Shown here in pieces: positions 1-36,369 of a DNA stretch of 36,369 bases. A program made the position numbers and the translations under genes. The notes below the pieces were generated by a model. The model was not told the DNA's origin. It searched no databases and was given only the letters and a program-made list of their open reading frames with translations. How positions within the stretch are numbered: position 1 is the first letter of the stretch; every line of letters starts with the position of its first letter. The DNA is taken from positions 1-36,369 of the forward strand of contig JBBMOY010000013.1 of assembly GCA_037951405.1 (NCBI GenBank). The letters run 5' to 3'. The stretch is from Platydemus manokwari (lineage: Eukaryota).

Positions 1-1780
1 CGAAAGTTTCCCCCCAGTTAAAATCCCTGAGGATATGCGTTCCATATCCAAGAAGAAAGATCCTGAAGATTTCAGGAAATGGGTGAAAGTCAATGCTGGT
101 TCCAATGCAACGTACGAAGACAAGCTCGATGGTGTGGCAGTTCGTCTCGTCTACGTTAAAGGCGTTCTTACTCTTGGTCATTCTCGTGGTCGGGGTGACT
201 TGGGTGCTGACTTAACATCCCGTCTGGGTATGGTAACGGGGATCCCTCAAGAGATCAATGCGTATAAAGACTTTGAACGCCGTGAAGTTACAGGTGAATG
301 CTTCTGCACTTACGATGACTTCAATGCCTATGTTGAACGTCATAAACTCGATCCCAAAGATATTGATCCGCGTGGTACAGTATCTGGTTTACTCCGTCGC
401 ATTAAACCAGGAGAGATGGAAGATCTTCCTATCTACTTCAAAGCGTACTCAGCTGGTATTGAAACCGTTAAACAGTTTGATACTTATCCGCAACTTCGTG
501 AACATTTAACGGTAGTCGGGTTTGACTTACCTATGGAGTTTGAACTCAACGAAGTTGAAGAGATGATGACACTGACGTCTAAACCGATTGGGAAATATCC
601 GATCGATGGTTTAGTTGCTAAGTGTAATGATCTTCGTCTGTGGGAGAAACCTCAGAAGGGTGAGTCTTATAGCTATGCAAACTGCTATAAGTTCACTACC
701 AAAAGTTACGATACCAAAGTTACTGGTCTGGACTGGTCTTTAAGTAATGAAGGAGAACTGATTGGTACGTTGATGTACGAAACGGTTGAATATGAAGGGA
801 CTAAGCTGACTCGCTGTAAGCTGGACTATGCGCCAAGCTATTTCGAGAAAGGGTTAGGTATGGGGGCTATTGTTCGAATCACTAAAGCTAACGAAATCAT
901 TCCGAAGCTGGTTGCTCTGGTTAAAACCGGAGATGGTGAGAAGTTCGATTATCCAACCAACTGTCCTTTCTGCTCTGGCTTGATCGAGAAAGATGCACGT
1001 GGTGTTGGGTACTGTAAAAACGATGCCTGTGAGGGTCAGTTGGTTAAACGACTGATTCGTCTGGTTGAGAAGAAAGGTCTCAATATTAAAGGTCTTGGCG
1101 ATGTTTATATTCAGAAGTTAGTGGATAATGGTTTCCTATCCAACCCCGCTGACCTGTTTAAATTGACCAAGGAAGATTTAATTAATACAGGTATTTCCGA
1201 AAGTGAATCCATCGCTATCATTGAAAAGATTCTGGCTGCTACTGATCGTGACATTATGCATTGGCTTTTTGCTCTTGCTATCCCAGGTCTCGGATTGGTA
1301 CGTGCTGGAGATATTAGCAACCTGGCTGCGACCAATGGACTAAATGAGGACGTTAAGTTCTATAATGAAGATGACTTGGTTCGTATCTTAACAGATACCA
1401 AGTTCATTACCGATATGTTTGGTTTAGACGGTTTAGTTATTGTTAACCATGTTCGTTCTGATGAAAAGAACATTAAAGAGTTCCTTTCTTATTACGATTA
1501 TAACCGTCAAGGTAAACATGAAAAGATGCTGGGTATACCTGTAGCGATTACCGGAGCCTGGGCTGCATTAACTCGACCTTTGATGGAAGAAGGTTTAAAC
1601 GAAGCAGGATATACGTTATCTGAAACGATTACCAAATCAGTTAAGGTTGTTCTGGTTGCTGATAAACCATCTGCTTCTAAGATCGAGAAAGCTAAACGTT
1701 ATGGAATTCCTACGGTTAATATTACCCAGGTTCATTCCATGGCTGGCATCGTTGATTTGATCGAAGCTTTACCACGTTAA
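1..1780 (+). CDS. ligA: NAD-dependent DNA ligase (5' end outside window)
   Basis: Motif I EDKLDG, SRGRGDLGADLT, EVTGE, PIDGLVAK and CYKF; OB-fold KANEIIPK; Zn finger CPFC..CKNDAC; HhH IKGLG and IPGLG; C-terminal BRCT-like VAITG..SKIEKAKRYGIP. The frame is open from base 2 (ESFPPVKIPEDMRSISK), so the true start is upstream. Confidence 0.96.
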   Translation, partial: ESFPPVKIPEDMRSISKKKDPEDFRKWVKVNAGSNATYEDKLDGVAVRLVYVKGVLTLGHSRGRGDLGADLTSRLGMVTGIPQEINAYKDFERREVTGECFCTYDDFNAYVERHKLDPKDIDPRGTVSGLLRRIKPGEMEDLPIYFKAYSAGIETVKQFDTYPQLREHLTVVGFDLPMEFELNEVEEMMTLTSKPIGKYPIDGLVAKCNDLRLWEKPQKGESYSYANCYKFTTKSYDTKVTGLDWSLSNEGELIGTLMYETVEYEGTKLTRCKLDYAPSYFEKGLGMGAIVRITKANEIIPKLVALVKTGDGEKFDYPTNCPFCSGLIEKDARGVGYCKNDACEGQLVKRLIRLVEKKGLNIKGLGDVYIQKLVDNGFLSNPADLFKLTKEDLINTGISESESIAIIEKILAATDRDIMHWLFALAIPGLGLVRAGDISNLAATNGLNEDVKFYNEDDLVRILTDTKFITDMFGLDGLVIVNHVRSDEKNIKEFLSYYDYNRQGKHEKMLGIPVAITGAWAALTRPLMEEGLNEAGYTLSETITKSVKVVLVADKPSASKIEKAKRYGIPTVNITQVHSMAGIVDLIEALPR

Positions 1781-1783
1781 TGA

Positions 1784-1803
1784 TTGGGGAGGAAACTCCC
1801 CAA
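1784..1803 (+). other. Intergenic GNRA-loop hairpin
   Basis: TTGGGGAG-GAAA-CTCCCCAA directly after the ligase stop, with no U tract. Confidence 0.5.
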
Positions 1804-1822
1804 CCCACCAAAGGAAAATACC

Positions 1823-2140
1823 GTGATTAATAAAACCGTACTGATGTTTGAAAAGAAAGTTCCTGAAGTTGTTGTGGAATTTCTAGAGAACCATTGTTCT
1901 CAACGAGAAGACCAACTCGTTCATATCCTTGAAGTGAAATCTCACTCTATCGTTATTGTATCATTCCAGCAGGGCCCAGCTATGGCGATGAATGAATGTT
2001 TGCAAGCATTATCGGCACGATTTGCTTATACTTTTGTCACCGGAGCTGCTGAAGGTAATACCAACTACATTAAGTTGGGAAGTGGGAAGAACAGCCAATT
2101 GACACAGGCAGGTATCGATAAAGTTAAGGATCTCTTCTAA
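1823..2140 (+). CDS. Hypothetical protein
   Basis: In-frame GTG at 1823 behind AAGGAAA; stop overlaps the next ATG (TAATG). Confidence 0.75.
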   Translation: MINKTVLMFEKKVPEVVVEFLENHCSQREDQLVHILEVKSHSIVIVSFQQGPAMAMNECLQALSARFAYTFVTGAAEGNTNYIKLGSGKNSQLTQAGIDKVKDLF

Positions 2141-2748
2141 TGGCTAAACTTGAACAGAACGGTTGGTTACATACGTACACCACTAATAGTGGTGAAGTAT
2201 TGACCATTAAAAGAACTTGTAAAAAGTTCGAACGTCAGCTCGGTTACATGAAAATGGATTACCAGCATGATGGTGCTATCCTTAAATTTCGTAATAAAAC
2301 CTACGAGCTTGAAATTACCGATCATGAACATCCTAATTGTGCTGCTGGACTTGTTAGGACTTTAAAGACCTTCTCAAGAATCATCAGACTGGGATGGGCA
2401 GAACGTGTTGAACGATTTGATCCAGAAATTTGTGATGCGATCAACGAGCTATTGCGGTTCATGGGCGCTGAAAGTTTCAGTCTACACCATTACGGTGATT
2501 ACTCTCGTATTCCTTTTTCAAGTAATGCATGGGAACATGAACACGATGGGTATACGTATCGGATAGAACGCCGTTCGGATACCAGCGCATATCTTACTAA
2601 AGTTATCCGTTTTAAAGGTCCGCATCATTTCCCTCACCCCATCCCTGATGGGAAACTTCACCCATACGGTATTACCGAGGAACGTGTGTACTTCTCTACA
2701 GTCGCTAAGCCTGTAAATATCGAAGATATTATTCGTCAATTCTCGTGA
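2140..2748 (+). CDS. Hypothetical protein
   Basis: 202-aa ORF translationally coupled to the upstream gene and followed by a terminator. Confidence 0.8.
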   Translation: MAKLEQNGWLHTYTTNSGEVLTIKRTCKKFERQLGYMKMDYQHDGAILKFRNKTYELEITDHEHPNCAAGLVRTLKTFSRIIRLGWAERVERFDPEICDAINELLRFMGAESFSLHHYGDYSRIPFSSNAWEHEHDGYTYRIERRSDTSAYLTKVIRFKGPHHFPHPIPDGKLHPYGITEERVYFSTVAKPVNIEDIIRQFS

Positions 2749-2755
2749 TGTAATC

Positions 2756-2789
2756 GCTTAGTGGGTTAACTCCCACTAAGCTTTTATGT
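2756..2789 (+). terminator. Rho-independent terminator
   Basis: GCTTAGTGGG-TTAACT-CCCACTAAGC followed by TTTTATGT. Confidence 0.85.
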
Positions 2790-2847
2790 TGTTTATTTTT
2801 ATCAATTTGGACATATTAAGTACAGGAGTATTTAATCGGAGAAATAT

Positions 2848-3378
2848 ATGGAATGGCACATTTACACAGACGGCTCGTGCCTGGATAATAACCCAGCAGG
2901 CGGGCCTGGTGGTTTAGCTTGGGTGGCTACATATAAGGACTTACGTGCCGAAGGTAGTCGTGGGTTCTTTAAAACAACTAACAACCGTATGGAGATCATG
3001 GCGGTAGTAGACGCATTATCGCAATTACAGGAAAGGTCTGTCGTTAATATTTATACCGACAGTCAATACACTATTGACGGTGCTACAAAGTGGGTGTGGG
3101 GTTGGATTAAAAATGGATGGATAAGACGAACCCAATTTGGCGAAGAGGATGTAAAGAACAAAGATCTGTTCCAACGTCTACATGCGCTCACTCGCTTTCA
3201 TAAAGTAAACTTCATTAAGGTTAAAGCCCACTACGGAATCCCCGATAACGAACGTTGTGACGTATTGGCGAAAGAAGCAGCTGCTAAACCTAATGAGGTT
3301 GACGAAGGGTTTATCCCTAGTGTCAAGAAAGATCCTAGCCAAAAGAGCAGTGGTGGTTGGAATCGCTGGAAACGATAA
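2848..3378 (+). CDS. rnhA: Ribonuclease HI
   Basis: YTDGSC, TTNNRME, YTDSQY, W..NGW, VKNKDL, VKAHYG and NERCD match the RNase HI catalytic D-E-D-D pattern; GGAG SD. Confidence 0.97.
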   Translation: MEWHIYTDGSCLDNNPAGGPGGLAWVATYKDLRAEGSRGFFKTTNNRMEIMAVVDALSQLQERSVVNIYTDSQYTIDGATKWVWGWIKNGWIRRTQFGEEDVKNKDLFQRLHALTRFHKVNFIKVKAHYGIPDNERCDVLAKEAAAKPNEVDEGFIPSVKKDPSQKSSGGWNRWKR

Positions 3379-3440
3379 TATGAAGGGGTACTGGTTAATA
3401 GCCTTTACCCCTTTCCATTCATTTTAAAAGAGATACAATT

Positions 3441-5204
3441 ATGCAATTAGTGTTATCTGTATTCCCAGGTGGTGGTAAATCATCCATCTTTAAAGAGGCA
3501 GAGCAGCTAGGACTTAAGAAAGCTCATGTTTCTTGGGATGAACGTAATGGCGTCGAAATTACGGTTCCCAAATCCCTTGGTGTTCCGGTATTCGATTCTG
3601 ACAGTTCCATCTTTCCCAAGGATGGATTCCCCGACAACTATATTTCCCATATTAAAAATGTATTAAGTTTGTACCCTAATGTCGTTATCATGGTATCTAG
3701 CCATGATAATGTTCGGGCAGCTTTGCATGAAGAAGGCATTCCGTTCACATTAGTTTACCCTGAACGTGAATTGAAGGGCGAATACCTGGAACGTTATGAA
3801 GGACGTGGTTCCCCAGAAGCTTTCGTTAACATGATGGAACACAAGTGGAATGACTTTATCGATTCCGCTATCTCTGACGTTAGTGAAAATCGTATTGTTC
3901 TGGGTGAAGGTAAATATCTGTTGGATGCTGTCAAGGAGAAAATCCAGGAAGTGGTGTTTACAGCTGACGTTAAAAATGGTGAGATTACGGGATTTGAATC
4001 CACTGAAGAACTGAATGCTTATTATGAACGTAAGAAAGCATTGATGAATCAAGAAGAAACCAATGTAGCTATTTTAGATACTAATGCTAATGTTGATGAA
4101 GCTTCTGGTGTCATTCCTCAGCCTGGTACTCTGGAACCAAGTGTAATGAACTCACCGGAGAACAGTGTGGATATCAACGAAACTGCTGGTGGTCAACCTG
4201 CTGTTGATGCATCCACTGTAGATGATTCGGCTATGGATCATTCTGACATTGTTGAAGCTTATTACGAAACAGATAAAGATATCGCTGTGATCGAAAGTGT
4301 TATTAAGGCTTCAGCAAATCCAGAAACTGCCGGGATCGAATGTATCCAGGATAACAGTGAAGCCATGGTTAATGCCAGTACCTATTTGAAAGAGAAATCT
4401 GGGGCTGATGTAGAACCTACCATCTCTGGATTGGAAGGTTTCTTAGATAAACTTAAGTCCCTTTATGAAGCAACTAAAGGAAGGCTTAAGAAATCTAATG
4501 AAAAGAAAGGGAAGATCGGTAAGTATGCTTACGAAGTCGAGAAGGCAGTTAACGAATATAAATCTTCGGCTTGGTTAGATAAGCAGACATTTATCGAAAA
4601 CGGAACTGTTAAAGTCCAAGTTCCTGGTATCCTTGCTGGAATTAAATCACCGGCAGATATAAAGACCATTATTGATGGGATCAATAAGCCTGTCGTTTCG
4701 GCTTTTGACAAACATTTGGCCAATGATAAAGCTCGTATCATTTCGGCTACTAAAGTCTTTAATAAAGTTAAGGGTCTTAATGCCACTGACCCTATTTCAA
4801 AATTAGAAGATCTTTTGCCTATTAAACCTGAAGCGCTTGAAGGCGGGACTAAAGATGCGGGGTTAGCTCAACTTAAACTTGGGTTATCTGCTATTGAGTT
4901 ACCTGTATTAAGTAAAGACGGTGTTAAACAGGTTTGTGGTATTCTGGATGATATGATCGATGTTGTCGCTGATTTCTTTAATAAAGAAGACAGTCTTGAT
5001 GATACGCATATTGATGAAGATGACTGGTGGAATTCCGAATACCTGGAAGAACACATGCACTCTAATGCTGCTAAACAGTTATGGAATGCCGGTACATATG
5101 CTGCTGATGTTCCGCAATACGCATATATCGATCAAGAGTACAGCAAAGTTCTTCTTGAAGTAGGTAAATTCATTGAGAGTTGGATTCTCAAATCAACTAA
5201 GTAA
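3441..5204 (+). CDS. P-loop (kinase-like) domain fused to a putative internal head protein domain
   Basis: N-terminal FPGGGKS Walker A-like motif plus DSDSS..FPDNYI. The C-terminal ~320 aa aligns with the 5215-6294 product and contains AGIE and SGLE|GF sites. Confidence 0.7.
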   Translation: MQLVLSVFPGGGKSSIFKEAEQLGLKKAHVSWDERNGVEITVPKSLGVPVFDSDSSIFPKDGFPDNYISHIKNVLSLYPNVVIMVSSHDNVRAALHEEGIPFTLVYPERELKGEYLERYEGRGSPEAFVNMMEHKWNDFIDSAISDVSENRIVLGEGKYLLDAVKEKIQEVVFTADVKNGEITGFESTEELNAYYERKKALMNQEETNVAILDTNANVDEASGVIPQPGTLEPSVMNSPENSVDINETAGGQPAVDASTVDDSAMDHSDIVEAYYETDKDIAVIESVIKASANPETAGIECIQDNSEAMVNASTYLKEKSGADVEPTISGLEGFLDKLKSLYEATKGRLKKSNEKKGKIGKYAYEVEKAVNEYKSSAWLDKQTFIENGTVKVQVPGILAGIKSPADIKTIIDGINKPVVSAFDKHLANDKARIISATKVFNKVKGLNATDPISKLEDLLPIKPEALEGGTKDAGLAQLKLGLSAIELPVLSKDGVKQVCGILDDMIDVVADFFNKEDSLDDTHIDEDDWWNSEYLEEHMHSNAAKQLWNAGTYAADVPQYAYIDQEYSKVLLEVGKFIESWILKSTK

Positions 5205-5214
5205 GGTAAGTATT

Positions 5215-6294
5215 ATGTCTTTAACAGATATCTTTAAATCCGTTATCGGATCGGAGTCAGTCGAGGAAGAAGTTGTGGTTGAACCGATTGTCGACAATCC
5301 GGAATCAATATTCCCTCCTCGTGATACTCCACAGTTGTTGGAAGATTACTACGAGATGAAAGATGACGTCGAAGTAATCGAAACTGTACTTGAACAAGCT
5401 GGAAACCCTGAGTTCGCTGGTAATGAACATTACCAAGATAACAGCGAAACTTTGGTTAAAATGTCTGAGATTATCAAGGACAAATATGGTCGTGAGATCG
5501 CTCCGACTATCCAAGGTATGGAAGGTTTCTTTGCTGATCTTAAAGAGGCGTTCTCTGAAACCATCAAGGAACTAACTGGTAACAGCATTGCTGATAAAGC
5601 AAAGATCAAACGTTACTTCCATGAAGCTCGCGGAGCTATCGCGCAATATACTTCTAAGGCATGGCTTGATAAACAGAAGTGGATCAATGTGGGTAAAGTT
5701 AGCCTGCAAGTTCCTGCTGCCTTAAAAGAAGTTAATACCGGCGAAGGTATTAACGCTATCGTTGCTCCATTCTCTAAGGCTTGTGAGAAGCAAGTTAAAG
5801 ACAATCTGGCGAATGCCGAAGCTCGTCTGAGTGCCGGTCTGAAGGTCTATAATCAACTGAAGAATAAAGAACCTGTTAAGGGTGTAGAACTTGCTAAATT
5901 GGTTGGCGAGATCAAACCTGATGCACTCCCAGATGTTACTGCTAAAGATATCGAATCTCTGATTGACGTTAGTCTGTCTAAAGGTGAGATGCCTGTTCTG
6001 AAGAAAGCAGACATCCCTGGTGTGATCAAAGTTCTTAAAGATGCAATCGATACCTTAGATCGCATGTATGTTGGGATAGACAAACTGCTGGACCGTTCTC
6101 TTTCTACTGATGACTTCTTGGATCCTGAGTTCTTTGAAGCTACTTTTAAAGAGAAACCGATTAAACAACTGTATGATGCTACCTGCTTTGAAGCCAATAG
6201 CTGGAATGCCGAATACATTGCAGATGGTTATGTCCATCAAATGTTGGTGATCGCTAAGTTCATTGAAACCTGGATTCTGAAATCCGTTAAATAA
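5215..6294 (+). CDS. Putative internal head (virion) protein, paralog of upstream gene
   Basis: ATG at 5215 behind TAAGG. Acidic N-terminal region with GSE, GNE and GME|GF motifs like phiKZ-type prohead protease sites. Ends KFIETWILKSVK versus KFIESWILKSTK upstream. Confidence 0.7.
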   Translation: MSLTDIFKSVIGSESVEEEVVVEPIVDNPESIFPPRDTPQLLEDYYEMKDDVEVIETVLEQAGNPEFAGNEHYQDNSETLVKMSEIIKDKYGREIAPTIQGMEGFFADLKEAFSETIKELTGNSIADKAKIKRYFHEARGAIAQYTSKAWLDKQKWINVGKVSLQVPAALKEVNTGEGINAIVAPFSKACEKQVKDNLANAEARLSAGLKVYNQLKNKEPVKGVELAKLVGEIKPDALPDVTAKDIESLIDVSLSKGEMPVLKKADIPGVIKVLKDAIDTLDRMYVGIDKLLDRSLSTDDFLDPEFFEATFKEKPIKQLYDATCFEANSWNAEYIADGYVHQMLVIAKFIETWILKSVK

Positions 6295-6313
6295 TGAAAC
6301 AAAACTGAAACAA

Positions 6314-6341
6314 GGAATAGATGGGGAGACCCGTCTATTCC
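6314..6341 (+). terminator. Stem-loop, probable terminator
   Basis: GGAATAGATGGG-GAGA-CCCGTCTATTCC; weak U tract. Confidence 0.65.
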
Positions 6342-6374
6342 TATTAACTCTATAATTCAAGGACTTATAATAAA

Positions 6375-7685
6375 ATGGCCCGTAACGCTGACATTCGCCT
6401 TTATCTGGTTAAACGTTTTCCTCGTATGTCCATTTCTTCTTTACTGCATGTGACCAAATCTATTTTAAGAGATGTCAAGAAAATCAATGCTATCCCCGAC
6501 GTTACTTTACCTCGCGGATTCGTAGTGACAACCCCATACTCTCATTTAAACGATAAACATGATGCTAGCTTTATACTTCGCACGCCTAATAAGATCACCT
6601 CTGAAGTTGGTGATGAAGAATTCACTATTGCTAGTGTTGAAGCATTCAGAGATGAATTAATGGTTATGTGTATTGATAACACTGCCGGTATCAATACGTT
6701 TGAAAATATGCTGTTAGGTGAAGATCCCAATTTCAAGTCAACTACTGGATATCCTGTTGACGTTATTGCAGAGATTAACGTCAAGCTTTATTCCTGTTTA
6801 GTAAGACGTCATCAAAACCGTGGTCGTCGTGGTTGTGATAACGATTATTTCTTTGATGTCGAGAACCCATTCTCAAATCAAGTCACTCACTTCACTGTTT
6901 CCAATATAACGTTTATAGAAACAGAGGTTCATTTCAAGATAACCTCCGATGACGATAAAGTTAATGTCATCCTCAAACCAGACTATCACCTCACAGTTCC
7001 TATTCTGTCTGACGCTAATCCTAAGATAGATTCTAAAACTTATTACATGTTATTTAGAAATGAAATGGAGAAGATAGATTCGGATTGGTGTAGTCCCTGT
7101 CGTAAGCATTTTGTCGGTGCTTTAGACAGAATCATTACAACGGTCTGTACAGAAATTGCAAGTGGAAATGACGATGGTGCCGTGATTTGCCACTTTGGTT
7201 CTTATCAGCTCATAGCAAGTTATGTTACAAAGGGATCAAATACCACAGCATCACTTTTATTAGTAGGACTGAGCGAAATAATTAGGTCTATCGATTTCAT
7301 TGATTTTAATGGATTGGTGAGCGGATCTATTCTATTTGGAAATAAAGGTTCTTACCAAATAGCTCCAGATATGTTGTCATTCTTGAGTAATGATTTTATT
7401 AATCCCGATCATATCCCTCAGATACGTAATTGGATTAATGAAATTGATTTCGATTGTCTATACATTCCTACCATTAAAGATTTTGGATCTGAACTGTTTA
7501 AAGAAACAGTAAGGATTGTTCCTAAAGGGAACATGTATGATGTTAGTATCTTTAATGAAAATGGCGTCATTATCGCCAATGGTTTATTCAAAGCCCCTAT
7601 TAAGGAACCAGTCACAACCGAAGATGAGGAAGTTCCACCTAAAGTCATCAGTTTCTGGAAACGTTTGATTGATAAGTTTTATTGA
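6375..7685 (+). CDS. Hypothetical protein
   Basis: 436-aa ORF with AAGGA SD; no motif recognised. Confidence 0.8.
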   Translation: MARNADIRLYLVKRFPRMSISSLLHVTKSILRDVKKINAIPDVTLPRGFVVTTPYSHLNDKHDASFILRTPNKITSEVGDEEFTIASVEAFRDELMVMCIDNTAGINTFENMLLGEDPNFKSTTGYPVDVIAEINVKLYSCLVRRHQNRGRRGCDNDYFFDVENPFSNQVTHFTVSNITFIETEVHFKITSDDDKVNVILKPDYHLTVPILSDANPKIDSKTYYMLFRNEMEKIDSDWCSPCRKHFVGALDRIITTVCTEIASGNDDGAVICHFGSYQLIASYVTKGSNTTASLLLVGLSEIIRSIDFIDFNGLVSGSILFGNKGSYQIAPDMLSFLSNDFINPDHIPQIRNWINEIDFDCLYIPTIKDFGSELFKETVRIVPKGNMYDVSIFNENGVIIANGLFKAPIKEPVTTEDEEVPPKVISFWKRLIDKFY

Positions 7686-7690
7686 TCCAC

Positions 7691-7723
7691 GCCTACTATC
7701 CTTCCGGGATAGTAGGTATGTTT
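7691..7723 (+). terminator. Rho-independent terminator
   Basis: GCCTACTATCC-TTCCG-GGATAGTAGGT followed by T-rich sequence. Confidence 0.75.
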
Positions 7724-7735
7724 CATTCCTTCATT

Positions 7736-7765
7736 TATTTTTAGACAGATATTATCTACGTGTAT
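7736..7765 (+). promoter_or_regulatory. Putative phage (early-type) promoter, copy 1
   Basis: TATTTTTAGACAGATATTATCTACGTGTAT is 22/30 identical to 17524-17553; both copies lie just after a terminator and before a gene block. Confidence 0.7.
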
Positions 7766-7843
7766 GACTTATTAAAATTTAACTCGCAGTCTAATTTTTT
7801 ATGTCAACCAAACATCCGTTAAACACCGATAGAGGAAATAAAA

Positions 7844-8206
7844 ATGGCTCGCCAAGTAAATACGTCAATTACAAGATCAAAACATCTGTTGGCTTCTCGC
7901 TTGCAGTATCTGCTATTAAAAGAACTCACCACTACATCTAAGTCCGCTTTATGTACCCGACTGGGAATCAGTAACTACACATTGAACCGTTTGTGCAACG
8001 GTATTTCTCATTACGTCAGTTTAGACCTGATGTTAAACGTAGCTGAAAAGATGAAGTTAAGATACGAATTCACTATCAGGTACGATGGTAAAGGACATCG
8101 CGATTTTAATATTGAGTTAGCACCGATCCATCCTGGGTTAGGTTCTAAGTTCTTAGAACGTTTTGGTGAATTCTTGAAACCCAGTGCTGGAGGATTAAGG
8201 GCGTGA
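7844..8206 (+). CDS. XRE-like helix-turn-helix protein
   Basis: SKSALCTRLGISNYTLNRLCNG..VSLDLMLNVAEKM fits the Cro/XRE HTH pattern; GAGG SD. Confidence 0.7.
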   Translation: MARQVNTSITRSKHLLASRLQYLLLKELTTTSKSALCTRLGISNYTLNRLCNGISHYVSLDLMLNVAEKMKLRYEFTIRYDGKGHRDFNIELAPIHPGLGSKFLERFGEFLKPSAGGLRA

Positions 8207-8505
8207 TTAAGACCCCCAACCTAGATAGATTACATCGCGCTTTATTACCTGCCGTGCAACGTTATCTAACCCACCGTAAGTCATCTGGTTCTAGCTGGCA
8301 ATCACTCGCTATTGAACTAAGAGTCAGTAACAACTCTATCCACCGCATTATGAATTGTGGAGGAACAGGGGTGAGTCCAGAATCATTACTCAGTATTATT
8401 TTTAATGCGGGTGGTTCTGTAGGAATGGAAGTTTCCATCGAGCACTTCTCTTCACATTCATTATTAGAAGGTAAATACAAAAATGTCGCGCAAAAAGAAA
8501 ACTAA
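8203..8505 (+). CDS. XRE-like helix-turn-helix protein
   Basis: SWQSLAIELRVSNNSIHRIMN..VSPESLLSII; GTGA overlap with the upstream gene. Confidence 0.65.
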   Translation: MIKTPNLDRLHRALLPAVQRYLTHRKSSGSSWQSLAIELRVSNNSIHRIMNCGGTGVSPESLLSIIFNAGGSVGMEVSIEHFSSHSLLEGKYKNVAQKEN

Positions 8506-9502
8506 TAGTCATAAGCCAGCAAAGTGCGTTTACCCGTCACTAGGGGAATTTGAAAGCTCACCTAAAGAAATTCAGGAGTATAGTTTCTATCCCAAGTCTT
8601 TCGAACCCGAAAAGACCCACTTTAACCATTCCCCATTTGTTACCGATGTTTGGGTTGAACGTGATGGTTGGCGTACTAAGAACGCATACCAGGTTCGTTT
8701 GAAATCCGGTATAGAGATGGAAGCCTTCCCTAATGGCGGTGGCTGGAGTTTGGTGAACAATCAGATTGTTGAGGATGAGGAAATAACCCATATCAAACTT
8801 CTGAATGATCCTTTCTTCCGTCGTGGATATAAAGGTGCCAGAAAGATAGCTCGCGATTGTGAGTATTTTGGTACTCGTTATCCGGCCTGGGTTCGTGGAC
8901 ACTTTGTTAAAATAGAAGACATCCCGGAAGGTTATCGTTTCACTCCTCTGGAAGTTTTTGCCTATCGCAATAGTGAATCTCAAATTAAACTCATGATCGC
9001 TAAAGCAGAAATTGTGGAAGAGGATTCTAAGGCAATTCATATCAATGATATCTATGAATATACCAAAGATTCTGATTTCTGGTGGGACGATAACACGAAC
9101 GTACTTTCTCATGATGACATTTGCAGAAGTATTTACTATATCAATACCAAACGTAAACATCATCAGGAAAATCCAGAAGAAGCTGTTTGGTTAGATGATT
9201 TCATTAGCAAATATCTTTCTCATCAAAGGAACTGGGGGTATCACCGTGACATCTATATTCAGATGCTCAAAGACTTTGGTAAAGATGCATTAATGAATTG
9301 CGTTCTTAATGGCAATTTAGCTGAGGCAAACCATCGTCTTAAACAATTTAAGAATCAGGATCCTGGTTGGAATAAACAAGCAGTTATCGAAGCAGTTAAT
9401 ATCGCCCGTGGTGGCTATCCTCATTATCAGCCGGTTATGCGTATGAATATCGCTGAAATTTTAGCCGGTGGAAAATTACCTTCATTATTGGATATAAAAT
9501 GA
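8483..9502 (+). CDS. Hypothetical protein
   Basis: 339-aa ORF overlapping both neighbours. Confidence 0.8.
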   Translation: MSRKKKTNSHKPAKCVYPSLGEFESSPKEIQEYSFYPKSFEPEKTHFNHSPFVTDVWVERDGWRTKNAYQVRLKSGIEMEAFPNGGGWSLVNNQIVEDEEITHIKLLNDPFFRRGYKGARKIARDCEYFGTRYPAWVRGHFVKIEDIPEGYRFTPLEVFAYRNSESQIKLMIAKAEIVEEDSKAIHINDIYEYTKDSDFWWDDNTNVLSHDDICRSIYYINTKRKHHQENPEEAVWLDDFISKYLSHQRNWGYHRDIYIQMLKDFGKDALMNCVLNGNLAEANHRLKQFKNQDPGWNKQAVIEAVNIARGGYPHYQPVMRMNIAEILAGGKLPSLLDIK

Positions 9503-9867
9503 AAGGCATAATTCGTGGTAAATCTCAGGCTACCTTAACGGGTAGTCTTACCATAACACGCGACATCGTTAAGAAACAGTCCTATGCTCATCAAGACCAA
9601 CTTGTTATATTCAGACTGAAAGAAGAGTATCCTGAATTCGATCTCCGTGTCTTTGCCACAATCGTTTCTACCATTGCAGTACAAGACGGCTTTAGGGTAC
9701 CACTTTCTCAGTTCAGAGAACTAGTAAGGAAAGAGTTGTTTAAACTGGTCACGGTTATTTTCCCTGATCATGTTTACAACAAAGATACAAACGTTCATAC
9801 ACTTTACGATACCGTCTTTCAATTCATGGAAGACCGTGATAACAAAATTAAAGCATACAAGGGCTAA
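9499..9867 (+). CDS. Hypothetical protein
   Basis: 122-aa ORF, ATGA overlap. Confidence 0.75.
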   Translation: MKGIIRGKSQATLTGSLTITRDIVKKQSYAHQDQLVIFRLKEEYPEFDLRVFATIVSTIAVQDGFRVPLSQFRELVRKELFKLVTVIFPDHVYNKDTNVHTLYDTVFQFMEDRDNKIKAYKG

Positions 9868-9871
9868 TAGA

Positions 9872-10648
9872 ATGGACAAGATCATTCCTGGTAAAGAAGT
9901 GATTCTTCTGTCTGAAGAATCAATGAAAGTAGTTGAAGAAGCAATCGCTAATCCTCCAGCTCCTAGTGCAAAACTGCGTGAACTGATGAATCGCCCTCGG
10001 CGCATTAACGTTGAGGACTTTTTCGTGAATCCGGTTCCTAAGCACGAAAACGATAGTCGTACATTGATGACCATTATTAAAGGTCGTGCAACCCCAGCGG
10101 ATAAAATTAAATTAGCAGTATCCAAAGGTGAACTTATCCCACCCACTCGTACCTTCCAACCTCTGGTAGACGTGGGAGTTCCAGAAACAATGGCGCAGAA
10201 GCTAAACCTTCAGCTGATGGTTGATTACTTTCTGAAAGATCAAGAAGGTAGTTTCCAAGACGCTATTAAGGAAATGGCAGCTCGTATTAAACTCCGTCAC
10301 GGTAACTGGTGTGTTGAGGTTTATAAACCGATGAAGCCGGATACTAAAATCTGGGGAGAGCGGATTGAAGGATACATGCAGCTGGCTGTTTATCAGAACT
10401 TCATCAAACAAGGTCTGTACGAACCTGCGGCATTTAAACGAATGCAGGAAATGAAGGAAGATATCAAGTTCTATGCAGATGCACTAAAACGCGACATTAA
10501 AATTAAGGACGAAGGTGATGCTGTTCACTGGATTACCTGGGGTACCTTAGCTTTGTGTGTTATTTCCCCCTTACTTGATCGTGGGGTCGTTGATCACTCC
10601 AAGGTCGTGTTCTTCTATGAGAAGAAAGCTAAACTTAACCTGAGCTGA
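9872..10648 (+). CDS. Hypothetical protein with N-terminal DUF1778/AtaR-antitoxin-like peptide
   Basis: Likely ATG at 9872, just after the upstream stop; EVILLSEESMKVVEEAIANPPAPSAKLRELM. Confidence 0.75.
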   Translation: MDKIIPGKEVILLSEESMKVVEEAIANPPAPSAKLRELMNRPRRINVEDFFVNPVPKHENDSRTLMTIIKGRATPADKIKLAVSKGELIPPTRTFQPLVDVGVPETMAQKLNLQLMVDYFLKDQEGSFQDAIKEMAARIKLRHGNWCVEVYKPMKPDTKIWGERIEGYMQLAVYQNFIKQGLYEPAAFKRMQEMKEDIKFYADALKRDIKIKDEGDAVHWITWGTLALCVISPLLDRGVVDHSKVVFFYEKKAKLNLS

Positions 10649-10661
10649 TAAGGAAAGAATA

Positions 10662-11756
10662 ATGGATAAGAAAACTTTTGAATTTGATGGTCGTATTTAT
10701 ATCAATGGCGGTGATATAAAAGTTAGTTTTAATGAAAACAACGAAATAATTTATGATCAGAAAACTCTGGATGAAGCCATGCTTAATTTACCAGACCCAG
10801 GTGAGATCAAAGTTGTTAAACCAGAATGTTTTAAAATGCCGAAAGAGTTTATCTATTATCATCAACATCCTGGTGCTGGAGATAAGGCTGAGAACCTTGA
10901 AGTCAAAGGTGTTTGTCTGAAGGGACAGAAACCAAATAGCGAAAGAGAAGGTGGAGTCCGTCGTGATCAAATGCAGCTGGATTATGCTTTTAATTCTCGT
11001 TATGGATCCATGGGTAGCGGCAATACCTTGTTCCAAGCATTCCGTGCTTCATTAGCTAAGAACCTAGAACAGTGTGATTTTGACAGCTGGATAGCAACTG
11101 CCGAAACTTACAAGAAAGCTGTTAAGGAGGTTTTGCATTACGATCTGGAATGTGGGTATGACAATATTCCTAAGGAAATTATTATTGGCGCTCTCCGTCC
11201 TTACGTCTGGTTGGACGATCGTACCGATGTCATTCCAGAGAAAGGATACCATGCACTGGAATTTCTTGAGTTCCTAAAAGGTCTGTTCGATATTCAACAG
11301 CTGCGTGAAATGGATCCCATCGAACGTAAGATGTTGCTCAATGTTAGAACTGGTGATCCTCGTCAAGATTCAAGGATGGAGTTTCCATATCCTGGTACTT
11401 TAACCAGTGATTGTAAGGTAGTGTTAGGAAAAAGGAAAGTAGAGCTTGAGCCAGGTTGGTTTGAAGAATTCCAGAAACACTACCCGGAAGGTATCAATAA
11501 AGGTAGTCCTATTTCTAGAGTGGCTATAGTTGGACATGGTGGGATTGGTCGTAATTCCTTGAAACAACATCTGACCAATGTTGCTGTGGGTGTACTCAGT
11601 GACATGCACATTAGTTATCCATTTGCTGATGTTGCAGAAATCGAAGAGGATAAACCTCAAACCGTTAAAGGTAATGGTCGTCAGTTGATCATCGATAACG
11701 GTAATGGTAAATCCTGGCCCGCTGCCAAGACTCGTAAAGGACACCGTCGTGCATAA
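10662..11756 (+). CDS. Hypothetical protein
   Basis: 364-aa ORF with TAAGGA SD; basic C-terminal tail GKSWPAAKTRKGHRRA. Confidence 0.8.
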   Translation: MDKKTFEFDGRIYINGGDIKVSFNENNEIIYDQKTLDEAMLNLPDPGEIKVVKPECFKMPKEFIYYHQHPGAGDKAENLEVKGVCLKGQKPNSEREGGVRRDQMQLDYAFNSRYGSMGSGNTLFQAFRASLAKNLEQCDFDSWIATAETYKKAVKEVLHYDLECGYDNIPKEIIIGALRPYVWLDDRTDVIPEKGYHALEFLEFLKGLFDIQQLREMDPIERKMLLNVRTGDPRQDSRMEFPYPGTLTSDCKVVLGKRKVELEPGWFEEFQKHYPEGINKGSPISRVAIVGHGGIGRNSLKQHLTNVAVGVLSDMHISYPFADVAEIEEDKPQTVKGNGRQLIIDNGNGKSWPAAKTRKGHRRA

Positions 11757-11985
11757 AGTTATCAGTTTTGTAGCAGCTATATTCCTATTAGCTTGCTCTG
11801 GGTGGATTGGATACAATTTGTATATTGGGGATTACTCTGGTAGAACAGATCTGGTTGCTTTAACGATCATCATCATCGTCCTGACCATTGTGGGGTGTTG
11901 GTTATTGTTCATCACGTTCTTCGAAGATTGGTTACTTCGGAAAATGTATGGGGCTTTCTCTAACAGAAATCACTGGGGGCGCTAA
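11749..11985 (+). CDS. Small membrane protein (2 TM)
   Basis: In-frame GTG at 11749 after AAGGA; two hydrophobic stretches. Confidence 0.7.
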   Translation: MHKVISFVAAIFLLACSGWIGYNLYIGDYSGRTDLVALTIIIIVLTIVGCWLLFITFFEDWLLRKMYGAFSNRNHWGR

Positions 11986-12158
11986 TGAAGTACGTCATGA
12001 AGATACACGCTGATGCTCGTATCGCTATTCTACCAGTAGTCCCTAAGTTGGTTCCTGAAATCATACCGAATAACCATTCGTTTGATCCAACTAAAACCAA
12101 GGACGTTGTATTTGGTAAGAACCGTGCTTGGCCGGTCCCTAAGAAAAGAGGTTTTTAA
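11985..12158 (+). CDS. 57-aa hypothetical protein (absent from ORF track)
   Basis: TAATG coupling; MKYVMKIHADARIAILPVVPKLVPEIIPNNHSFDPTKTKDVVFGKNRAWPVPKKRGF; fills the gap up to the terminator. Confidence 0.7.
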   Translation: MKYVMKIHADARIAILPVVPKLVPEIIPNNHSFDPTKTKDVVFGKNRAWPVPKKRGF

Positions 12159-12163
12159 ACACA

Positions 12164-12194
12164 GGAGCTGGGCTTACGCTCGGCTCCTTTAGTT
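12164..12194 (+). terminator. Rho-independent terminator
   Basis: GGAGCTGGGC-TTAC-GCTCGGCTCC followed by TTTAGTT. Confidence 0.8.
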
Positions 12195-12247
12195 CTCTTT
12201 TATTTTATTGGTGTGGGTATTTTAAGATATCAAATTGGAGAAATATA

Positions 12248-12463
12248 ATGTTTGATGGAATTAATAAGTGGTTGTGTCTTATAATGTCATTAACTTACCT
12301 GGGATGTTCTATCCATGGTACGTGGATGTTAAACGAACTGAACCGACCTGCTGATGTTGAGATGGTACTTGCTGTTGTAGTGACAGTTTGCTATATCGCC
12401 TTTGGTTGTTTCATCAGTGTGTGGTTATACGAAGTCAGTCAGAAATATTGGGGCAGATTATGA
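12248..12463 (+). CDS. Small membrane protein (2 TM)
   Basis: GGAG SD; two hydrophobic helices. Confidence 0.7.
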   Translation: MFDGINKWLCLIMSLTYLGCSIHGTWMLNELNRPADVEMVLAVVVTVCYIAFGCFISVWLYEVSQKYWGRL

Positions 12464-12894
12464 GCGCAGATAAAGTTATACACCGGTTAGGGACTATTGA
12501 CAGTATTAAGATCGAGAAACAAAGTGAAGTTCCTTCCTGGGAAGAAGAAAGACGAGAAACTGTTAAGCTTCATAGTGATCTTCATAGTGCCCGTGTAAAG
12601 CTTGATAAAGAAGATTCAATTAAAGGCAAGCTAGATGTCCTAGAAACTTGGGGAACATTTAACCGTAGTAAGTTCCACAGTTTGTCTAAACGTCGTCAGA
12701 AACTCTTCCTACGTCGTTTCTATAAGTATGATACACGTACTGGTAAATTAGTTTATAGCCCTGACTTTAAACGTAACAAATATTACCAAGATGTTCCTCT
12801 TATGCTCACTTGGGTTGAGCATGTCAGTAAAGCCGAAACTGATATGATGTCTGAGTGGATGAAATACATCGCTGAAGATTATAATAAGGGATAA
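12460..12894 (+). CDS. Hypothetical protein
   Basis: Likely ATG at 12460 (ATGA overlap). Confidence 0.75.
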   Translation: MSADKVIHRLGTIDSIKIEKQSEVPSWEEERRETVKLHSDLHSARVKLDKEDSIKGKLDVLETWGTFNRSKFHSLSKRRQKLFLRRFYKYDTRTGKLVYSPDFKRNKYYQDVPLMLTWVEHVSKAETDMMSEWMKYIAEDYNKG

Positions 12895-12896
12895 TT

Positions 12897-13124
12897 ATGA
12901 TTATCTTTCGTATATTTACTTTTCTGTTAGGAATGTGCTCTATCTATTTAGGGGGATTCGCTTCCTATCACTGGTGGATTGAATCTGGAGTATCTCGCCA
13001 AGGTATTAGTGGATTTCTTGGAATAGTTATTCTATTCACCATGGGGGTTCTGGTAGTCACGACCTCGCTACGACCAGGTTGGTTAGGTAATAAACTTTAC
13101 CCTGTGAATAAGGAAGACCATTAA
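12897..13124 (+). CDS. Small membrane protein (2 TM)
   Basis: Two hydrophobic segments; AAGGGA SD. Confidence 0.7.
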   Translation: MIIFRIFTFLLGMCSIYLGGFASYHWWIESGVSRQGISGFLGIVILFTMGVLVVTTSLRPGWLGNKLYPVNKEDH

Positions 13125-13366
13125 TGTTAGAGCAACAATATCACGTGCTTGTATTGCTTATCGTCGTTATAGGTGTAACTATCGTTGTGGCGATTCAGGA
13201 TGTTGGTCATTATTTATATGCCATCACACGTGCTAAAGGTGATTCGCGTAAATTAGAATCAGCGACATTCCGTTATCGCATTCGAGCGATTATAAATTAT
13301 CTCTTATACATTTTCCTTGTCGGGTATATACTTTACTCCAATGATTTGCTAAGTGTCACTTTATAG
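13124..13366 (+). CDS. Small membrane protein (2 TM)
   Basis: TAATG coupling, AAGGA SD, two hydrophobic segments. Confidence 0.7.
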   Translation: MLEQQYHVLVLLIVVIGVTIVVAIQDVGHYLYAITRAKGDSRKLESATFRYRIRAIINYLLYIFLVGYILYSNDLLSVTL

Positions 13367-13374
13367 GAGTAGTC

Positions 13375-13515
13375 ATGCCAAGTACATCTGAAAAGCAAGA
13401 AAAGTTCATGAGAGCTGTTGCTCACAATCCCGAGTTTGCCAAGAAGGTTGGCGTTCCTCAGGAAGTGGGTAAAGAGTTCAATGACGCTGATAAAGCAAAA
13501 GACAAAAAAGATTAA
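13375..13515 (+). CDS. 46-aa phage microprotein (absent from ORF track)
   Basis: AGGAG SD; MPSTSEKQEKFMRAVAHNPEFAKKVGVPQEVGKEFNDADKAKDKKD. Confidence 0.85.
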   Translation: MPSTSEKQEKFMRAVAHNPEFAKKVGVPQEVGKEFNDADKAKDKKD

Positions 13516-13520
13516 TAACT

Positions 13521-13550
13521 AGAGAGTGTATCCTCCGGGATACACTCTTT
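13521..13550 (+). terminator. Stem-loop, probable terminator
   Basis: AGAGAGTGTATCC-TCCG-GGATACACTCTTT. Confidence 0.65.
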
Positions 13551-13561
13551 GAGGTATAATT

Positions 13562-13942
13562 ATGAAAGAACCAAATCGTGGCGAACGTGTCCAGGGTATA
13601 GAGTTATTATCAGCTTATAAAGGTAAAGAAATGGACCATCGGGTTGCAACGATGTTGGTCCATAAAGGCCATGCCTTTTTAGCAACAATGAGCGGTCTTT
13701 CTGATTTAGGAACCGATCATACGGCATTTAACTATCAGGTGAAGGTGGACGATGAGATCCAATTTATTACTTCTCCTGTGGATTTCTCTAAAGATCAAGC
13801 AATTGAAGGTCGGATATATTCATTCCAGTATAAGGGAGAATACTGGATAATTCTCAATGTAGAACCTATGGATAAAAAGAAGAGAGATCTTCAATCTTTG
13901 ACTCGTCCTCCTATCCTTTTATCCTATATCCATGCCAAGTAA
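13562..13942 (+). CDS. Hypothetical protein (paralog of 14338-14685)
   Basis: GAGG SD; shares motifs such as PVDFSKDQAIEG versus PMDLSKDVKVEG. Confidence 0.75.
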   Translation: MKEPNRGERVQGIELLSAYKGKEMDHRVATMLVHKGHAFLATMSGLSDLGTDHTAFNYQVKVDDEIQFITSPVDFSKDQAIEGRIYSFQYKGEYWIILNVEPMDKKKRDLQSLTRPPILLSYIHAK

Positions 13943-13969
13943 TATATCCGCTAACTAATAGGTGCCGAT

Positions 13970-14338
13970 ATGAACAACTCTGATAAAGCCCATCTTGAAG
14001 CGATGGCTGAAACATATGTTAAGAGGTCTATTGATACTCGCGTTCCAGAAATCATCAATCCCAAATCAGACCTCATTGGTTTGTTAGTTATGATGGATGA
14101 AAATGGGAATCCAATTAAAAGGGAAGATGTTAAAGAAGAACTCATCAAGGAACTGAGTGAAGGGGAAGAAATCTCAGATGACGGAATTGAAGCATATTAC
14201 GGCGATACACCTCATTTACCCATAGATATTTTTACACCTAACTATCCTACACATCCTGTTATGGGAACCAACAGCCGTCGGACTACTAAACAAGGTCCCA
14301 AAGGAAACATCTACCCTTCCCCTAAACGGAGAAAGTAA
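13970..14338 (+). CDS. Hypothetical protein
   Basis: AGGT SD; basic tail KGNIYPSPKRRK. Confidence 0.75.
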   Translation: MNNSDKAHLEAMAETYVKRSIDTRVPEIINPKSDLIGLLVMMDENGNPIKREDVKEELIKELSEGEEISDDGIEAYYGDTPHLPIDIFTPNYPTHPVMGTNSRRTTKQGPKGNIYPSPKRRK

Positions 14339-14685
14339 TGGAACATGCTATTGAGAAACTTGACTTCTTTCAAATCAAAATGTTAGAAGGTAAACAAGGT
14401 ACGCTTTATATCCGTGATGGAAAAGCCTACATCTATCAAGGTTCAGACAAATATCATCTTACTGAAGGTTTTGTAGGAGAATATGTCCCACGCGCTGAGA
14501 ATGCAGTGATTGCCGATAAGCCTATGGACCTTAGCAAAGATGTTAAGGTCGAGGGATTCTTCTGGTTGTATCAAAATGAAGAACACTTTGCAATGGCATT
14601 CATTGACAGTACACGTAAACATCCAGCCCTATTATTAAGAGCTGGTAATGCACTCGATTCCTTAAAGGAGGCTAATCGTGAATAA
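14338..14685 (+). CDS. Hypothetical protein
   Basis: TAATG coupling, GGAG SD. Confidence 0.75.
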   Translation: MEHAIEKLDFFQIKMLEGKQGTLYIRDGKAYIYQGSDKYHLTEGFVGEYVPRAENAVIADKPMDLSKDVKVEGFFWLYQNEEHFAMAFIDSTRKHPALLLRAGNALDSLKEANRE

Positions 14686-15118
14686 ATTTATTAAAGGTAT
14701 CATGTGGTTCTTCAAACAACCCGATGATACCCAAACTGAACTAACTCGTAAACTCAAAGGTTATCGAGATCCTCAACAGGTGGATACGAATCCTGTTGTT
14801 TCTGTAAAACTCAATGAAGCCGTGAGTGAACTACTGGGTGAGGTAAGTCAACCTGGTCCATTTGGAAAAGTACCTGAGGGAGTAGATCCCGTCGAGTACT
14901 ATAAGGAACATTTGGTTTGTCCTTATGACATTACCGATGTAGAACTGGAGCACGCTATGCAATTAGCCGGTTTCCAGAAGTCAGTCGTTGTTAACGGTGA
15001 GAACGTTTATGATCCCCGTGTACTCGCTGCTATGAAGTTAGCCATCAACTTTTATTATGTTGGTGTGTTCACCCGTACCAAAGATTTAATTAAGCAATTA
15101 GACGCTCAATTAAAATAA
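14678..15118 (+). CDS. Hypothetical protein
   Basis: AAGGAGG SD before GTG. Confidence 0.8.
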   Translation: MNKFIKGIMWFFKQPDDTQTELTRKLKGYRDPQQVDTNPVVSVKLNEAVSELLGEVSQPGPFGKVPEGVDPVEYYKEHLVCPYDITDVELEHAMQLAGFQKSVVVNGENVYDPRVLAAMKLAINFYYVGVFTRTKDLIKQLDAQLK

Positions 15119-15179
15119 ACTGAAAAATAAATGAGGTGTCAGGTACACCTCGTTCTCAATTTAACAAGAGGTTTTATAA

Positions 15180-16676
15180 ATGGTAACTCCAACCAAGAAA
15201 CTTAAGATTCGTTCCCAGTCCGGTACTGTAACTGAAGCTGCGAAAAAGGAAGTTGAAAAAGTTGATCCAGGCTCAGTGAAACTGAAAGAAGAATTAACAC
15301 CTGTGGTAACTAAGGCTGTTAAAGATGCCGTAACCGAACTGGCTGAAAAAGATACTTTCGACATGAGCACCGACGCCGTTTTCAAAGCTGAATCCGAAGT
15401 GGGTGAAATTAAACCAGGTAATGATGAATACTTCCAATTCGTCTCTAGTTCTGGTAATGATGGTGAGCTTCGTACGGTCAATGCACTTTACAAAGACCCT
15501 AAAGTCACTATCTGCGGAAAAGCTATTGAACTTAAGAAAGAGGAAAAACATCCTACTGGTGTCATAAGCTATTACTCTGATTACCATGGCAAACATGCCA
15601 ATCGTAATTTGATTCAACTCTCTAACCATGGTCGATACAACCAACATGAACTGCCAGAGGACTTTAAAATCCAATGGTGGAGCGCCAATGTTAATGGTGT
15701 TAAGGTTTGGTTAACCCAGGGCAGTTATTTAATTGTGACTGAAAACCTGTGTTCCGATGACTGGGGTTATGATGGTGATGACACTGGTTCAGTAGCTAAT
15801 GAGAATAAAGAACTCGTTCTTATTGCTTCTGGTGTTAACTGTAAACATCTTTCAGTCATTGGACGTACCGTTCTCAACAACTCATCCATTAAAGCTGAAA
15901 ATTACATTGACTTTAAAAGAAGTACAGTTGTGTCTACTTCGATTACTGTGGATTACAACGTCAATATCAATAGCTCAATGGTTAACAGCTTCCGCTCTTA
16001 TGGTGGGGAATATTTAACTCTTACCCATTGCAAACTTCGCAATGTGTCACTTCCTCAATATGGGCGTGTGCACCTGAAAGAAGTCAGTACGATGAACCAA
16101 CGAGAATCCGGGTTCAATCTGAACGTATACGGTGCCGGTAATAACAAATCGTTAACGCTGGATATTCGCAATATCGACCTCCCTGACTTTAATGTAACCC
16201 TCGGTAATGGCGCTGATACGTTTACAACGTATGTGGCCGATAAAGACAACAATTCTCAATCCATCCCACTGGTAATTGAAAACCGTGTTGACTTTGGGTT
16301 CTTCTCAGGACTTACACCTATCGGGTTTATTCGTTTAGGTTCAAATGACATTCTGGTTGGAGACCAGGTGTTTACGGCTAAAGAGTTCTTTGGTAAAGCT
16401 GACCAGAAAACACAACCTGAAACTGTTGATCCAACTCGTGCAACTTTACGTGATACACCTCCATATTACAATACCAGTTTTGGTATTGGGATTTTGGGCA
16501 GTGGTGATTACTATAAAGGTAGTCTGGTATGGAACCGTGCGGCCAGGGCTTTGTTCGGTTATAAACACCGTAACATGGTGATTGGCAAATCGGGTGAAGC
16601 CATGGTTAATACCTTGATTGAGCAGATCAAATCTCGTCTTGGTCTGTATGTAGAAATCCAGAACATGGGGTTGTAA
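15180..16676 (+). CDS. Hypothetical protein with central beta-helix-like region
   Basis: 498 aa; charged low-complexity N-terminus; central S/N/V/I-rich periodic segment (VLNNSSIKAENYIDFKRSTVVSTSI...). Confidence 0.8.
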   Translation: MVTPTKKLKIRSQSGTVTEAAKKEVEKVDPGSVKLKEELTPVVTKAVKDAVTELAEKDTFDMSTDAVFKAESEVGEIKPGNDEYFQFVSSSGNDGELRTVNALYKDPKVTICGKAIELKKEEKHPTGVISYYSDYHGKHANRNLIQLSNHGRYNQHELPEDFKIQWWSANVNGVKVWLTQGSYLIVTENLCSDDWGYDGDDTGSVANENKELVLIASGVNCKHLSVIGRTVLNNSSIKAENYIDFKRSTVVSTSITVDYNVNINSSMVNSFRSYGGEYLTLTHCKLRNVSLPQYGRVHLKEVSTMNQRESGFNLNVYGAGNNKSLTLDIRNIDLPDFNVTLGNGADTFTTYVADKDNNSQSIPLVIENRVDFGFFSGLTPIGFIRLGSNDILVGDQVFTAKEFFGKADQKTQPETVDPTRATLRDTPPYYNTSFGIGILGSGDYYKGSLVWNRAARALFGYKHRNMVIGKSGEAMVNTLIEQIKSRLGLYVEIQNMGL

Positions 16677-16677
16677 T

Positions 16678-17358
16678 ATGTCTGAACACAATGCATCGAT
16701 TAGTGAAGAAGTCCTTCGCTTAACGCATTCGTTCGGTAACTTACTGGTCCATGTATCAGGGGAGGGAAAGGTAGACTTCCGAACCCCTGGTATGGGATCC
16801 GGTTGGTTGGGGATGATTAAGATTATCGTCTCTGGCGATGTTGGGTGCATGAAACCTTACAAAGGTTACGACACTTGTGCATTAGACCAGGCGATTGATT
16901 ATCTTATTGACATTGAACTTGCTCCTCATTTGAATACTTCTCTTAACGAAGAGTTCGTTGTTTCTGACGAACGTTGGAAAGCATTCATTATGGGCATCAA
17001 GGAAGAATGTTCTTTCGTCGGTAATCCTAAGCCGAAATACAAGTTCGAATTGAAGTCCGATGATGATAAACATGTCGTGACGACTATCGTTCTGGAACCT
17101 TTGGCGAATGACTTCGTAGTGGGTGAGTTCACTGCTGCTAAGCATGCAACGTTTATCGGTCCTATTACCGATTACGACCAGCCGAAAATTAACTCCTGCT
17201 TTATCATGGCAGAAGGTAAGGAATATGAAATCGATTTCGATAAGTTAATTCATTATCGTCATCGTAAGTATATCCCTCGTCCTGGTGATTACCTGCTATA
17301 TAACGAAGAGAAAGGATTCTACGTTATCCTTCCTCAGGAAGACTACTCTATTCACTAA
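16678..17358 (+). CDS. Hypothetical protein
   Basis: 226-aa ORF abutting the upstream gene. Confidence 0.8.
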   Translation: MSEHNASISEEVLRLTHSFGNLLVHVSGEGKVDFRTPGMGSGWLGMIKIIVSGDVGCMKPYKGYDTCALDQAIDYLIDIELAPHLNTSLNEEFVVSDERWKAFIMGIKEECSFVGNPKPKYKFELKSDDDKHVVTTIVLEPLANDFVVGEFTAAKHATFIGPITDYDQPKINSCFIMAEGKEYEIDFDKLIHYRHRKYIPRPGDYLLYNEEKGFYVILPQEDYSIH

Positions 17359-17366
17359 GGTCGAAT

Positions 17367-17471
17367 ATGCAAGTCTATTGTTGTCATAGCTGTGGTTGTG
17401 CGGTTCAAGAATCAGAAGCCCATTGGTATAAAGGGCTGGTGTTCTGTTCTTGTGCGTGCATTCCTGACTGA
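17367..17471 (+). CDS. 34-aa Cys-rich putative metal-binding microprotein (absent from ORF track)
   Basis: TAAGG SD; MQVYCCHSCGCAVQESEAHWYKGLVFCSCACIPD, ending just before a terminator. Confidence 0.65.
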   Translation: MQVYCCHSCGCAVQESEAHWYKGLVFCSCACIPD

Positions 17472-17474
17472 TAA

Positions 17475-17514
17475 TTACCTCTCCTTCCTTCGGGTGGGAG
17501 AGGGTTATCGTTTT
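17475..17514 (+). terminator. Probable terminator
   Basis: Imperfect stem CCTCTCC..CCTTCGGG..GGAGAGG followed by T-rich sequence. Confidence 0.6.
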
Positions 17515-17523
17515 AGTTGTATT

Positions 17524-17553
17524 TCTTTTCAGACTTACATTATCATAGTGTAT
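17524..17553 (+). promoter_or_regulatory. Putative phage (early-type) promoter, copy 2
   Basis: TCTTTTCAGACTTACATTATCATAGTGTAT matches 7736-7765. Confidence 0.7.
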
Positions 17554-17582
17554 AAACGAACGTAAATTTATAAGGAGTTACT

Positions 17583-17795
17583 ATGACTCGTACTGAACGC
17601 ATTACTGCTTTAGAAAATGAAATTTACCAGCACAAAGCCTATGGTGACACAGTGGCTATTGACATCTGCTGTCAAGAGTTGGAAGAACTTGAAGCGATGA
17701 CTGACGAAGAGTATGAACGTTTTAAAAGCGTTCGTGATAACTACGCCAGTAATTCTGTTAAACCTATCATAACTAAGGAAATCCGAAATGGATGA
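17583..17795 (+). CDS. Hypothetical protein
   Basis: TAAGGAG SD; first gene after the promoter motif. Confidence 0.8.
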   Translation: MTRTERITALENEIYQHKAYGDTVAIDICCQELEELEAMTDEEYERFKSVRDNYASNSVKPIITKEIRNG

Positions 17796-17937
17796 GAACG
17801 AAGAACTGCAAGATGATCTAAACAGTCATCCTTGTCCGCAATGCGGTTGCGAATTACCTGATGATGCATCTGACACCATGGGTCTTTGCCAATCCTGTTA
17901 TGAAGCAAACTTTTTACCAACTGACGAAAGAGAATAA
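17788..17937 (+). CDS. 49-aa acidic C4 zinc-ribbon microprotein (absent from ORF track)
   Basis: TAAGGA SD; MDENEELQDDLNSHPCPQCGCELPDDASDTMGLCQSCYEANFLPTDERE. Confidence 0.75.
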   Translation: MDENEELQDDLNSHPCPQCGCELPDDASDTMGLCQSCYEANFLPTDERE

Positions 17938-17941
17938 AGAA

Positions 17942-18580
17942 ATGGCTACTACTGTTACTAGCACCAAAGAAACCCTGATGAAAGATGTGTCTGAAGCTAT
18001 TGCAGCCGCTCGTGATTTAGGTATGAACGACTATGCCGATCAACTTCAGGTTCAGTTAGATGAATATGGTTATTTAACTGAGGAAGAAGCTGAGCGTGCT
18101 TATGCTTTTTATAAGGAAGCCAAAGAGAAACCTTTAACCCATGGTTTCTTTAATGGTCATGTTGTCAAAGCAGATAGCACTGCCAAGAAGTGGGCAACTC
18201 GTTATCGTTATAAGTTGCGTGGCTTTGATGATCTCTATCTACATGTGGGTTCTGAATCCCGTGCTGGTAGCGCTACTGTGTTATCCATTCTGGTTGATAT
18301 CCTTGAAGGTATTGAAAAGAACCGGATGATCAATTTTGAGTACACTTATACTCGTTTTACAGATATCGTTCCAATGCGACCATTAACTCAGTATAACAAT
18401 GTTTCACCTGTTATCGCTTTAAGTGTTGAAGTTCGTCGTTTCAAGTTTGGTGAACAAGTTATCATTAAACTGTTCGAAGCGTGTGGTCGTTCTGAGTATG
18501 TTCAATTCGATTCTACCTATGCCGGTATCCGTGAAGTTGTTAAAGGATTCCGTACTGCAATTAAACGTTTAGAGAAATAA
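17942..18580 (+). CDS. Hypothetical protein
   Basis: Likely start at ATG 17942, directly after the zinc-ribbon ORF stop. Confidence 0.75.
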   Translation: MATTVTSTKETLMKDVSEAIAAARDLGMNDYADQLQVQLDEYGYLTEEEAERAYAFYKEAKEKPLTHGFFNGHVVKADSTAKKWATRYRYKLRGFDDLYLHVGSESRAGSATVLSILVDILEGIEKNRMINFEYTYTRFTDIVPMRPLTQYNNVSPVIALSVEVRRFKFGEQVIIKLFEACGRSEYVQFDSTYAGIREVVKGFRTAIKRLEK

Positions 18581-18590
18581 GGAATATCGC

Positions 18591-18782
18591 ATGGTTAACA
18601 AAGCTCAACTTGTAGCACGTCTTCGTCACGGTATGTTGAAAATGTCCATGCCGAAATTGAAGATGATCATCGAGATGGAAATTGAACACATCGAACGTAT
18701 GTCTGAAGAAGAGTTTCAGGCATATGCCCGTAAGAAAGCCGATCAATTGGCTAACCGCAATATCGTAACTAAGAAAATCTAA
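18591..18782 (+). CDS. Hypothetical protein
   Basis: TAAGGA SD; 63 aa. Confidence 0.75.
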   Translation: MVNKAQLVARLRHGMLKMSMPKLKMIIEMEIEHIERMSEEEFQAYARKKADQLANRNIVTKKI

Positions 18783-18798
18783 CTTTAAGGATAAACAA

Positions 18799-19173
18799 AT
18801 GAAAGAGCAATTCAAAGCAACACGTCGTCAGTTAATCGAGTCTATGAAGGCTTTGCGTGAATCACGTAACGCACTGAAAGGTTTGAAAGGCGTTTCTGCT
18901 AAGTGGGACGAACTGACCAAGCAGATGGATACCACTCAGGATAAGATCGATAGTCTGTCTTTGGCCCTGGGTTATCCTGTTAAAGAACGTGTTGTTACTA
19001 AACGTGATGGTAAGTTTAAGTCTCCAACAATTAACAAAGGTAGTTTGAGTTGTAATAACGAGTGGGCCAAAGCGATTATCTATGACGGCAATAGAACAAT
19101 CGCAACTGGTAACACTACCGAAGCGCAATGCGGTAACTACCTGACCCCTACTAAGGCTAATCCATCTAAGTAA
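18799..19173 (+). CDS. Hypothetical protein (N-terminal coiled coil)
   Basis: TAAGGA SD; 124 aa. Confidence 0.75.
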   Translation: MKEQFKATRRQLIESMKALRESRNALKGLKGVSAKWDELTKQMDTTQDKIDSLSLALGYPVKERVVTKRDGKFKSPTINKGSLSCNNEWAKAIIYDGNRTIATGNTTEAQCGNYLTPTKANPSK

Positions 19174-19219
19174 TCATAGATGAAGTGCCTCATATTAACC
19201 TAACGAAAAGAGAAGCAAA

Positions 19220-19855
19220 ATGGCTAAGCAAAAGAAACCACGTAATAAAACTTATGCACCACTGCGTGCGCGTGTCAAACATGTTCAGACAATTCTGAAT
19301 CATGCTATCAGCAAGTTCTACATGATCGGTGATATGAACCACGTTCCTACATCGTTCCACCTCAGTGATGTACAACTCCATTTGAAACCTGCTGATGCGG
19401 TAATCGCGTACCAAGAAGTTGCTAAGTTTTTGTACGGAGAAAACAGGCCATGGGGAATTGGTATCTACCACTTCTTCGATATTGACGGCAGTATTGATGT
19501 TGTTCCTGCGGTTATTCAAATGGATGACACTAACCTCCGTGAAGTAGCACTAGCAGTTGATGATCATGTTGCAGCCACTAAAGCCGCAATACTTGAATCG
19601 GATGATTGCTATACCGAGGATTCCCATATCTTCTATGGTTATTATATTAACTATGGGGATAACTTGAGTTGGGACGCAATGGAAGGAGATATCATTGAGG
19701 CATTCATGAAAGTGAATAATGATCTTTCTGATATTAAACCTGAAGTTGTGAAGTGTACGCCAGATCTGGTATTGGAAGCATTACGTAATGAGAAATTTAC
19801 GCCTGCTAATACCATGGCTCTTAAAACCGATATGAAGGAACAGGTCAGTGTCTAA
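19220..19855 (+). CDS. Hypothetical protein
   Basis: 211 aa; basic N-terminus KKPRNKTY. Confidence 0.8.
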   Translation: MAKQKKPRNKTYAPLRARVKHVQTILNHAISKFYMIGDMNHVPTSFHLSDVQLHLKPADAVIAYQEVAKFLYGENRPWGIGIYHFFDIDGSIDVVPAVIQMDDTNLREVALAVDDHVAATKAAILESDDCYTEDSHIFYGYYINYGDNLSWDAMEGDIIEAFMKVNNDLSDIKPEVVKCTPDLVLEALRNEKFTPANTMALKTDMKEQVSV

Positions 19856-20162
19856 TTTACTTTTGATTTTTAATAAGTTCGAAGAACGTACCGAATGTGA
19901 TATAACAACCTTTATTGTTAGCGCTGATATTAATGGCAAGGAACTTAAATATGTTTCTCTTCCATTCAAACAAGCAAAGGTGGATCAGGGTGTTATCAAT
20001 GAAGTAGCTCGTATGGGTTATGCTTCCATTCTTCAGTCGGCAAATGAACATCTGGCTGAGAAAGATAATAAAGAAGTATTCAAGATCCTAAGACGTAATG
20101 ACTTCTTAGCAGATTTAGAGTACTTAGAAGTCCCTGCTGGAATCTTCCGTCCATCCATTTAA
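19848..20162 (+). CDS. Hypothetical protein (paralog family with 20181-20540)
   Basis: GTG start overlapping the upstream stop. Confidence 0.75.
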   Translation: MSNLLLIFNKFEERTECDITTFIVSADINGKELKYVSLPFKQAKVDQGVINEVARMGYASILQSANEHLAEKDNKEVFKILRRNDFLADLEYLEVPAGIFRPSI

Positions 20163-20180
20163 CTTATAGAGAGAAATACC

Positions 20181-20540
20181 ATGAAACATAACCTGACTTT
20201 GACAGATTTGATCATTAATCGTGATGAAGGTCCTTACGCAGACAGAGTTAGTATCGAAATCGTCGCTACAATCAACGGTAACATGATCAGACACATTTCC
20301 CGTCCATTCGTACCATATATGAATGAAGACGTTGAGATAGAGTTTAAGGACGCTCTGGGTGGTATATGTCTTCAGGCTGTTTGTTATCTACAGAACCGTA
20401 ATATCGAAGTGTTCTACCCAGCAGGAATGACTTTGCATGAGAAACTGTCTACGTTCAATCTGAAACAGACAACGCTCTTTAGTAAAGTCATGCACGATGA
20501 ACTTCTCTGGACACATGTCATTACAGAAGCGATCTGGTAA
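20181..20540 (+). CDS. Hypothetical protein
   Basis: GAGAG SD; coupled to the next gene. Confidence 0.75.
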   Translation: MKHNLTLTDLIINRDEGPYADRVSIEIVATINGNMIRHISRPFVPYMNEDVEIEFKDALGGICLQAVCYLQNRNIEVFYPAGMTLHEKLSTFNLKQTTLFSKVMHDELLWTHVITEAIW

Positions 20541-21166
20541 TGGGTAAATTCTTCGAAGTCCATATCGGGACGACGAGGATGGTATTTCTCATTGGTAAGT
20601 ACGCGATTAAAATTCCGGTACTTAATAGTTGGAGGGGGTTCCTTAAGGGACTCCTTGCTAATTGCAATGAGCGTAGCATCTGGCATCTATGTCCTAACTA
20701 CTTTATTCCTGTGTTATGGTCTTTGCCAGGGGGATGGGTAGTTTGCATGCCAAGAGCAAGAACATGTGCTAAGGAGGGTCCTTGGTACTATTGCTTTATG
20801 GCTGATTTATTTCATGGGAACAATGACGATATTACCGAAGCATTAACTGCTCGGCGTTATTGTGAACCCTTCCATAAGAATATTGGTTGGTATAAAGGCA
20901 AACCTATTTGCATAGACTACGGAACTCATTGCATTCCTGATAACACAGAGGAAGCACTTAACAGTGAGCTGTTCTATCTAAAGGTTAAAACCAACCGCCT
21001 GAAAGAGGAAATCTGTAATGCAACAAACACCACTGAAGTACAGCATGTTCAAAAACCCGCTGCTTTGGCTATGGTTTACCATGATCTATCCGTCTCTGCC
21101 GCTAAACATGAAAGGCTACATCGCCTTAAAAGTACTGGGGTATTGGAAATGGAAGAAACAGTTTAA
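20540..21166 (+). CDS. Protein-kinase-like fold protein
   Basis: GTTRMVF..YAIKIP, ANCNE, HKNIG..ICIDYG. Confidence 0.6.
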   Translation: MGKFFEVHIGTTRMVFLIGKYAIKIPVLNSWRGFLKGLLANCNERSIWHLCPNYFIPVLWSLPGGWVVCMPRARTCAKEGPWYYCFMADLFHGNNDDITEALTARRYCEPFHKNIGWYKGKPICIDYGTHCIPDNTEEALNSELFYLKVKTNRLKEEICNATNTTEVQHVQKPAALAMVYHDLSVSAAKHERLHRLKSTGVLEMEETV

Positions 21167-21191
21167 AGACAACCTATTAGGTAATCGGGTT

Positions 21192-21488
21192 GTGAAAGTT
21201 AAATTGCACAGTGATTGGTTCCCTTCTGTTGATAACGAGGGCGGTAAGCATAAACTTCGTAGAGTGTTATTTAAATATGAATATGCTAAATACCCTTGGT
21301 TCTTTCCTAGTGAAGAACGGGAAGGGTATCAGTTCAATACAGAAGTAGCGGTTCCTATAAAGGCAAATACTTATTTTGAAGCTGTAGAGGTTTTTAACTC
21401 AATGCTTTCAGCGGTTAATAAGTATAACAAGCGTATCGCTGCCATAAATGAACACAATCAACTTCGTAATGAAATGGGGATATCATGA
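21192..21488 (+). CDS. Hypothetical protein (start uncertain)
   Basis: An in-frame GTG at 21192 avoids a long overlap; the ORF fills the gap. Confidence 0.6.
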   Translation: MKVKLHSDWFPSVDNEGGKHKLRRVLFKYEYAKYPWFFPSEEREGYQFNTEVAVPIKANTYFEAVEVFNSMLSAVNKYNKRIAAINEHNQLRNEMGIS

Positions 21489-21787
21489 TGTGGCCATTCA
21501 AGAAGGATTATCCTGAGAAAGGAGTTGTGCTATACACTATTAAACGTAAAGAAATAGATAGTACAGCTGGCTGGGCTCCTGAGGTTCGCTATACCTTAAC
21601 CGTAATCGTTGATGGTGTTAAGCGTAAAGTATCCCATCAAAATGAACGGCATATGACTATTCCTCAATTCCAACGCTTGGTAGAGCGAGCCGTGGATAAT
21701 GGTAAGTCATATAAAGAGATCGTGTCTGATCCTAATTTTCTTTTACATCCAAAGTTCATGAAAACTTTTGGTGTTAATTACTTATAG
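21485..21787 (+). CDS. Hypothetical protein
   Basis: ATGA overlap; 100 aa. Confidence 0.75.
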   Translation: MMWPFKKDYPEKGVVLYTIKRKEIDSTAGWAPEVRYTLTVIVDGVKRKVSHQNERHMTIPQFQRLVERAVDNGKSYKEIVSDPNFLLHPKFMKTFGVNYL

Positions 21788-21796
21788 AGAGATAAA

Positions 21797-23185
21797 ATGA
21801 AAAAGTTATATATTGAGAAGTTAGTAAGGACAGTTACCATCCTTGGTACTACCGCAACCCTGACTCTGTCCGATGAATCAGGTAACAAATCAACAGTATC
21901 AGGACTCATTCCAGGTTCTCAACCCTTTATATCTGATGATCTTAATCCAAGTGCACATAACTTATTTCAATTAGTGAAGAATTGTGCTGCTGGGTTGGTT
22001 ACCAACGATCCAGAAGAACAATTACTTTTTCGTGATATGACGCTTAGGGATTTCAAAAATGGATACGTTATCGGTAATCATATTGGTGCACATGTCACTC
22101 TGAACACGGTTGATTGGATTGGGGATATCTTGTCCATGGGCGGCAAAGAAAGACCTGAACCCATTATCGTCACTCATTTCAACTCCGAGGGTTGTGGGAT
22201 GACCTCTACCTGCGTGATACAAGCAATTTATAAAGGTGCTGTTCATGTAGGTCGCCGTATGTCTATGTTGGAATCCTTCAACGTTATGCTGTGTAACGCA
22301 ATTGGTGGAGATACTGTACGGGAAGCGATTCCATCGGGTTTAAACATTAACGAGATGGTGGAGAAATTTAACATTCAATTTAGCCCTGACTTTGTTCCTA
22401 ACCAAATGTATACCAAAGAAGCCGCTGCTATATTGACCGCCATTTGTAACAATACTCCTAAACAAGAAAAGGAAACAAAAGTGAAAGACGACAAAATTGC
22501 AAAATTATCACTCCAAGAAATTGACACTAACTCCAATGGTGACTGGACTGTTAAAATAGGCATTGACCAATTTACTCGTGCGCCGTTCTCGATCAAGTTC
22601 ATTGTTACGTCACGTAACAACTCTGATCATCCTACCCGCACTAATGCTGTCACGGTATTGCGCCAGAACGTCATTAATTCACTTCCACTCACTTTAGAAA
22701 TGGAAGATAAACTGACAACCATGAATAATGATGAATGGCATGCTCAATTTGCCTTTGCTATTGACAAATCTGCTAACCGTGGGTTCCCTAAAAATAATCA
22801 TGGCGCACAGATGCTTGGTTTGTTGAGCTTCTTTACTAAAGTCAATGCCAAACCTAATCTCATCGAAGAGATGGTAGGATTGATGTATAATAAAGATCGC
22901 ACTTGGGATCCAGAAGCACAAGGTGCGAAAAACATGTCTGGTCAAGTATCGGGTGCGGAAGTGAGTGTTCGGATGTTCCACACTCTGGGCAATTATTTCT
23001 GTGAAGGAAATGTAGAGACTGTGAAGTTTCGTTTGCTGAAAACTCAAAGTCAGCTCCAGGTATTCTTGTGCTATCCGGGAAATAATTATGGGGAACGTCC
23101 TGACGTGTTAAATGTCAATGAACCGGAAGAACTGGTTAAGTACTTCATGCTCTTTGTTAAATCCGAAGTCGCACAGAAACAGTAA
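21797..23185 (+). CDS. Hypothetical multi-domain protein
   Basis: 462 aa; possible internal SD plus GTG at 22481. Confidence 0.8.
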   Translation: MKKLYIEKLVRTVTILGTTATLTLSDESGNKSTVSGLIPGSQPFISDDLNPSAHNLFQLVKNCAAGLVTNDPEEQLLFRDMTLRDFKNGYVIGNHIGAHVTLNTVDWIGDILSMGGKERPEPIIVTHFNSEGCGMTSTCVIQAIYKGAVHVGRRMSMLESFNVMLCNAIGGDTVREAIPSGLNINEMVEKFNIQFSPDFVPNQMYTKEAAAILTAICNNTPKQEKETKVKDDKIAKLSLQEIDTNSNGDWTVKIGIDQFTRAPFSIKFIVTSRNNSDHPTRTNAVTVLRQNVINSLPLTLEMEDKLTTMNNDEWHAQFAFAIDKSANRGFPKNNHGAQMLGLLSFFTKVNAKPNLIEEMVGLMYNKDRTWDPEAQGAKNMSGQVSGAEVSVRMFHTLGNYFCEGNVETVKFRLLKTQSQLQVFLCYPGNNYGERPDVLNVNEPEELVKYFMLFVKSEVAQKQ

Positions 23186-23219
23186 ATAAACTTTTAGATA
23201 ACCTACAGAGGTAGTATAA

Positions 23220-23558
23220 ATGAAACGCGTTATTCTTGTTGTAGCTCTGGTTCTGATTGCTGTTGGTTTTATGATGGATGGTAAAGAAGTACGGGCTGAG
23301 AATATCGAAGGTAGTCATTATGTAGTTGGCACCGTTGAGGCCGTTGAAGGTTGTTATACAAACACCAAACGCGAATCAGTATGCCTGGGTGTTGTGGACG
23401 TTAAAGATGTGAGGAAAGCCGCTAAGTTTCACGGTGATATTGAAAGAGGTCGTAAAGTATATAAGGAATGCACTACTGTTTCTGGCAATACGGTCTGTAC
23501 CGCGGACTGGTTTACTTCTGTAGGTGAAGTTTATTTACAAGGCGGTGAATTAAATTAA
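23220..23558 (+). CDS. Putative exported or membrane-anchored small protein
   Basis: MKRVILVVALVLIAVG signal-like N-terminus; four Cys in two pairs; GAGG SD. Confidence 0.75.
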   Translation: MKRVILVVALVLIAVGFMMDGKEVRAENIEGSHYVVGTVEAVEGCYTNTKRESVCLGVVDVKDVRKAAKFHGDIERGRKVYKECTTVSGNTVCTADWFTSVGEVYLQGGELN

Positions 23559-23564
23559 GCATAA

Positions 23565-23596
23565 TAGCTACTCTACCCAAATGGGTAGAGTAGCTA
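23565..23596. terminator. Terminator hairpin between convergent operons
   Basis: Perfect 14-bp stem TAGCTACTCTACCC-AAAT-GGGTAGAGTAGCTA. Confidence 0.85.
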
Positions 23597-23619
23597 GTTT
23601 AATCACTTATTTATTTTTG

Positions 23620-24288
23620 TTACTGGAACTGAACATCAAAACGATTGGTCGGGATTTCACCATCGTTAATGTTGGTATTCAGAACCACGTCAGTTTGCAG
23701 AGTGAACGGAGTACCACCATGCGTACCAGTAACCGTAACAGCAGCAGTTGCAGTAACCACAGCGTCAGTAGCAGACTGGATAGATTTGAACGTGTAAGTA
23801 CCACCTTCACTGGAGAACTCAAACTTATCAGCGATGCTTTCAGGAGTAACGGTAACACCGGTTACAGAACTGGTGATGTCCTCAGCGCCTTTCATTACTT
23901 TAAATGTCAGGTTCTGAGTGGCCCACAGGTTCATTGTCAGCGGAGTACTAACATCAGAAAGCGCTGCCGCTTCAACAACATTAATGGTCAGACTAACTGT
24001 CTTGGTAGACTTACCCCAGTTTTCAGTATCGGCATGTTCAGCACCTGCATCAGCATATTTGAATACAACCGTTGCATCTTGAACACCCACAGCAACTGCG
24101 GTCATTACGAATGATACAGTACCTGCACCAGTATCTGGGGTACCAGCACCCAGAGTGATCAGACCTTTCAGATCACTAGCTGCTTCATCAATGGTAACTT
24201 TGCCAGGAACACCAACACCTTCGAAAGTAGGTTTGATGACCATTGCAGAGACTTGACCATTATCAAGCGTATACGACTTATCGCTCAT
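23620..24288 (-). CDS. Small two-domain Ig-like virion fibre protein (candidate self-polymerising major subunit)
   Basis: 222 aa, T/V/A-rich beta protein; TAAGGA SD; C-terminal half aligns with that of 24302-25549. Confidence 0.75.
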   Translation of the reverse strand: MSDKSYTLDNGQVSAMVIKPTFEGVGVPGKVTIDEAASDLKGLITLGAGTPDTGAGTVSFVMTAVAVGVQDATVVFKYADAGAEHADTENWGKSTKTVSLTINVVEAAALSDVSTPLTMNLWATQNLTFKVMKGAEDITSSVTGVTVTPESIADKFEFSSEGGTYTFKSIQSATDAVVTATAAVTVTGTHGGTPFTLQTDVVLNTNINDGEIPTNRFDVQFQ

Positions 24289-24301
24289 TTTATATCCTTA
24301 A

Positions 24302-25549
24302 TTATAGAAACTCAACGTTGAACCGATTGGTTGGAATCTCGCCGTTGTTTATTTCCGTTGTTAAACTCACGGTCTGACTCATAACATGCTCCGTACCACC
24401 ATCCATAAAGGTGAAGTTTAATGTAGCAGAAGCAGTCAACTGAGCAGTGGTTGAAGAAGAGATTGCTTTAATACCCCAACTGTCATCAGAGAGTTTCACC
24501 AGTTCATATTTGGACGAAACTTCTGGAGTGTCAGTCATGGTGATGTTTGAGATTGGACCACTGATATCTGCACCATTATTGGTAATAGTAAATGCCAGAG
24601 GTTTGGTTTCCCACAACTTAAGTGTCAATGGGGTAGGGGTAATGGTAATTCCCGGCGCATAGATTCTGCTTGGGACATTAACGGTGGAAATATTTTTACC
24701 TACAATCAAGTCGGTAGTTGAAGTTCCTAGTGATATTCTCAGATCCTGTTCCGATACTTGATCTGGAGCGGTTAGTTCAATTTCAAAACGATTTAATAAA
24801 GTTCCACCAGTTCCGCCAGATGTAAATGGATAAATTGTAGAATGTGCTTTCAAGAAAGAGACATTCTTAACTGGGTTATAGTAACCTTTATAGAAAATAT
24901 CAATAAAGATACTTTTCTTAGTTCCTTTAGCAACAAGGAATGGTGTCGGGTCTTTATATTCAGCTTTGATTTGTGTTCCATCATAAGGCGCAATAATAAA
25001 GTTACCACTTGCATTCCGGACCATTTGAGCTGGATCTATCGACGCCGGAAGCTTGAATGTGTAATCTACAGTAACAGTTTTCTCAGGGCCTACAGCTACC
25101 TGAGCCAACCACCAATATTTATTCATGGCAACTGGAGTGCCTGGAGCATATGAGTAATCCAGAATTTCAGGAACAGCACCACGAGTCACATCAGTCAACT
25201 GACTGGTAACATCGACACCGTCATGCCAAACTTGGAATGGTAATGCATTGCCATTTTCCCAAGCTTTAACATGAAGATCTGCCGGACGAACTTCGTAATC
25301 AACTTGGACTACGGTATGTTTAAATGTACAAGGGACCTTAACTTCATAGCGCCCCTGGTATGTAAATGTGAGGTTCAGGTTGTATAACGCCTCTTGTGTA
25401 ACCCCGCCCTTAAATTCATAGGTGATCGAGTCATCCTGAATAGAAGCGATCTGGACGCTCGGGTGAGCGTCCAGTGTGATTACCATTTGAGGATCATTAT
25501 TACTAATTACCTGACCAGCTATACGAACACTACTTTTTAGCGTGGTCAT
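24302..25549 (-). CDS. Ig-like repeat virion fibre protein (candidate adaptor)
   Basis: 415 aa; N-terminus like 25561-29049, C-terminus like 23620-24288. Confidence 0.75.
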   Translation of the reverse strand: MTTLKSSVRIAGQVISNNDPQMVITLDAHPSVQIASIQDDSITYEFKGGVTQEALYNLNLTFTYQGRYEVKVPCTFKHTVVQVDYEVRPADLHVKAWENGNALPFQVWHDGVDVTSQLTDVTRGAVPEILDYSYAPGTPVAMNKYWWLAQVAVGPEKTVTVDYTFKLPASIDPAQMVRNASGNFIIAPYDGTQIKAEYKDPTPFLVAKGTKKSIFIDIFYKGYYNPVKNVSFLKAHSTIYPFTSGGTGGTLLNRFEIELTAPDQVSEQDLRISLGTSTTDLIVGKNISTVNVPSRIYAPGITITPTPLTLKLWETKPLAFTITNNGADISGPISNITMTDTPEVSSKYELVKLSDDSWGIKAISSSTTAQLTASATLNFTFMDGGTEHVMSQTVSLTTEINNGEIPTNRFNVEFL

Positions 25550-25560
25550 TCATGATTCCT

Positions 25561-28500
25561 TTATTCTGGAAGTTTAACGTTTTGAACAACGGTAACAGTT
25601 TGCTTACTATTACCTTCGATGTCCTTAATGAATCCATCGCCAAGTTCGAGAGGATACATTCCTACAGTTAATTGAATACTTGCTGGATATTCAAACTCAC
25701 CATCTTTAATAGTGAATGAGAACAATGCAGTACCCGCAGCTTTAGCTGTAGCATTGAAGGAGATCGTGCCGTCATTGTTGTTGACGAGATCTGCAACAGT
25801 AAACAGGTTATTCTCAACAGTCGGATTCAAAATCTGGGTATTTGCCAGGTTCTCAGATGGATCACCCCAACGGTTCTGATGGATCTGCAACGTAACCGGA
25901 GTTACGAGATTAGGTCCTAACAGAGTGTTGTCGTTGTTGGTTACAACGATAGGTGTTTTGTTGACTTGTACAGAAATGCTACCATTACGGTACAATCCAT
26001 CAATATCACTCAGGTGAAGCATCTTGATTCTAGCATAATCACCGGTCCAACCAGTTTTAAGATCGAAACTGAAATCAGCCGTATTTCCAACCTGAACAGC
26101 TTTAGCAGTATCCTTATTAAAGAAAGGATTTCCGGTAACAGGGTTATTATAGTTACGTTGCCAAATTAACTTACCCGTCATTGGAGAGTTATCAAGCCCG
26201 TTTAGGAACTTATCATTAACAACAGCTTCCGTACTACCCTCTCTGGTTTGACGTACGCCAAAGTTGATGTTGGAGTTCATGTTGGCACCAGCTGTCTTGT
26301 TGATATCCAACCTGACATCGGCTTGGTCCAGTTCACCATAAGTATATGAAGGATCGGAAATCAACCGATACTTAATATAGAACCCTTTGAACCCATCAGT
26401 ATCTTGTCGTATCTTAATGAAGAGTTTCCCTTCATCATCAACACCGACAATCTCAGGTAGTTCTGCAACATCTCTTGTTGAAAGAGAGTAATCAATATCT
26501 GGATCTGTAGGATCCATCTCAATGCCGTCTTTCAAGAATACCAGTTTTTGTGGTGTACCATTTCTATTTCTCAGCATCGGGTTGATAGAGAAACGACGAC
26601 CTTCAACTATACCGCTACCGTTATACACCATAAACTTTCTAGATGTAATATAAACGCTAGCTGTATCGTCGGCAGTCAATCCAGCGTTTGGTGCACCTTC
26701 TTTAATGGTGTATGTCAGCTTAACAGTTTGGTTCTCAAGCTCTGTCCCAGCAGAGCTGGTCAAGATCACATCACAGTACCCACCTTGGGTGGTAACGGAT
26801 TTAACAGTTATGGTTGGGTTATCAGAAACAACTTCGATAACGTCCCCACCTAAGTTAACTCCACCCATCTGTGCAACCGCTCTAACCATTATGTCAGAAT
26901 CAGACTTACCGTAAACGGTTTTATACTGAGGTTGGATTACAACGCTTAGACCTTCAATAGCTTGAAGCTCGATTCGTTTAGGATAGTGAACATTATTCTC
27001 AACAACGGAGTACGTTACAGAACCTGCGCCTTTAGTACCATTACCGGTAACGGTAATTTTGAATGTACCATTCTCGTTAACAACCGTAGCAGCTTTAACA
27101 GTCCCATCAACACTTATATTCCGGATATCAGTAGAGGTTGCAAAGTTCCAATCTTCTTGACCCAAACGTTCCTGAGACCAAGTAACAAAGACATCAGTCT
27201 TAACACCATCAACAAAGTTGAAGTTGTTGTTCAGGACCGTGGCTGTGATAGGTGCTTGGGCAACTAACTGACTACCCGTTGCTTTGTAGACAATGTTACC
27301 ACCAGGGAGACGAACATATTCGGTCATTTCCGCCAGGGCACCAGTCCAGCCTGTCTTAACATTACGACCAAACCCTATGTTGTTTGTAGTGGTAGGTTTA
27401 TCGAGAAGTTCGATAATTGCGTTACCTGTACTTGGGTTGTTAACGTATTTAGACAGCAAGACTTTATCAACTGTTATATCAGCGGAACCAATTTGATATT
27501 TGTTGTTCATGACAACAGTTTCTTGGTTTGGAGGCAAACTACCTGCTAGTGTGTAGGTACAGTCAGTTACCGCGGCGCCGGTTGGGATGGTAATGATTGG
27601 GGTTGTGGTACCTACACCAGGAACGCCATCGATGGTGATTTGATATTGAATACCTGCTGAGGTTGCAGCACCGGTATAAATCAATTTACCGATAAATCCA
27701 CCATCATACTTATCGATGTATTGGCCAGTTGCTTGAGAAGCTGTAGCCACTACAATCTTAACTTTAGGATCATCAACTTTATATTCCACGCCATTACCAT
27801 CAGAAATGGTAATTGGGTAATCGAAGTATCCTTGTTTCTTGATTGACATATCCCTGCTAGGTGGAAGTACAGTTACCTGTTGCATCGACTTAACAATAAT
27901 AGACTGCATTTGCGTTGTAGATGCACCACCATAACCATAAGTGATATTGGTGAAGTTGTTAATATCGGCGCCAGTGTTGTTGGCATCGAGTATCTTAAAT
28001 GTAACAACTTTTCCAACTTTGGATACCACAGATAACCTGGCTGGATTGGCAATCGTAATCTCTACGTCTTCCATAGAAAGTTGAACACCATCCATAGAAA
28101 TAGTTATGGTCTGTTCAACTTCCTGATTTTGCTTACCAGTTAGTACGGCAGGATTTCTAGCATTAAATACAAGACCTGGCTCATAAGCTTTCATGTCGAC
28201 TTTAATATCAACACGGTTTTTACCTACTACACTGTTTGTGCCATTACCGCCGAATACTAACGTACCTTCACCAGTAAAGCTAGCGCTAGCACCAAACGTT
28301 ACCCAGATCTGCTGCGTATCTTTCTTCAGGTCTTGGCTGGAATAGTTAATTGGTGCAGTTGAAGCGAAGTTTTGTAGGTAACGGACGTAATCAGTGCCAT
28401 CACGATAGTTACGATATTTGAAGGAGAACTTAAGCGGTGTTAACGTCCCAACAGGAATCTTGAACTCTTCAAACAGCGGAGTGATGGTTAACTCTTGTCC

Positions 28501-29049
28501 GTCGTAAGTTGCTACGATAAACTCACCAGTAAATGAACGAGTTACCCCTGGGAGATCATCACTTAAACGGAAAGTGTAATCGATGTTGATAGTAGTCTGG
28601 CTAAATGCCGACTCAGATTCGATAGTCCAAGACTTAGAACCTGTATCACCTGCTTTAACAATGCTCTTAGGTGTAAATGCAACGTCCACCACATTTGCAG
28701 TAACGTCTTCACCACCTTTACTTACCGTAAATGGTAAGGCATCACCACGTGCCCAACACTGTGTGTTAATAGGAGCAGAAGTAATAGTAACTTTAGACTC
28801 TGTACCCATGTTAACCAACGACAGAGGTTGCTCAAGGGTATACAGTTCTTTATATACGAAAGACAGACTAAGGTTGTAGAGGGTGTCCGTGGGGACACCC
28901 TCTTTAAACGAGTATGTAATATAGTCATCACCGATCTCGGAGATTTCGACTTTCGCCGCATCAGCTCCAGTCAGGGTAATGACCATATTGGGATCGTTAT
29001 TACTTAGGGCCTGTCCATCGAGTAACATTGCTTGTTTTAATGTACTCAT
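25561..29049 (-). CDS. Large Ig-like repeat virion fibre protein
   Basis: 1162 aa of ~90-100-aa beta-rich repeats; NNPxTGN..KTGWTG occurs twice. Confidence 0.75.
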   Translation of the reverse strand: MSTLKQAMLLDGQALSNNDPNMVITLTGADAAKVEISEIGDDYITYSFKEGVPTDTLYNLSLSFVYKELYTLEQPLSLVNMGTESKVTITSAPINTQCWARGDALPFTVSKGGEDVTANVVDVAFTPKSIVKAGDTGSKSWTIESESAFSQTTINIDYTFRLSDDLPGVTRSFTGEFIVATYDGQELTITPLFEEFKIPVGTLTPLKFSFKYRNYRDGTDYVRYLQNFASTAPINYSSQDLKKDTQQIWVTFGASASFTGEGTLVFGGNGTNSVVGKNRVDIKVDMKAYEPGLVFNARNPAVLTGKQNQEVEQTITISMDGVQLSMEDVEITIANPARLSVVSKVGKVVTFKILDANNTGADINNFTNITYGYGGASTTQMQSIIVKSMQQVTVLPPSRDMSIKKQGYFDYPITISDGNGVEYKVDDPKVKIVVATASQATGQYIDKYDGGFIGKLIYTGAATSAGIQYQITIDGVPGVGTTTPIITIPTGAAVTDCTYTLAGSLPPNQETVVMNNKYQIGSADITVDKVLLSKYVNNPSTGNAIIELLDKPTTTNNIGFGRNVKTGWTGALAEMTEYVRLPGGNIVYKATGSQLVAQAPITATVLNNNFNFVDGVKTDVFVTWSQERLGQEDWNFATSTDIRNISVDGTVKAATVVNENGTFKITVTGNGTKGAGSVTYSVVENNVHYPKRIELQAIEGLSVVIQPQYKTVYGKSDSDIMVRAVAQMGGVNLGGDVIEVVSDNPTITVKSVTTQGGYCDVILTSSAGTELENQTVKLTYTIKEGAPNAGLTADDTASVYITSRKFMVYNGSGIVEGRRFSINPMLRNRNGTPQKLVFLKDGIEMDPTDPDIDYSLSTRDVAELPEIVGVDDEGKLFIKIRQDTDGFKGFYIKYRLISDPSYTYGELDQADVRLDINKTAGANMNSNINFGVRQTREGSTEAVVNDKFLNGLDNSPMTGKLIWQRNYNNPVTGNPFFNKDTAKAVQVGNTADFSFDLKTGWTGDYARIKMLHLSDIDGLYRNGSISVQVNKTPIVVTNNDNTLLGPNLVTPVTLQIHQNRWGDPSENLANTQILNPTVENNLFTVADLVNNNDGTISFNATAKAAGTALFSFTIKDGEFEYPASIQLTVGMYPLELGDGFIKDIEGNSKQTVTVVQNVKLPE

Positions 29050-29064
29050 GGATTTTACAGTTCC

Positions 29065-32000
29065 TTATTCAGGGTTAAGTACAAATTGTGTTAACGTCAC
29101 AGGATTATCAACGTCACCTTGCCCAGTGGATTGGAATCCTGGTGCTGGGGTCAACTTAGGATGCAGAGATTGCTGAGTAACATTCAAAATTGCGGTGGCA
29201 ATTTCCTTCTTACTCCAAATGCCTGAGAAACCGAATTGAACATTGGTGGTCTTAGCATTTTCAGTGATGTCCCTAACAAACCTAACATCAAAGCTATCCT
29301 TGGTTACTGACCCAGGTACCAACTCAATCACGTCAGATGGAGTGCATCCTTCCCAATCGTGAGTGGTTAGATCTCTTTGAATACCAGCATAGTTACCACG
29401 GGCGTGGATGGTGAATACATCACCAAACTTGCCAGTTATCTCTTTAGGTACCGGTTCCGTTAATTGGAATGGAGCTGCCGTGCTGTAAACAGTTAGCTCT
29501 ACAGGAACTTCGAACTCCCCAGTTGGATTACCCTCAACCCCACCATCAATTCTGATTCTGAAATTTTGGATACCAAATGCAGTCACGATGTTACTAGATT
29601 TAGCGGTAATTTGAAGCTTGGTATTAAACTCCGTTGTGCTAATCATCGATACATAACGCGGACCATCACCATACCCAGACCATCTAACCATCTTGACTAT
29701 TGTATCTCCTTTATATAGGGGAACAATGTTAAACCAAGCTTGGGAACCAAGAGTGAATGTGGTAGTACCTTCAATTTTAAATGTGTAAGGACTTCCGTCA
29801 TAAGCAGCAATGTTAAACGGAACTTCTACCGTTCTCTTAAATCCTGATGGATCTGTAGATAAACGATAGTACCATGTCGACATTACCACCTTAGCAGGTT
29901 GAGCGGCTTCAGCGATAATCTGATAAGTAGGTCTTGGAGAAACATTAATCATGTTCTCATTATCAACAAGTTCGACATCGTAAAGACCCTGAGGTATATC
30001 GCTTGAGTCAACCACTTGGAAAGGGGTTTTGGATGACTTGTCCCAAACCTTAACATCCATCTGGGTAAGTTTGACGAACATGTTCGGTTTAACTGTCAGA
30101 TCTATTTCGTGTATGGCAAAACGACCATCACGATCAGTAACCTTCAGTGTAACAACCTCGTTAATGTCCTCTGTTGTTGTCATCGCAACATCGAAACTGA
30201 CATCCCCAGCATTACGCATACCCAAAGTCATGTAATCAGCCGGTTCAACATTCCACGTTAATCCAACATCATCAAAACGACGATTATTGCCATCGATAGT
30301 CAATGTACCAGTAAAGGTAATCCGATCTCCTTTCTTACCGGAGGCAGAATCAGGACTTAGGGTCAGAACAAAACCAGAAGAATCGATTTCCGCCGTAACG
30401 TCCAGAGTGACTTGATATTCATATCCATCGCCATCGGTTACAGTGAATGTAGCACTACCAGCTCCGGTTTCACCTTTACCATAGAAGGTAGCGGTAAATG
30501 TTCCATCGCTGTTACCGATCGTATCGACTTTCTGAATAGCCCCAGTTATAGTTACTGTATCAGAAATCGTTGCATCAGAGAACGTGTAATGTTCTACAAT
30601 GTCATTGATTAAACGTTCTTGCGATAGAGTAAATGTCATAGCCTTGCTAGCATTGGTAATGCCATTAATAACCCTATCAGCACCACCAACTGTAATTGTA
30701 GCTGGAGGAATAATCAGTTCAGAATCACGCAATACCCAGTTATCAGCAAGGTCAGGGAATACCGCAACCATGTTTATGGTAATTTTCCCACCCGTCCAAC
30801 CGGACTTAAACTTCAGTGCATTGCGATAAATATCACCAGGTGCCTCTATAAGTTCAAGTTCGCCAAGTAAAGCATTACCCGTTGAAGGATTGTTTTTACC
30901 TGATAATGATAGAACAGTTGTAGGTTTGGCGATATTGTAACCTGATCTTTGGAATTCAACAGGGATAATGTTCTCTGCATTACCCAAAGGCTCCTTCAAA
31001 GCTTTTAACGTTACTGGGACTAAGTTAGTCATACTGTAACTTGCTTGAATGTTAACATACCCCGATATCTCAGGTGGATTAACACCATCGTTATACGTCA
31101 CCATAATACGGTTAGTAAACGATGCAGCAGCATCTGGTTTGCGATTAAAAGCGAACCAAACGTATCGATCTTCAATCCCAACAATATCAAAGATTGGTGG
31201 AGTAACTGTCGACGCATTACTGACTTCCATAGACAAACGAGGGGCATTTGGCTTAAGTAACACACCACCGTAATAAATCTTGGCATCCCAACTGAATGGT
31301 CTAGCATAAACTTGGGTAGAAGGAACCAGTGTGATTGGAAGTACGGATAGCCCTTTGTTAACATAAATACCTGTAAAATTACCAACCCATTTATTCACAT
31401 TAACTGTGGTGCCTGGTGTATCATCAATCGTGAGAGTTAATACACATGCATTACTTCCTGATCCAAATGTGTCAGGTGCGGTATACTCAATGACTACCCC
31501 AACTCCATCACCAGCAGGTCCCACTATAGTTATAGGTACTGTGAATAAAGTACCAACTTGAACAGTCCCACTAAATCCATTTGCTAATGGCTTCCCTCTA
31601 TACACAGGCCAAACCGTAAACCGGTTGGTGTTGTTACGTGATACAGGAATTTCTGTAGTTACCCCAACACCACGGCCATAGTCAACGGTTACCTTAAATG
31701 CAATGCCATCATAGGCCGCTACGTTGTAATTACCACGAGCAGTAAGCGTTTCCCAAATTCCATTAACTTTGGCTTCATACGTGAAGTATTGTGGGAATAA
31801 GGTTTCAGTTGTTCTTCCATCAACAACTTCCCATGAATTAGGATCGTCAGGTAATGGAGAGAAATATTGTCCATTCTTGATCAATCTAACATTTCTGATT
31901 TGATCATTTATCAATACGCCATTGTTATATACATCAAACGGTGGAGTATTTAGAACATCAAACACTTTGACTTGGACAGTCTTCTCAGTTGTCGTAATCT

Positions 32001-33636
32001 TGTTAGCAAATGAAGCCTGTACGATGACACTGAAATCCATCTCAGTTCCACCTGTTGGTTTAAACTTACCATAAATCCGTACATCGCCCTCAGAACCTCT
32101 AGCGGCTAACTGTTGTGACATCTGGCCGTTTTTGAGGTTTGTCCCACTTGTACTAGCAGCAGCCCCTTCAACGTAAACCATGGAGAAATCACCAGGGATA
32201 AGTTCTAATCCATTTCCTCGATCTTGTTTACAAGAAATCAGAACAGCAGAATTAGCACCCGCATTACCGTTAACAGTTTTAGTATTGGTGGTGAAAACAT
32301 ATGGGGCTTCAGGAATATCGAATCCTGAATCAGAGACTAACATCGGATAATACCAGTCCCTTGGATAGCTTTTGGCAATATACGGACAACGAATCACCAC
32401 ATTAGTAAAGAGAGCACGCTGTGCCATCCAACTAGGTTTAGTTTCGGCAACAACCCTACCGATGGAATTAACTTTCTTACCGGATAAATCAACGGTTTGG
32501 ATGATAGTATTTGTGGAGGTATCAGTTATCCTCAATTCACCTTTTTCAAATACAGCGTCAAAAGGTTCAAACCAAGCATAAGGGATCGTGGTGGTTAAAT
32601 CACCTATTTGTACAACAGCATTTACTTCTTTATTGGCAACAGGACCTATAAGGAAGTTAGACATATAGAAGTTATTAGGACCAGAGTATGTCGTAACGCT
32701 TAGCTTTTGAACTGCTGTTTTTGCTCCCTTTGTGACCGTCAAATCGACGTTACCCATTGGAGGATTACTGGAACTAGCAGGCGGTTGTTTTAATGTCCAT
32801 TTAATACCATCTGACTGGACTGTAATTCCAAGACGGTTGTTAGGACTTGACATGTTACCAGCATCGGTTAATGTGTAACTTATAGACGGGTCGGTTAGTG
32901 AAAGCTTTGTGGTTCCCTCATAAAGTTCGAAGAACGACATCGCCTTGTAGCTTAGAACACCGGAAAAGTTTACACTGTACCAGTCCCACATGACTATAAC
33001 CAGATCTGTATTCCCTGCCACGATAATTTTTGCACGGGCAATCAGGTTAACAAAGTTTTTGTCTGATACAGGATTTGAGGGTACCGGAAGTCTATTGACT
33101 CTTATCGGTAACCCTGCTAAGGCATTAACAGTTGCTCCAACGAGAACAATGCGGTGCGTTACGCCATCTTCTAAAACTTCTTGACGAACTATAGAGACTC
33201 CTGGGTAAGGTGTCAGGCCGGTAACTGAAAGGGTTGCTTCCACCTCACCAGCTTTCAGTAATACACCTTTATAGGTGGCCTGATAGTCTAAAGTAAATTC
33301 CTTATTCTGCTCTGATACCACCACGCCCGTACTTGGATTGGTAAAATTTACTTTGAACTGTCCTGCTGTAGTTGCAGATACAGTTATATCAGTGGAAGCT
33401 TCCAATTCATAAGGAAGTCCACCATAATCAACTTCTAGTTTAAATGTTGTCGCTTCGGTAACGTCTTCTTCATCGGCAGCAATAACGGTGAATGTGGCAT
33501 CACCGTTCGGCTTCAAATAGGGGGAGGGAACTCCCCCTTGCTCGATTGCTGTCAGACGGATATTGTTAGTAATATCTTCGCCCGAAATAGGATCGTTAAC
33601 CTGAAACGGAACAAGTGAAGATTTGTTCAATTCCAC
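29065..33636 (-). CDS. Large Ig-like repeat virion fibre protein
   Basis: 1523 aa; GTG start with AGGA SD; recurrent VKV[WF], AAYDG, SQER and GWTGG motifs. Confidence 0.75.
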   Translation of the reverse strand: MELNKSSLVPFQVNDPISGEDITNNIRLTAIEQGGVPSPYLKPNGDATFTVIAADEEDVTEATTFKLEVDYGGLPYELEASTDITVSATTAGQFKVNFTNPSTGVVVSEQNKEFTLDYQATYKGVLLKAGEVEATLSVTGLTPYPGVSIVRQEVLEDGVTHRIVLVGATVNALAGLPIRVNRLPVPSNPVSDKNFVNLIARAKIIVAGNTDLVIVMWDWYSVNFSGVLSYKAMSFFELYEGTTKLSLTDPSISYTLTDAGNMSSPNNRLGITVQSDGIKWTLKQPPASSSNPPMGNVDLTVTKGAKTAVQKLSVTTYSGPNNFYMSNFLIGPVANKEVNAVVQIGDLTTTIPYAWFEPFDAVFEKGELRITDTSTNTIIQTVDLSGKKVNSIGRVVAETKPSWMAQRALFTNVVIRCPYIAKSYPRDWYYPMLVSDSGFDIPEAPYVFTTNTKTVNGNAGANSAVLISCKQDRGNGLELIPGDFSMVYVEGAAASTSGTNLKNGQMSQQLAARGSEGDVRIYGKFKPTGGTEMDFSVIVQASFANKITTTEKTVQVKVFDVLNTPPFDVYNNGVLINDQIRNVRLIKNGQYFSPLPDDPNSWEVVDGRTTETLFPQYFTYEAKVNGIWETLTARGNYNVAAYDGIAFKVTVDYGRGVGVTTEIPVSRNNTNRFTVWPVYRGKPLANGFSGTVQVGTLFTVPITIVGPAGDGVGVVIEYTAPDTFGSGSNACVLTLTIDDTPGTTVNVNKWVGNFTGIYVNKGLSVLPITLVPSTQVYARPFSWDAKIYYGGVLLKPNAPRLSMEVSNASTVTPPIFDIVGIEDRYVWFAFNRKPDAAASFTNRIMVTYNDGVNPPEISGYVNIQASYSMTNLVPVTLKALKEPLGNAENIIPVEFQRSGYNIAKPTTVLSLSGKNNPSTGNALLGELELIEAPGDIYRNALKFKSGWTGGKITINMVAVFPDLADNWVLRDSELIIPPATITVGGADRVINGITNASKAMTFTLSQERLINDIVEHYTFSDATISDTVTITGAIQKVDTIGNSDGTFTATFYGKGETGAGSATFTVTDGDGYEYQVTLDVTAEIDSSGFVLTLSPDSASGKKGDRITFTGTLTIDGNNRRFDDVGLTWNVEPADYMTLGMRNAGDVSFDVAMTTTEDINEVVTLKVTDRDGRFAIHEIDLTVKPNMFVKLTQMDVKVWDKSSKTPFQVVDSSDIPQGLYDVELVDNENMINVSPRPTYQIIAEAAQPAKVVMSTWYYRLSTDPSGFKRTVEVPFNIAAYDGSPYTFKIEGTTTFTLGSQAWFNIVPLYKGDTIVKMVRWSGYGDGPRYVSMISTTEFNTKLQITAKSSNIVTAFGIQNFRIRIDGGVEGNPTGEFEVPVELTVYSTAAPFQLTEPVPKEITGKFGDVFTIHARGNYAGIQRDLTTHDWEGCTPSDVIELVPGSVTKDSFDVRFVRDITENAKTTNVQFGFSGIWSKKEIATAILNVTQQSLHPKLTPAPGFQSTGQGDVDNPVTLTQFVLNPE

Positions 33637-33652
33637 GGTATTTTCCTGTTAA

Positions 33653-36369
33653 TTATTCTGGATTAAGAACACCCTGTTTAAGAGTCACAGGATTCTCCAT
33701 ATCCCCAGAGCCTGTTGATTCGAAACCAGGAGCTGGCGTTAGTTTAGGATGAGCTGCAAGCTGTCTAGCTGTGAACGTGGTTCGTCCAGTGCCTTCTGTC
33801 ATGTAGCGCATACTAACTGTCATTTCTGTATCTTTACTGTTCTCCGTGATATCGGCAAGGAACCTGACTTTAAACCCATCGGCGGTTCTAGACCCAGGGA
33901 CCATCTCCACAATACCAGCAGGAGTGAATGCAGGATCTTGCCATGATGGATTGTTCACGTCATTGCGATTACCACTAAGCCAAACTTTAATGGTGACCGG
34001 TATTTCCTCACCAAATCTACCCACTAAAGGATTCGGTTTAAAATCACTTAATGCACTTCGGTTATAGAAATCATAAATAGTGATGATAAATGTAACAGTA
34101 ACTATATCTTGGCCAGGCACACTTCCAGTACCAACACGGATTGAATACGAGTTCGGTATTTCAAACGTGTTACTCGTATTAACTGACCTAAATGTGAATC
34201 TTCCTTGTCCTTCGAAGTTGGTGTAATCCGCGGTGGCGATGGAAGGAGCACTAATAGGTCCGATATTTGTGGGTTTCTCGGTGACTGGTTCAGCCCTACG
34301 GTAAACGAAGAAGTCACCCTGGAATTGAGAGCTTGCAACATATCTGTAAAGAGGGTACTGTGGAACTGCCGTTAATATATAACCGTTATGTGCTTCAACG
34401 TTATAAGTAATATCGATTGTTCTCTTCGTTCCTTCCAAATCAGTAGGTAAACGGTATTCCCAAGTCACCACTTCGGTTCTGGCCGGTAACACGCCTTCAC
34501 CTTTCACAGTCCACATGTTCACAGCCGGTTTATTCCTGTTCTCCATCTTAACGGCGATTACAACATCGTCATTAATTGGTTTGCAGTCCAATACCGTATC
34601 TGTGATATCAACTTCACCTTCCTTCATTACGAAAGGATAACCGTTAATACGTTCCCAGACCTTAACGTTGAACACCTTAGGTTCGATGGTCAAGTTTTTC
34701 TTAACGTTAACCGTTACCGGTTGGGAAACTGTCATACCTAAGAAATTGGCAGTGACATTAACTACTTGGGTTACGTCGTCAGGGGAGTTACGCACAATAC
34801 GAAGATCAAACGTTCCAGCAGTACCATTCTCAAATTCAACCCAACCTTCATGTTCAACCGAGTAGATCATGTTCCCATTGGAATTATCCCAACGAAGATC
34901 TGTGTCGTTATACTTCACTGTACCGGTAATCGTTGTCACGTCACCAGCGACACCTTCTACAACGTTGTTCTCCAGAACCATTGACATCGGGCTTGAATCG
35001 ATGACTGCATTAACATTCAGAACGATATCAATACTTTCCCCATCGTCATCCGTGATCGTCATGGTTATCGTCCCAGGACCCTGAGTACCATTACCATAAA
35101 CGTCAACAAAGAAGGTTCCTTTGTTGTTAAAGGCGGCAGAAGCTTGTTTAACTGACCCGGTAACAACTCCGACAGGATAAATCTCGGCATTGGTAAAGTT
35201 GTAGTTGGTTGTTACACCATTCACCCTACGCTGTTGGGATAATGTAAACCGAATCTCAGTCTTACGATTCTCTATCCCGTCAATTTGATTTGTGGCTTGA
35301 GTTACGTCTACTGGTACCGGAGGTACTTTAATTATAACAGGTTGTGTCGAATAAACGGTTGGGAATTCCCAGGTACCAAGATAGAATATCTCACCACCTT
35401 TCCAACCAGAATCGAACTTCAAAGCGCCCTCAGGTAAGTACTCAACCCCGTTGACCGCAACATCAGAACCAGCAGGAGTTATTTTTACGTTCGCCCTTCC
35501 AATTAACTTAGGAGCTGGGAAAGGAGAAAGAGGATCAACGTAGAACTTGGTTGGTAATGTGTTTTCGGCGTTAGCGACTGGATCACCAATGACTTCCATA
35601 ATTGGAATGGTGGTAGCTCCACTGCTAAATCCAATTGTTAATGCAGATGGTACTGTGGAATGCACTGTCCCGTCAGGAGCTGTATATTTAACTGTCGCTA
35701 ACTGATACCAACTAGCCGAACCTGTGGCAGCTCTATACGTAAACAGATAAATAGTTGTTGCGTCCGAACCCGCATACTCAACAAACTTAGCTTGGTTTGG
35801 ATGACCTTCAATCACGTAATCCAAACGAGGGTCATCAAGTTTCAGTCTGACAGCATCAAAGTAGACGGCCGGTTGCCAGTTCCTGGTACTACCCAATCCT
35901 CCATAACTAGGAGTAGGTGAGGAATGTTCGACATACAGACCTTTCTGAATAGCAGTGAGCGTTACCGTTTCACTCACAACGGTTTTTTGGTTAACCAATT
36001 CCTCAATGGGAATCCCTTTAACCTGATAATAGAACGTGATGGAGGCGGTCGTATAGTTGGTACCGATACCCAATGTTACAACAATACCGGTTCCTTCATC
36101 GTTAACCTTCTGTCCTTTGAACTCAATGCCGGTTCGAGTAATTGGTCTCAGCTCGATATTTTCAAGATCAAGTTTGCCCTTATATTGAGGGTAGAAGGTA
36201 TAGGTATACGTCCCACCTAAAGGAACCTTCGGATTCTTACTCGTTCTGTCCCCAGGGATGTACTCGGCATTGGGGACGATCGCAATCCCATTCCACGCTG
36301 CAATATCGTAACTACCCTGACCGATTTGATTAATGACGCCGCTGGCTAGAACCAGATCATAAGTAAAGT
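33653..36369 (-). CDS. Large Ig-like repeat virion fibre protein (5' end outside window)
   Basis: I read the frame from 36073 to the window end and found no stop; collinear with the C-terminal part of 29065-33636. Confidence 0.75.
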   Translation of the reverse strand, partial: FTYDLVLASGVINQIGQGSYDIAAWNGIAIVPNAEYIPGDRTSKNPKVPLGGTYTYTFYPQYKGKLDLENIELRPITRTGIEFKGQKVNDEGTGIVVTLGIGTNYTTASITFYYQVKGIPIEELVNQKTVVSETVTLTAIQKGLYVEHSSPTPSYGGLGSTRNWQPAVYFDAVRLKLDDPRLDYVIEGHPNQAKFVEYAGSDATTIYLFTYRAATGSASWYQLATVKYTAPDGTVHSTVPSALTIGFSSGATTIPIMEVIGDPVANAENTLPTKFYVDPLSPFPAPKLIGRANVKITPAGSDVAVNGVEYLPEGALKFDSGWKGGEIFYLGTWEFPTVYSTQPVIIKVPPVPVDVTQATNQIDGIENRKTEIRFTLSQQRRVNGVTTNYNFTNAEIYPVGVVTGSVKQASAAFNNKGTFFVDVYGNGTQGPGTITMTITDDDGESIDIVLNVNAVIDSSPMSMVLENNVVEGVAGDVTTITGTVKYNDTDLRWDNSNGNMIYSVEHEGWVEFENGTAGTFDLRIVRNSPDDVTQVVNVTANFLGMTVSQPVTVNVKKNLTIEPKVFNVKVWERINGYPFVMKEGEVDITDTVLDCKPINDDVVIAVKMENRNKPAVNMWTVKGEGVLPARTEVVTWEYRLPTDLEGTKRTIDITYNVEAHNGYILTAVPQYPLYRYVASSQFQGDFFVYRRAEPVTEKPTNIGPISAPSIATADYTNFEGQGRFTFRSVNTSNTFEIPNSYSIRVGTGSVPGQDIVTVTFIITIYDFYNRSALSDFKPNPLVGRFGEEIPVTIKVWLSGNRNDVNNPSWQDPAFTPAGIVEMVPGSRTADGFKVRFLADITENSKDTEMTVSMRYMTEGTGRTTFTARQLAAHPKLTPAPGFESTGSGDMENPVTLKQGVLNPE

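Follow-up and report, generated by a model that had tools for sequence, protein, structure and literature searches.

The question raised by this locus is why a phage protein should begin with what looks like one half of an antitoxin. The window, that is, the whole stretch of DNA analysed, is an entire contig of 36,369 bases from a metagenome assembly, and the gene concerned, P0001, lies on its forward strand at positions 9872–10648 and encodes a protein of 258 residues. Three parts can be recognised in this protein: an RHH-less C-terminal module of the TacA/DUF1778 type (residues 3–41, positions 9878–9994), assigned by Pfam, PDB and a bacteria-only profile as the equivalent of the βB-αC-PPAP-αD segment of KacA; a variable, likely disordered linker (residues 42–92, positions 9995–10147); and a mostly helical carrier domain known from jumbo phages (residues 93–258, positions 10148–10645), orthologous to OBP_173, Survivor XCN28268 and AH04_160. 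In the AlphaFold2 model of P0001, helices are predicted at residues 15–26 and 33–39 with a pLDDT of about 55–60, the linker at residues 41–92 is of low confidence (pLDDT <50), and a folded domain begins at about residue 93.

The longest open reading frame of the window at this place would start at 9770, a start that was rejected, as the orthologue in Shewanella phage SXP01 has an in-frame stop two codons upstream of the methionine shared by both proteins. Because of this stop, and because six of eight homologues keep the same start register, the ATG at 9872 is taken as the start of P0001; the peptide singled out in the earlier note is in frame from this codon and forms the N-terminus of the 258-residue protein. 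Full-length homologues number eight (48–73% identity), word-index searches yielded nothing beyond six close ones, and NCBIfam gave no match to either the whole protein or the peptide. The closest relative in an annotated genome, 72% identical, is the ORF of SXP01 (genome of 269,939 bases), which is lytic and a relative of Klebsiella phage N1M2 (PMC12571629). This ORF, at L004:12001-12768, is itself absent from the GenBank annotation, which holds 193 features against the 283 ORFs given in PMC12571629.

The resemblance of the peptide to the toxin-binding half of DUF1778 antitoxins, which the earlier note had proposed, is borne out by all three of Pfam, PDB and the bacteria-only profile. Residues 3–41 align with positions 39–77 of the 80 in Pfam PF08681 (TacA1), i.e., with its C-terminal half only, and the peptide alone matches this DUF1778 profile with 24.5 bits (E 2.7e-5), above the cut-off of 21, while the whole of P0001 scores 19.9 bits, slightly below it. 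Among the six PDB matches of the peptide at E<=10, five are DUF1778/KacA chains (E 9e-4 to 7e-3) and the other is a 36-residue chain of entry 7ak9; the matches are AtaR and KacA-type chains and include fragments of 46 and 36 residues. Entry 7ak9 pairs its 36-residue antitoxin-like chain with an acetyltransferase chain, and RHH-less fragments therefore co-crystallise with toxin. The bacteria-only profile, built from 88 antitoxin C-termini encoded upstream of GNAT toxins, part of which came from searches with phage-derived profiles, gives the peptide 40.4 bits, a score reached by none of 5000 shuffles (maximum 10.3), and the runner-up among 678 six-frame segments of the window has 6.6 bits. ESM Atlas clusters of 48–65 residues resembling TacA1, with scores of 0.82–0.84, are a lead only.

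Structural knowledge of KacA allows the comparison to be carried to single residues. In KacA, αC and αD flank the PPAP linker (PMC6698736), and the helices predicted at residues 15–26 and 33–39 of P0001 correspond to these two. When the KacA residues that contact KacT, taken from PMC6698736, are counted by hand in the peptide, 7 of 15 are identical, 5 similar and 3 different, and 6 of 19 non-contact positions are identical to KacA, so that the enrichment at contacts is mild. KacA R77 and M65/I68/Q70 are replaced by K, E, I and N in the peptide; in KacA itself, the R77A and M65A/I68A/Q70A changes abolish neutralisation (PMC6698736).

Among the bacterial antitoxins sampled, those closest to the window peptide belong to the KacA/AtaR clade, and for this reason the toxins of that clade are its likely target as far as sequence can indicate. 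A profile of 12 phage sequences places an antitoxin of the ItaR clade at the top of 47 antitoxins (42.1 bits), and the toxin of this antitoxin matches PDB entry 7byy, which we take to be ItaT, with E 2e-80. Since the peptide is nearest to KacA/AtaR whilst the phage profile scores the ItaR clade highest, different phages may aim at different toxin clades.

What the locus lacks is as informative as what it holds. The absence of the RHH half, already reported by the earlier note, is confirmed: the module starts at residue 3, the best RHH score among the ORFs of the window is 2.9 bits, and two RHH profiles both remain below 4 bits there, the antitoxin of the phage Cyrano toxin-antitoxin (TA) pair serving as a control with 75.9 bits. 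Likewise, no GNAT toxin is found among the ORFs of the window (control Cyrano toxin, 225 bits), and the supposed fusion to an unrelated domain is real, as the module is joined to the jumbo-phage carrier. The placement in an early operon fared worse, since a promoter scan returned seven promoter-like sites against 12.2 expected. Terminator-like hairpins at 7691–7717 and 12163–12188 flank the gene run containing P0001. Elsewhere in the window, two tandem HTH genes lie at 7844–8505, as in OBP_166/167 and Survivor, the NAD-dependent DNA ligase (35–1780) and RNase H (2848–3378) are in an order shared with SXP01, Survivor and AH04, and four large genes without a PHROG match occupy 24302–36073 on the reverse strand, three of them with weak Ig- or cadherin-like Pfam matches and possibly encoding virion fibre proteins.

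Judged against the features of the TacA/DUF1778 family, P0001 has the neutralising segment and lacks both the RHH domain and the two-gene toxin-antitoxin operon. The peptide thus stands outside the TacA antitoxin family by its RHH and operon structure, yet likely works like the neutralising half of such an antitoxin. With the orphan antitoxins of phages it shares two properties, being encoded by a lytic phage without a cognate toxin and having an antitoxin-derived or antitoxin-like sequence. One might object that the cognate GNAT toxin is encoded by the phage itself at a distance, because the window covers 36 kb of a genome whose size is likely near 270 kb, which leaves most of the phage outside it, and because one GNAT gene occurs in phage Totoro. 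This explanation is hardly credible: the complete genomes of SXP01, GN1, CBB and KP15 (four of the five phage genomes searched) contain no GNAT toxin match, and the one in Totoro, the fifth, is partial (model positions 92–149 of 169) and lies about 149 kb from the module. Nor does any of 17 phage loci carrying the module contain a GNAT toxin, the best score being 4.6 bits compared with 225 for the control.

The history of the protein can be read from its uneven conservation and from its neighbours. Mean column identity to P0001 among homologues is 0.90 for residues 9–41, 0.35 for residues 42–92 and 0.62 for residues 93–258, and the best 33-residue stretch reaches 0.90 in the module versus 0.72 in the carrier. 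In six homologues, residues 1–44 are 84–98% identical, compared with 51–73% for the whole proteins, and over 44 codons P0001 and SXP01 differ by 10 synonymous versus 6 non-synonymous codon differences. By its neighbouring genes, the window is tied to four jumbo phages, namely OBP, Survivor, AH04 and Miami. At the syntenic position, OBP, Survivor and AH04 encode the carrier orthologues OBP_173, XCN28268 and AH04_160 (profile E 4e-8 to 3.5e-6), which are 197–201 residues long and devoid of the module. A module search of the whole genomes of these four phages found none, SXP01 being the only match among the five searched. Because the syntenic orthologues in OBP, Survivor and AH04 are without it, the module was most likely added in the SXP01 lineage, as a lineage-specific and recent graft, and to judge from column identity its sequence has from then on been kept more strictly than that of the carrier. 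As to the carrier domain, a Foldseek search of BFVD gave four matches at E<=4e-5, the two named ones being from phages N1M2 and pEt-SU, whereas the PDB held no Foldseek match at E<=0.001, VIA reached a best Z of 6.2 and the Atlas gave no usable match, the domain having been folded within the whole protein.

Outside this lineage, the nearest neighbours of the module are the stand-alone, RHH-less ORF73 of Yersinia phage GN1 (score 115) and P0087 (99). Both outscore the best sampled bacterial antitoxin (81), which suggests that the donor of the module was phage-borne. A tree built from 37 columns, too short to count origins, leaves the groups of SXP01, Straboviridae and Agricanvirus separate; in it, the window groups with GN1 and P0087 (support 0.86), together with some bacterial antitoxins.

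The module is, by the sequence comparisons, both widespread and portable, which goes beyond what the earlier note had seen. Out of 50,697 phage records, 194 are matched by the peptide at E<=10, and most of these belong to phages of Klebsiella, Enterobacter and Cronobacter from the KP15 and RB43 groups. Ten loci from these 194 matches, plus AH06, were inspected. The RHH-less module, either alone or on unrelated carriers, is found in Slopekvirus, Pseudotevenvirus, Moabitevirus, Agricanvirus, Mimasvirus and Justusliebigvirus phages. It stands alone in GN1 (62 residues) and in the IMG/VR loci L017 and L140; it is C-terminal to a cysteine-rich domain in KP15, RB43 and phi5 (Straboviridae) and in CBB (Mimasvirus), N-terminal to one in FKP3 (Justusliebigvirus), internal in Totoro (Moabitevirus) and AH06, near the C-terminus in Ea35-70 (Agricanvirus), and on unrelated carriers in the loci L023 and L138. 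The weakest phage copies on the bacteria-only profile are AH06_114 (8.7 bits) and Ea35-70 (16.1 bits). The IMG/VR pattern scans gave 16 and 21 loci; 5 of the former and 4 of the latter were dropped because the motif lay outside any in-frame ORF, and a first locus search of viral contigs with the window peptide or P0001 confirmed none. The module gene of CBB, gp560 (L010:2399-2632), sits within a cluster of tRNA genes, a position that fits a counter to tRNA-targeting defence. Cyrano, which carries ParA and P1-like genes and provided the controls, encodes a full antitoxin with a KacT-type toxin.

When 1.84 billion representatives were searched with the profile of 12 phage copies, 455 clusters matched at E<=0.001, all of these clusters being devoid of genomic context. 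Among the 149 new top clusters, 148 reach at least 15 bits with the bacteria-only profile. The motif lies within the first 35 residues in 85 of them, and 82 have a length of no more than 75 residues, although some short clusters may be cut gene calls. RHH domains are detected by two profiles in six of the 149, and visual inspection adds about four with RHH-like starts of another kind; a full-length Pfam TacA1 match occurs in P0150 only. One member, P0097, a HEAT/LRV repeat protein, is a false match. The shortness of the motif and this one false match among 149 might suggest that a captured antitoxin gene has left a neutral relic, or that sequences converged on a proline-kinked helical motif. 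Conservation largely refutes such an origin, which we regard as very improbable: the module is more conserved than its carrier, it recurs in many lineages, and the score of the peptide was never attained by shuffling.

RHH-less copies are not confined to phages. Of 400 genomes sampled in one class of proteobacteria, 88 match the antitoxin family, and at bacterial loci matched by the module profile, a full GNAT toxin lies beside the antitoxin in 26 of 30, these loci having been drawn from 65 of 401 genomes with a match. Of 40 metagenome loci, on which the phage share of RHH-less copies rests and which are biased by the query, 33 have a GNAT toxin, one has an RHH at the contig end and six have neither, and it is these six that place RHH-less copies beyond phages. 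Two examples may be given. At L172:2905-3069, a cas operon has a module of 55 residues inserted between its cas4 and cas2 genes, and the 4-kb locus contains no GNAT toxin; at L141:1403-1579, one of 59 residues directly follows an AbrB/MazE-Doc toxin-antitoxin pair, beside an integrase. A second class of antitoxins also came to light upstream of GNAT toxins (L110:1318-1623, L144, L146, L152-L154, L171 and L175), having the same C-terminal module behind a divergent RHH that is missed by Pfam TacA1, which matches the last third at most. In five clusters (P0128, P0137, P0084, P0099 and P0122) the module has been added to, or placed within, another protein, the hosts being a ribonucleotide reductase, a peptide deformylase, a deaminase, a dATP/dGTP pyrophosphohydrolase and a DUF1937 protein, and three others (P0017, P0114 and P0144) have two copies each.

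It is conceivable, though unlikely, that the module descends from an antitoxin and now serves as a generic tag that folds on binding another partner, be it a protein of the host or of the phage, or a protease adaptor. The great diversity of its carriers, which include a ribonucleotide reductase, a peptide deformylase, a deaminase and a membrane protein, would agree with such a role, as would the bacterial RHH-less copies without a toxin and the common tail of the phage copies, more uniform than the bacterial one (E 0.69, L 1.0 and M 0.81 of 16 rows). That same tail is nevertheless present in bacterial antitoxins upstream of GNAT toxins (L110, L146 and L077), and along its whole length the module retains both the strand-helix-PP-helix pattern and the hydrophobic positions of toxin contact.

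The reading that we favour, with somewhat better than even confidence, is that residues 1–41 of P0001 represent the toxin-binding half of a TacA/DUF1778 antitoxin and bind and inactivate host tRNA-acetylating GNAT toxins as a means of counter-defence. Strong conservation, together with repeated use in unrelated lytic phages, makes a functional decoy likely. GNAT toxins halt translation by acetylating the amino acid carried by charged tRNA (PMC7180214, PMC9177977), and KacA's C-terminal part wraps around the monomer of the toxin, hampers acetyl-CoA binding and prevents dimerisation (PMC6698736). By analogy with the KacA-KacT structure, the peptide would fold on binding into a strand, a helix, the PPAP turn and a second helix, and would wrap the toxin monomer so as to hinder acetyl-CoA binding and dimerisation. 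Host shut-off would release the toxin from its labile antitoxin, the module would sequester it, and translation would keep running during infection. A copy devoid of the RHH would neutralise the toxin without operon repression or dependence, which would suit a phage, and the carrier, mainly a supply of expression and stability, is probably incidental given the variety of carriers. The isolated C-terminal fragment is reported to suffice for neutralisation. In the native KacA-KacT complex, the RHH helix αA and the second antitoxin chain also touch the toxin (PMC6698736). Pairing in GNAT TA systems is mostly cognate, with one cross-neutralisation reported (PMC9431474), and one peptide may therefore cover few toxins.

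Whether GNAT toxins are met by phages as a defence or as a nuisance is a separate matter. The roles reviewed for GNAT-DUF1778 pairs are the maintenance of mobile elements and a contested part in persistence (PMC7180214), PADLOC (library of 2023) has no match for four GNAT toxins and two antitoxins, and in the mainly open literature, judged from abstracts, no report was found of an antiphage role of these pairs or of a phage TacA mimic. The module might bind GNAT toxins so as to cancel the incidental release of toxin from plasmid or phage-plasmid addiction modules during shut-off, or might disturb TA autoregulation. The lack of an antiphage report in the literature searched agrees with this, as do the full pair in the P1-like phage Cyrano and the plasmid records, 571 of which match at E<=10, the best being DUF1778 antitoxins with 48.7% identity. 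Retention in several unrelated lytic phage groups nonetheless implies a real effect on fitness, in practice defence, and we rate the explanation by addiction modules a little lower even than that of a general binding tag.

If counter-defence is indeed the function, its meaning extends to the hosts. The role of GNAT-DUF1778 TA systems is disputed, and a phage-borne peptide neutralising their toxins would, if true, be direct evidence for a role in defence against phages, one that could be tested with laboratory phages such as RB43 and RB16. The broader proposition, namely that large lytic phages share a portable, DUF1778-derived tag of 35–40 residues, employed by itself or on arbitrary carriers, that neutralises GNAT toxins, and that its spread reveals the large family of GNAT-DUF1778 pairs as an unrecognised antiphage defence, is given slightly less than an even chance. 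A search strategy also suggests itself, because unannotated phage proteins may conceal, in the form of short tags, the neutralising parts of further antitoxins; such tags may escape annotation, since P0001 as a whole scores under the Pfam cut-off and its SXP01 counterpart was left unannotated.

When set against known systems, the module is like the type II antitoxins TacA, AtaR, KacA and ItaR (DUF1778, PF08681) in its C-terminal segment of strand, helix, PPAP and helix, with 7 of the 15 KacT-contact residues identical, and unlike these GNAT-RHH systems in having no RHH and no toxin gene, in being fused to a phage domain and in being encoded by a lytic phage. Small phage proteins such as T4 Dmd, TifA and ICP1 Gp145 offer a functional parallel, and to our knowledge none of the three is homologous to the neutralising segment of a host antitoxin. 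They act on different toxins. They bind a host TA toxin directly (PMC10100988, PMC13728456), as is predicted for the module. Closer in origin are AdfN, a NADAR protein of T4-like phages (PMC11825919), and AdfM, a macrodomain of chimalliviruses (PMC13309987), both directed against DarTG and, like the module, antitoxin-derived, without a toxin and encoded by phages; AdfN, too, is without an N-terminal domain, which was lost (PMC13728456). AdfN and AdfM are enzymes of proven function that remove ADP-ribose from DNA, whereas the module is a predicted binding peptide of 40 residues that moves between carriers and whose proposed target is a tRNA-acetylating toxin rather than DarTG. The word GNAT is absent from the November 2026 update on counter-defence (PMC13728456). 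A "DUF1778 domain-containing protein" of Klebsiella phages VAC13 and VAC66 is the Slopekvirus member of the module family (PMC10100988), annotated under "TA system" in a table of that paper, whose accessible text makes no mention of a missing RHH or toxin, of its spread or of a test. This entry is the only prior notice of the family that we found, and supplementary tables of anti-defence screens could list further members. Orphan antitoxins of phages are, in sum, already known for other toxins, as AdfN, AdfM and Dmd illustrate.

What the first reader, a model, noticed from the sequence alone, without database searches (positions are those of the whole stretch)
23620..36369. Candidate phage fibre assembled by donor-strand complementation: Ig-like domains split across gene boundaries
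Seen: intact internal repeats read like PGLVFNARNPAVLTGKQNQEVEQTITISMDGVQLSMEDVEIT. Three genes END with only the first part of such a repeat (PKLTPAPGFESTGSGDMENPVTLKQGVLNPE*, PKLTPAPGFQSTGQGDVDNPVTLTQFVLNPE*, PLELGDGFIKDIEGNSKQTVTVVQNVKLPE*). Two genes BEGIN with the remainder (MSTLKQAMLLDGQALSNNDPNMVITL, MTTLKSSVRIAGQVISNNDPQMVITL). A second junction type also fits: the internal FIIAPYDGTQIKAEYKDPTPFLVAKGTKKSIFIDIFYKG is mirrored by the tail LTTEINNGEIPTNRFNVEFL* plus the next gene's start MSDKSYTLDNGQVSAMVIKPTFEG. Each of the four visible starts has its own SD and no signal peptide. Established: chaperone-usher and type V pili polymerise by inserting a terminal beta strand into the incomplete fold of the next subunit. 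Inference: these separately translated proteins clip together head-to-tail in the cytoplasm into an ordered, pilus-like virion fibre, unlike classical trimeric phage fibres.
Basis: partly seen in the sequence, partly recalled or inferred. Interest (0 to 1): 0.92.

Follow-up and report, generated by a model that had tools for sequence, protein, structure and literature searches.

The report
Phage fibre genes split inside domains
In this giant bacteriophage, the boundaries between a row of very long bead-chain (immunoglobulin-like) protein genes fall inside a protein domain, so each protein ends with the first strands of a domain whose remainder begins the next protein. This suggests the separate proteins clip end to end into an ordered fibre, but the clipping itself has not been shown.

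Summary
The quoted termini are real. The window comes from a jumbo phage of the OBP/pEt-SU clade; its nearest relative is Shewanella phage SXP01. Five minus-strand genes (A partial, B, C, D, E) encode strings of Ig-like domains. AlphaFold2 gives pLDDT about 90 for D and E.

True unsplit counterparts exist in relatives. In pEt-SU and Survivor, one 5,100-residue protein runs straight through the point where SXP01, N1M2 and Yubaba have a stop and a new start; window gene B starts at that same point.

The cut is not clean. About 13-15 residues (type 3) or about 7 residues (type 1) occur twice, at the end of one protein and at the start of the next.

Three tail/head types follow a grammar. In 14 genomes, 39 of 41 junctions are cognate. 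Tails are highly conserved: F, G and Q are each in 100% of 31 distinct tail1 sequences. AlphaFold2 nevertheless leaves them unstructured in the monomers.

My best reading is head-to-tail docking by beta-strand addition onto the next protein's N-terminal domain. It is not a chaperone-usher or type V pilus homologue. Docking and virion location remain inferred. Two things stay unexplained: the A|B junction is non-cognate, and E's tail has no downstream partner.

The parts
33653..36369 (-). Gene A, 3' part only (904 codons in the window; the ORF runs off the window end). It is a multi-Ig-like protein, a paralogue of B (27% identity over 900 residues) and the orthologue of the SXP01 1533-aa protein.
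33656..33754 (-). Type-1 tail of A (last 33 residues): the first strand(s) of a connector domain plus a copy of the next strand.
   Evidence: tail1 profile E about 1e-17. Against SXP01: 22/30 codons identical, 7 synonymous, 1 non-synonymous, versus 52/90 non-synonymous just upstream.
29065..33636 (-). Gene B (1523 aa, GTG start): type-3 head, about 15 Ig-like domains, type-1 tail.
33367..33636 (-). Type-3 head domain of B (residues 1-90). Residue 1 maps to residue 3389 of the uninterrupted 5119-aa pEt-SU protein and to residue 3378 of the 5105-aa Survivor protein.
29068..29166 (-). Type-1 tail of B.
25561..29049 (-). Gene C (1162 aa): type-1 head, multi-Ig body with two copies of a GWTG-containing module, type-1 tail (second subtype).
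28795..29049 (-). Type-1 head domain of C (residues 1-85).
   Evidence: head1 profile E about 1e-37
25564..25665 (-). Type-1 tail of C.
   Evidence: 29/30 codons identical to SXP01.
24302..25549 (-). Gene D (415 aa): type-1 head domain (1-80), three further Ig-like domains (86-186, 190-297, 301-398), type-2 tail (399-415).
   Evidence: AlphaFold2 model, mean pLDDT 89.2; tail without secondary structure, last residues pLDDT about 50
24305..24355 (-). Type-2 tail of D.
23620..24288 (-). Gene E (222 aa): two Ig-like domains (4-103, 108-205) and a type-2 tail (206-222).
   Evidence: AlphaFold2 model, mean pLDDT 90.9; tail pLDDT falls from 58 to 45. Best PDB matches are tandem Ig domains. 24 homologues at 51-96% identity.
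23623..23673 (-). Type-2 tail of E. Nine positions are invariant in 25 sequences. No partner gene follows it in this window.
23565..23596 (-). Terminator-like hairpin (14-bp stem) closing the array, between convergent gene blocks.

Best explanation
The region is the distal part of a conserved gene array of OBP-like jumbo phages. In relatives the array lies just downstream of nrdB. It encodes one very long modular structure made of roughly 100-residue Ig-like domains, cut into a variable number of separately translated proteins.

The cuts lie inside conserved 'connector' Ig-like domains. The upstream protein keeps the connector's first strand(s), followed by a copy of the next strand, as a 17-33-residue C-terminal tail. 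The downstream protein starts with that same next strand and carries the rest of the domain.

I propose that the tail of each protein docks onto the N-terminal domain of the protein with the matching head type by beta-strand addition. This would rebuild the connector domain and join the proteins head to tail in gene order: giant, then A or B, then C, then D, then E. The product would be a thin, beaded, probably monomeric fibre or 'hair' on the virion.

SHOWN: the split, the duplicated strand, the unsplit orthologous counterparts, the grammar, the conservation, the Ig-like folds and the unstructured tails.
INFERRED: the docking itself, its specificity, and the virion location.
For: (1) Unsplit counterparts. 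Tail1 and head1 profiles hit adjacent, overlapping stretches inside the giants of SXP01, N1M2, Yubaba, Survivor and pEt-SU and of the metagenomic protein P0079; P0076 has the head1 hit only. Tail3 and head3 do the same in pEt-SU and OBP gp206; in Survivor only the head3 profile hits.
(2) Orthologous fission or fusion. The last 400 aa of the three split giants align up to residue 3401-3403 of pEt-SU gp133, or 3390-3392 of the Survivor giant. The next gene aligns from its residue 1 at 3389 (pEt-SU) or 3378 (Survivor). The overlap is 13-15 residues in 6 of 6 comparisons. Window B behaves the same way.
(3) Grammar. 39 of 41 junctions in 14 genomes are cognate. Among the 57 representatives of the only detectable family in 1.84 billion proteins, head1 sits at residue 1 in 48, and tails sit only at C-termini.
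(4) Selection on the tails as protein. A and B tails show 4-7 synonymous versus 1-2 non-synonymous changes against SXP01, while the adjoining 90 codons show 51-52 non-synonymous changes. F, G and Q are each present in 100% of 31 distinct tail1 sequences, and L in 94%. Nine positions of tail2 are invariant in 25 E homologues.
(5) In AlphaFold2 monomers the tails of D and E have no secondary structure and pLDDT of 45-58, next to domains at about 90. They are not predicted to fold back onto their own chain.
(6) D and E fold as independent Ig-like domains whose best PDB matches are titin-type tandem Ig. This is unlike intertwined trimeric fibre sequence.
(7) In many relatives the chain ends with a protein that has a head2 domain but no tail. 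That fits a terminal cap or tip.
Against: No complex was modelled or observed.

The missing strand is an edge strand, so no deep groove need exist. The AlphaFold2 models of the head domains are confident on their own, although the first 10 residues of D reach only pLDDT 77.

The duplicated strand is not required by simple complementation and remains unexplained.

The A|B junction is non-cognate, both here and in SXP01.

E's tail has no encoded partner here, so tails may have another target.

Direct tail-versus-head similarity is significant only for type 3 (p = 0.001-0.011). For type 1, 3 of 15 junctions reach p<=0.05 and most do not. For type 2, only the window and SXP01 D|E junctions do, and on a different segment.

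For type 2, no unsplit counterpart of the tail was found.

The array is not next to recognisable tail genes. Its neighbours here are a DNA ligase, an RNase H-like gene and unknowns. No virion proteomic evidence could be read, because the OBP paper is not held. No fibres were seen on N1M2 by negative stain (PMC7058600), whereas fibres were seen on Kc263 (PMC8402661).
Confidence: 0.5

Rival explanations
1. Cassette boundaries only. The conserved tails and heads are kept mainly as homologous recombination linkers, plus tight translational coupling, that let phages swap variable middle modules. The proteins do not dock through them, and each is anchored or acts on its own.
For: Similarity between the window and SXP01 is mosaic. 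blastn islands of 74-87% identity straddle the junctions (33426-33735, 28325-29151, 25311-27714, 23200-24634), while gene interiors are unalignable. The tails of A and B are far more conserved, even at codon level, than the adjoining sequence. Several proteins share the same head, as with exchangeable receptor-binding proteins.
Against: Conservation is at protein level across phages whose DNA no longer aligns. Residues stay invariant in 31 distinct tails, and synonymous changes far outnumber non-synonymous ones in the tails. A recombination linker does not explain why the cut lies inside a domain. It also does not explain why the upstream protein keeps otherwise useless first strands containing invariant hydrophobic residues. 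The two explanations are compatible: docking ends make natural crossover points.
Confidence: 0.2
2. The tails bind something other than the next protein's head. Candidates are the protein's own last domain, a common site on the virion, an assembly chaperone, or (for the distal tail2) the host surface. The heads would be complete adaptor domains that anchor each protein independently.
For: E, the last protein, carries tail2 with no downstream partner in the window, SXP01, Kc263, pEt-SU and contig L015. The head domains are predicted confidently without a partner. The missing A strand is an edge strand. A's tail1 is followed by a non-matching head.
Against: Tail and head are contiguous parts of one domain wherever the gene is not split. 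Tails are not predicted to fold back. Gene order follows the tail/head grammar in 39 of 41 junctions. That count includes tail2 followed by terminal proteins with a head2 domain in 8 genomes: OBP, AH04, Survivor, Yubaba and L010, where a tail-less head2 protein comes directly after a tail2 gene, plus L011 with both kinds of partner.
Confidence: 0.2
3. The pieces are joined during translation by stop-codon readthrough, frameshifting or ribosome hopping between the duplicated strand codons. The real product would then be one giant protein.
For: B and C are in the same frame (15-nt gap). The duplicated strand resembles take-off and landing sites.
Against: The frame relation is not conserved. Gaps are 16, 15, 11 and 13 nt here and 11-48 nt in relatives, with no common remainder. 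Every downstream gene keeps its own start codon and Shine-Dalgarno-like element. The repeated strand is similar at protein level, not in codons. The A|B junction joins non-matching types.
Confidence: 0.04
4. Decay or artefact: a giant gene broken by nonsense mutations or sequencing errors.
For: Relatives carry single ORFs where this phage has several.
Against: The same boundaries, with starts, Shine-Dalgarno-like elements and conserved tails, recur in independently sequenced isolates and metagenomes. All ORFs are intact and show signs of purifying selection.
Confidence: 0.02

Closest known systems
Hypothetical proteins of the OBP clade: OBP gp204-gp207, pEt-SU gp131-gp133, Kc263 gp020-022, AH04 195-197, N1M2 gp160-162, SXP01 XTB82776-82780
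   Same: True homologues in the same array, with the same tail/head types.
   Different: The number and size of genes differ (3 to 6 genes; giants of 3,375 to 5,119 aa). All are annotated as hypothetical; one is labelled 'attaching and effacing protein'. No held paper describes the split domains.
Chaperone-usher pili (donor-strand complementation/exchange); from my own knowledge
   Same: Subunits with Ig-like folds are joined non-covalently, with a terminal strand of one completing the fold of the next. This gives an ordered chain with specific adaptor and terminator subunits.
   Different: In those pili the donor is an N-terminal extension and the missing strand is the C-terminal G strand, which leaves a core groove. 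Assembly is periplasmic and needs a chaperone and an usher. Here the donor is C-terminal, the missing element is the N-terminal A strand, the acceptor keeps a copy of the neighbouring strand, there are no signal peptides, and no chaperone or usher domain was detected in the five array proteins.
Type V pili of Bacteroidia (FimA/Mfa1 strand exchange); from my own knowledge
   Same: C-terminal strand(s) of one subunit go to the N-terminal region of the next. The acceptor initially carries its own copy of the strand that the donor replaces. The duplicated strand found here is reminiscent of that.
   Different: Type V pilins are lipoprotein precursors, and a protease removes their N-terminal strand. 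Nothing of that kind is seen here, and there is no sequence relationship.
T4-type long tail fibre (gp34-gp35-gp36-gp37) and branched tailspike systems with N-terminal adaptor domains; from my own knowledge
   Same: Several consecutive genes encode segments that join end to end in gene order. Conserved ends are combined with variable middles, and genes are exchanged in mosaic fashion.
   Different: Those are intertwined trimers joined through dedicated terminal domains and need chaperones. Here the proteins are strings of autonomous Ig-like domains, and the joints are halves of one domain.
Multi-Ig proteins of other jumbo phages (Erwinia Y3 'putative major tail protein', Dickeya JA11, Agrobacterium Atu_ph07 'putative internalin', PaBG 'putative long tail fiber')
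   Same: Fold-level matches to D as chains of Ig-like domains. Y3 is a phage with hair-like tail appendages (PMC13282480).
   Different: There is only generic fold similarity (TM 0.17-0.22, 10-14% identity). No shared tail or head motifs were examined or found.
Titin Z1Z2-telethonin complex
   Same: It is the best PDB fold match of E (tandem Ig, E about 3e-8). From my own knowledge, it is a classic case of Ig domains joined by intermolecular beta-sheet extension.
   Different: The match is fold-level only (13-15% identity), and the system is unrelated.

Membership tests
Gene boundary inside a domain (split Ig-like connector domain) | An uninterrupted homologue of tail+head exists as one contiguous domain. 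| tested here: met
   Types 1 and 3. The overlap on the unsplit protein is 13-15 residues for type 3 and about 7 for type 1. Type 2: only the head part has internal counterparts.
Gene boundary inside a domain (split Ig-like connector domain) | The two halves physically reassemble. | not testable with these tools
No multimer prediction is offered.
Chaperone-usher pilus donor-strand complementation | The acceptor lacks the C-terminal G strand, and the donor is an N-terminal extension. | tested here: not met
   The donor-like segment is C-terminal. The acceptor lacks the N-terminal A (A/A') strand, shown by mapping onto the E domain-2 model and the unsplit domains.
Chaperone-usher pilus donor-strand complementation | Sec signal peptides, a periplasmic chaperone and an outer-membrane usher. 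| tested here: not met
   No signal peptides were seen at the four visible N-termini. Pfam found no chaperone or usher domain in the five proteins.
Type V pilus strand exchange | A C-terminal donor strand replaces the acceptor's own N-terminal strand. | tested here: inconclusive
   The polarity matches, and the strand is present in both donor and acceptor. Displacement cannot be tested.
Type V pilus strand exchange | A lipoprotein precursor whose N-terminal strand is removed by a protease. | tested here: not met
   No lipobox or signal peptide was seen. No protease is linked to the array.
Classical trimeric phage tail fibre | Intertwined trimeric beta-helix or coiled-coil sequence; matches to fibre or tailspike families; a fibre chaperone. 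| tested here: not met
   There are no Pfam or PHROG fibre hits. The monomers fold confidently as separate Ig-like domains. The oligomeric state itself was not tested.
Ig-like (beta-sandwich) tandem-domain proteins | Beta-sandwich domains of about 100 residues that match solved Ig domains. | tested here: met
   Sequence-family membership (Big or cadherin-like Pfam models) was not met: there are only sub-threshold hits in C.
Virion structural protein (fibre) | Detected in purified particles or seen in virion structures. | not testable with these tools
   The OBP proteome paper is not held. There are no sequence hits in the PDB.

The most novel reading that the evidence does not exclude
The junctions may work by strand displacement rather than simple addition. 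The incoming tail, carrying strand A plus a copy of strand B, would replace the acceptor's own first strand. That would be a protease-free analogue of type V pilus assembly. Proteins that carry a matching head and tail on one chain (E: head2 + tail2; C-type: head1 + tail1) could then polymerise with themselves. The phage would build pilus-like filaments of variable length. It would also build alternative chains (giant-A-... and giant-B-...) from one gene set.
Probability: 0.15. Interest if true: 0.88.

Novelty: new variant of a known kind. Interest (0 to 1): 0.72.

Why it matters
Phage fibres are normally described as trimers joined through dedicated terminal domains. If confirmed, this would be a different building principle for virus appendages: a fibre made of separately translated Ig-domain strings, joined by re-forming a domain that the gene boundary cuts in two. 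It would explain how these phages can carry 8,000 or more residues of fibre in interchangeable gene-sized modules. It would also give a simple sequence rule (tail type to head type) for reading the order of assembly from a genome. Finally, it offers natural fused and split versions of the same domain for studying how genes split without losing function.

Tried and rejected
- Pfam and PHROGs on A-E, on the array's first genes, and on the giants' N-termini in OBP and SXP01: nothing usable.
- PDB sequence search with B and C: no hits.
- IMG/VR scan with a head1 alignment: only 3 loci. Metagenome scan: none.
- The OBP genome/proteome paper could not be opened. Papers on N1M2, Kc263 and ZPAH34, the phiKZ atlas and the 2026 jumbo-phage review say nothing about these genes. 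Literature searches for donor-strand or Ig-like fibre assembly in phages found nothing relevant.
- Direct tail-versus-head similarity by shuffling: convincing only for type 3.
- Readthrough, frameshift and hopping were considered and rejected, because the frames are not conserved.
- No gene for a head2-type partner of E's tail exists in the window.
I could use only the secondary-structure strings and pLDDT.
The type-1 tail itself was not folded.

Declared slip: notebook entries 1 and 2 contain short degenerate motif patterns of the termini, which are consensus-like shorthand. I stopped using them, deleted nothing, and quote only real window sequence here. Consensus lines printed by the alignment tools were not used.


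Full report
WHAT IS THERE. The window is 36,369 bases with no N. Its nearest relative is Shewanella phage SXP01, at 77-87% nucleotide identity in patches. More distant relatives are Pseudomonas phage OBP, Edwardsiella phage pEt-SU, Kosakonia Kc263, Erwinia AH04, Klebsiella N1M2, Pantoea Survivor and Serratia Yubaba/Sureiya, all jumbo myoviruses of 250-285 kb.

From 23620 to the window end, the minus strand carries five tightly packed genes:
- A: 33653 to beyond 36367, partial
- B: 29065-33636, 1523 aa
- C: 25561-29049, 1162 aa
- D: 24302-25549, 415 aa
- E: 23620-24288, 222 aa

A 14-bp-stem terminator-like hairpin at 23565-23596 closes the array. The plus-strand genes on the other side include an NAD-dependent DNA ligase and an RNase H-like gene, and no recognisable tail genes. 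Pfam and PHROGs give nothing above threshold for A-E.

CHECK OF THE OBSERVATION. The quoted termini are exact. Intergenic gaps are 16, 15, 11 and 13 nt, each with a GGA/AGGA-type element. None of the four visible N-termini looks like a signal peptide.

The proteins are paralogous mosaics:
- A aligns end to end with B 618-1523 at 27% identity.
- The last roughly 350 residues of A and B resemble C 71-418 and D 58-222.
- C 1-399 resembles D 1-409.
- D 284-414 resembles E 92-221.

C 291-332 aligns with the last complete domain of A, not with tail plus head. The domain that follows in C (395-500) shows no significant similarity to the head1 domain: BLASTP E=6.2 and hhalign probability 0.5%. The inference was right in kind, but the evidence for it lies outside the window.

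THE ARRAY IN RELATIVES. In all eight sequenced relatives, the same array follows the ribonucleotide reductase small-subunit gene, but it is cut into different numbers of genes. Examples:
- pEt-SU: 1488, 5119, 3124 and 223 aa
- Kc263: 722, 3577, 1249 and 229 aa
- SXP01: 928, 3381, 1533, an unannotated 1519, 1162, 507 and 222 aa

Printing all N- and C-termini shows three recurring tail types and three head types.
- Type 1: tails like the ends of the window's A, B and C; heads like the starts of C and D.
- Type 2: tails like the ends of D and E; heads like the start of E.
- Type 3: tails at the end of the giants of SXP01, N1M2 and Yubaba; heads like the start of B.

In the window, A and B carry type-1 tails. 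B has a type-3 head. C has a type-1 head and tail. D has a type-1 head and a type-2 tail. E has a type-2 head and tail.

UNSPLIT COUNTERPARTS AND THE DUPLICATED STRAND. I built profiles from the heads and tails and searched all array proteins. These are the key results.

Type 1:
- Inside five giants (SXP01, N1M2, Yubaba, Survivor, pEt-SU), roughly 100 residues before the end of the ~3,380-aa giants and at the same position (about 3,270-3,380) in the two 5,100-aa ones, a tail1 match is immediately followed by a head1 match with no stop between.
- The two matches overlap by about 5-8 residues. In SXP01, for example, tail1 covers 3249-3280 and head1 covers 3274-3352.

Type 3:
- pEt-SU gp133 has the tail3 match at 3372-3403 and the head3 match at 3390-3474.
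- OBP gp206 has both hits (84-110 and 102-183). In Survivor only the head3 profile hits, at 3378.

The most direct test is:
- The last 400 residues of the three split giants align with the uninterrupted pEt-SU and Survivor giants. They reach pEt-SU residue 3401-3403 or Survivor residue 3390-3392, within 2-4 residues of their own C-termini.
- The next gene aligns from its residue 1, starting at pEt-SU 3389 or Survivor 3378.
- The overlap on the unsplit protein is 13-15 residues in 6 of 6 comparisons.
- Window gene B starts at exactly the same point (E=8e-12 and 3e-6).

So the gene boundary lies inside a domain at an orthologous position that is continuous in other phages. The split versions carry one strand twice. 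Direct tail-versus-head similarity is significant for type 3 (p = 0.001-0.011 in 3 of 3 phages). For type 1 it appears as a weak, consistently placed four-to-seven-residue match that reaches p<=0.05 at only 3 of 15 junctions. For type 2 it is inconsistent: only the window and SXP01 D|E junctions reach p=0.007, and the matched segment differs between phages. No unsplit counterpart of the type-2 tail was found, only of the head2 domain. The second junction type therefore rests on pattern-level resemblance.

GRAMMAR. I counted junctions in the window, the eight relatives and five metagenomic or IMG/VR contigs. Of 41 junctions, 39 are cognate: tail3 before head3, tail1 before head1, tail2 before head2. 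In OBP, AH04, Survivor, Yubaba, L010 and L011 the array ends with a protein that has a head2-type N-terminal domain (profile E from 2e-7 to 7e-16) and no tail.

The two exceptions are the A|B junction of the window and of SXP01, where two [head3 ... tail1] paralogues sit in tandem.

A full HMMER scan of 1.84 billion representatives with D found only 57 relatives, so the family is confined to this clade. Head1 is at residue 1 in 48 of them. Tails are at C-termini only, apart from the fused internal cases. These counts are not independent events, because gene order is inherited.

SELECTION. Against SXP01, the last 30 codons of A have 22 identical, 7 synonymous and 1 non-synonymous codon. For B the figures are 24, 4 and 2. 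The preceding 90 codons have 52 and 51 non-synonymous changes.

Shares of the window residue by column and invariant positions:
- Tail1, 31 distinct sequences: one F, one G and one Q at 100%, an L at 94%, and the penultimate-region P at 90%.
- Head1, 51 distinct sequences: G12, N17, I24 and L26 at 100%, while residues 2-10 are more variable.
- Tail2: nine positions are invariant in E and 24 homologues of 51-96% identity.

Nucleotide similarity to SXP01 is mosaic, with islands that straddle the junctions. The junctions are therefore also likely crossover points.

STRUCTURE.
- E, AlphaFold2 with 25 sequences: mean pLDDT 90.9, two beta domains (4-103 and 108-205). Residues 206-222 have no secondary structure, and pLDDT falls from 58 to 45.
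- D, AlphaFold2 with 25 sequences: mean pLDDT 89.2, four beta domains (1-80, 86-186, 190-297, 301-398). The last 17 residues are unstructured and end at pLDDT about 50. The first ten residues are at pLDDT 77.
- The best PDB matches of E are titin-type tandem Ig domains.
- D matches only family members and generic multi-Ig phage proteins in BFVD.

I mapped the type-3 tail and head onto E's second domain, a paralogue of the type-3 domain (head3 profile positions 18-83 match E 134-201). On this mapping the tail corresponds to strands A/A' (about 108-119) plus B (124-133), and the head starts in the A-B turn.

The missing element is therefore the N-terminal edge strand. It is not an internal groove-forming strand as in chaperone-usher pilins.

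HOW IT MOST LIKELY WORKS. My best-supported reading has confidence of about 0.5. The array encodes one long modular appendage that evolution has repeatedly cut within conserved connector domains.
- The tail of each protein cannot fold alone, yet it is under strong protein-level constraint and contains invariant hydrophobic residues.
- I propose that it docks on the N-terminal domain of the protein with the matching head by beta-strand addition and rebuilds the connector.
- Gene order then gives the assembly order: giant, then A or B, then C, then D, then E.
- At roughly 100 residues and about 4 nm per domain (from my own knowledge), the SXP01 set of about 8,300 residues would span more than 300 nm if extended as a single chain.

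Three things are not explained: the role of the second copy of the strand, the tandem A/B pair, and E's partnerless tail. They leave room for strand displacement, alternative chains or self-polymerisation; see the novel case.

Virion location is inferred from four observations: the absence of export signals, the fibre-like architecture, fold neighbours in 'hairy' or fibre-bearing jumbo phages, and fibres seen on Kc263 (PMC8402661). Set against that, none were seen on N1M2 (PMC7058600).

RIVALS. Details are in the rival-explanations section.
- Recombination linkers only (0.2). This is compatible with, and probably additional to, docking.
- Tails bind some other target, or fold back (0.2).
- Translational fusion (0.04). 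This is contradicted by non-conserved frames and by each gene having its own start.
- Decay or artefact (0.02).

COMPARISON WITH KNOWN SYSTEMS. This region works most like strand-complementation pili, but it is not a member of either pilus family. Polarity and topology differ from chaperone-usher pili, and there are no signal peptides; no chaperone or usher domain was found in the five proteins. It shares C-terminal donation and the 'strand present in both partners' feature with type V pili, but shows no lipoprotein or protease features. It resembles the T4 long tail fibre in serial, gene-ordered assembly and mosaic evolution, but not in fold or in the nature of the joints. I found no description of split Ig-like domains at phage fibre gene boundaries in the held literature.

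LIMITS AND DECLARATIONS.
- No multimer modelling was possible.
- I built no sequence joining a tail to a head.
- Two early notebook entries hold short degenerate motif patterns of the termini. I declare this as a slip.
- Statements about pili, T4 fibres, titin-telethonin and domain size come from my own knowledge.

Noticed in passing
window 35407, 30801, 27351, 26052 (approximate codon positions of the motif in A, B, C, C): A module of about 45 residues ending in GW(T/K)G recurs once in A, once in B and twice in C. In B and C it is preceded by an NNP(S/V)TGN stretch. It is not an obvious Ig repeat and could be a binding module.
   Followed up: no
window 29065-36369: A and B are tandem paralogues only 27% identical to each other. 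Both have type-1 tails, and by their SXP01 orthologues both have type-3 heads. They would compete for the same upstream and downstream partners.
   Followed up: partly
window 23200-24634, 25311-27714, 28325-29151, 33426-33735: Similarity to SXP01 is mosaic. Islands of 74-87% identity straddle the gene junctions, while gene interiors are unalignable. This suggests module exchange with crossovers at the junctions (two further islands, 30701-31786 and 34398-35305, lie inside B and A).
   Followed up: partly
L007 about 6580-11192 (SXP01, PV593634.1): The GenBank record of SXP01 leaves a 1519-aa ORF, the orthologue of window gene B, unannotated between two annotated array genes.
   Followed up: partly
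L002 6347-7870, L005 1868-2752, L008 1892-3139, L009 1735-3210, L010 11644-12534, L011 12927-13817: Most relatives end the array with a protein that has a head2-type N-terminal domain, a different C-terminal part and no tail. It is a candidate distal tip. The window, SXP01, Kc263, pEt-SU and contig L015 lack it at this position.
   Followed up: partly
window 35-1780 and 2848-3378: An NAD-dependent DNA ligase (PHROG E=4e-118) and an RNase HI-like gene lie on the plus strand. The array sits among replication-type and unknown genes, not in a tail module.
   Followed up: partly
window 23581-24114 (+): A 177-codon ORF lies antisense to gene E. It is very probably spurious, because it overlaps a conserved, well-folding gene on the other strand.
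   Followed up: no
L006 2474-2662 (N1M2 gp159): This 62-aa ORF begins like a head2 domain and then stops. It may be a remnant of the terminal protein; the head2 profile gave no hit at the threshold used.
   Followed up: no

What the first reader, a model, noticed from the sequence alone, without database searches (positions are those of the whole stretch)
23620..24370. Last and smallest gene has both the acceptor N-terminus and matching donor tail: candidate self-polymerising 'major pilin'
Seen: the 222-aa product ends INDGEIPTNRFDVQFQ, 12/16 identical to the tail of the upstream gene (INNGEIPTNRFNVEFL). No gene follows it before the terminator. Its own N-terminus is the only visible acceptor for this tail type in the window. 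Inference: it can chain to copies of itself to make the shaft, with the 415-aa protein acting as an adaptor that converts the NPE/LPE junction type to the TNRF type. It should then be far more abundant in virions than the large subunits.
Basis: partly seen in the sequence, partly recalled or inferred. Interest (0 to 1): 0.85.

Follow-up and report, generated by a model that had tools for sequence, protein, structure and literature searches.

The report
Last link of a jumbo-phage fibre chain
The small last gene of a cluster of giant immunoglobulin-like genes in a phiKZ-related jumbo phage has a conserved docking tail and a matching receiving head, so it is probably a link in a head-to-tail protein chain; it may stack on itself, but that is not shown.

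Summary
A 222-aa gene (23620-24288, minus strand) ends a five-gene minus-strand cluster, and a hairpin terminator follows it. Its last 16 residues match 12/16 residues of the upstream 415-aa protein.

The window comes from a phiKZ-related jumbo phage close to Shewanella phage SXP01. In 19 related genomes and contigs, the fibre genes carry a small set of N-terminal "heads" and C-terminal "tails" that follow each other in gene order.
- All 24 genes that follow an "IPTNRF"-type tail start with a "KPTFEG"-type head.
- In three cases the tail arginine has become glutamate, and in exactly those three the head glutamate has become arginine. This charge swap argues for direct tail-to-head docking.
- AlphaFold gives two Ig-like domains plus an unstructured, invariant 17-residue tail.
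- In 8 of 13 genomes the 222-type gene is the last fibre gene. The SXP01 genome has no other matching head, so self-stacking is plausible.

Self-stacking is unproven. In five genomes a different head-bearing protein follows the 222-type gene, five relatives lack the gene altogether, and the OBP record does not label its homologue a virion protein. The family is not DUF7941, the filament family recently described in phage Goslar; the resemblance is by analogy only.

The parts
23620..24288 (-). Gene for the 222-aa protein: N-terminal 'B head' Ig-like domain, second Ig-like domain, and C-terminal 'Y tail'
   Evidence: 24 homologues at 51-96% identity; AlphaFold2 mean pLDDT 90.9
23974..24288 (-). 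B-head domain (residues 1-105). Contains the invariant K19, F22 and E23 of the KPTFEG motif and is the proposed acceptor.
23674..23967 (-). Second Ig-like domain (residues about 108-205), homologous to the last domain of the 415-aa protein
23623..23673 (-). Y tail (residues 206-222). It is invariant in the family and predicted unstructured; it is the proposed donor peptide.
23565..23596 (.). Hairpin with a 14-bp stem between the convergent genes; terminator-like
24302..25549 (-). Gene for the 415-aa adaptor: 'A head' (about 25310-25549), four beta domains, and Y tail (24305-24352)
25561..29049 (-). Gene for the 1162-aa Ig-like fibre protein, with A head and 'X tail' ending LPE
29065..33636 (-). 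Gene for the 1523-aa fibre protein, with a variant head and X tail ending NPE
33653..36369 (-). 3' part (905 codons) of a further fibre gene that is cut by the window end, with X tail. It is the homologue of the SXP01 1533-aa gene. The listed '806-aa ORF' is only part of it.

Best explanation
The five minus-strand genes encode thin fibres made of strings of Ig-like domains. The separate proteins are joined end to end, non-covalently. Each protein ends in a short, unstructured but strongly conserved tail peptide. That tail docks, probably as an added beta strand, on the N-terminal Ig-like domain (the head) of the protein encoded by the next gene. Tails ending NPE or LPE go with the 'TLKQ...NDP' head. 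The IPTNRF tail goes with the KPTFEG head.

The 415-aa protein switches from the first junction type to the second. The 222-aa protein is the last link and carries both the KPTFEG head and the IPTNRF tail. In this phage no other protein offers that head. The most economical reading is that the tail of one 222-aa molecule docks on the head of another, giving a short or long homo-oligomeric end segment after the 415-aa adaptor.

Shown: the gene order, the head and tail types, the covariation, the fold, and the lack of another acceptor. Inferred: physical docking, self-association, the number of copies, and presence on the virion. Which end of the chain sits on the virion is not known.
For: Gene-order rule: in 19 genomes and contigs, all 24 genes that follow an IPTNRF-type tail begin with a KPTFEG-type head.

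Charge swap: the tail R and head E are found together in 21 junctions. In 3 junctions (Yubaba, L019, L020) the tail has E and the head has R. No junction is mixed (Fisher p 5e-4, not corrected for phylogeny).

Tail conservation: 11 of the 46 invariant columns of the family lie in the last 20 residues. Over 13 tail codons, amino-acid identity is 0.91 but third-position identity is 0.54, so selection acts on the protein.

Structure: AlphaFold2 gives two confident Ig-like domains, with the tail unstructured (pLDDT 58 falling to 45). The tail of the 415-aa protein is also unstructured.

Position: the tail module sits at the extreme C-terminus in all 28 representative clusters, in proteins of 95 to 4123 aa.

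Context: the 222-type gene is the last fibre gene in 8 of 13 contexts, and its tail motif is kept in all of them.

No other acceptor: the whole SXP01 genome holds no other N-terminal head of this type (E 7e-41 for its own head; only weak internal matches elsewhere).

Precedent: Goslar gp22 and gp23 form head-to-tail filaments through a disordered segment that docks on the next N-terminal domain (PMC13742148).

Codon usage: the 222-aa gene is the most 'capsid/sheath-like' of 12 window genes.
Against: No complex could be predicted or observed here, so docking and self-association are inferences.

The three charge-swapped junctions belong to one clade, so they probably reflect a single evolutionary event.

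In 5 of 13 contexts a different head-bearing protein follows the 222-type gene. There the tail has a hetero-partner and one copy would be enough.

Five relatives lack the 222-type gene and go straight from the adaptor to the terminal protein.

OBP_203 to OBP_207 are labelled 'hypothetical protein' in a record that labels virion structural proteins. I could not read the OBP proteome paper.

The N1M2 paper saw no tail fibres by EM.

The SXP01 homologue ranks only 32nd of 181 ORFs on the codon-usage proxy.

Fibre length here is already provided by giant proteins, which weakens the need for a polymerising shaft.
Confidence: 0.4

Rival explanations
1. The 222-aa protein is a single-copy terminal link or spacer. 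One copy docks on the adaptor's tail. Its own tail either binds the terminal head-bearing protein where one exists, or binds some other partner not recognised here. There is no homopolymer.
For: In 5 of 13 contexts a head-bearing terminal protein follows directly (OBP_203, AH04_194, L017, L018, L023). Five relatives do without the 222-type gene. Length is supplied by giant proteins of up to 5119 aa. OBP_204 is not labelled as a virion protein.
Against: The tail motif stays invariant in the 8 contexts with no following acceptor. SXP01 has no other head of this type anywhere in its genome. This reading therefore needs an unknown partner.
Confidence: 0.27
2. The polarity is reversed. The conserved small protein is the virion-proximal adaptor. 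Its tail binds a conserved baseplate or tail protein, its head receives the adaptor's tail, and the giant proteins extend outwards.
For: The 222-type protein is the best-conserved member of the cluster, at 51-67% identity across phages of Shewanella, Erwinia, Kosakonia, Pseudomonas and Edwardsiella, while its neighbours vary from 201 to 5119 aa. Conserved parts of phage fibres are usually the ones attached to the virion (general knowledge of tail fibres).
Against: The N-terminus of the first giant protein is also strongly conserved across genera, and that fits a virion anchor at the other end. The same tail motif demonstrably pairs with heads, not with a virion protein. In five genomes another fibre-type protein follows.
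Confidence: 0.13
3. The 222-aa protein is a non-structural assembly factor (fibre chaperone). It binds the adaptor's tail transiently and is not kept in the virion.
For: A small last gene after fibre genes is the usual place for fibre assembly chaperones (general knowledge). OBP_204 is not labelled as a virion protein.
Against: It is built from the same Ig-like domain and tail as the fibre proteins. It shares its head with the longer terminal proteins. It matches no chaperone family in Pfam or PHROGs. A chaperone would not need its own invariant donor tail.
Confidence: 0.08
4. The conserved ends are not docking sites. They are conserved gene boundaries that serve module exchange by recombination, or they have an unrelated role such as sorting or processing.
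For: The head-coding start of the 415-aa gene is conserved at the nucleotide level with phages of other genera: 87-95% identity over 40-76 nt, in genes that are otherwise not alignable.
Against: For the tail, third codon positions are only 0.54 identical while amino acids are 0.91 identical. The charge swap between tail and next head is not expected from recombination linkers.
Confidence: 0.05

Closest known systems
Chimallivirus DUF7941 filament proteins (Goslar gp22 and gp23; phiKZ gp126 and gp127), PMC13742148
   Same: Found in phiKZ-related jumbo phages. Paralogous proteins are proposed to join head to tail, with a disordered segment of one protomer docking on the N-terminal domain of the next through an intermolecular beta sheet. 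Small members may polymerise and larger members carry extra domains, giving a network of possible hetero-junctions.
   Different: No sequence relationship. PF25613 detects phiKZ gp126 and gp127 but none of the five window proteins. hhalign probability against gp127 is 0.3%. According to that paper, DUF7941 had no fold matches, whereas these proteins are plain Ig-like tandems. Here the donor is the extreme C-terminus. The partners are giant proteins encoded in assembly order, and at least two junction types exist. SXP01 shows no DUF7941 hit in 214 ORFs.
T4 long tail fibre (gp34-gp35-gp36-gp37)
   Same: Several gene products, encoded in order, join end to end into one fibre (general knowledge).
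   Different: No homology. T4 fibre proteins are mostly trimeric beta-structures that need dedicated chaperones. No short head and tail code shared by paralogues is known there, and there is no self-compatible subunit.
Donor-strand pili: chaperone-usher pili, Bacteroidia type V pili, archaeal 'threads'
   Same: Beta-sandwich subunits are chained by a terminal strand given to the neighbour. Type V pilins use C-terminal strands and have two beta-sandwich domains. Adaptor, shaft and tip subunits are distinguished by which ends they carry (general knowledge; the threads paper PMC9715654 appeared).
   Different: The predicted domains here are complete (7 and 9 strands, pLDDT about 90), with no missing strand. 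There is no signal peptide or lipobox logic and no chaperone, usher or protease partner. None of these pilins is among the top 50 structural matches.
Ig-like domains on phage surfaces (Hoc-type decoration, Big_2 and I-set domains on tail and fibre proteins)
   Same: The fold class is the same, and weak adhesive surface exposure is the likely role. Structural matches include phage minor capsid and tail proteins with Ig-like domains.
   Different: Those domains are accessory parts of single proteins. No end-to-end junction code is known for them.

Membership tests
DUF7941 (PF25613) chimallivirus filament proteins | Match to the Pfam model PF25613 | tested here: not met
   No hit at E<=0.1 for any of the five window proteins. 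Positive control: phiKZ gp126 scores 4e-9 and gp127 scores 1e-27.
DUF7941 (PF25613) chimallivirus filament proteins | Profile-level homology to a solved or modelled member (phiKZ gp127) | tested here: not met
   hhalign of A1 against gp127 gives probability 0.3%. The PDB sequence search found nothing.
DUF7941 (PF25613) chimallivirus filament proteins | A disordered segment that docks on the N-terminal domain of the next protomer | tested here: inconclusive
   An unstructured invariant tail is seen and covariation with the next head is seen. No complex could be predicted with these tools.
DUF7941 (PF25613) chimallivirus filament proteins | Hundreds of copies per virion; filaments formed by the isolated protein | not testable with these tools
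   No proteome or EM data could be reached. The OBP record labels gp204 'hypothetical protein'.
Chaperone-usher pilins | Incomplete Ig fold lacking the last strand, with an N-terminal donor extension | tested here: not met
   Both domains are predicted complete, with 7 and 9 strands. The conserved free peptide is C-terminal.
Chaperone-usher pilins | Adjacent periplasmic chaperone and usher genes | tested here: not met
   There are no such Pfam hits in the cluster or in ten other window ORFs.
Type V (FimA/Mfa1) pilins | Structural similarity to FimA/Mfa-type two-domain pilins | tested here: not met
   The top 50 PDB matches are titin-type and other generic tandem Ig domains.
Type V (FimA/Mfa1) pilins | C-terminal donor strands inserted after proteolytic removal of an N-terminal strand | not testable with these tools
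   A C-terminal donor is plausible. There is no evidence of processing.
T4-type long tail fibre proteins | Homology to gp34-gp37 families or their chaperones | tested here: not met
   No PHROG or Pfam match.
Tail fibre assembly chaperones | Match to a known chaperone family | tested here: not met
   No PHROG or Pfam match for the 222-aa protein.
Ig-like beta-sandwich fold | Tandem beta-sandwich domains | tested here: met
   AlphaFold2 mean pLDDT is 90.9. Foldseek matches titin Z1Z2 and other tandem Ig domains at E 3e-8, but TM is only about 0.3 over both domains.

The most novel reading that the evidence does not exclude
OBP/pEt-SU-type jumbo phages carry a second filament system that is unrelated in sequence to DUF7941. 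Giant Ig-like proteins are chained in gene order by a small code of tail peptides and receiving heads, with at least two junction types. The chain ends in a two-domain subunit that polymerises on itself. This system stands in for the DUF7941 'fibre cloud', which this lineage appears to lack.
Probability: 0.3. Interest if true: 0.8.

Novelty: new variant of a known kind. Interest (0 to 1): 0.6.

Why it matters
It is poorly understood how phiKZ-related jumbo phages find their hosts. A paper from November 2026 proposed that a chimallivirus-specific family, DUF7941, builds long head-to-tail filaments at the baseplate. The cluster studied here suggests that one lineage of these phages (OBP, pEt-SU, SXP01, AH04, Kc263, N1M2 and relatives) reaches a similar design with unrelated Ig-like proteins and a readable junction code. 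If that is right, the order and composition of a fibre could be read from gene ends alone. The charge-swapped residue pair gives a concrete interface to look for in structures. The family has no annotation anywhere: only 28 clusters among 1.8 billion representative proteins match, and all are unnamed.

Tried and rejected
Searches that found nothing useful:
- Pfam and PHROGs gave nothing for the 222-aa and 415-aa proteins.
- The PDB sequence search gave nothing.
- The PDB and viral fold searches returned only generic Ig tandems and unnamed relatives.

Ideas tested and rejected:
- Membership in DUF7941 was rejected, with a positive control.
- I searched all representative hits for a natural fusion of tail and head in one chain, which could have been folded as a single chain. 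None exists; the tail is always at the extreme C-terminus.
- I suspected that the '806-aa ORF' was a broken gene. It is not. The frame is open to the window edge, so the gene is simply cut by the window.

Literature:
- The OBP genome and proteome paper is not held.
- The N1M2, SXP01 and ZPAH34 papers carry no virion proteomics.

Steps not run, or weak:
- No multimer prediction was possible.
- The codon-usage proxy for expression gave only weak support.

I redid the table by reference to loci.

Full report
**What is in the window.**
The minus strand from 23620 to the window end carries five co-directional reading frames separated by 11-16 nt. They encode proteins of 222, 415, 1162 and 1523 aa, plus a fifth gene cut by the window edge. 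A strong hairpin at 23565-23596 separates the 222-aa gene from a convergent plus-strand gene. The plus-strand part of the window encodes replication-type functions, such as an NAD-dependent DNA ligase.

By DNA similarity, the window belongs to a jumbo phage close to Shewanella phage SXP01 (about 90% identity over the matched part). SXP01 carries phiKZ-type hallmarks: PhiKZ_VTX, phiKZ_IP and phage tubulin.

**The observation.**
The last 16 residues of the 222-aa and 415-aa proteins match at 12/16 positions. BLASTP shows that the two proteins are homologous over 133 residues (37% identity, E 9e-22). They therefore share the whole last domain plus the tail. The tail is still significantly better conserved than the rest of that alignment (p 0.0014).

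**The family.**
The 222-aa protein has 24 full-length homologues at 51-96% identity. These include OBP_204, pEt-SU gp131, AH04 gp195 and Kc263 gp022, and none is named. In their alignment, 11 of the 46 invariant columns fall in the last 20 residues. K19, F22 and E23 near the N-terminus are also invariant.

A scan of 1.8 billion representative proteins finds only 28 clusters. In every one, the shared domain and tail sit at the extreme C-terminus, in proteins ranging from 95 to 4123 aa.

**The fold.**
- AlphaFold2 gives two confident beta-sandwich domains, at residues about 4-103 and 108-205 (mean pLDDT 90.9).
- The last 17 residues have no secondary structure, and confidence falls from 58 to 45.
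- The domains look complete, not missing a strand.
- Structural neighbours are generic tandem Ig domains and unnamed relatives.
- The 415-aa protein folds, at lower confidence, as four beta domains with the same unstructured tail.

**A head and tail code in gene order.**
I compared the window with SXP01, OBP, pEt-SU, AH04, Kc263, Survivor, Yubaba, N1M2 and ten metagenomic contigs. The layout recurs in this order:
1. A first giant protein with its own conserved N-terminus.
2. Zero or more proteins with the 'TLKQ...NDP' head and a tail ending NPE or LPE.
3. One protein with that same head but the IPTNRF tail. This is the adaptor, and it ranges from 201 to 3124 aa.
4. Often a 222-type protein, with KPTFEG head and IPTNRF tail.
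5. In some genomes, a last protein with the KPTFEG-type head and a different C-terminal part.

In two contigs the giant protein carries the IPTNRF tail itself.

All 24 genes that follow an IPTNRF-type tail start with a KPTFEG-type head.

**Evidence for contact.**
In Yubaba and two related contigs the tail reads PKPEF instead of the usual sequence with arginine before the phenylalanine. In exactly those three cases the next head reads PTFRN instead of PTFEG. The counts are 21 R/E pairs, 3 E/R pairs and no mixed pair (Fisher p 5e-4). The three cases belong to one clade, so this is probably a single event. It nevertheless affects two positions that are otherwise invariant.

Selection acts on the protein. 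Over 13 tail codons in 12 genomes, amino-acid identity is 0.91 and third-position identity is 0.54. The tail also has alternating hydrophobic residues (F, V, F), as expected of a strand that packs one face on a sandwich. That last point is my inference from the sequence.

**Does the 222-aa protein stack on itself?**

*For:*
- It carries both matching ends.
- Its gene is the last fibre gene in 8 of the 13 contexts where this can be judged, and the tail motif is kept in all of them.
- An HMM of the head domain finds no other N-terminal head in the window or in the complete 269,939-bp SXP01 genome. Only weak internal Ig-domain matches appear in the first giant protein.
- Heads accept both tail subtypes, since terminal proteins follow either adaptors or 222-type proteins.
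- The gene has the most capsid/sheath-like codon usage of 12 window genes.

*Against:*
- In 5 contexts another head-bearing protein follows.
- Five relatives lack the gene.
- The SXP01 homologue ranks only 32nd of 181 ORFs on the codon proxy.
- The OBP record labels many 'virion structural proteins' but calls OBP_203 to OBP_207 'hypothetical'.
- N1M2 showed no fibres by EM.
- The 1162-aa protein is formally self-compatible too, so the 222-aa protein is not unique in that respect.

I rate self-association, taken together with the docking model as a whole, at about 0.4.

**Comparison with what is known.**
The closest system is the DUF7941 filament family of Goslar and phiKZ. There, a disordered segment of one protomer docks on the next N-terminal domain. 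gp22 alone forms filaments, and gp22 and gp23 reach hundreds to thousands of copies per virion (PMC13742148).

Membership in that family fails. PF25613 detects phiKZ gp126 and gp127 but none of the window proteins. The profile comparison is null. SXP01 shows no DUF7941 hit by phmmer or Pfam in 214 ORFs. One caveat applies: any hit weaker than about 5e-4 would not have been displayed in the two batch scans.

Phages of the hosts of this lineage (Shewanella, Edwardsiella, Kosakonia, Pantoea) are also absent from the tblastn hits of phiKZ gp127.

The design also recalls the T4 long tail fibre and donor-strand pili, but the defining features of those families are not met (see the membership table).

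**Verdict.**
The head-to-tail reading is well supported by comparative evidence. The adaptor role of the 415-aa protein fits. The 'major pilin' claim is plausible but open. The family is uncharacterised, and I found no paper that describes it.

Noticed in passing
window 25448-25523: The start of the 415-aa gene (the head-coding part) is conserved at the DNA level with phages of other genera: 87% identity over 76 nt with Pantoea phage Survivor and 95% over 40 nt with pEt-SU. The rest of these genes does not align by megablast. It may be a hot spot for module exchange.
   Followed up: partly
window 33653-36369: The listed '806-aa ORF' (TTG start at 36073) is not a complete gene. The frame stays open to the window edge (905 codons, no internal stop) and matches residues 626-1533 of the SXP01 1533-aa protein at 57% identity.
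   Followed up: yes
L014 28616-33187 (SXP01 record 178616-183187, minus strand): The SXP01 GenBank record leaves a 4.6-kb stretch unannotated. It holds an intact 1523-aa fibre gene, the counterpart of window 29065-33636.
   Followed up: partly
SXP01 cluster (L014) and window: Heads and tails do not balance one to one. SXP01 has one tail of the first-giant type but two proteins with the matching variant head. It has three NPE/LPE tails but two 'TLKQ' heads. This suggests alternative or branched fibres, or promiscuous junctions.
   Followed up: no
window 23581-24114 (+): A 177-aa ORF lies antisense inside the 222-aa gene. It has no homologue evidence and is most likely spurious.
   Followed up: no
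L013 37551-42662 (SXP01 XTB82753): A 1703-aa protein next to the baseplate gene carries five DUF285 repeats (E 3e-142). It is a candidate receptor-binding protein that is separate from the Ig-like cluster.
   Followed up: no
L021 5815-6204: In one contig the 222-type gene is followed, on the same strand, by a 129-aa DUF1353 protein instead of a head-bearing protein.
   Followed up: no
loci L002, L004, L006, L007, L017-L020, L023: Spacers before 222-type genes are short (13-52 nt). Spacers before the terminal head-bearing genes are longer (59-146 nt), which hints at separate expression control of the terminal protein.
   Followed up: no
window 9770-10648 (+): There is a weak, sub-threshold Pfam match to the TacA1 antitoxin-like domain (E 7e-4, 20.0 bits against a cut-off of 21).
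   Followed up: no
PMC12571629 (SXP01 paper): The paper reports a head about 55 nm across for a 270-kb genome. The related phage N1M2 has a head of about 113 x 101 nm. The micrograph may not show the sequenced phage.
   Followed up: no

Follow-up and report, generated by a model that had tools for sequence, protein, structure and literature searches.

A phage gene cluster at the window end

The 36,369-nt stretch of DNA analyzed here (hereafter the window; a complete metagenome contig, JBBMOY010000013.1 of the Platydemus manokwari assembly GCA_037951405.1) ends in two neighboring genes whose large protein products carry nearly identical C-terminal tails on much more diverged bodies, which raises the question of what keeps these tails alike. 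Judged by its sequence, the window is part of a jumbo phage of the OBP/SXP01 kind. A search with one of the two proteins, B2, matched 10 records, all of them 253-285 kb phages of the OBP-like group, with Shewanella phage SXP01 as the closest match (46.7% over the full length). Consistent with OBP/Petsuvirus-like membership, the gene cluster to which B1 and B2 belong is homologous and syntenic in these phages and lies downstream of nrdB. The features of this cluster (genes A to E) that lie within the window are as follows.

33653..36367, minus strand: B1, the 3' 904 codons of an Ig-like repeat protein of ~1,520 aa; the 5' 621 aa, with a type I head, are on contig G000:C1435867
33653..33751, minus strand: type II tail of B1 (32 aa and the stop codon), which is predicted to donate the first strands to a split Ig-like domain
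33637..33652, minus strand: B1-B2 spacer, 16 nt, out of frame, with an AGGA ribosome-binding-like motif before the GTG start of B2
29065..33636, minus strand: B2, an Ig-like repeat protein of 1,523 aa, full-length paralogue of B1
33364..33636, minus strand: type I head of B2, a W-type repeat in which the first strands are absent and which is predicted to accept the tail of A
29065..29163, minus strand: type II tail of B2 (32 aa and the stop codon), sharing 26/32 residues with the tail of B1
25561..29049, minus strand: C, 1,162 aa, both termini of type II, the head (MSTLK) spanning about aa 1-84 and the tail diverged
24302..25549, minus strand: D, 415 aa, head of type II (MTTLK), tail of type III
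23620..24288, minus strand: E, 222 aa, head and tail both of type III, with two Ig-like domains
23565..23596, minus strand: terminator-like site, a 14-bp hairpin closing the cluster, consensus match only

The initial annotation is corrected on two points: the B1 gene extends past the end of the window, and the start codon of B2 is GTG. Another contig of the same assembly (G000:C1435867) shares 6 nt with the end of the window and contains the 5' 621 codons of B1 with the giant gene A upstream; in a second study, one contig (X2 record 15) spans the B1-B2 junction itself. Promoter-like sites were fewer than in shuffled sequences (20 vs 28.7). At the other end of the window, an NAD-dependent DNA ligase is encoded at positions 35-1780 (phrog_3869); most other plus-strand genes that were scanned have no assigned function.

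The SXP01 B2 gene (1,519 aa, GTG start; L002:20001-24560) is absent from the GenBank annotation. Homologues of B1 (P0008) and C (P0018) are labelled Salmonella Saintpaul and lie on a 267-kb contig that is probably a jumbo phage inside a bacterial assembly; one number is missing from the locus tags of this contig where B2 would lie.

The giant protein A starts with an N-terminal domain that was found in 33 phage records; this domain matched no known family, and ESM Atlas gave nothing usable for it. SXP01 carries a second, short copy of the domain (207061-207594; L027) in a frame of ~203 codons located ~9 kb upstream. An in-frame TAG is present ~196 codons into A (L017:2416-2418, on G000:C1435867). 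The same site reads TAC in SXP01 and TAT in runs X2 and X3, and the X1 contigs break there; the TAG is probably a minor variant or an assembly error and not a case of recoding (stops of the 37 window ORFs: 29 TAA, 6 TGA and 2 TAG).

Searches of family databases returned no PHROGs family for the 5 cluster proteins in the window, and 6 proteins or parts of proteins from relatives gave weak matches only (E>=0.004). Pfam yielded sub-threshold Ig/cadherin matches only, all in C, and E gave Big_2-type leads in ESM Atlas, all under 0.9. Related-locus scans of viral contigs found no locus with B2 or with the B2 alignment; with E they found only OBP and pEt-SU, and a scan of metagenome contigs with C found none. 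A literature search outside the OBP genome paper found no virion proteomics for these phages and no description of the A-E cluster; likewise, the portions of a TnSeq preprint (PMC12676376) and of the paper on phage ZPAH34 (PMC10321303) that were covered contain nothing on it.

B1 and B2 as paralogues with conserved ends

The initial annotation had described near-identical tails on more diverged bodies, and this description holds. The last 32 aa of B1 and B2 are 26/32 identical and the 904 collinear aa are 27% identical; in sliding windows of 32 residues, the tail reaches 26 identities, the runner-up window 19 and the body a mean of 8.3. The identity drops at once as the comparison is lengthened beyond the tail (26/35, 27/40 and 28/80). 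At the DNA level, the two tails share 67/96 nt, and 17 of the 26 shared residues are encoded by different codons, which indicates selection on the protein and not recent copying of DNA. When the window and SXP01 are compared, tails cluster by paralogue (B1-B1, 82/96 nt; B2-B2, 85/96) and not by genome (67/96 and 60/96 within the same genome), so each tail has been kept separately by selection.

The opposite ends of the two proteins are also alike. As had been proposed, the N-terminus of B2 is a repeat that is truncated and whose type differs from that of the MSTLK head: it matches the W-type profile only from position 33/120, and complete internal W-type repeats begin at about position 10-15 of the same model (length 120), hence the assignment as truncated. 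The head of B1 resembles that of B2 (20/32 in the top window of the N-terminal halves), and this shared head type strengthens the idea that both proteins fit the same slot in an assembly. The comparison identifies B1 and B2 as full-length tandem paralogues of ~1,520 aa that arose by plain tandem duplication. Both B genes are present in SXP01; Sureiya, Yubaba and N1M2 have one B gene, and no gene starting with a B-type head was found in OBP, pEt-SU, Survivor, Kc263 or AH04.

When B1/B2 pairs were divided into 16 segments, head and tail were the two most conserved segments in 6/6 pairs, four of which were paired solely because their longest contigs are equal in length (identities of 62-75% for heads, 67-79% for tails and 12-61% for all other segments). 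Conservation of the ends would be expected if both copies had to fit the same two partners; with only the ends constrained by partners, the bodies would be free to diverge and recombine. The B bodies are mosaic. In block 1085-1180, for example, P0008, P0009, P0077 and P0078 have B1-type heads and a body that groups with B2 of the window, and P0005, P0006 and P0007 have B2-type heads and a body that groups with B1 of the window.

Matching of tails and heads

A catalogue of termini, which the initial annotation had put forward as a check, distinguishes three tail types and three head types in the related clusters. Tail and head match in type in 31/33 adjacent pairs from 10 clusters; shuffled pairings gave a mean of 12.2 and a maximum of 22 in 20,000. 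The types are separated by profile margins of no less than 18.7 bits. The profiles were built from the same termini that were scored and the genomes are kin, with Sureiya and Yubaba almost alike; the 33 joints therefore do not count as independent tests, and the match is to be read as a pattern. The two exceptions are the B1→B2 pair in the window and the same pair in SXP01. The window therefore contributes one broken link in the gene-order rule, together with a proposed explanation for the break.

In the complete SXP01 genome, a search found a single type I tail against a pair of type I heads, and three type II tails against two free heads of type II. The third donor type that had been predicted to be encoded outside the window is therefore the tail of the giant gene A, for which B1 and B2 would compete. 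The claim that the B2 head is not of the type that follows a B1-type tail elsewhere likewise finds support in the sequences. C ends in type II and D starts with type II, so type by itself does not settle the order among the type II joints.

The heads are Ig-like domains without some of their strands: type I heads match the internal-repeat profile from ~33/120 (whole repeats from ~11) and type II heads from ~52/152 (whole repeats from ~28). The tail corresponds to the missing part, with one strand duplicated across the split. Unsplit versions, in which tail and head are continuous, occur for type II inside 9 giant proteins, among them A of the same phage, and for type I in pEt-SU A, Survivor A, OBP gp206, P0059 and P0069; these relatives suggest that different lineages have cut the same chain at different domains. 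At type I and type II joints, the head opens with a repeat of the strand that ends the tail, and unsplit domains contain this strand once only. Simple complementation does not account for the recurring strand; one possibility is that it serves as a placeholder that is displaced during assembly.

In AlphaFold2 models, the unsplit type II stretch of the phage's own A folds into a single domain with a block pLDDT of 92-98, and no structure is seen for the orphan type I tail of A (pLDDT 45-54). The best fold matches are tandem Ig/cadherin-like folds, among which no single family stands out; strand labels were assigned from the AlphaFold2 model and general Ig topology. The model of the E monomer is middling (mean pLDDT 67, 3 sequences), with the last ~15 residues unstructured. 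A three-chain prediction of the C head, the B2 head and the B1 tail scored 0.56 (runs of 0.56, 0.11 and 0.63), with at least 43% of contacts common to the runs and a partner pLDDT of at least 47, and the best of 3 controls scored 0.01. In the calibration, this mark was reached by 51/78 solved and 2/108 mismatched pairs, and the range up to 0.60 held only 5/78 solved pairs along with all 4 mismatches that passed; the complex was predicted with three chains and without alignments, a set-up that differs from that of the calibration, and the support it lends is weak. A control in which the C head was replaced and the B1 tail and B2 head were kept scored 0.01 in one run without alignments, which is no evidence against binding of these two. 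The reading in which B1 and B2 would share one slot is thus well supported by sequence and weakly supported by modelling.

A proposed fiber and its alternatives

We consider it reasonably probable that B1 and B2, which are diverged tandem duplicates with heads and tails that match, act as alternative middle segments of a fiber of Ig-like beads, A→(B1 or B2)→C→D→E, in which segments are joined by a tail that completes the truncated first domain of the next protein. By such strand complementation, each copy of A would recruit either B1 or B2 through the type I joint, and both B1 and B2 would hand on to C through the type II joint; the binding of tails to heads is here inferred from sequences and models. 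The chain, with about 64 domains by a rough count, is predicted to sit on the virion, anchored through the conserved N-terminal domain of A. Against this prediction, no tail fibers were visible by EM in N1M2 (PMC7058600, in part). Duplication of B would have given two segments that keep both joints while their middles diverge and recombine, and the two bodies could provide two adhesive or antigenic surfaces. The initial annotation had both proteins dock as alternative arms on an M[ST]TLK acceptor; the common tail type and the shared slot remain part of the proposal, but B1 and B2 would be mid-chain segments held at both ends and not free arms.

Several known systems are similar in part. Chaperone-usher pili consist of Ig-like domains completed by a peptide of the neighbor, with matched donors and acceptors that encode the order of assembly; the donor is an N-terminal extension that supplies the last strand. 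The proposed A-E joints resemble these pili in that a neighbor's peptide would complete an Ig-like domain. Unlike in the pili, the A-E donor is C-terminal and would supply the first strands, and the subunits are many-domained; the A-E proteins do not have the N-terminal donor extension for a last strand. No chaperone or usher was found among 19 window proteins (PHROGs) or 13 cluster proteins (Pfam). In the BppU-BppA joint of phage Tuc2009, as described in part of PMC4742702, a 25-residue C-terminal beta-hairpin completes the beta-sandwich of another protein to form a titin-like composite domain, much as proposed here; this is, however, one joint in a siphophage baseplate, with no multi-gene chain and no alternative segments. 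The DUF7941 filaments of phage Goslar are also made of paralogous jumbo-phage proteins that are predicted to join head to tail by an intermolecular beta-sheet; filaments of gp22 were seen by EM, and long, possibly mixed filaments were predicted (PMC13742148, in part). In contrast to these, A-E are Ig-bead proteins of 200-5,000 aa with three joint types and a fixed gene order, and PF25613 (DUF7941) had no match in A-E at E<=0.1 in Pfam. The same family had one match in the assembly from which the window comes, on another contig (C380851). Jumbo phages with branched or multiple tail fibers, such as phiKp24, carry several paralogous fiber proteins per virion (PMC13282480, in part), as would be the case for B1 and B2; those fibers are receptor-binding tips tied to capsule types, whereas B1 and B2 are predicted to be mid-chain and no enzymatic domain was found in them. 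The A-E chain as proposed works like strand-complemented pili, BppU-BppA and DUF7941 filaments but belongs to none of these groups.

A rather unlikely alternative is that the joints are promiscuous, so that any type II tail fits either type II head, chains skip or repeat C or vary in length, and B1 and B2 are part of a wider combinatorial assembly. Both the window cluster and SXP01 have three type II tails vs two type II heads, type II termini are found at both ends of C, of OBP gp206 and of a 1,174-aa protein of Survivor, E is type III at both ends, and mixed filaments have been proposed for the DUF7941 proteins of Goslar (PMC13742148, in part). The tail of C, however, differs clearly from the tails of the B proteins, and the window, SXP01 and Survivor all have a C-like tail followed by a D-like head; together, these observations, which are evidence at the level of orthology, suggest matching by sub-type.

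It is still less likely that the tails are a common docking motif for a chaperone, a capsid site or a baseplate site and that B1 and B2 attach independently. Complementation does not require the repeated strand at the joint, and its own first strand might be enough to keep the head stable. Against this, unsplit proteins contain the tail as the N-terminal portion of a domain that runs on into the head, and tail type predicts the head type of the next gene.

A linear chain in gene order, A→B1→B2→C, where the B1 tail would complete the B2 head across types by virtue of a shared Ig-like fold, is very unlikely, even though the chain follows the order of the genes at the remaining 31 joints and the B2 head also weakly matches the G-type repeat profile (7.4 bits). 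Apart from the margins of at least 18.7 bits between types, the B1 and B2 tails are conserved toward each other and toward single-copy B tails that precede MSTLK heads, and the B2 head is conserved toward the B1 head, which follows the A tail; a new joint between the B1 tail and the B2 head should have pulled these ends apart.

Fusion of the genes by ribosomal read-through or hopping, with the repeated strand as take-off and landing site, would fit the TLxQ-type strand that flanks type II joints on either side, as well as the in-frame spacer between B2 and C (15 nt), yet it is highly improbable: spacers at equivalent joints measure 14, 15, 16, 19 and 33 nt in mixed frames, which rules out stop read-through, an AGGA-like motif precedes the start codon at each joint, and the B1-B2 joint has no matching strand and a 16-nt spacer that is out of frame, so no stop read-through could take place there. 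Finally, despite the recombination among these genes that the mosaic B bodies reveal, it is hardly credible that the likeness of the tails has no functional meaning and stems from recent gene conversion or an artefact of assembly, since conversion is ruled out by 70% nucleotide identity with 17 synonymous differences and by the grouping of tails by paralogue, and an artefact by the same arrangement in the isolate SXP01 and by the second-study contig that spans the junction.

Beyond the A→(B1 or B2)→C→D→E fiber, a tentative extension, which we put forward as speculation, is that OBP-like jumbo phages may build a chaperone-free, pilus-like fiber of ~60 Ig beads from separate segments through three orthogonal plug-and-socket joints, with the repeated strand as a placeholder displaced by the incoming tail. 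The SXP01 lineage might then have a cassette system, in which a single slot is contested by two segments whose ends are fixed and whose bodies recombine freely, and each virion carries mixed fibers.

The suggestion that combinatorial fibers serve breadth of host range gained no support, as no receptor-binding or enzymatic family was found in PHROGs or Pfam. Among the strains tested, SXP01, which carries both B genes, lysed none but its own host, according to the part of the host-range table on other species (PMC12571629). If the proposed assembly is true, a cluster of hypothetical proteins that makes up about 8-13% of the genome in OBP-like phages gains a concrete assembly rule, and a phage would have pilus-style ordered assembly with interchangeable segments, the two B copies that fit one slot giving the virus two versions of its fiber. 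The duplicated pair B1/B2 could also serve as a natural experiment that shows which residues make the joint, and the three short, apparently orthogonal tail/head pairs could be used as protein connectors.

Proteins of the Aeromonas jumbo phages D3 and ZPAH34 (L022, L023) combine an A-type N-terminal domain with Ig-like repeats, and none of the known tail or head types was found in the 3 proteins examined; by these features they are classed as stand-alone versions. At the end of the proposed chain, E has type III termini on both sides and could polymerize on itself. No tail-less end protein follows E in the window, SXP01, pEt-SU or Kc263, and six other clusters end in one. In N1M2, the 62-aa gp159 (L004:26885-27073) consists of a type III head only and is a candidate chain cap or a remnant.
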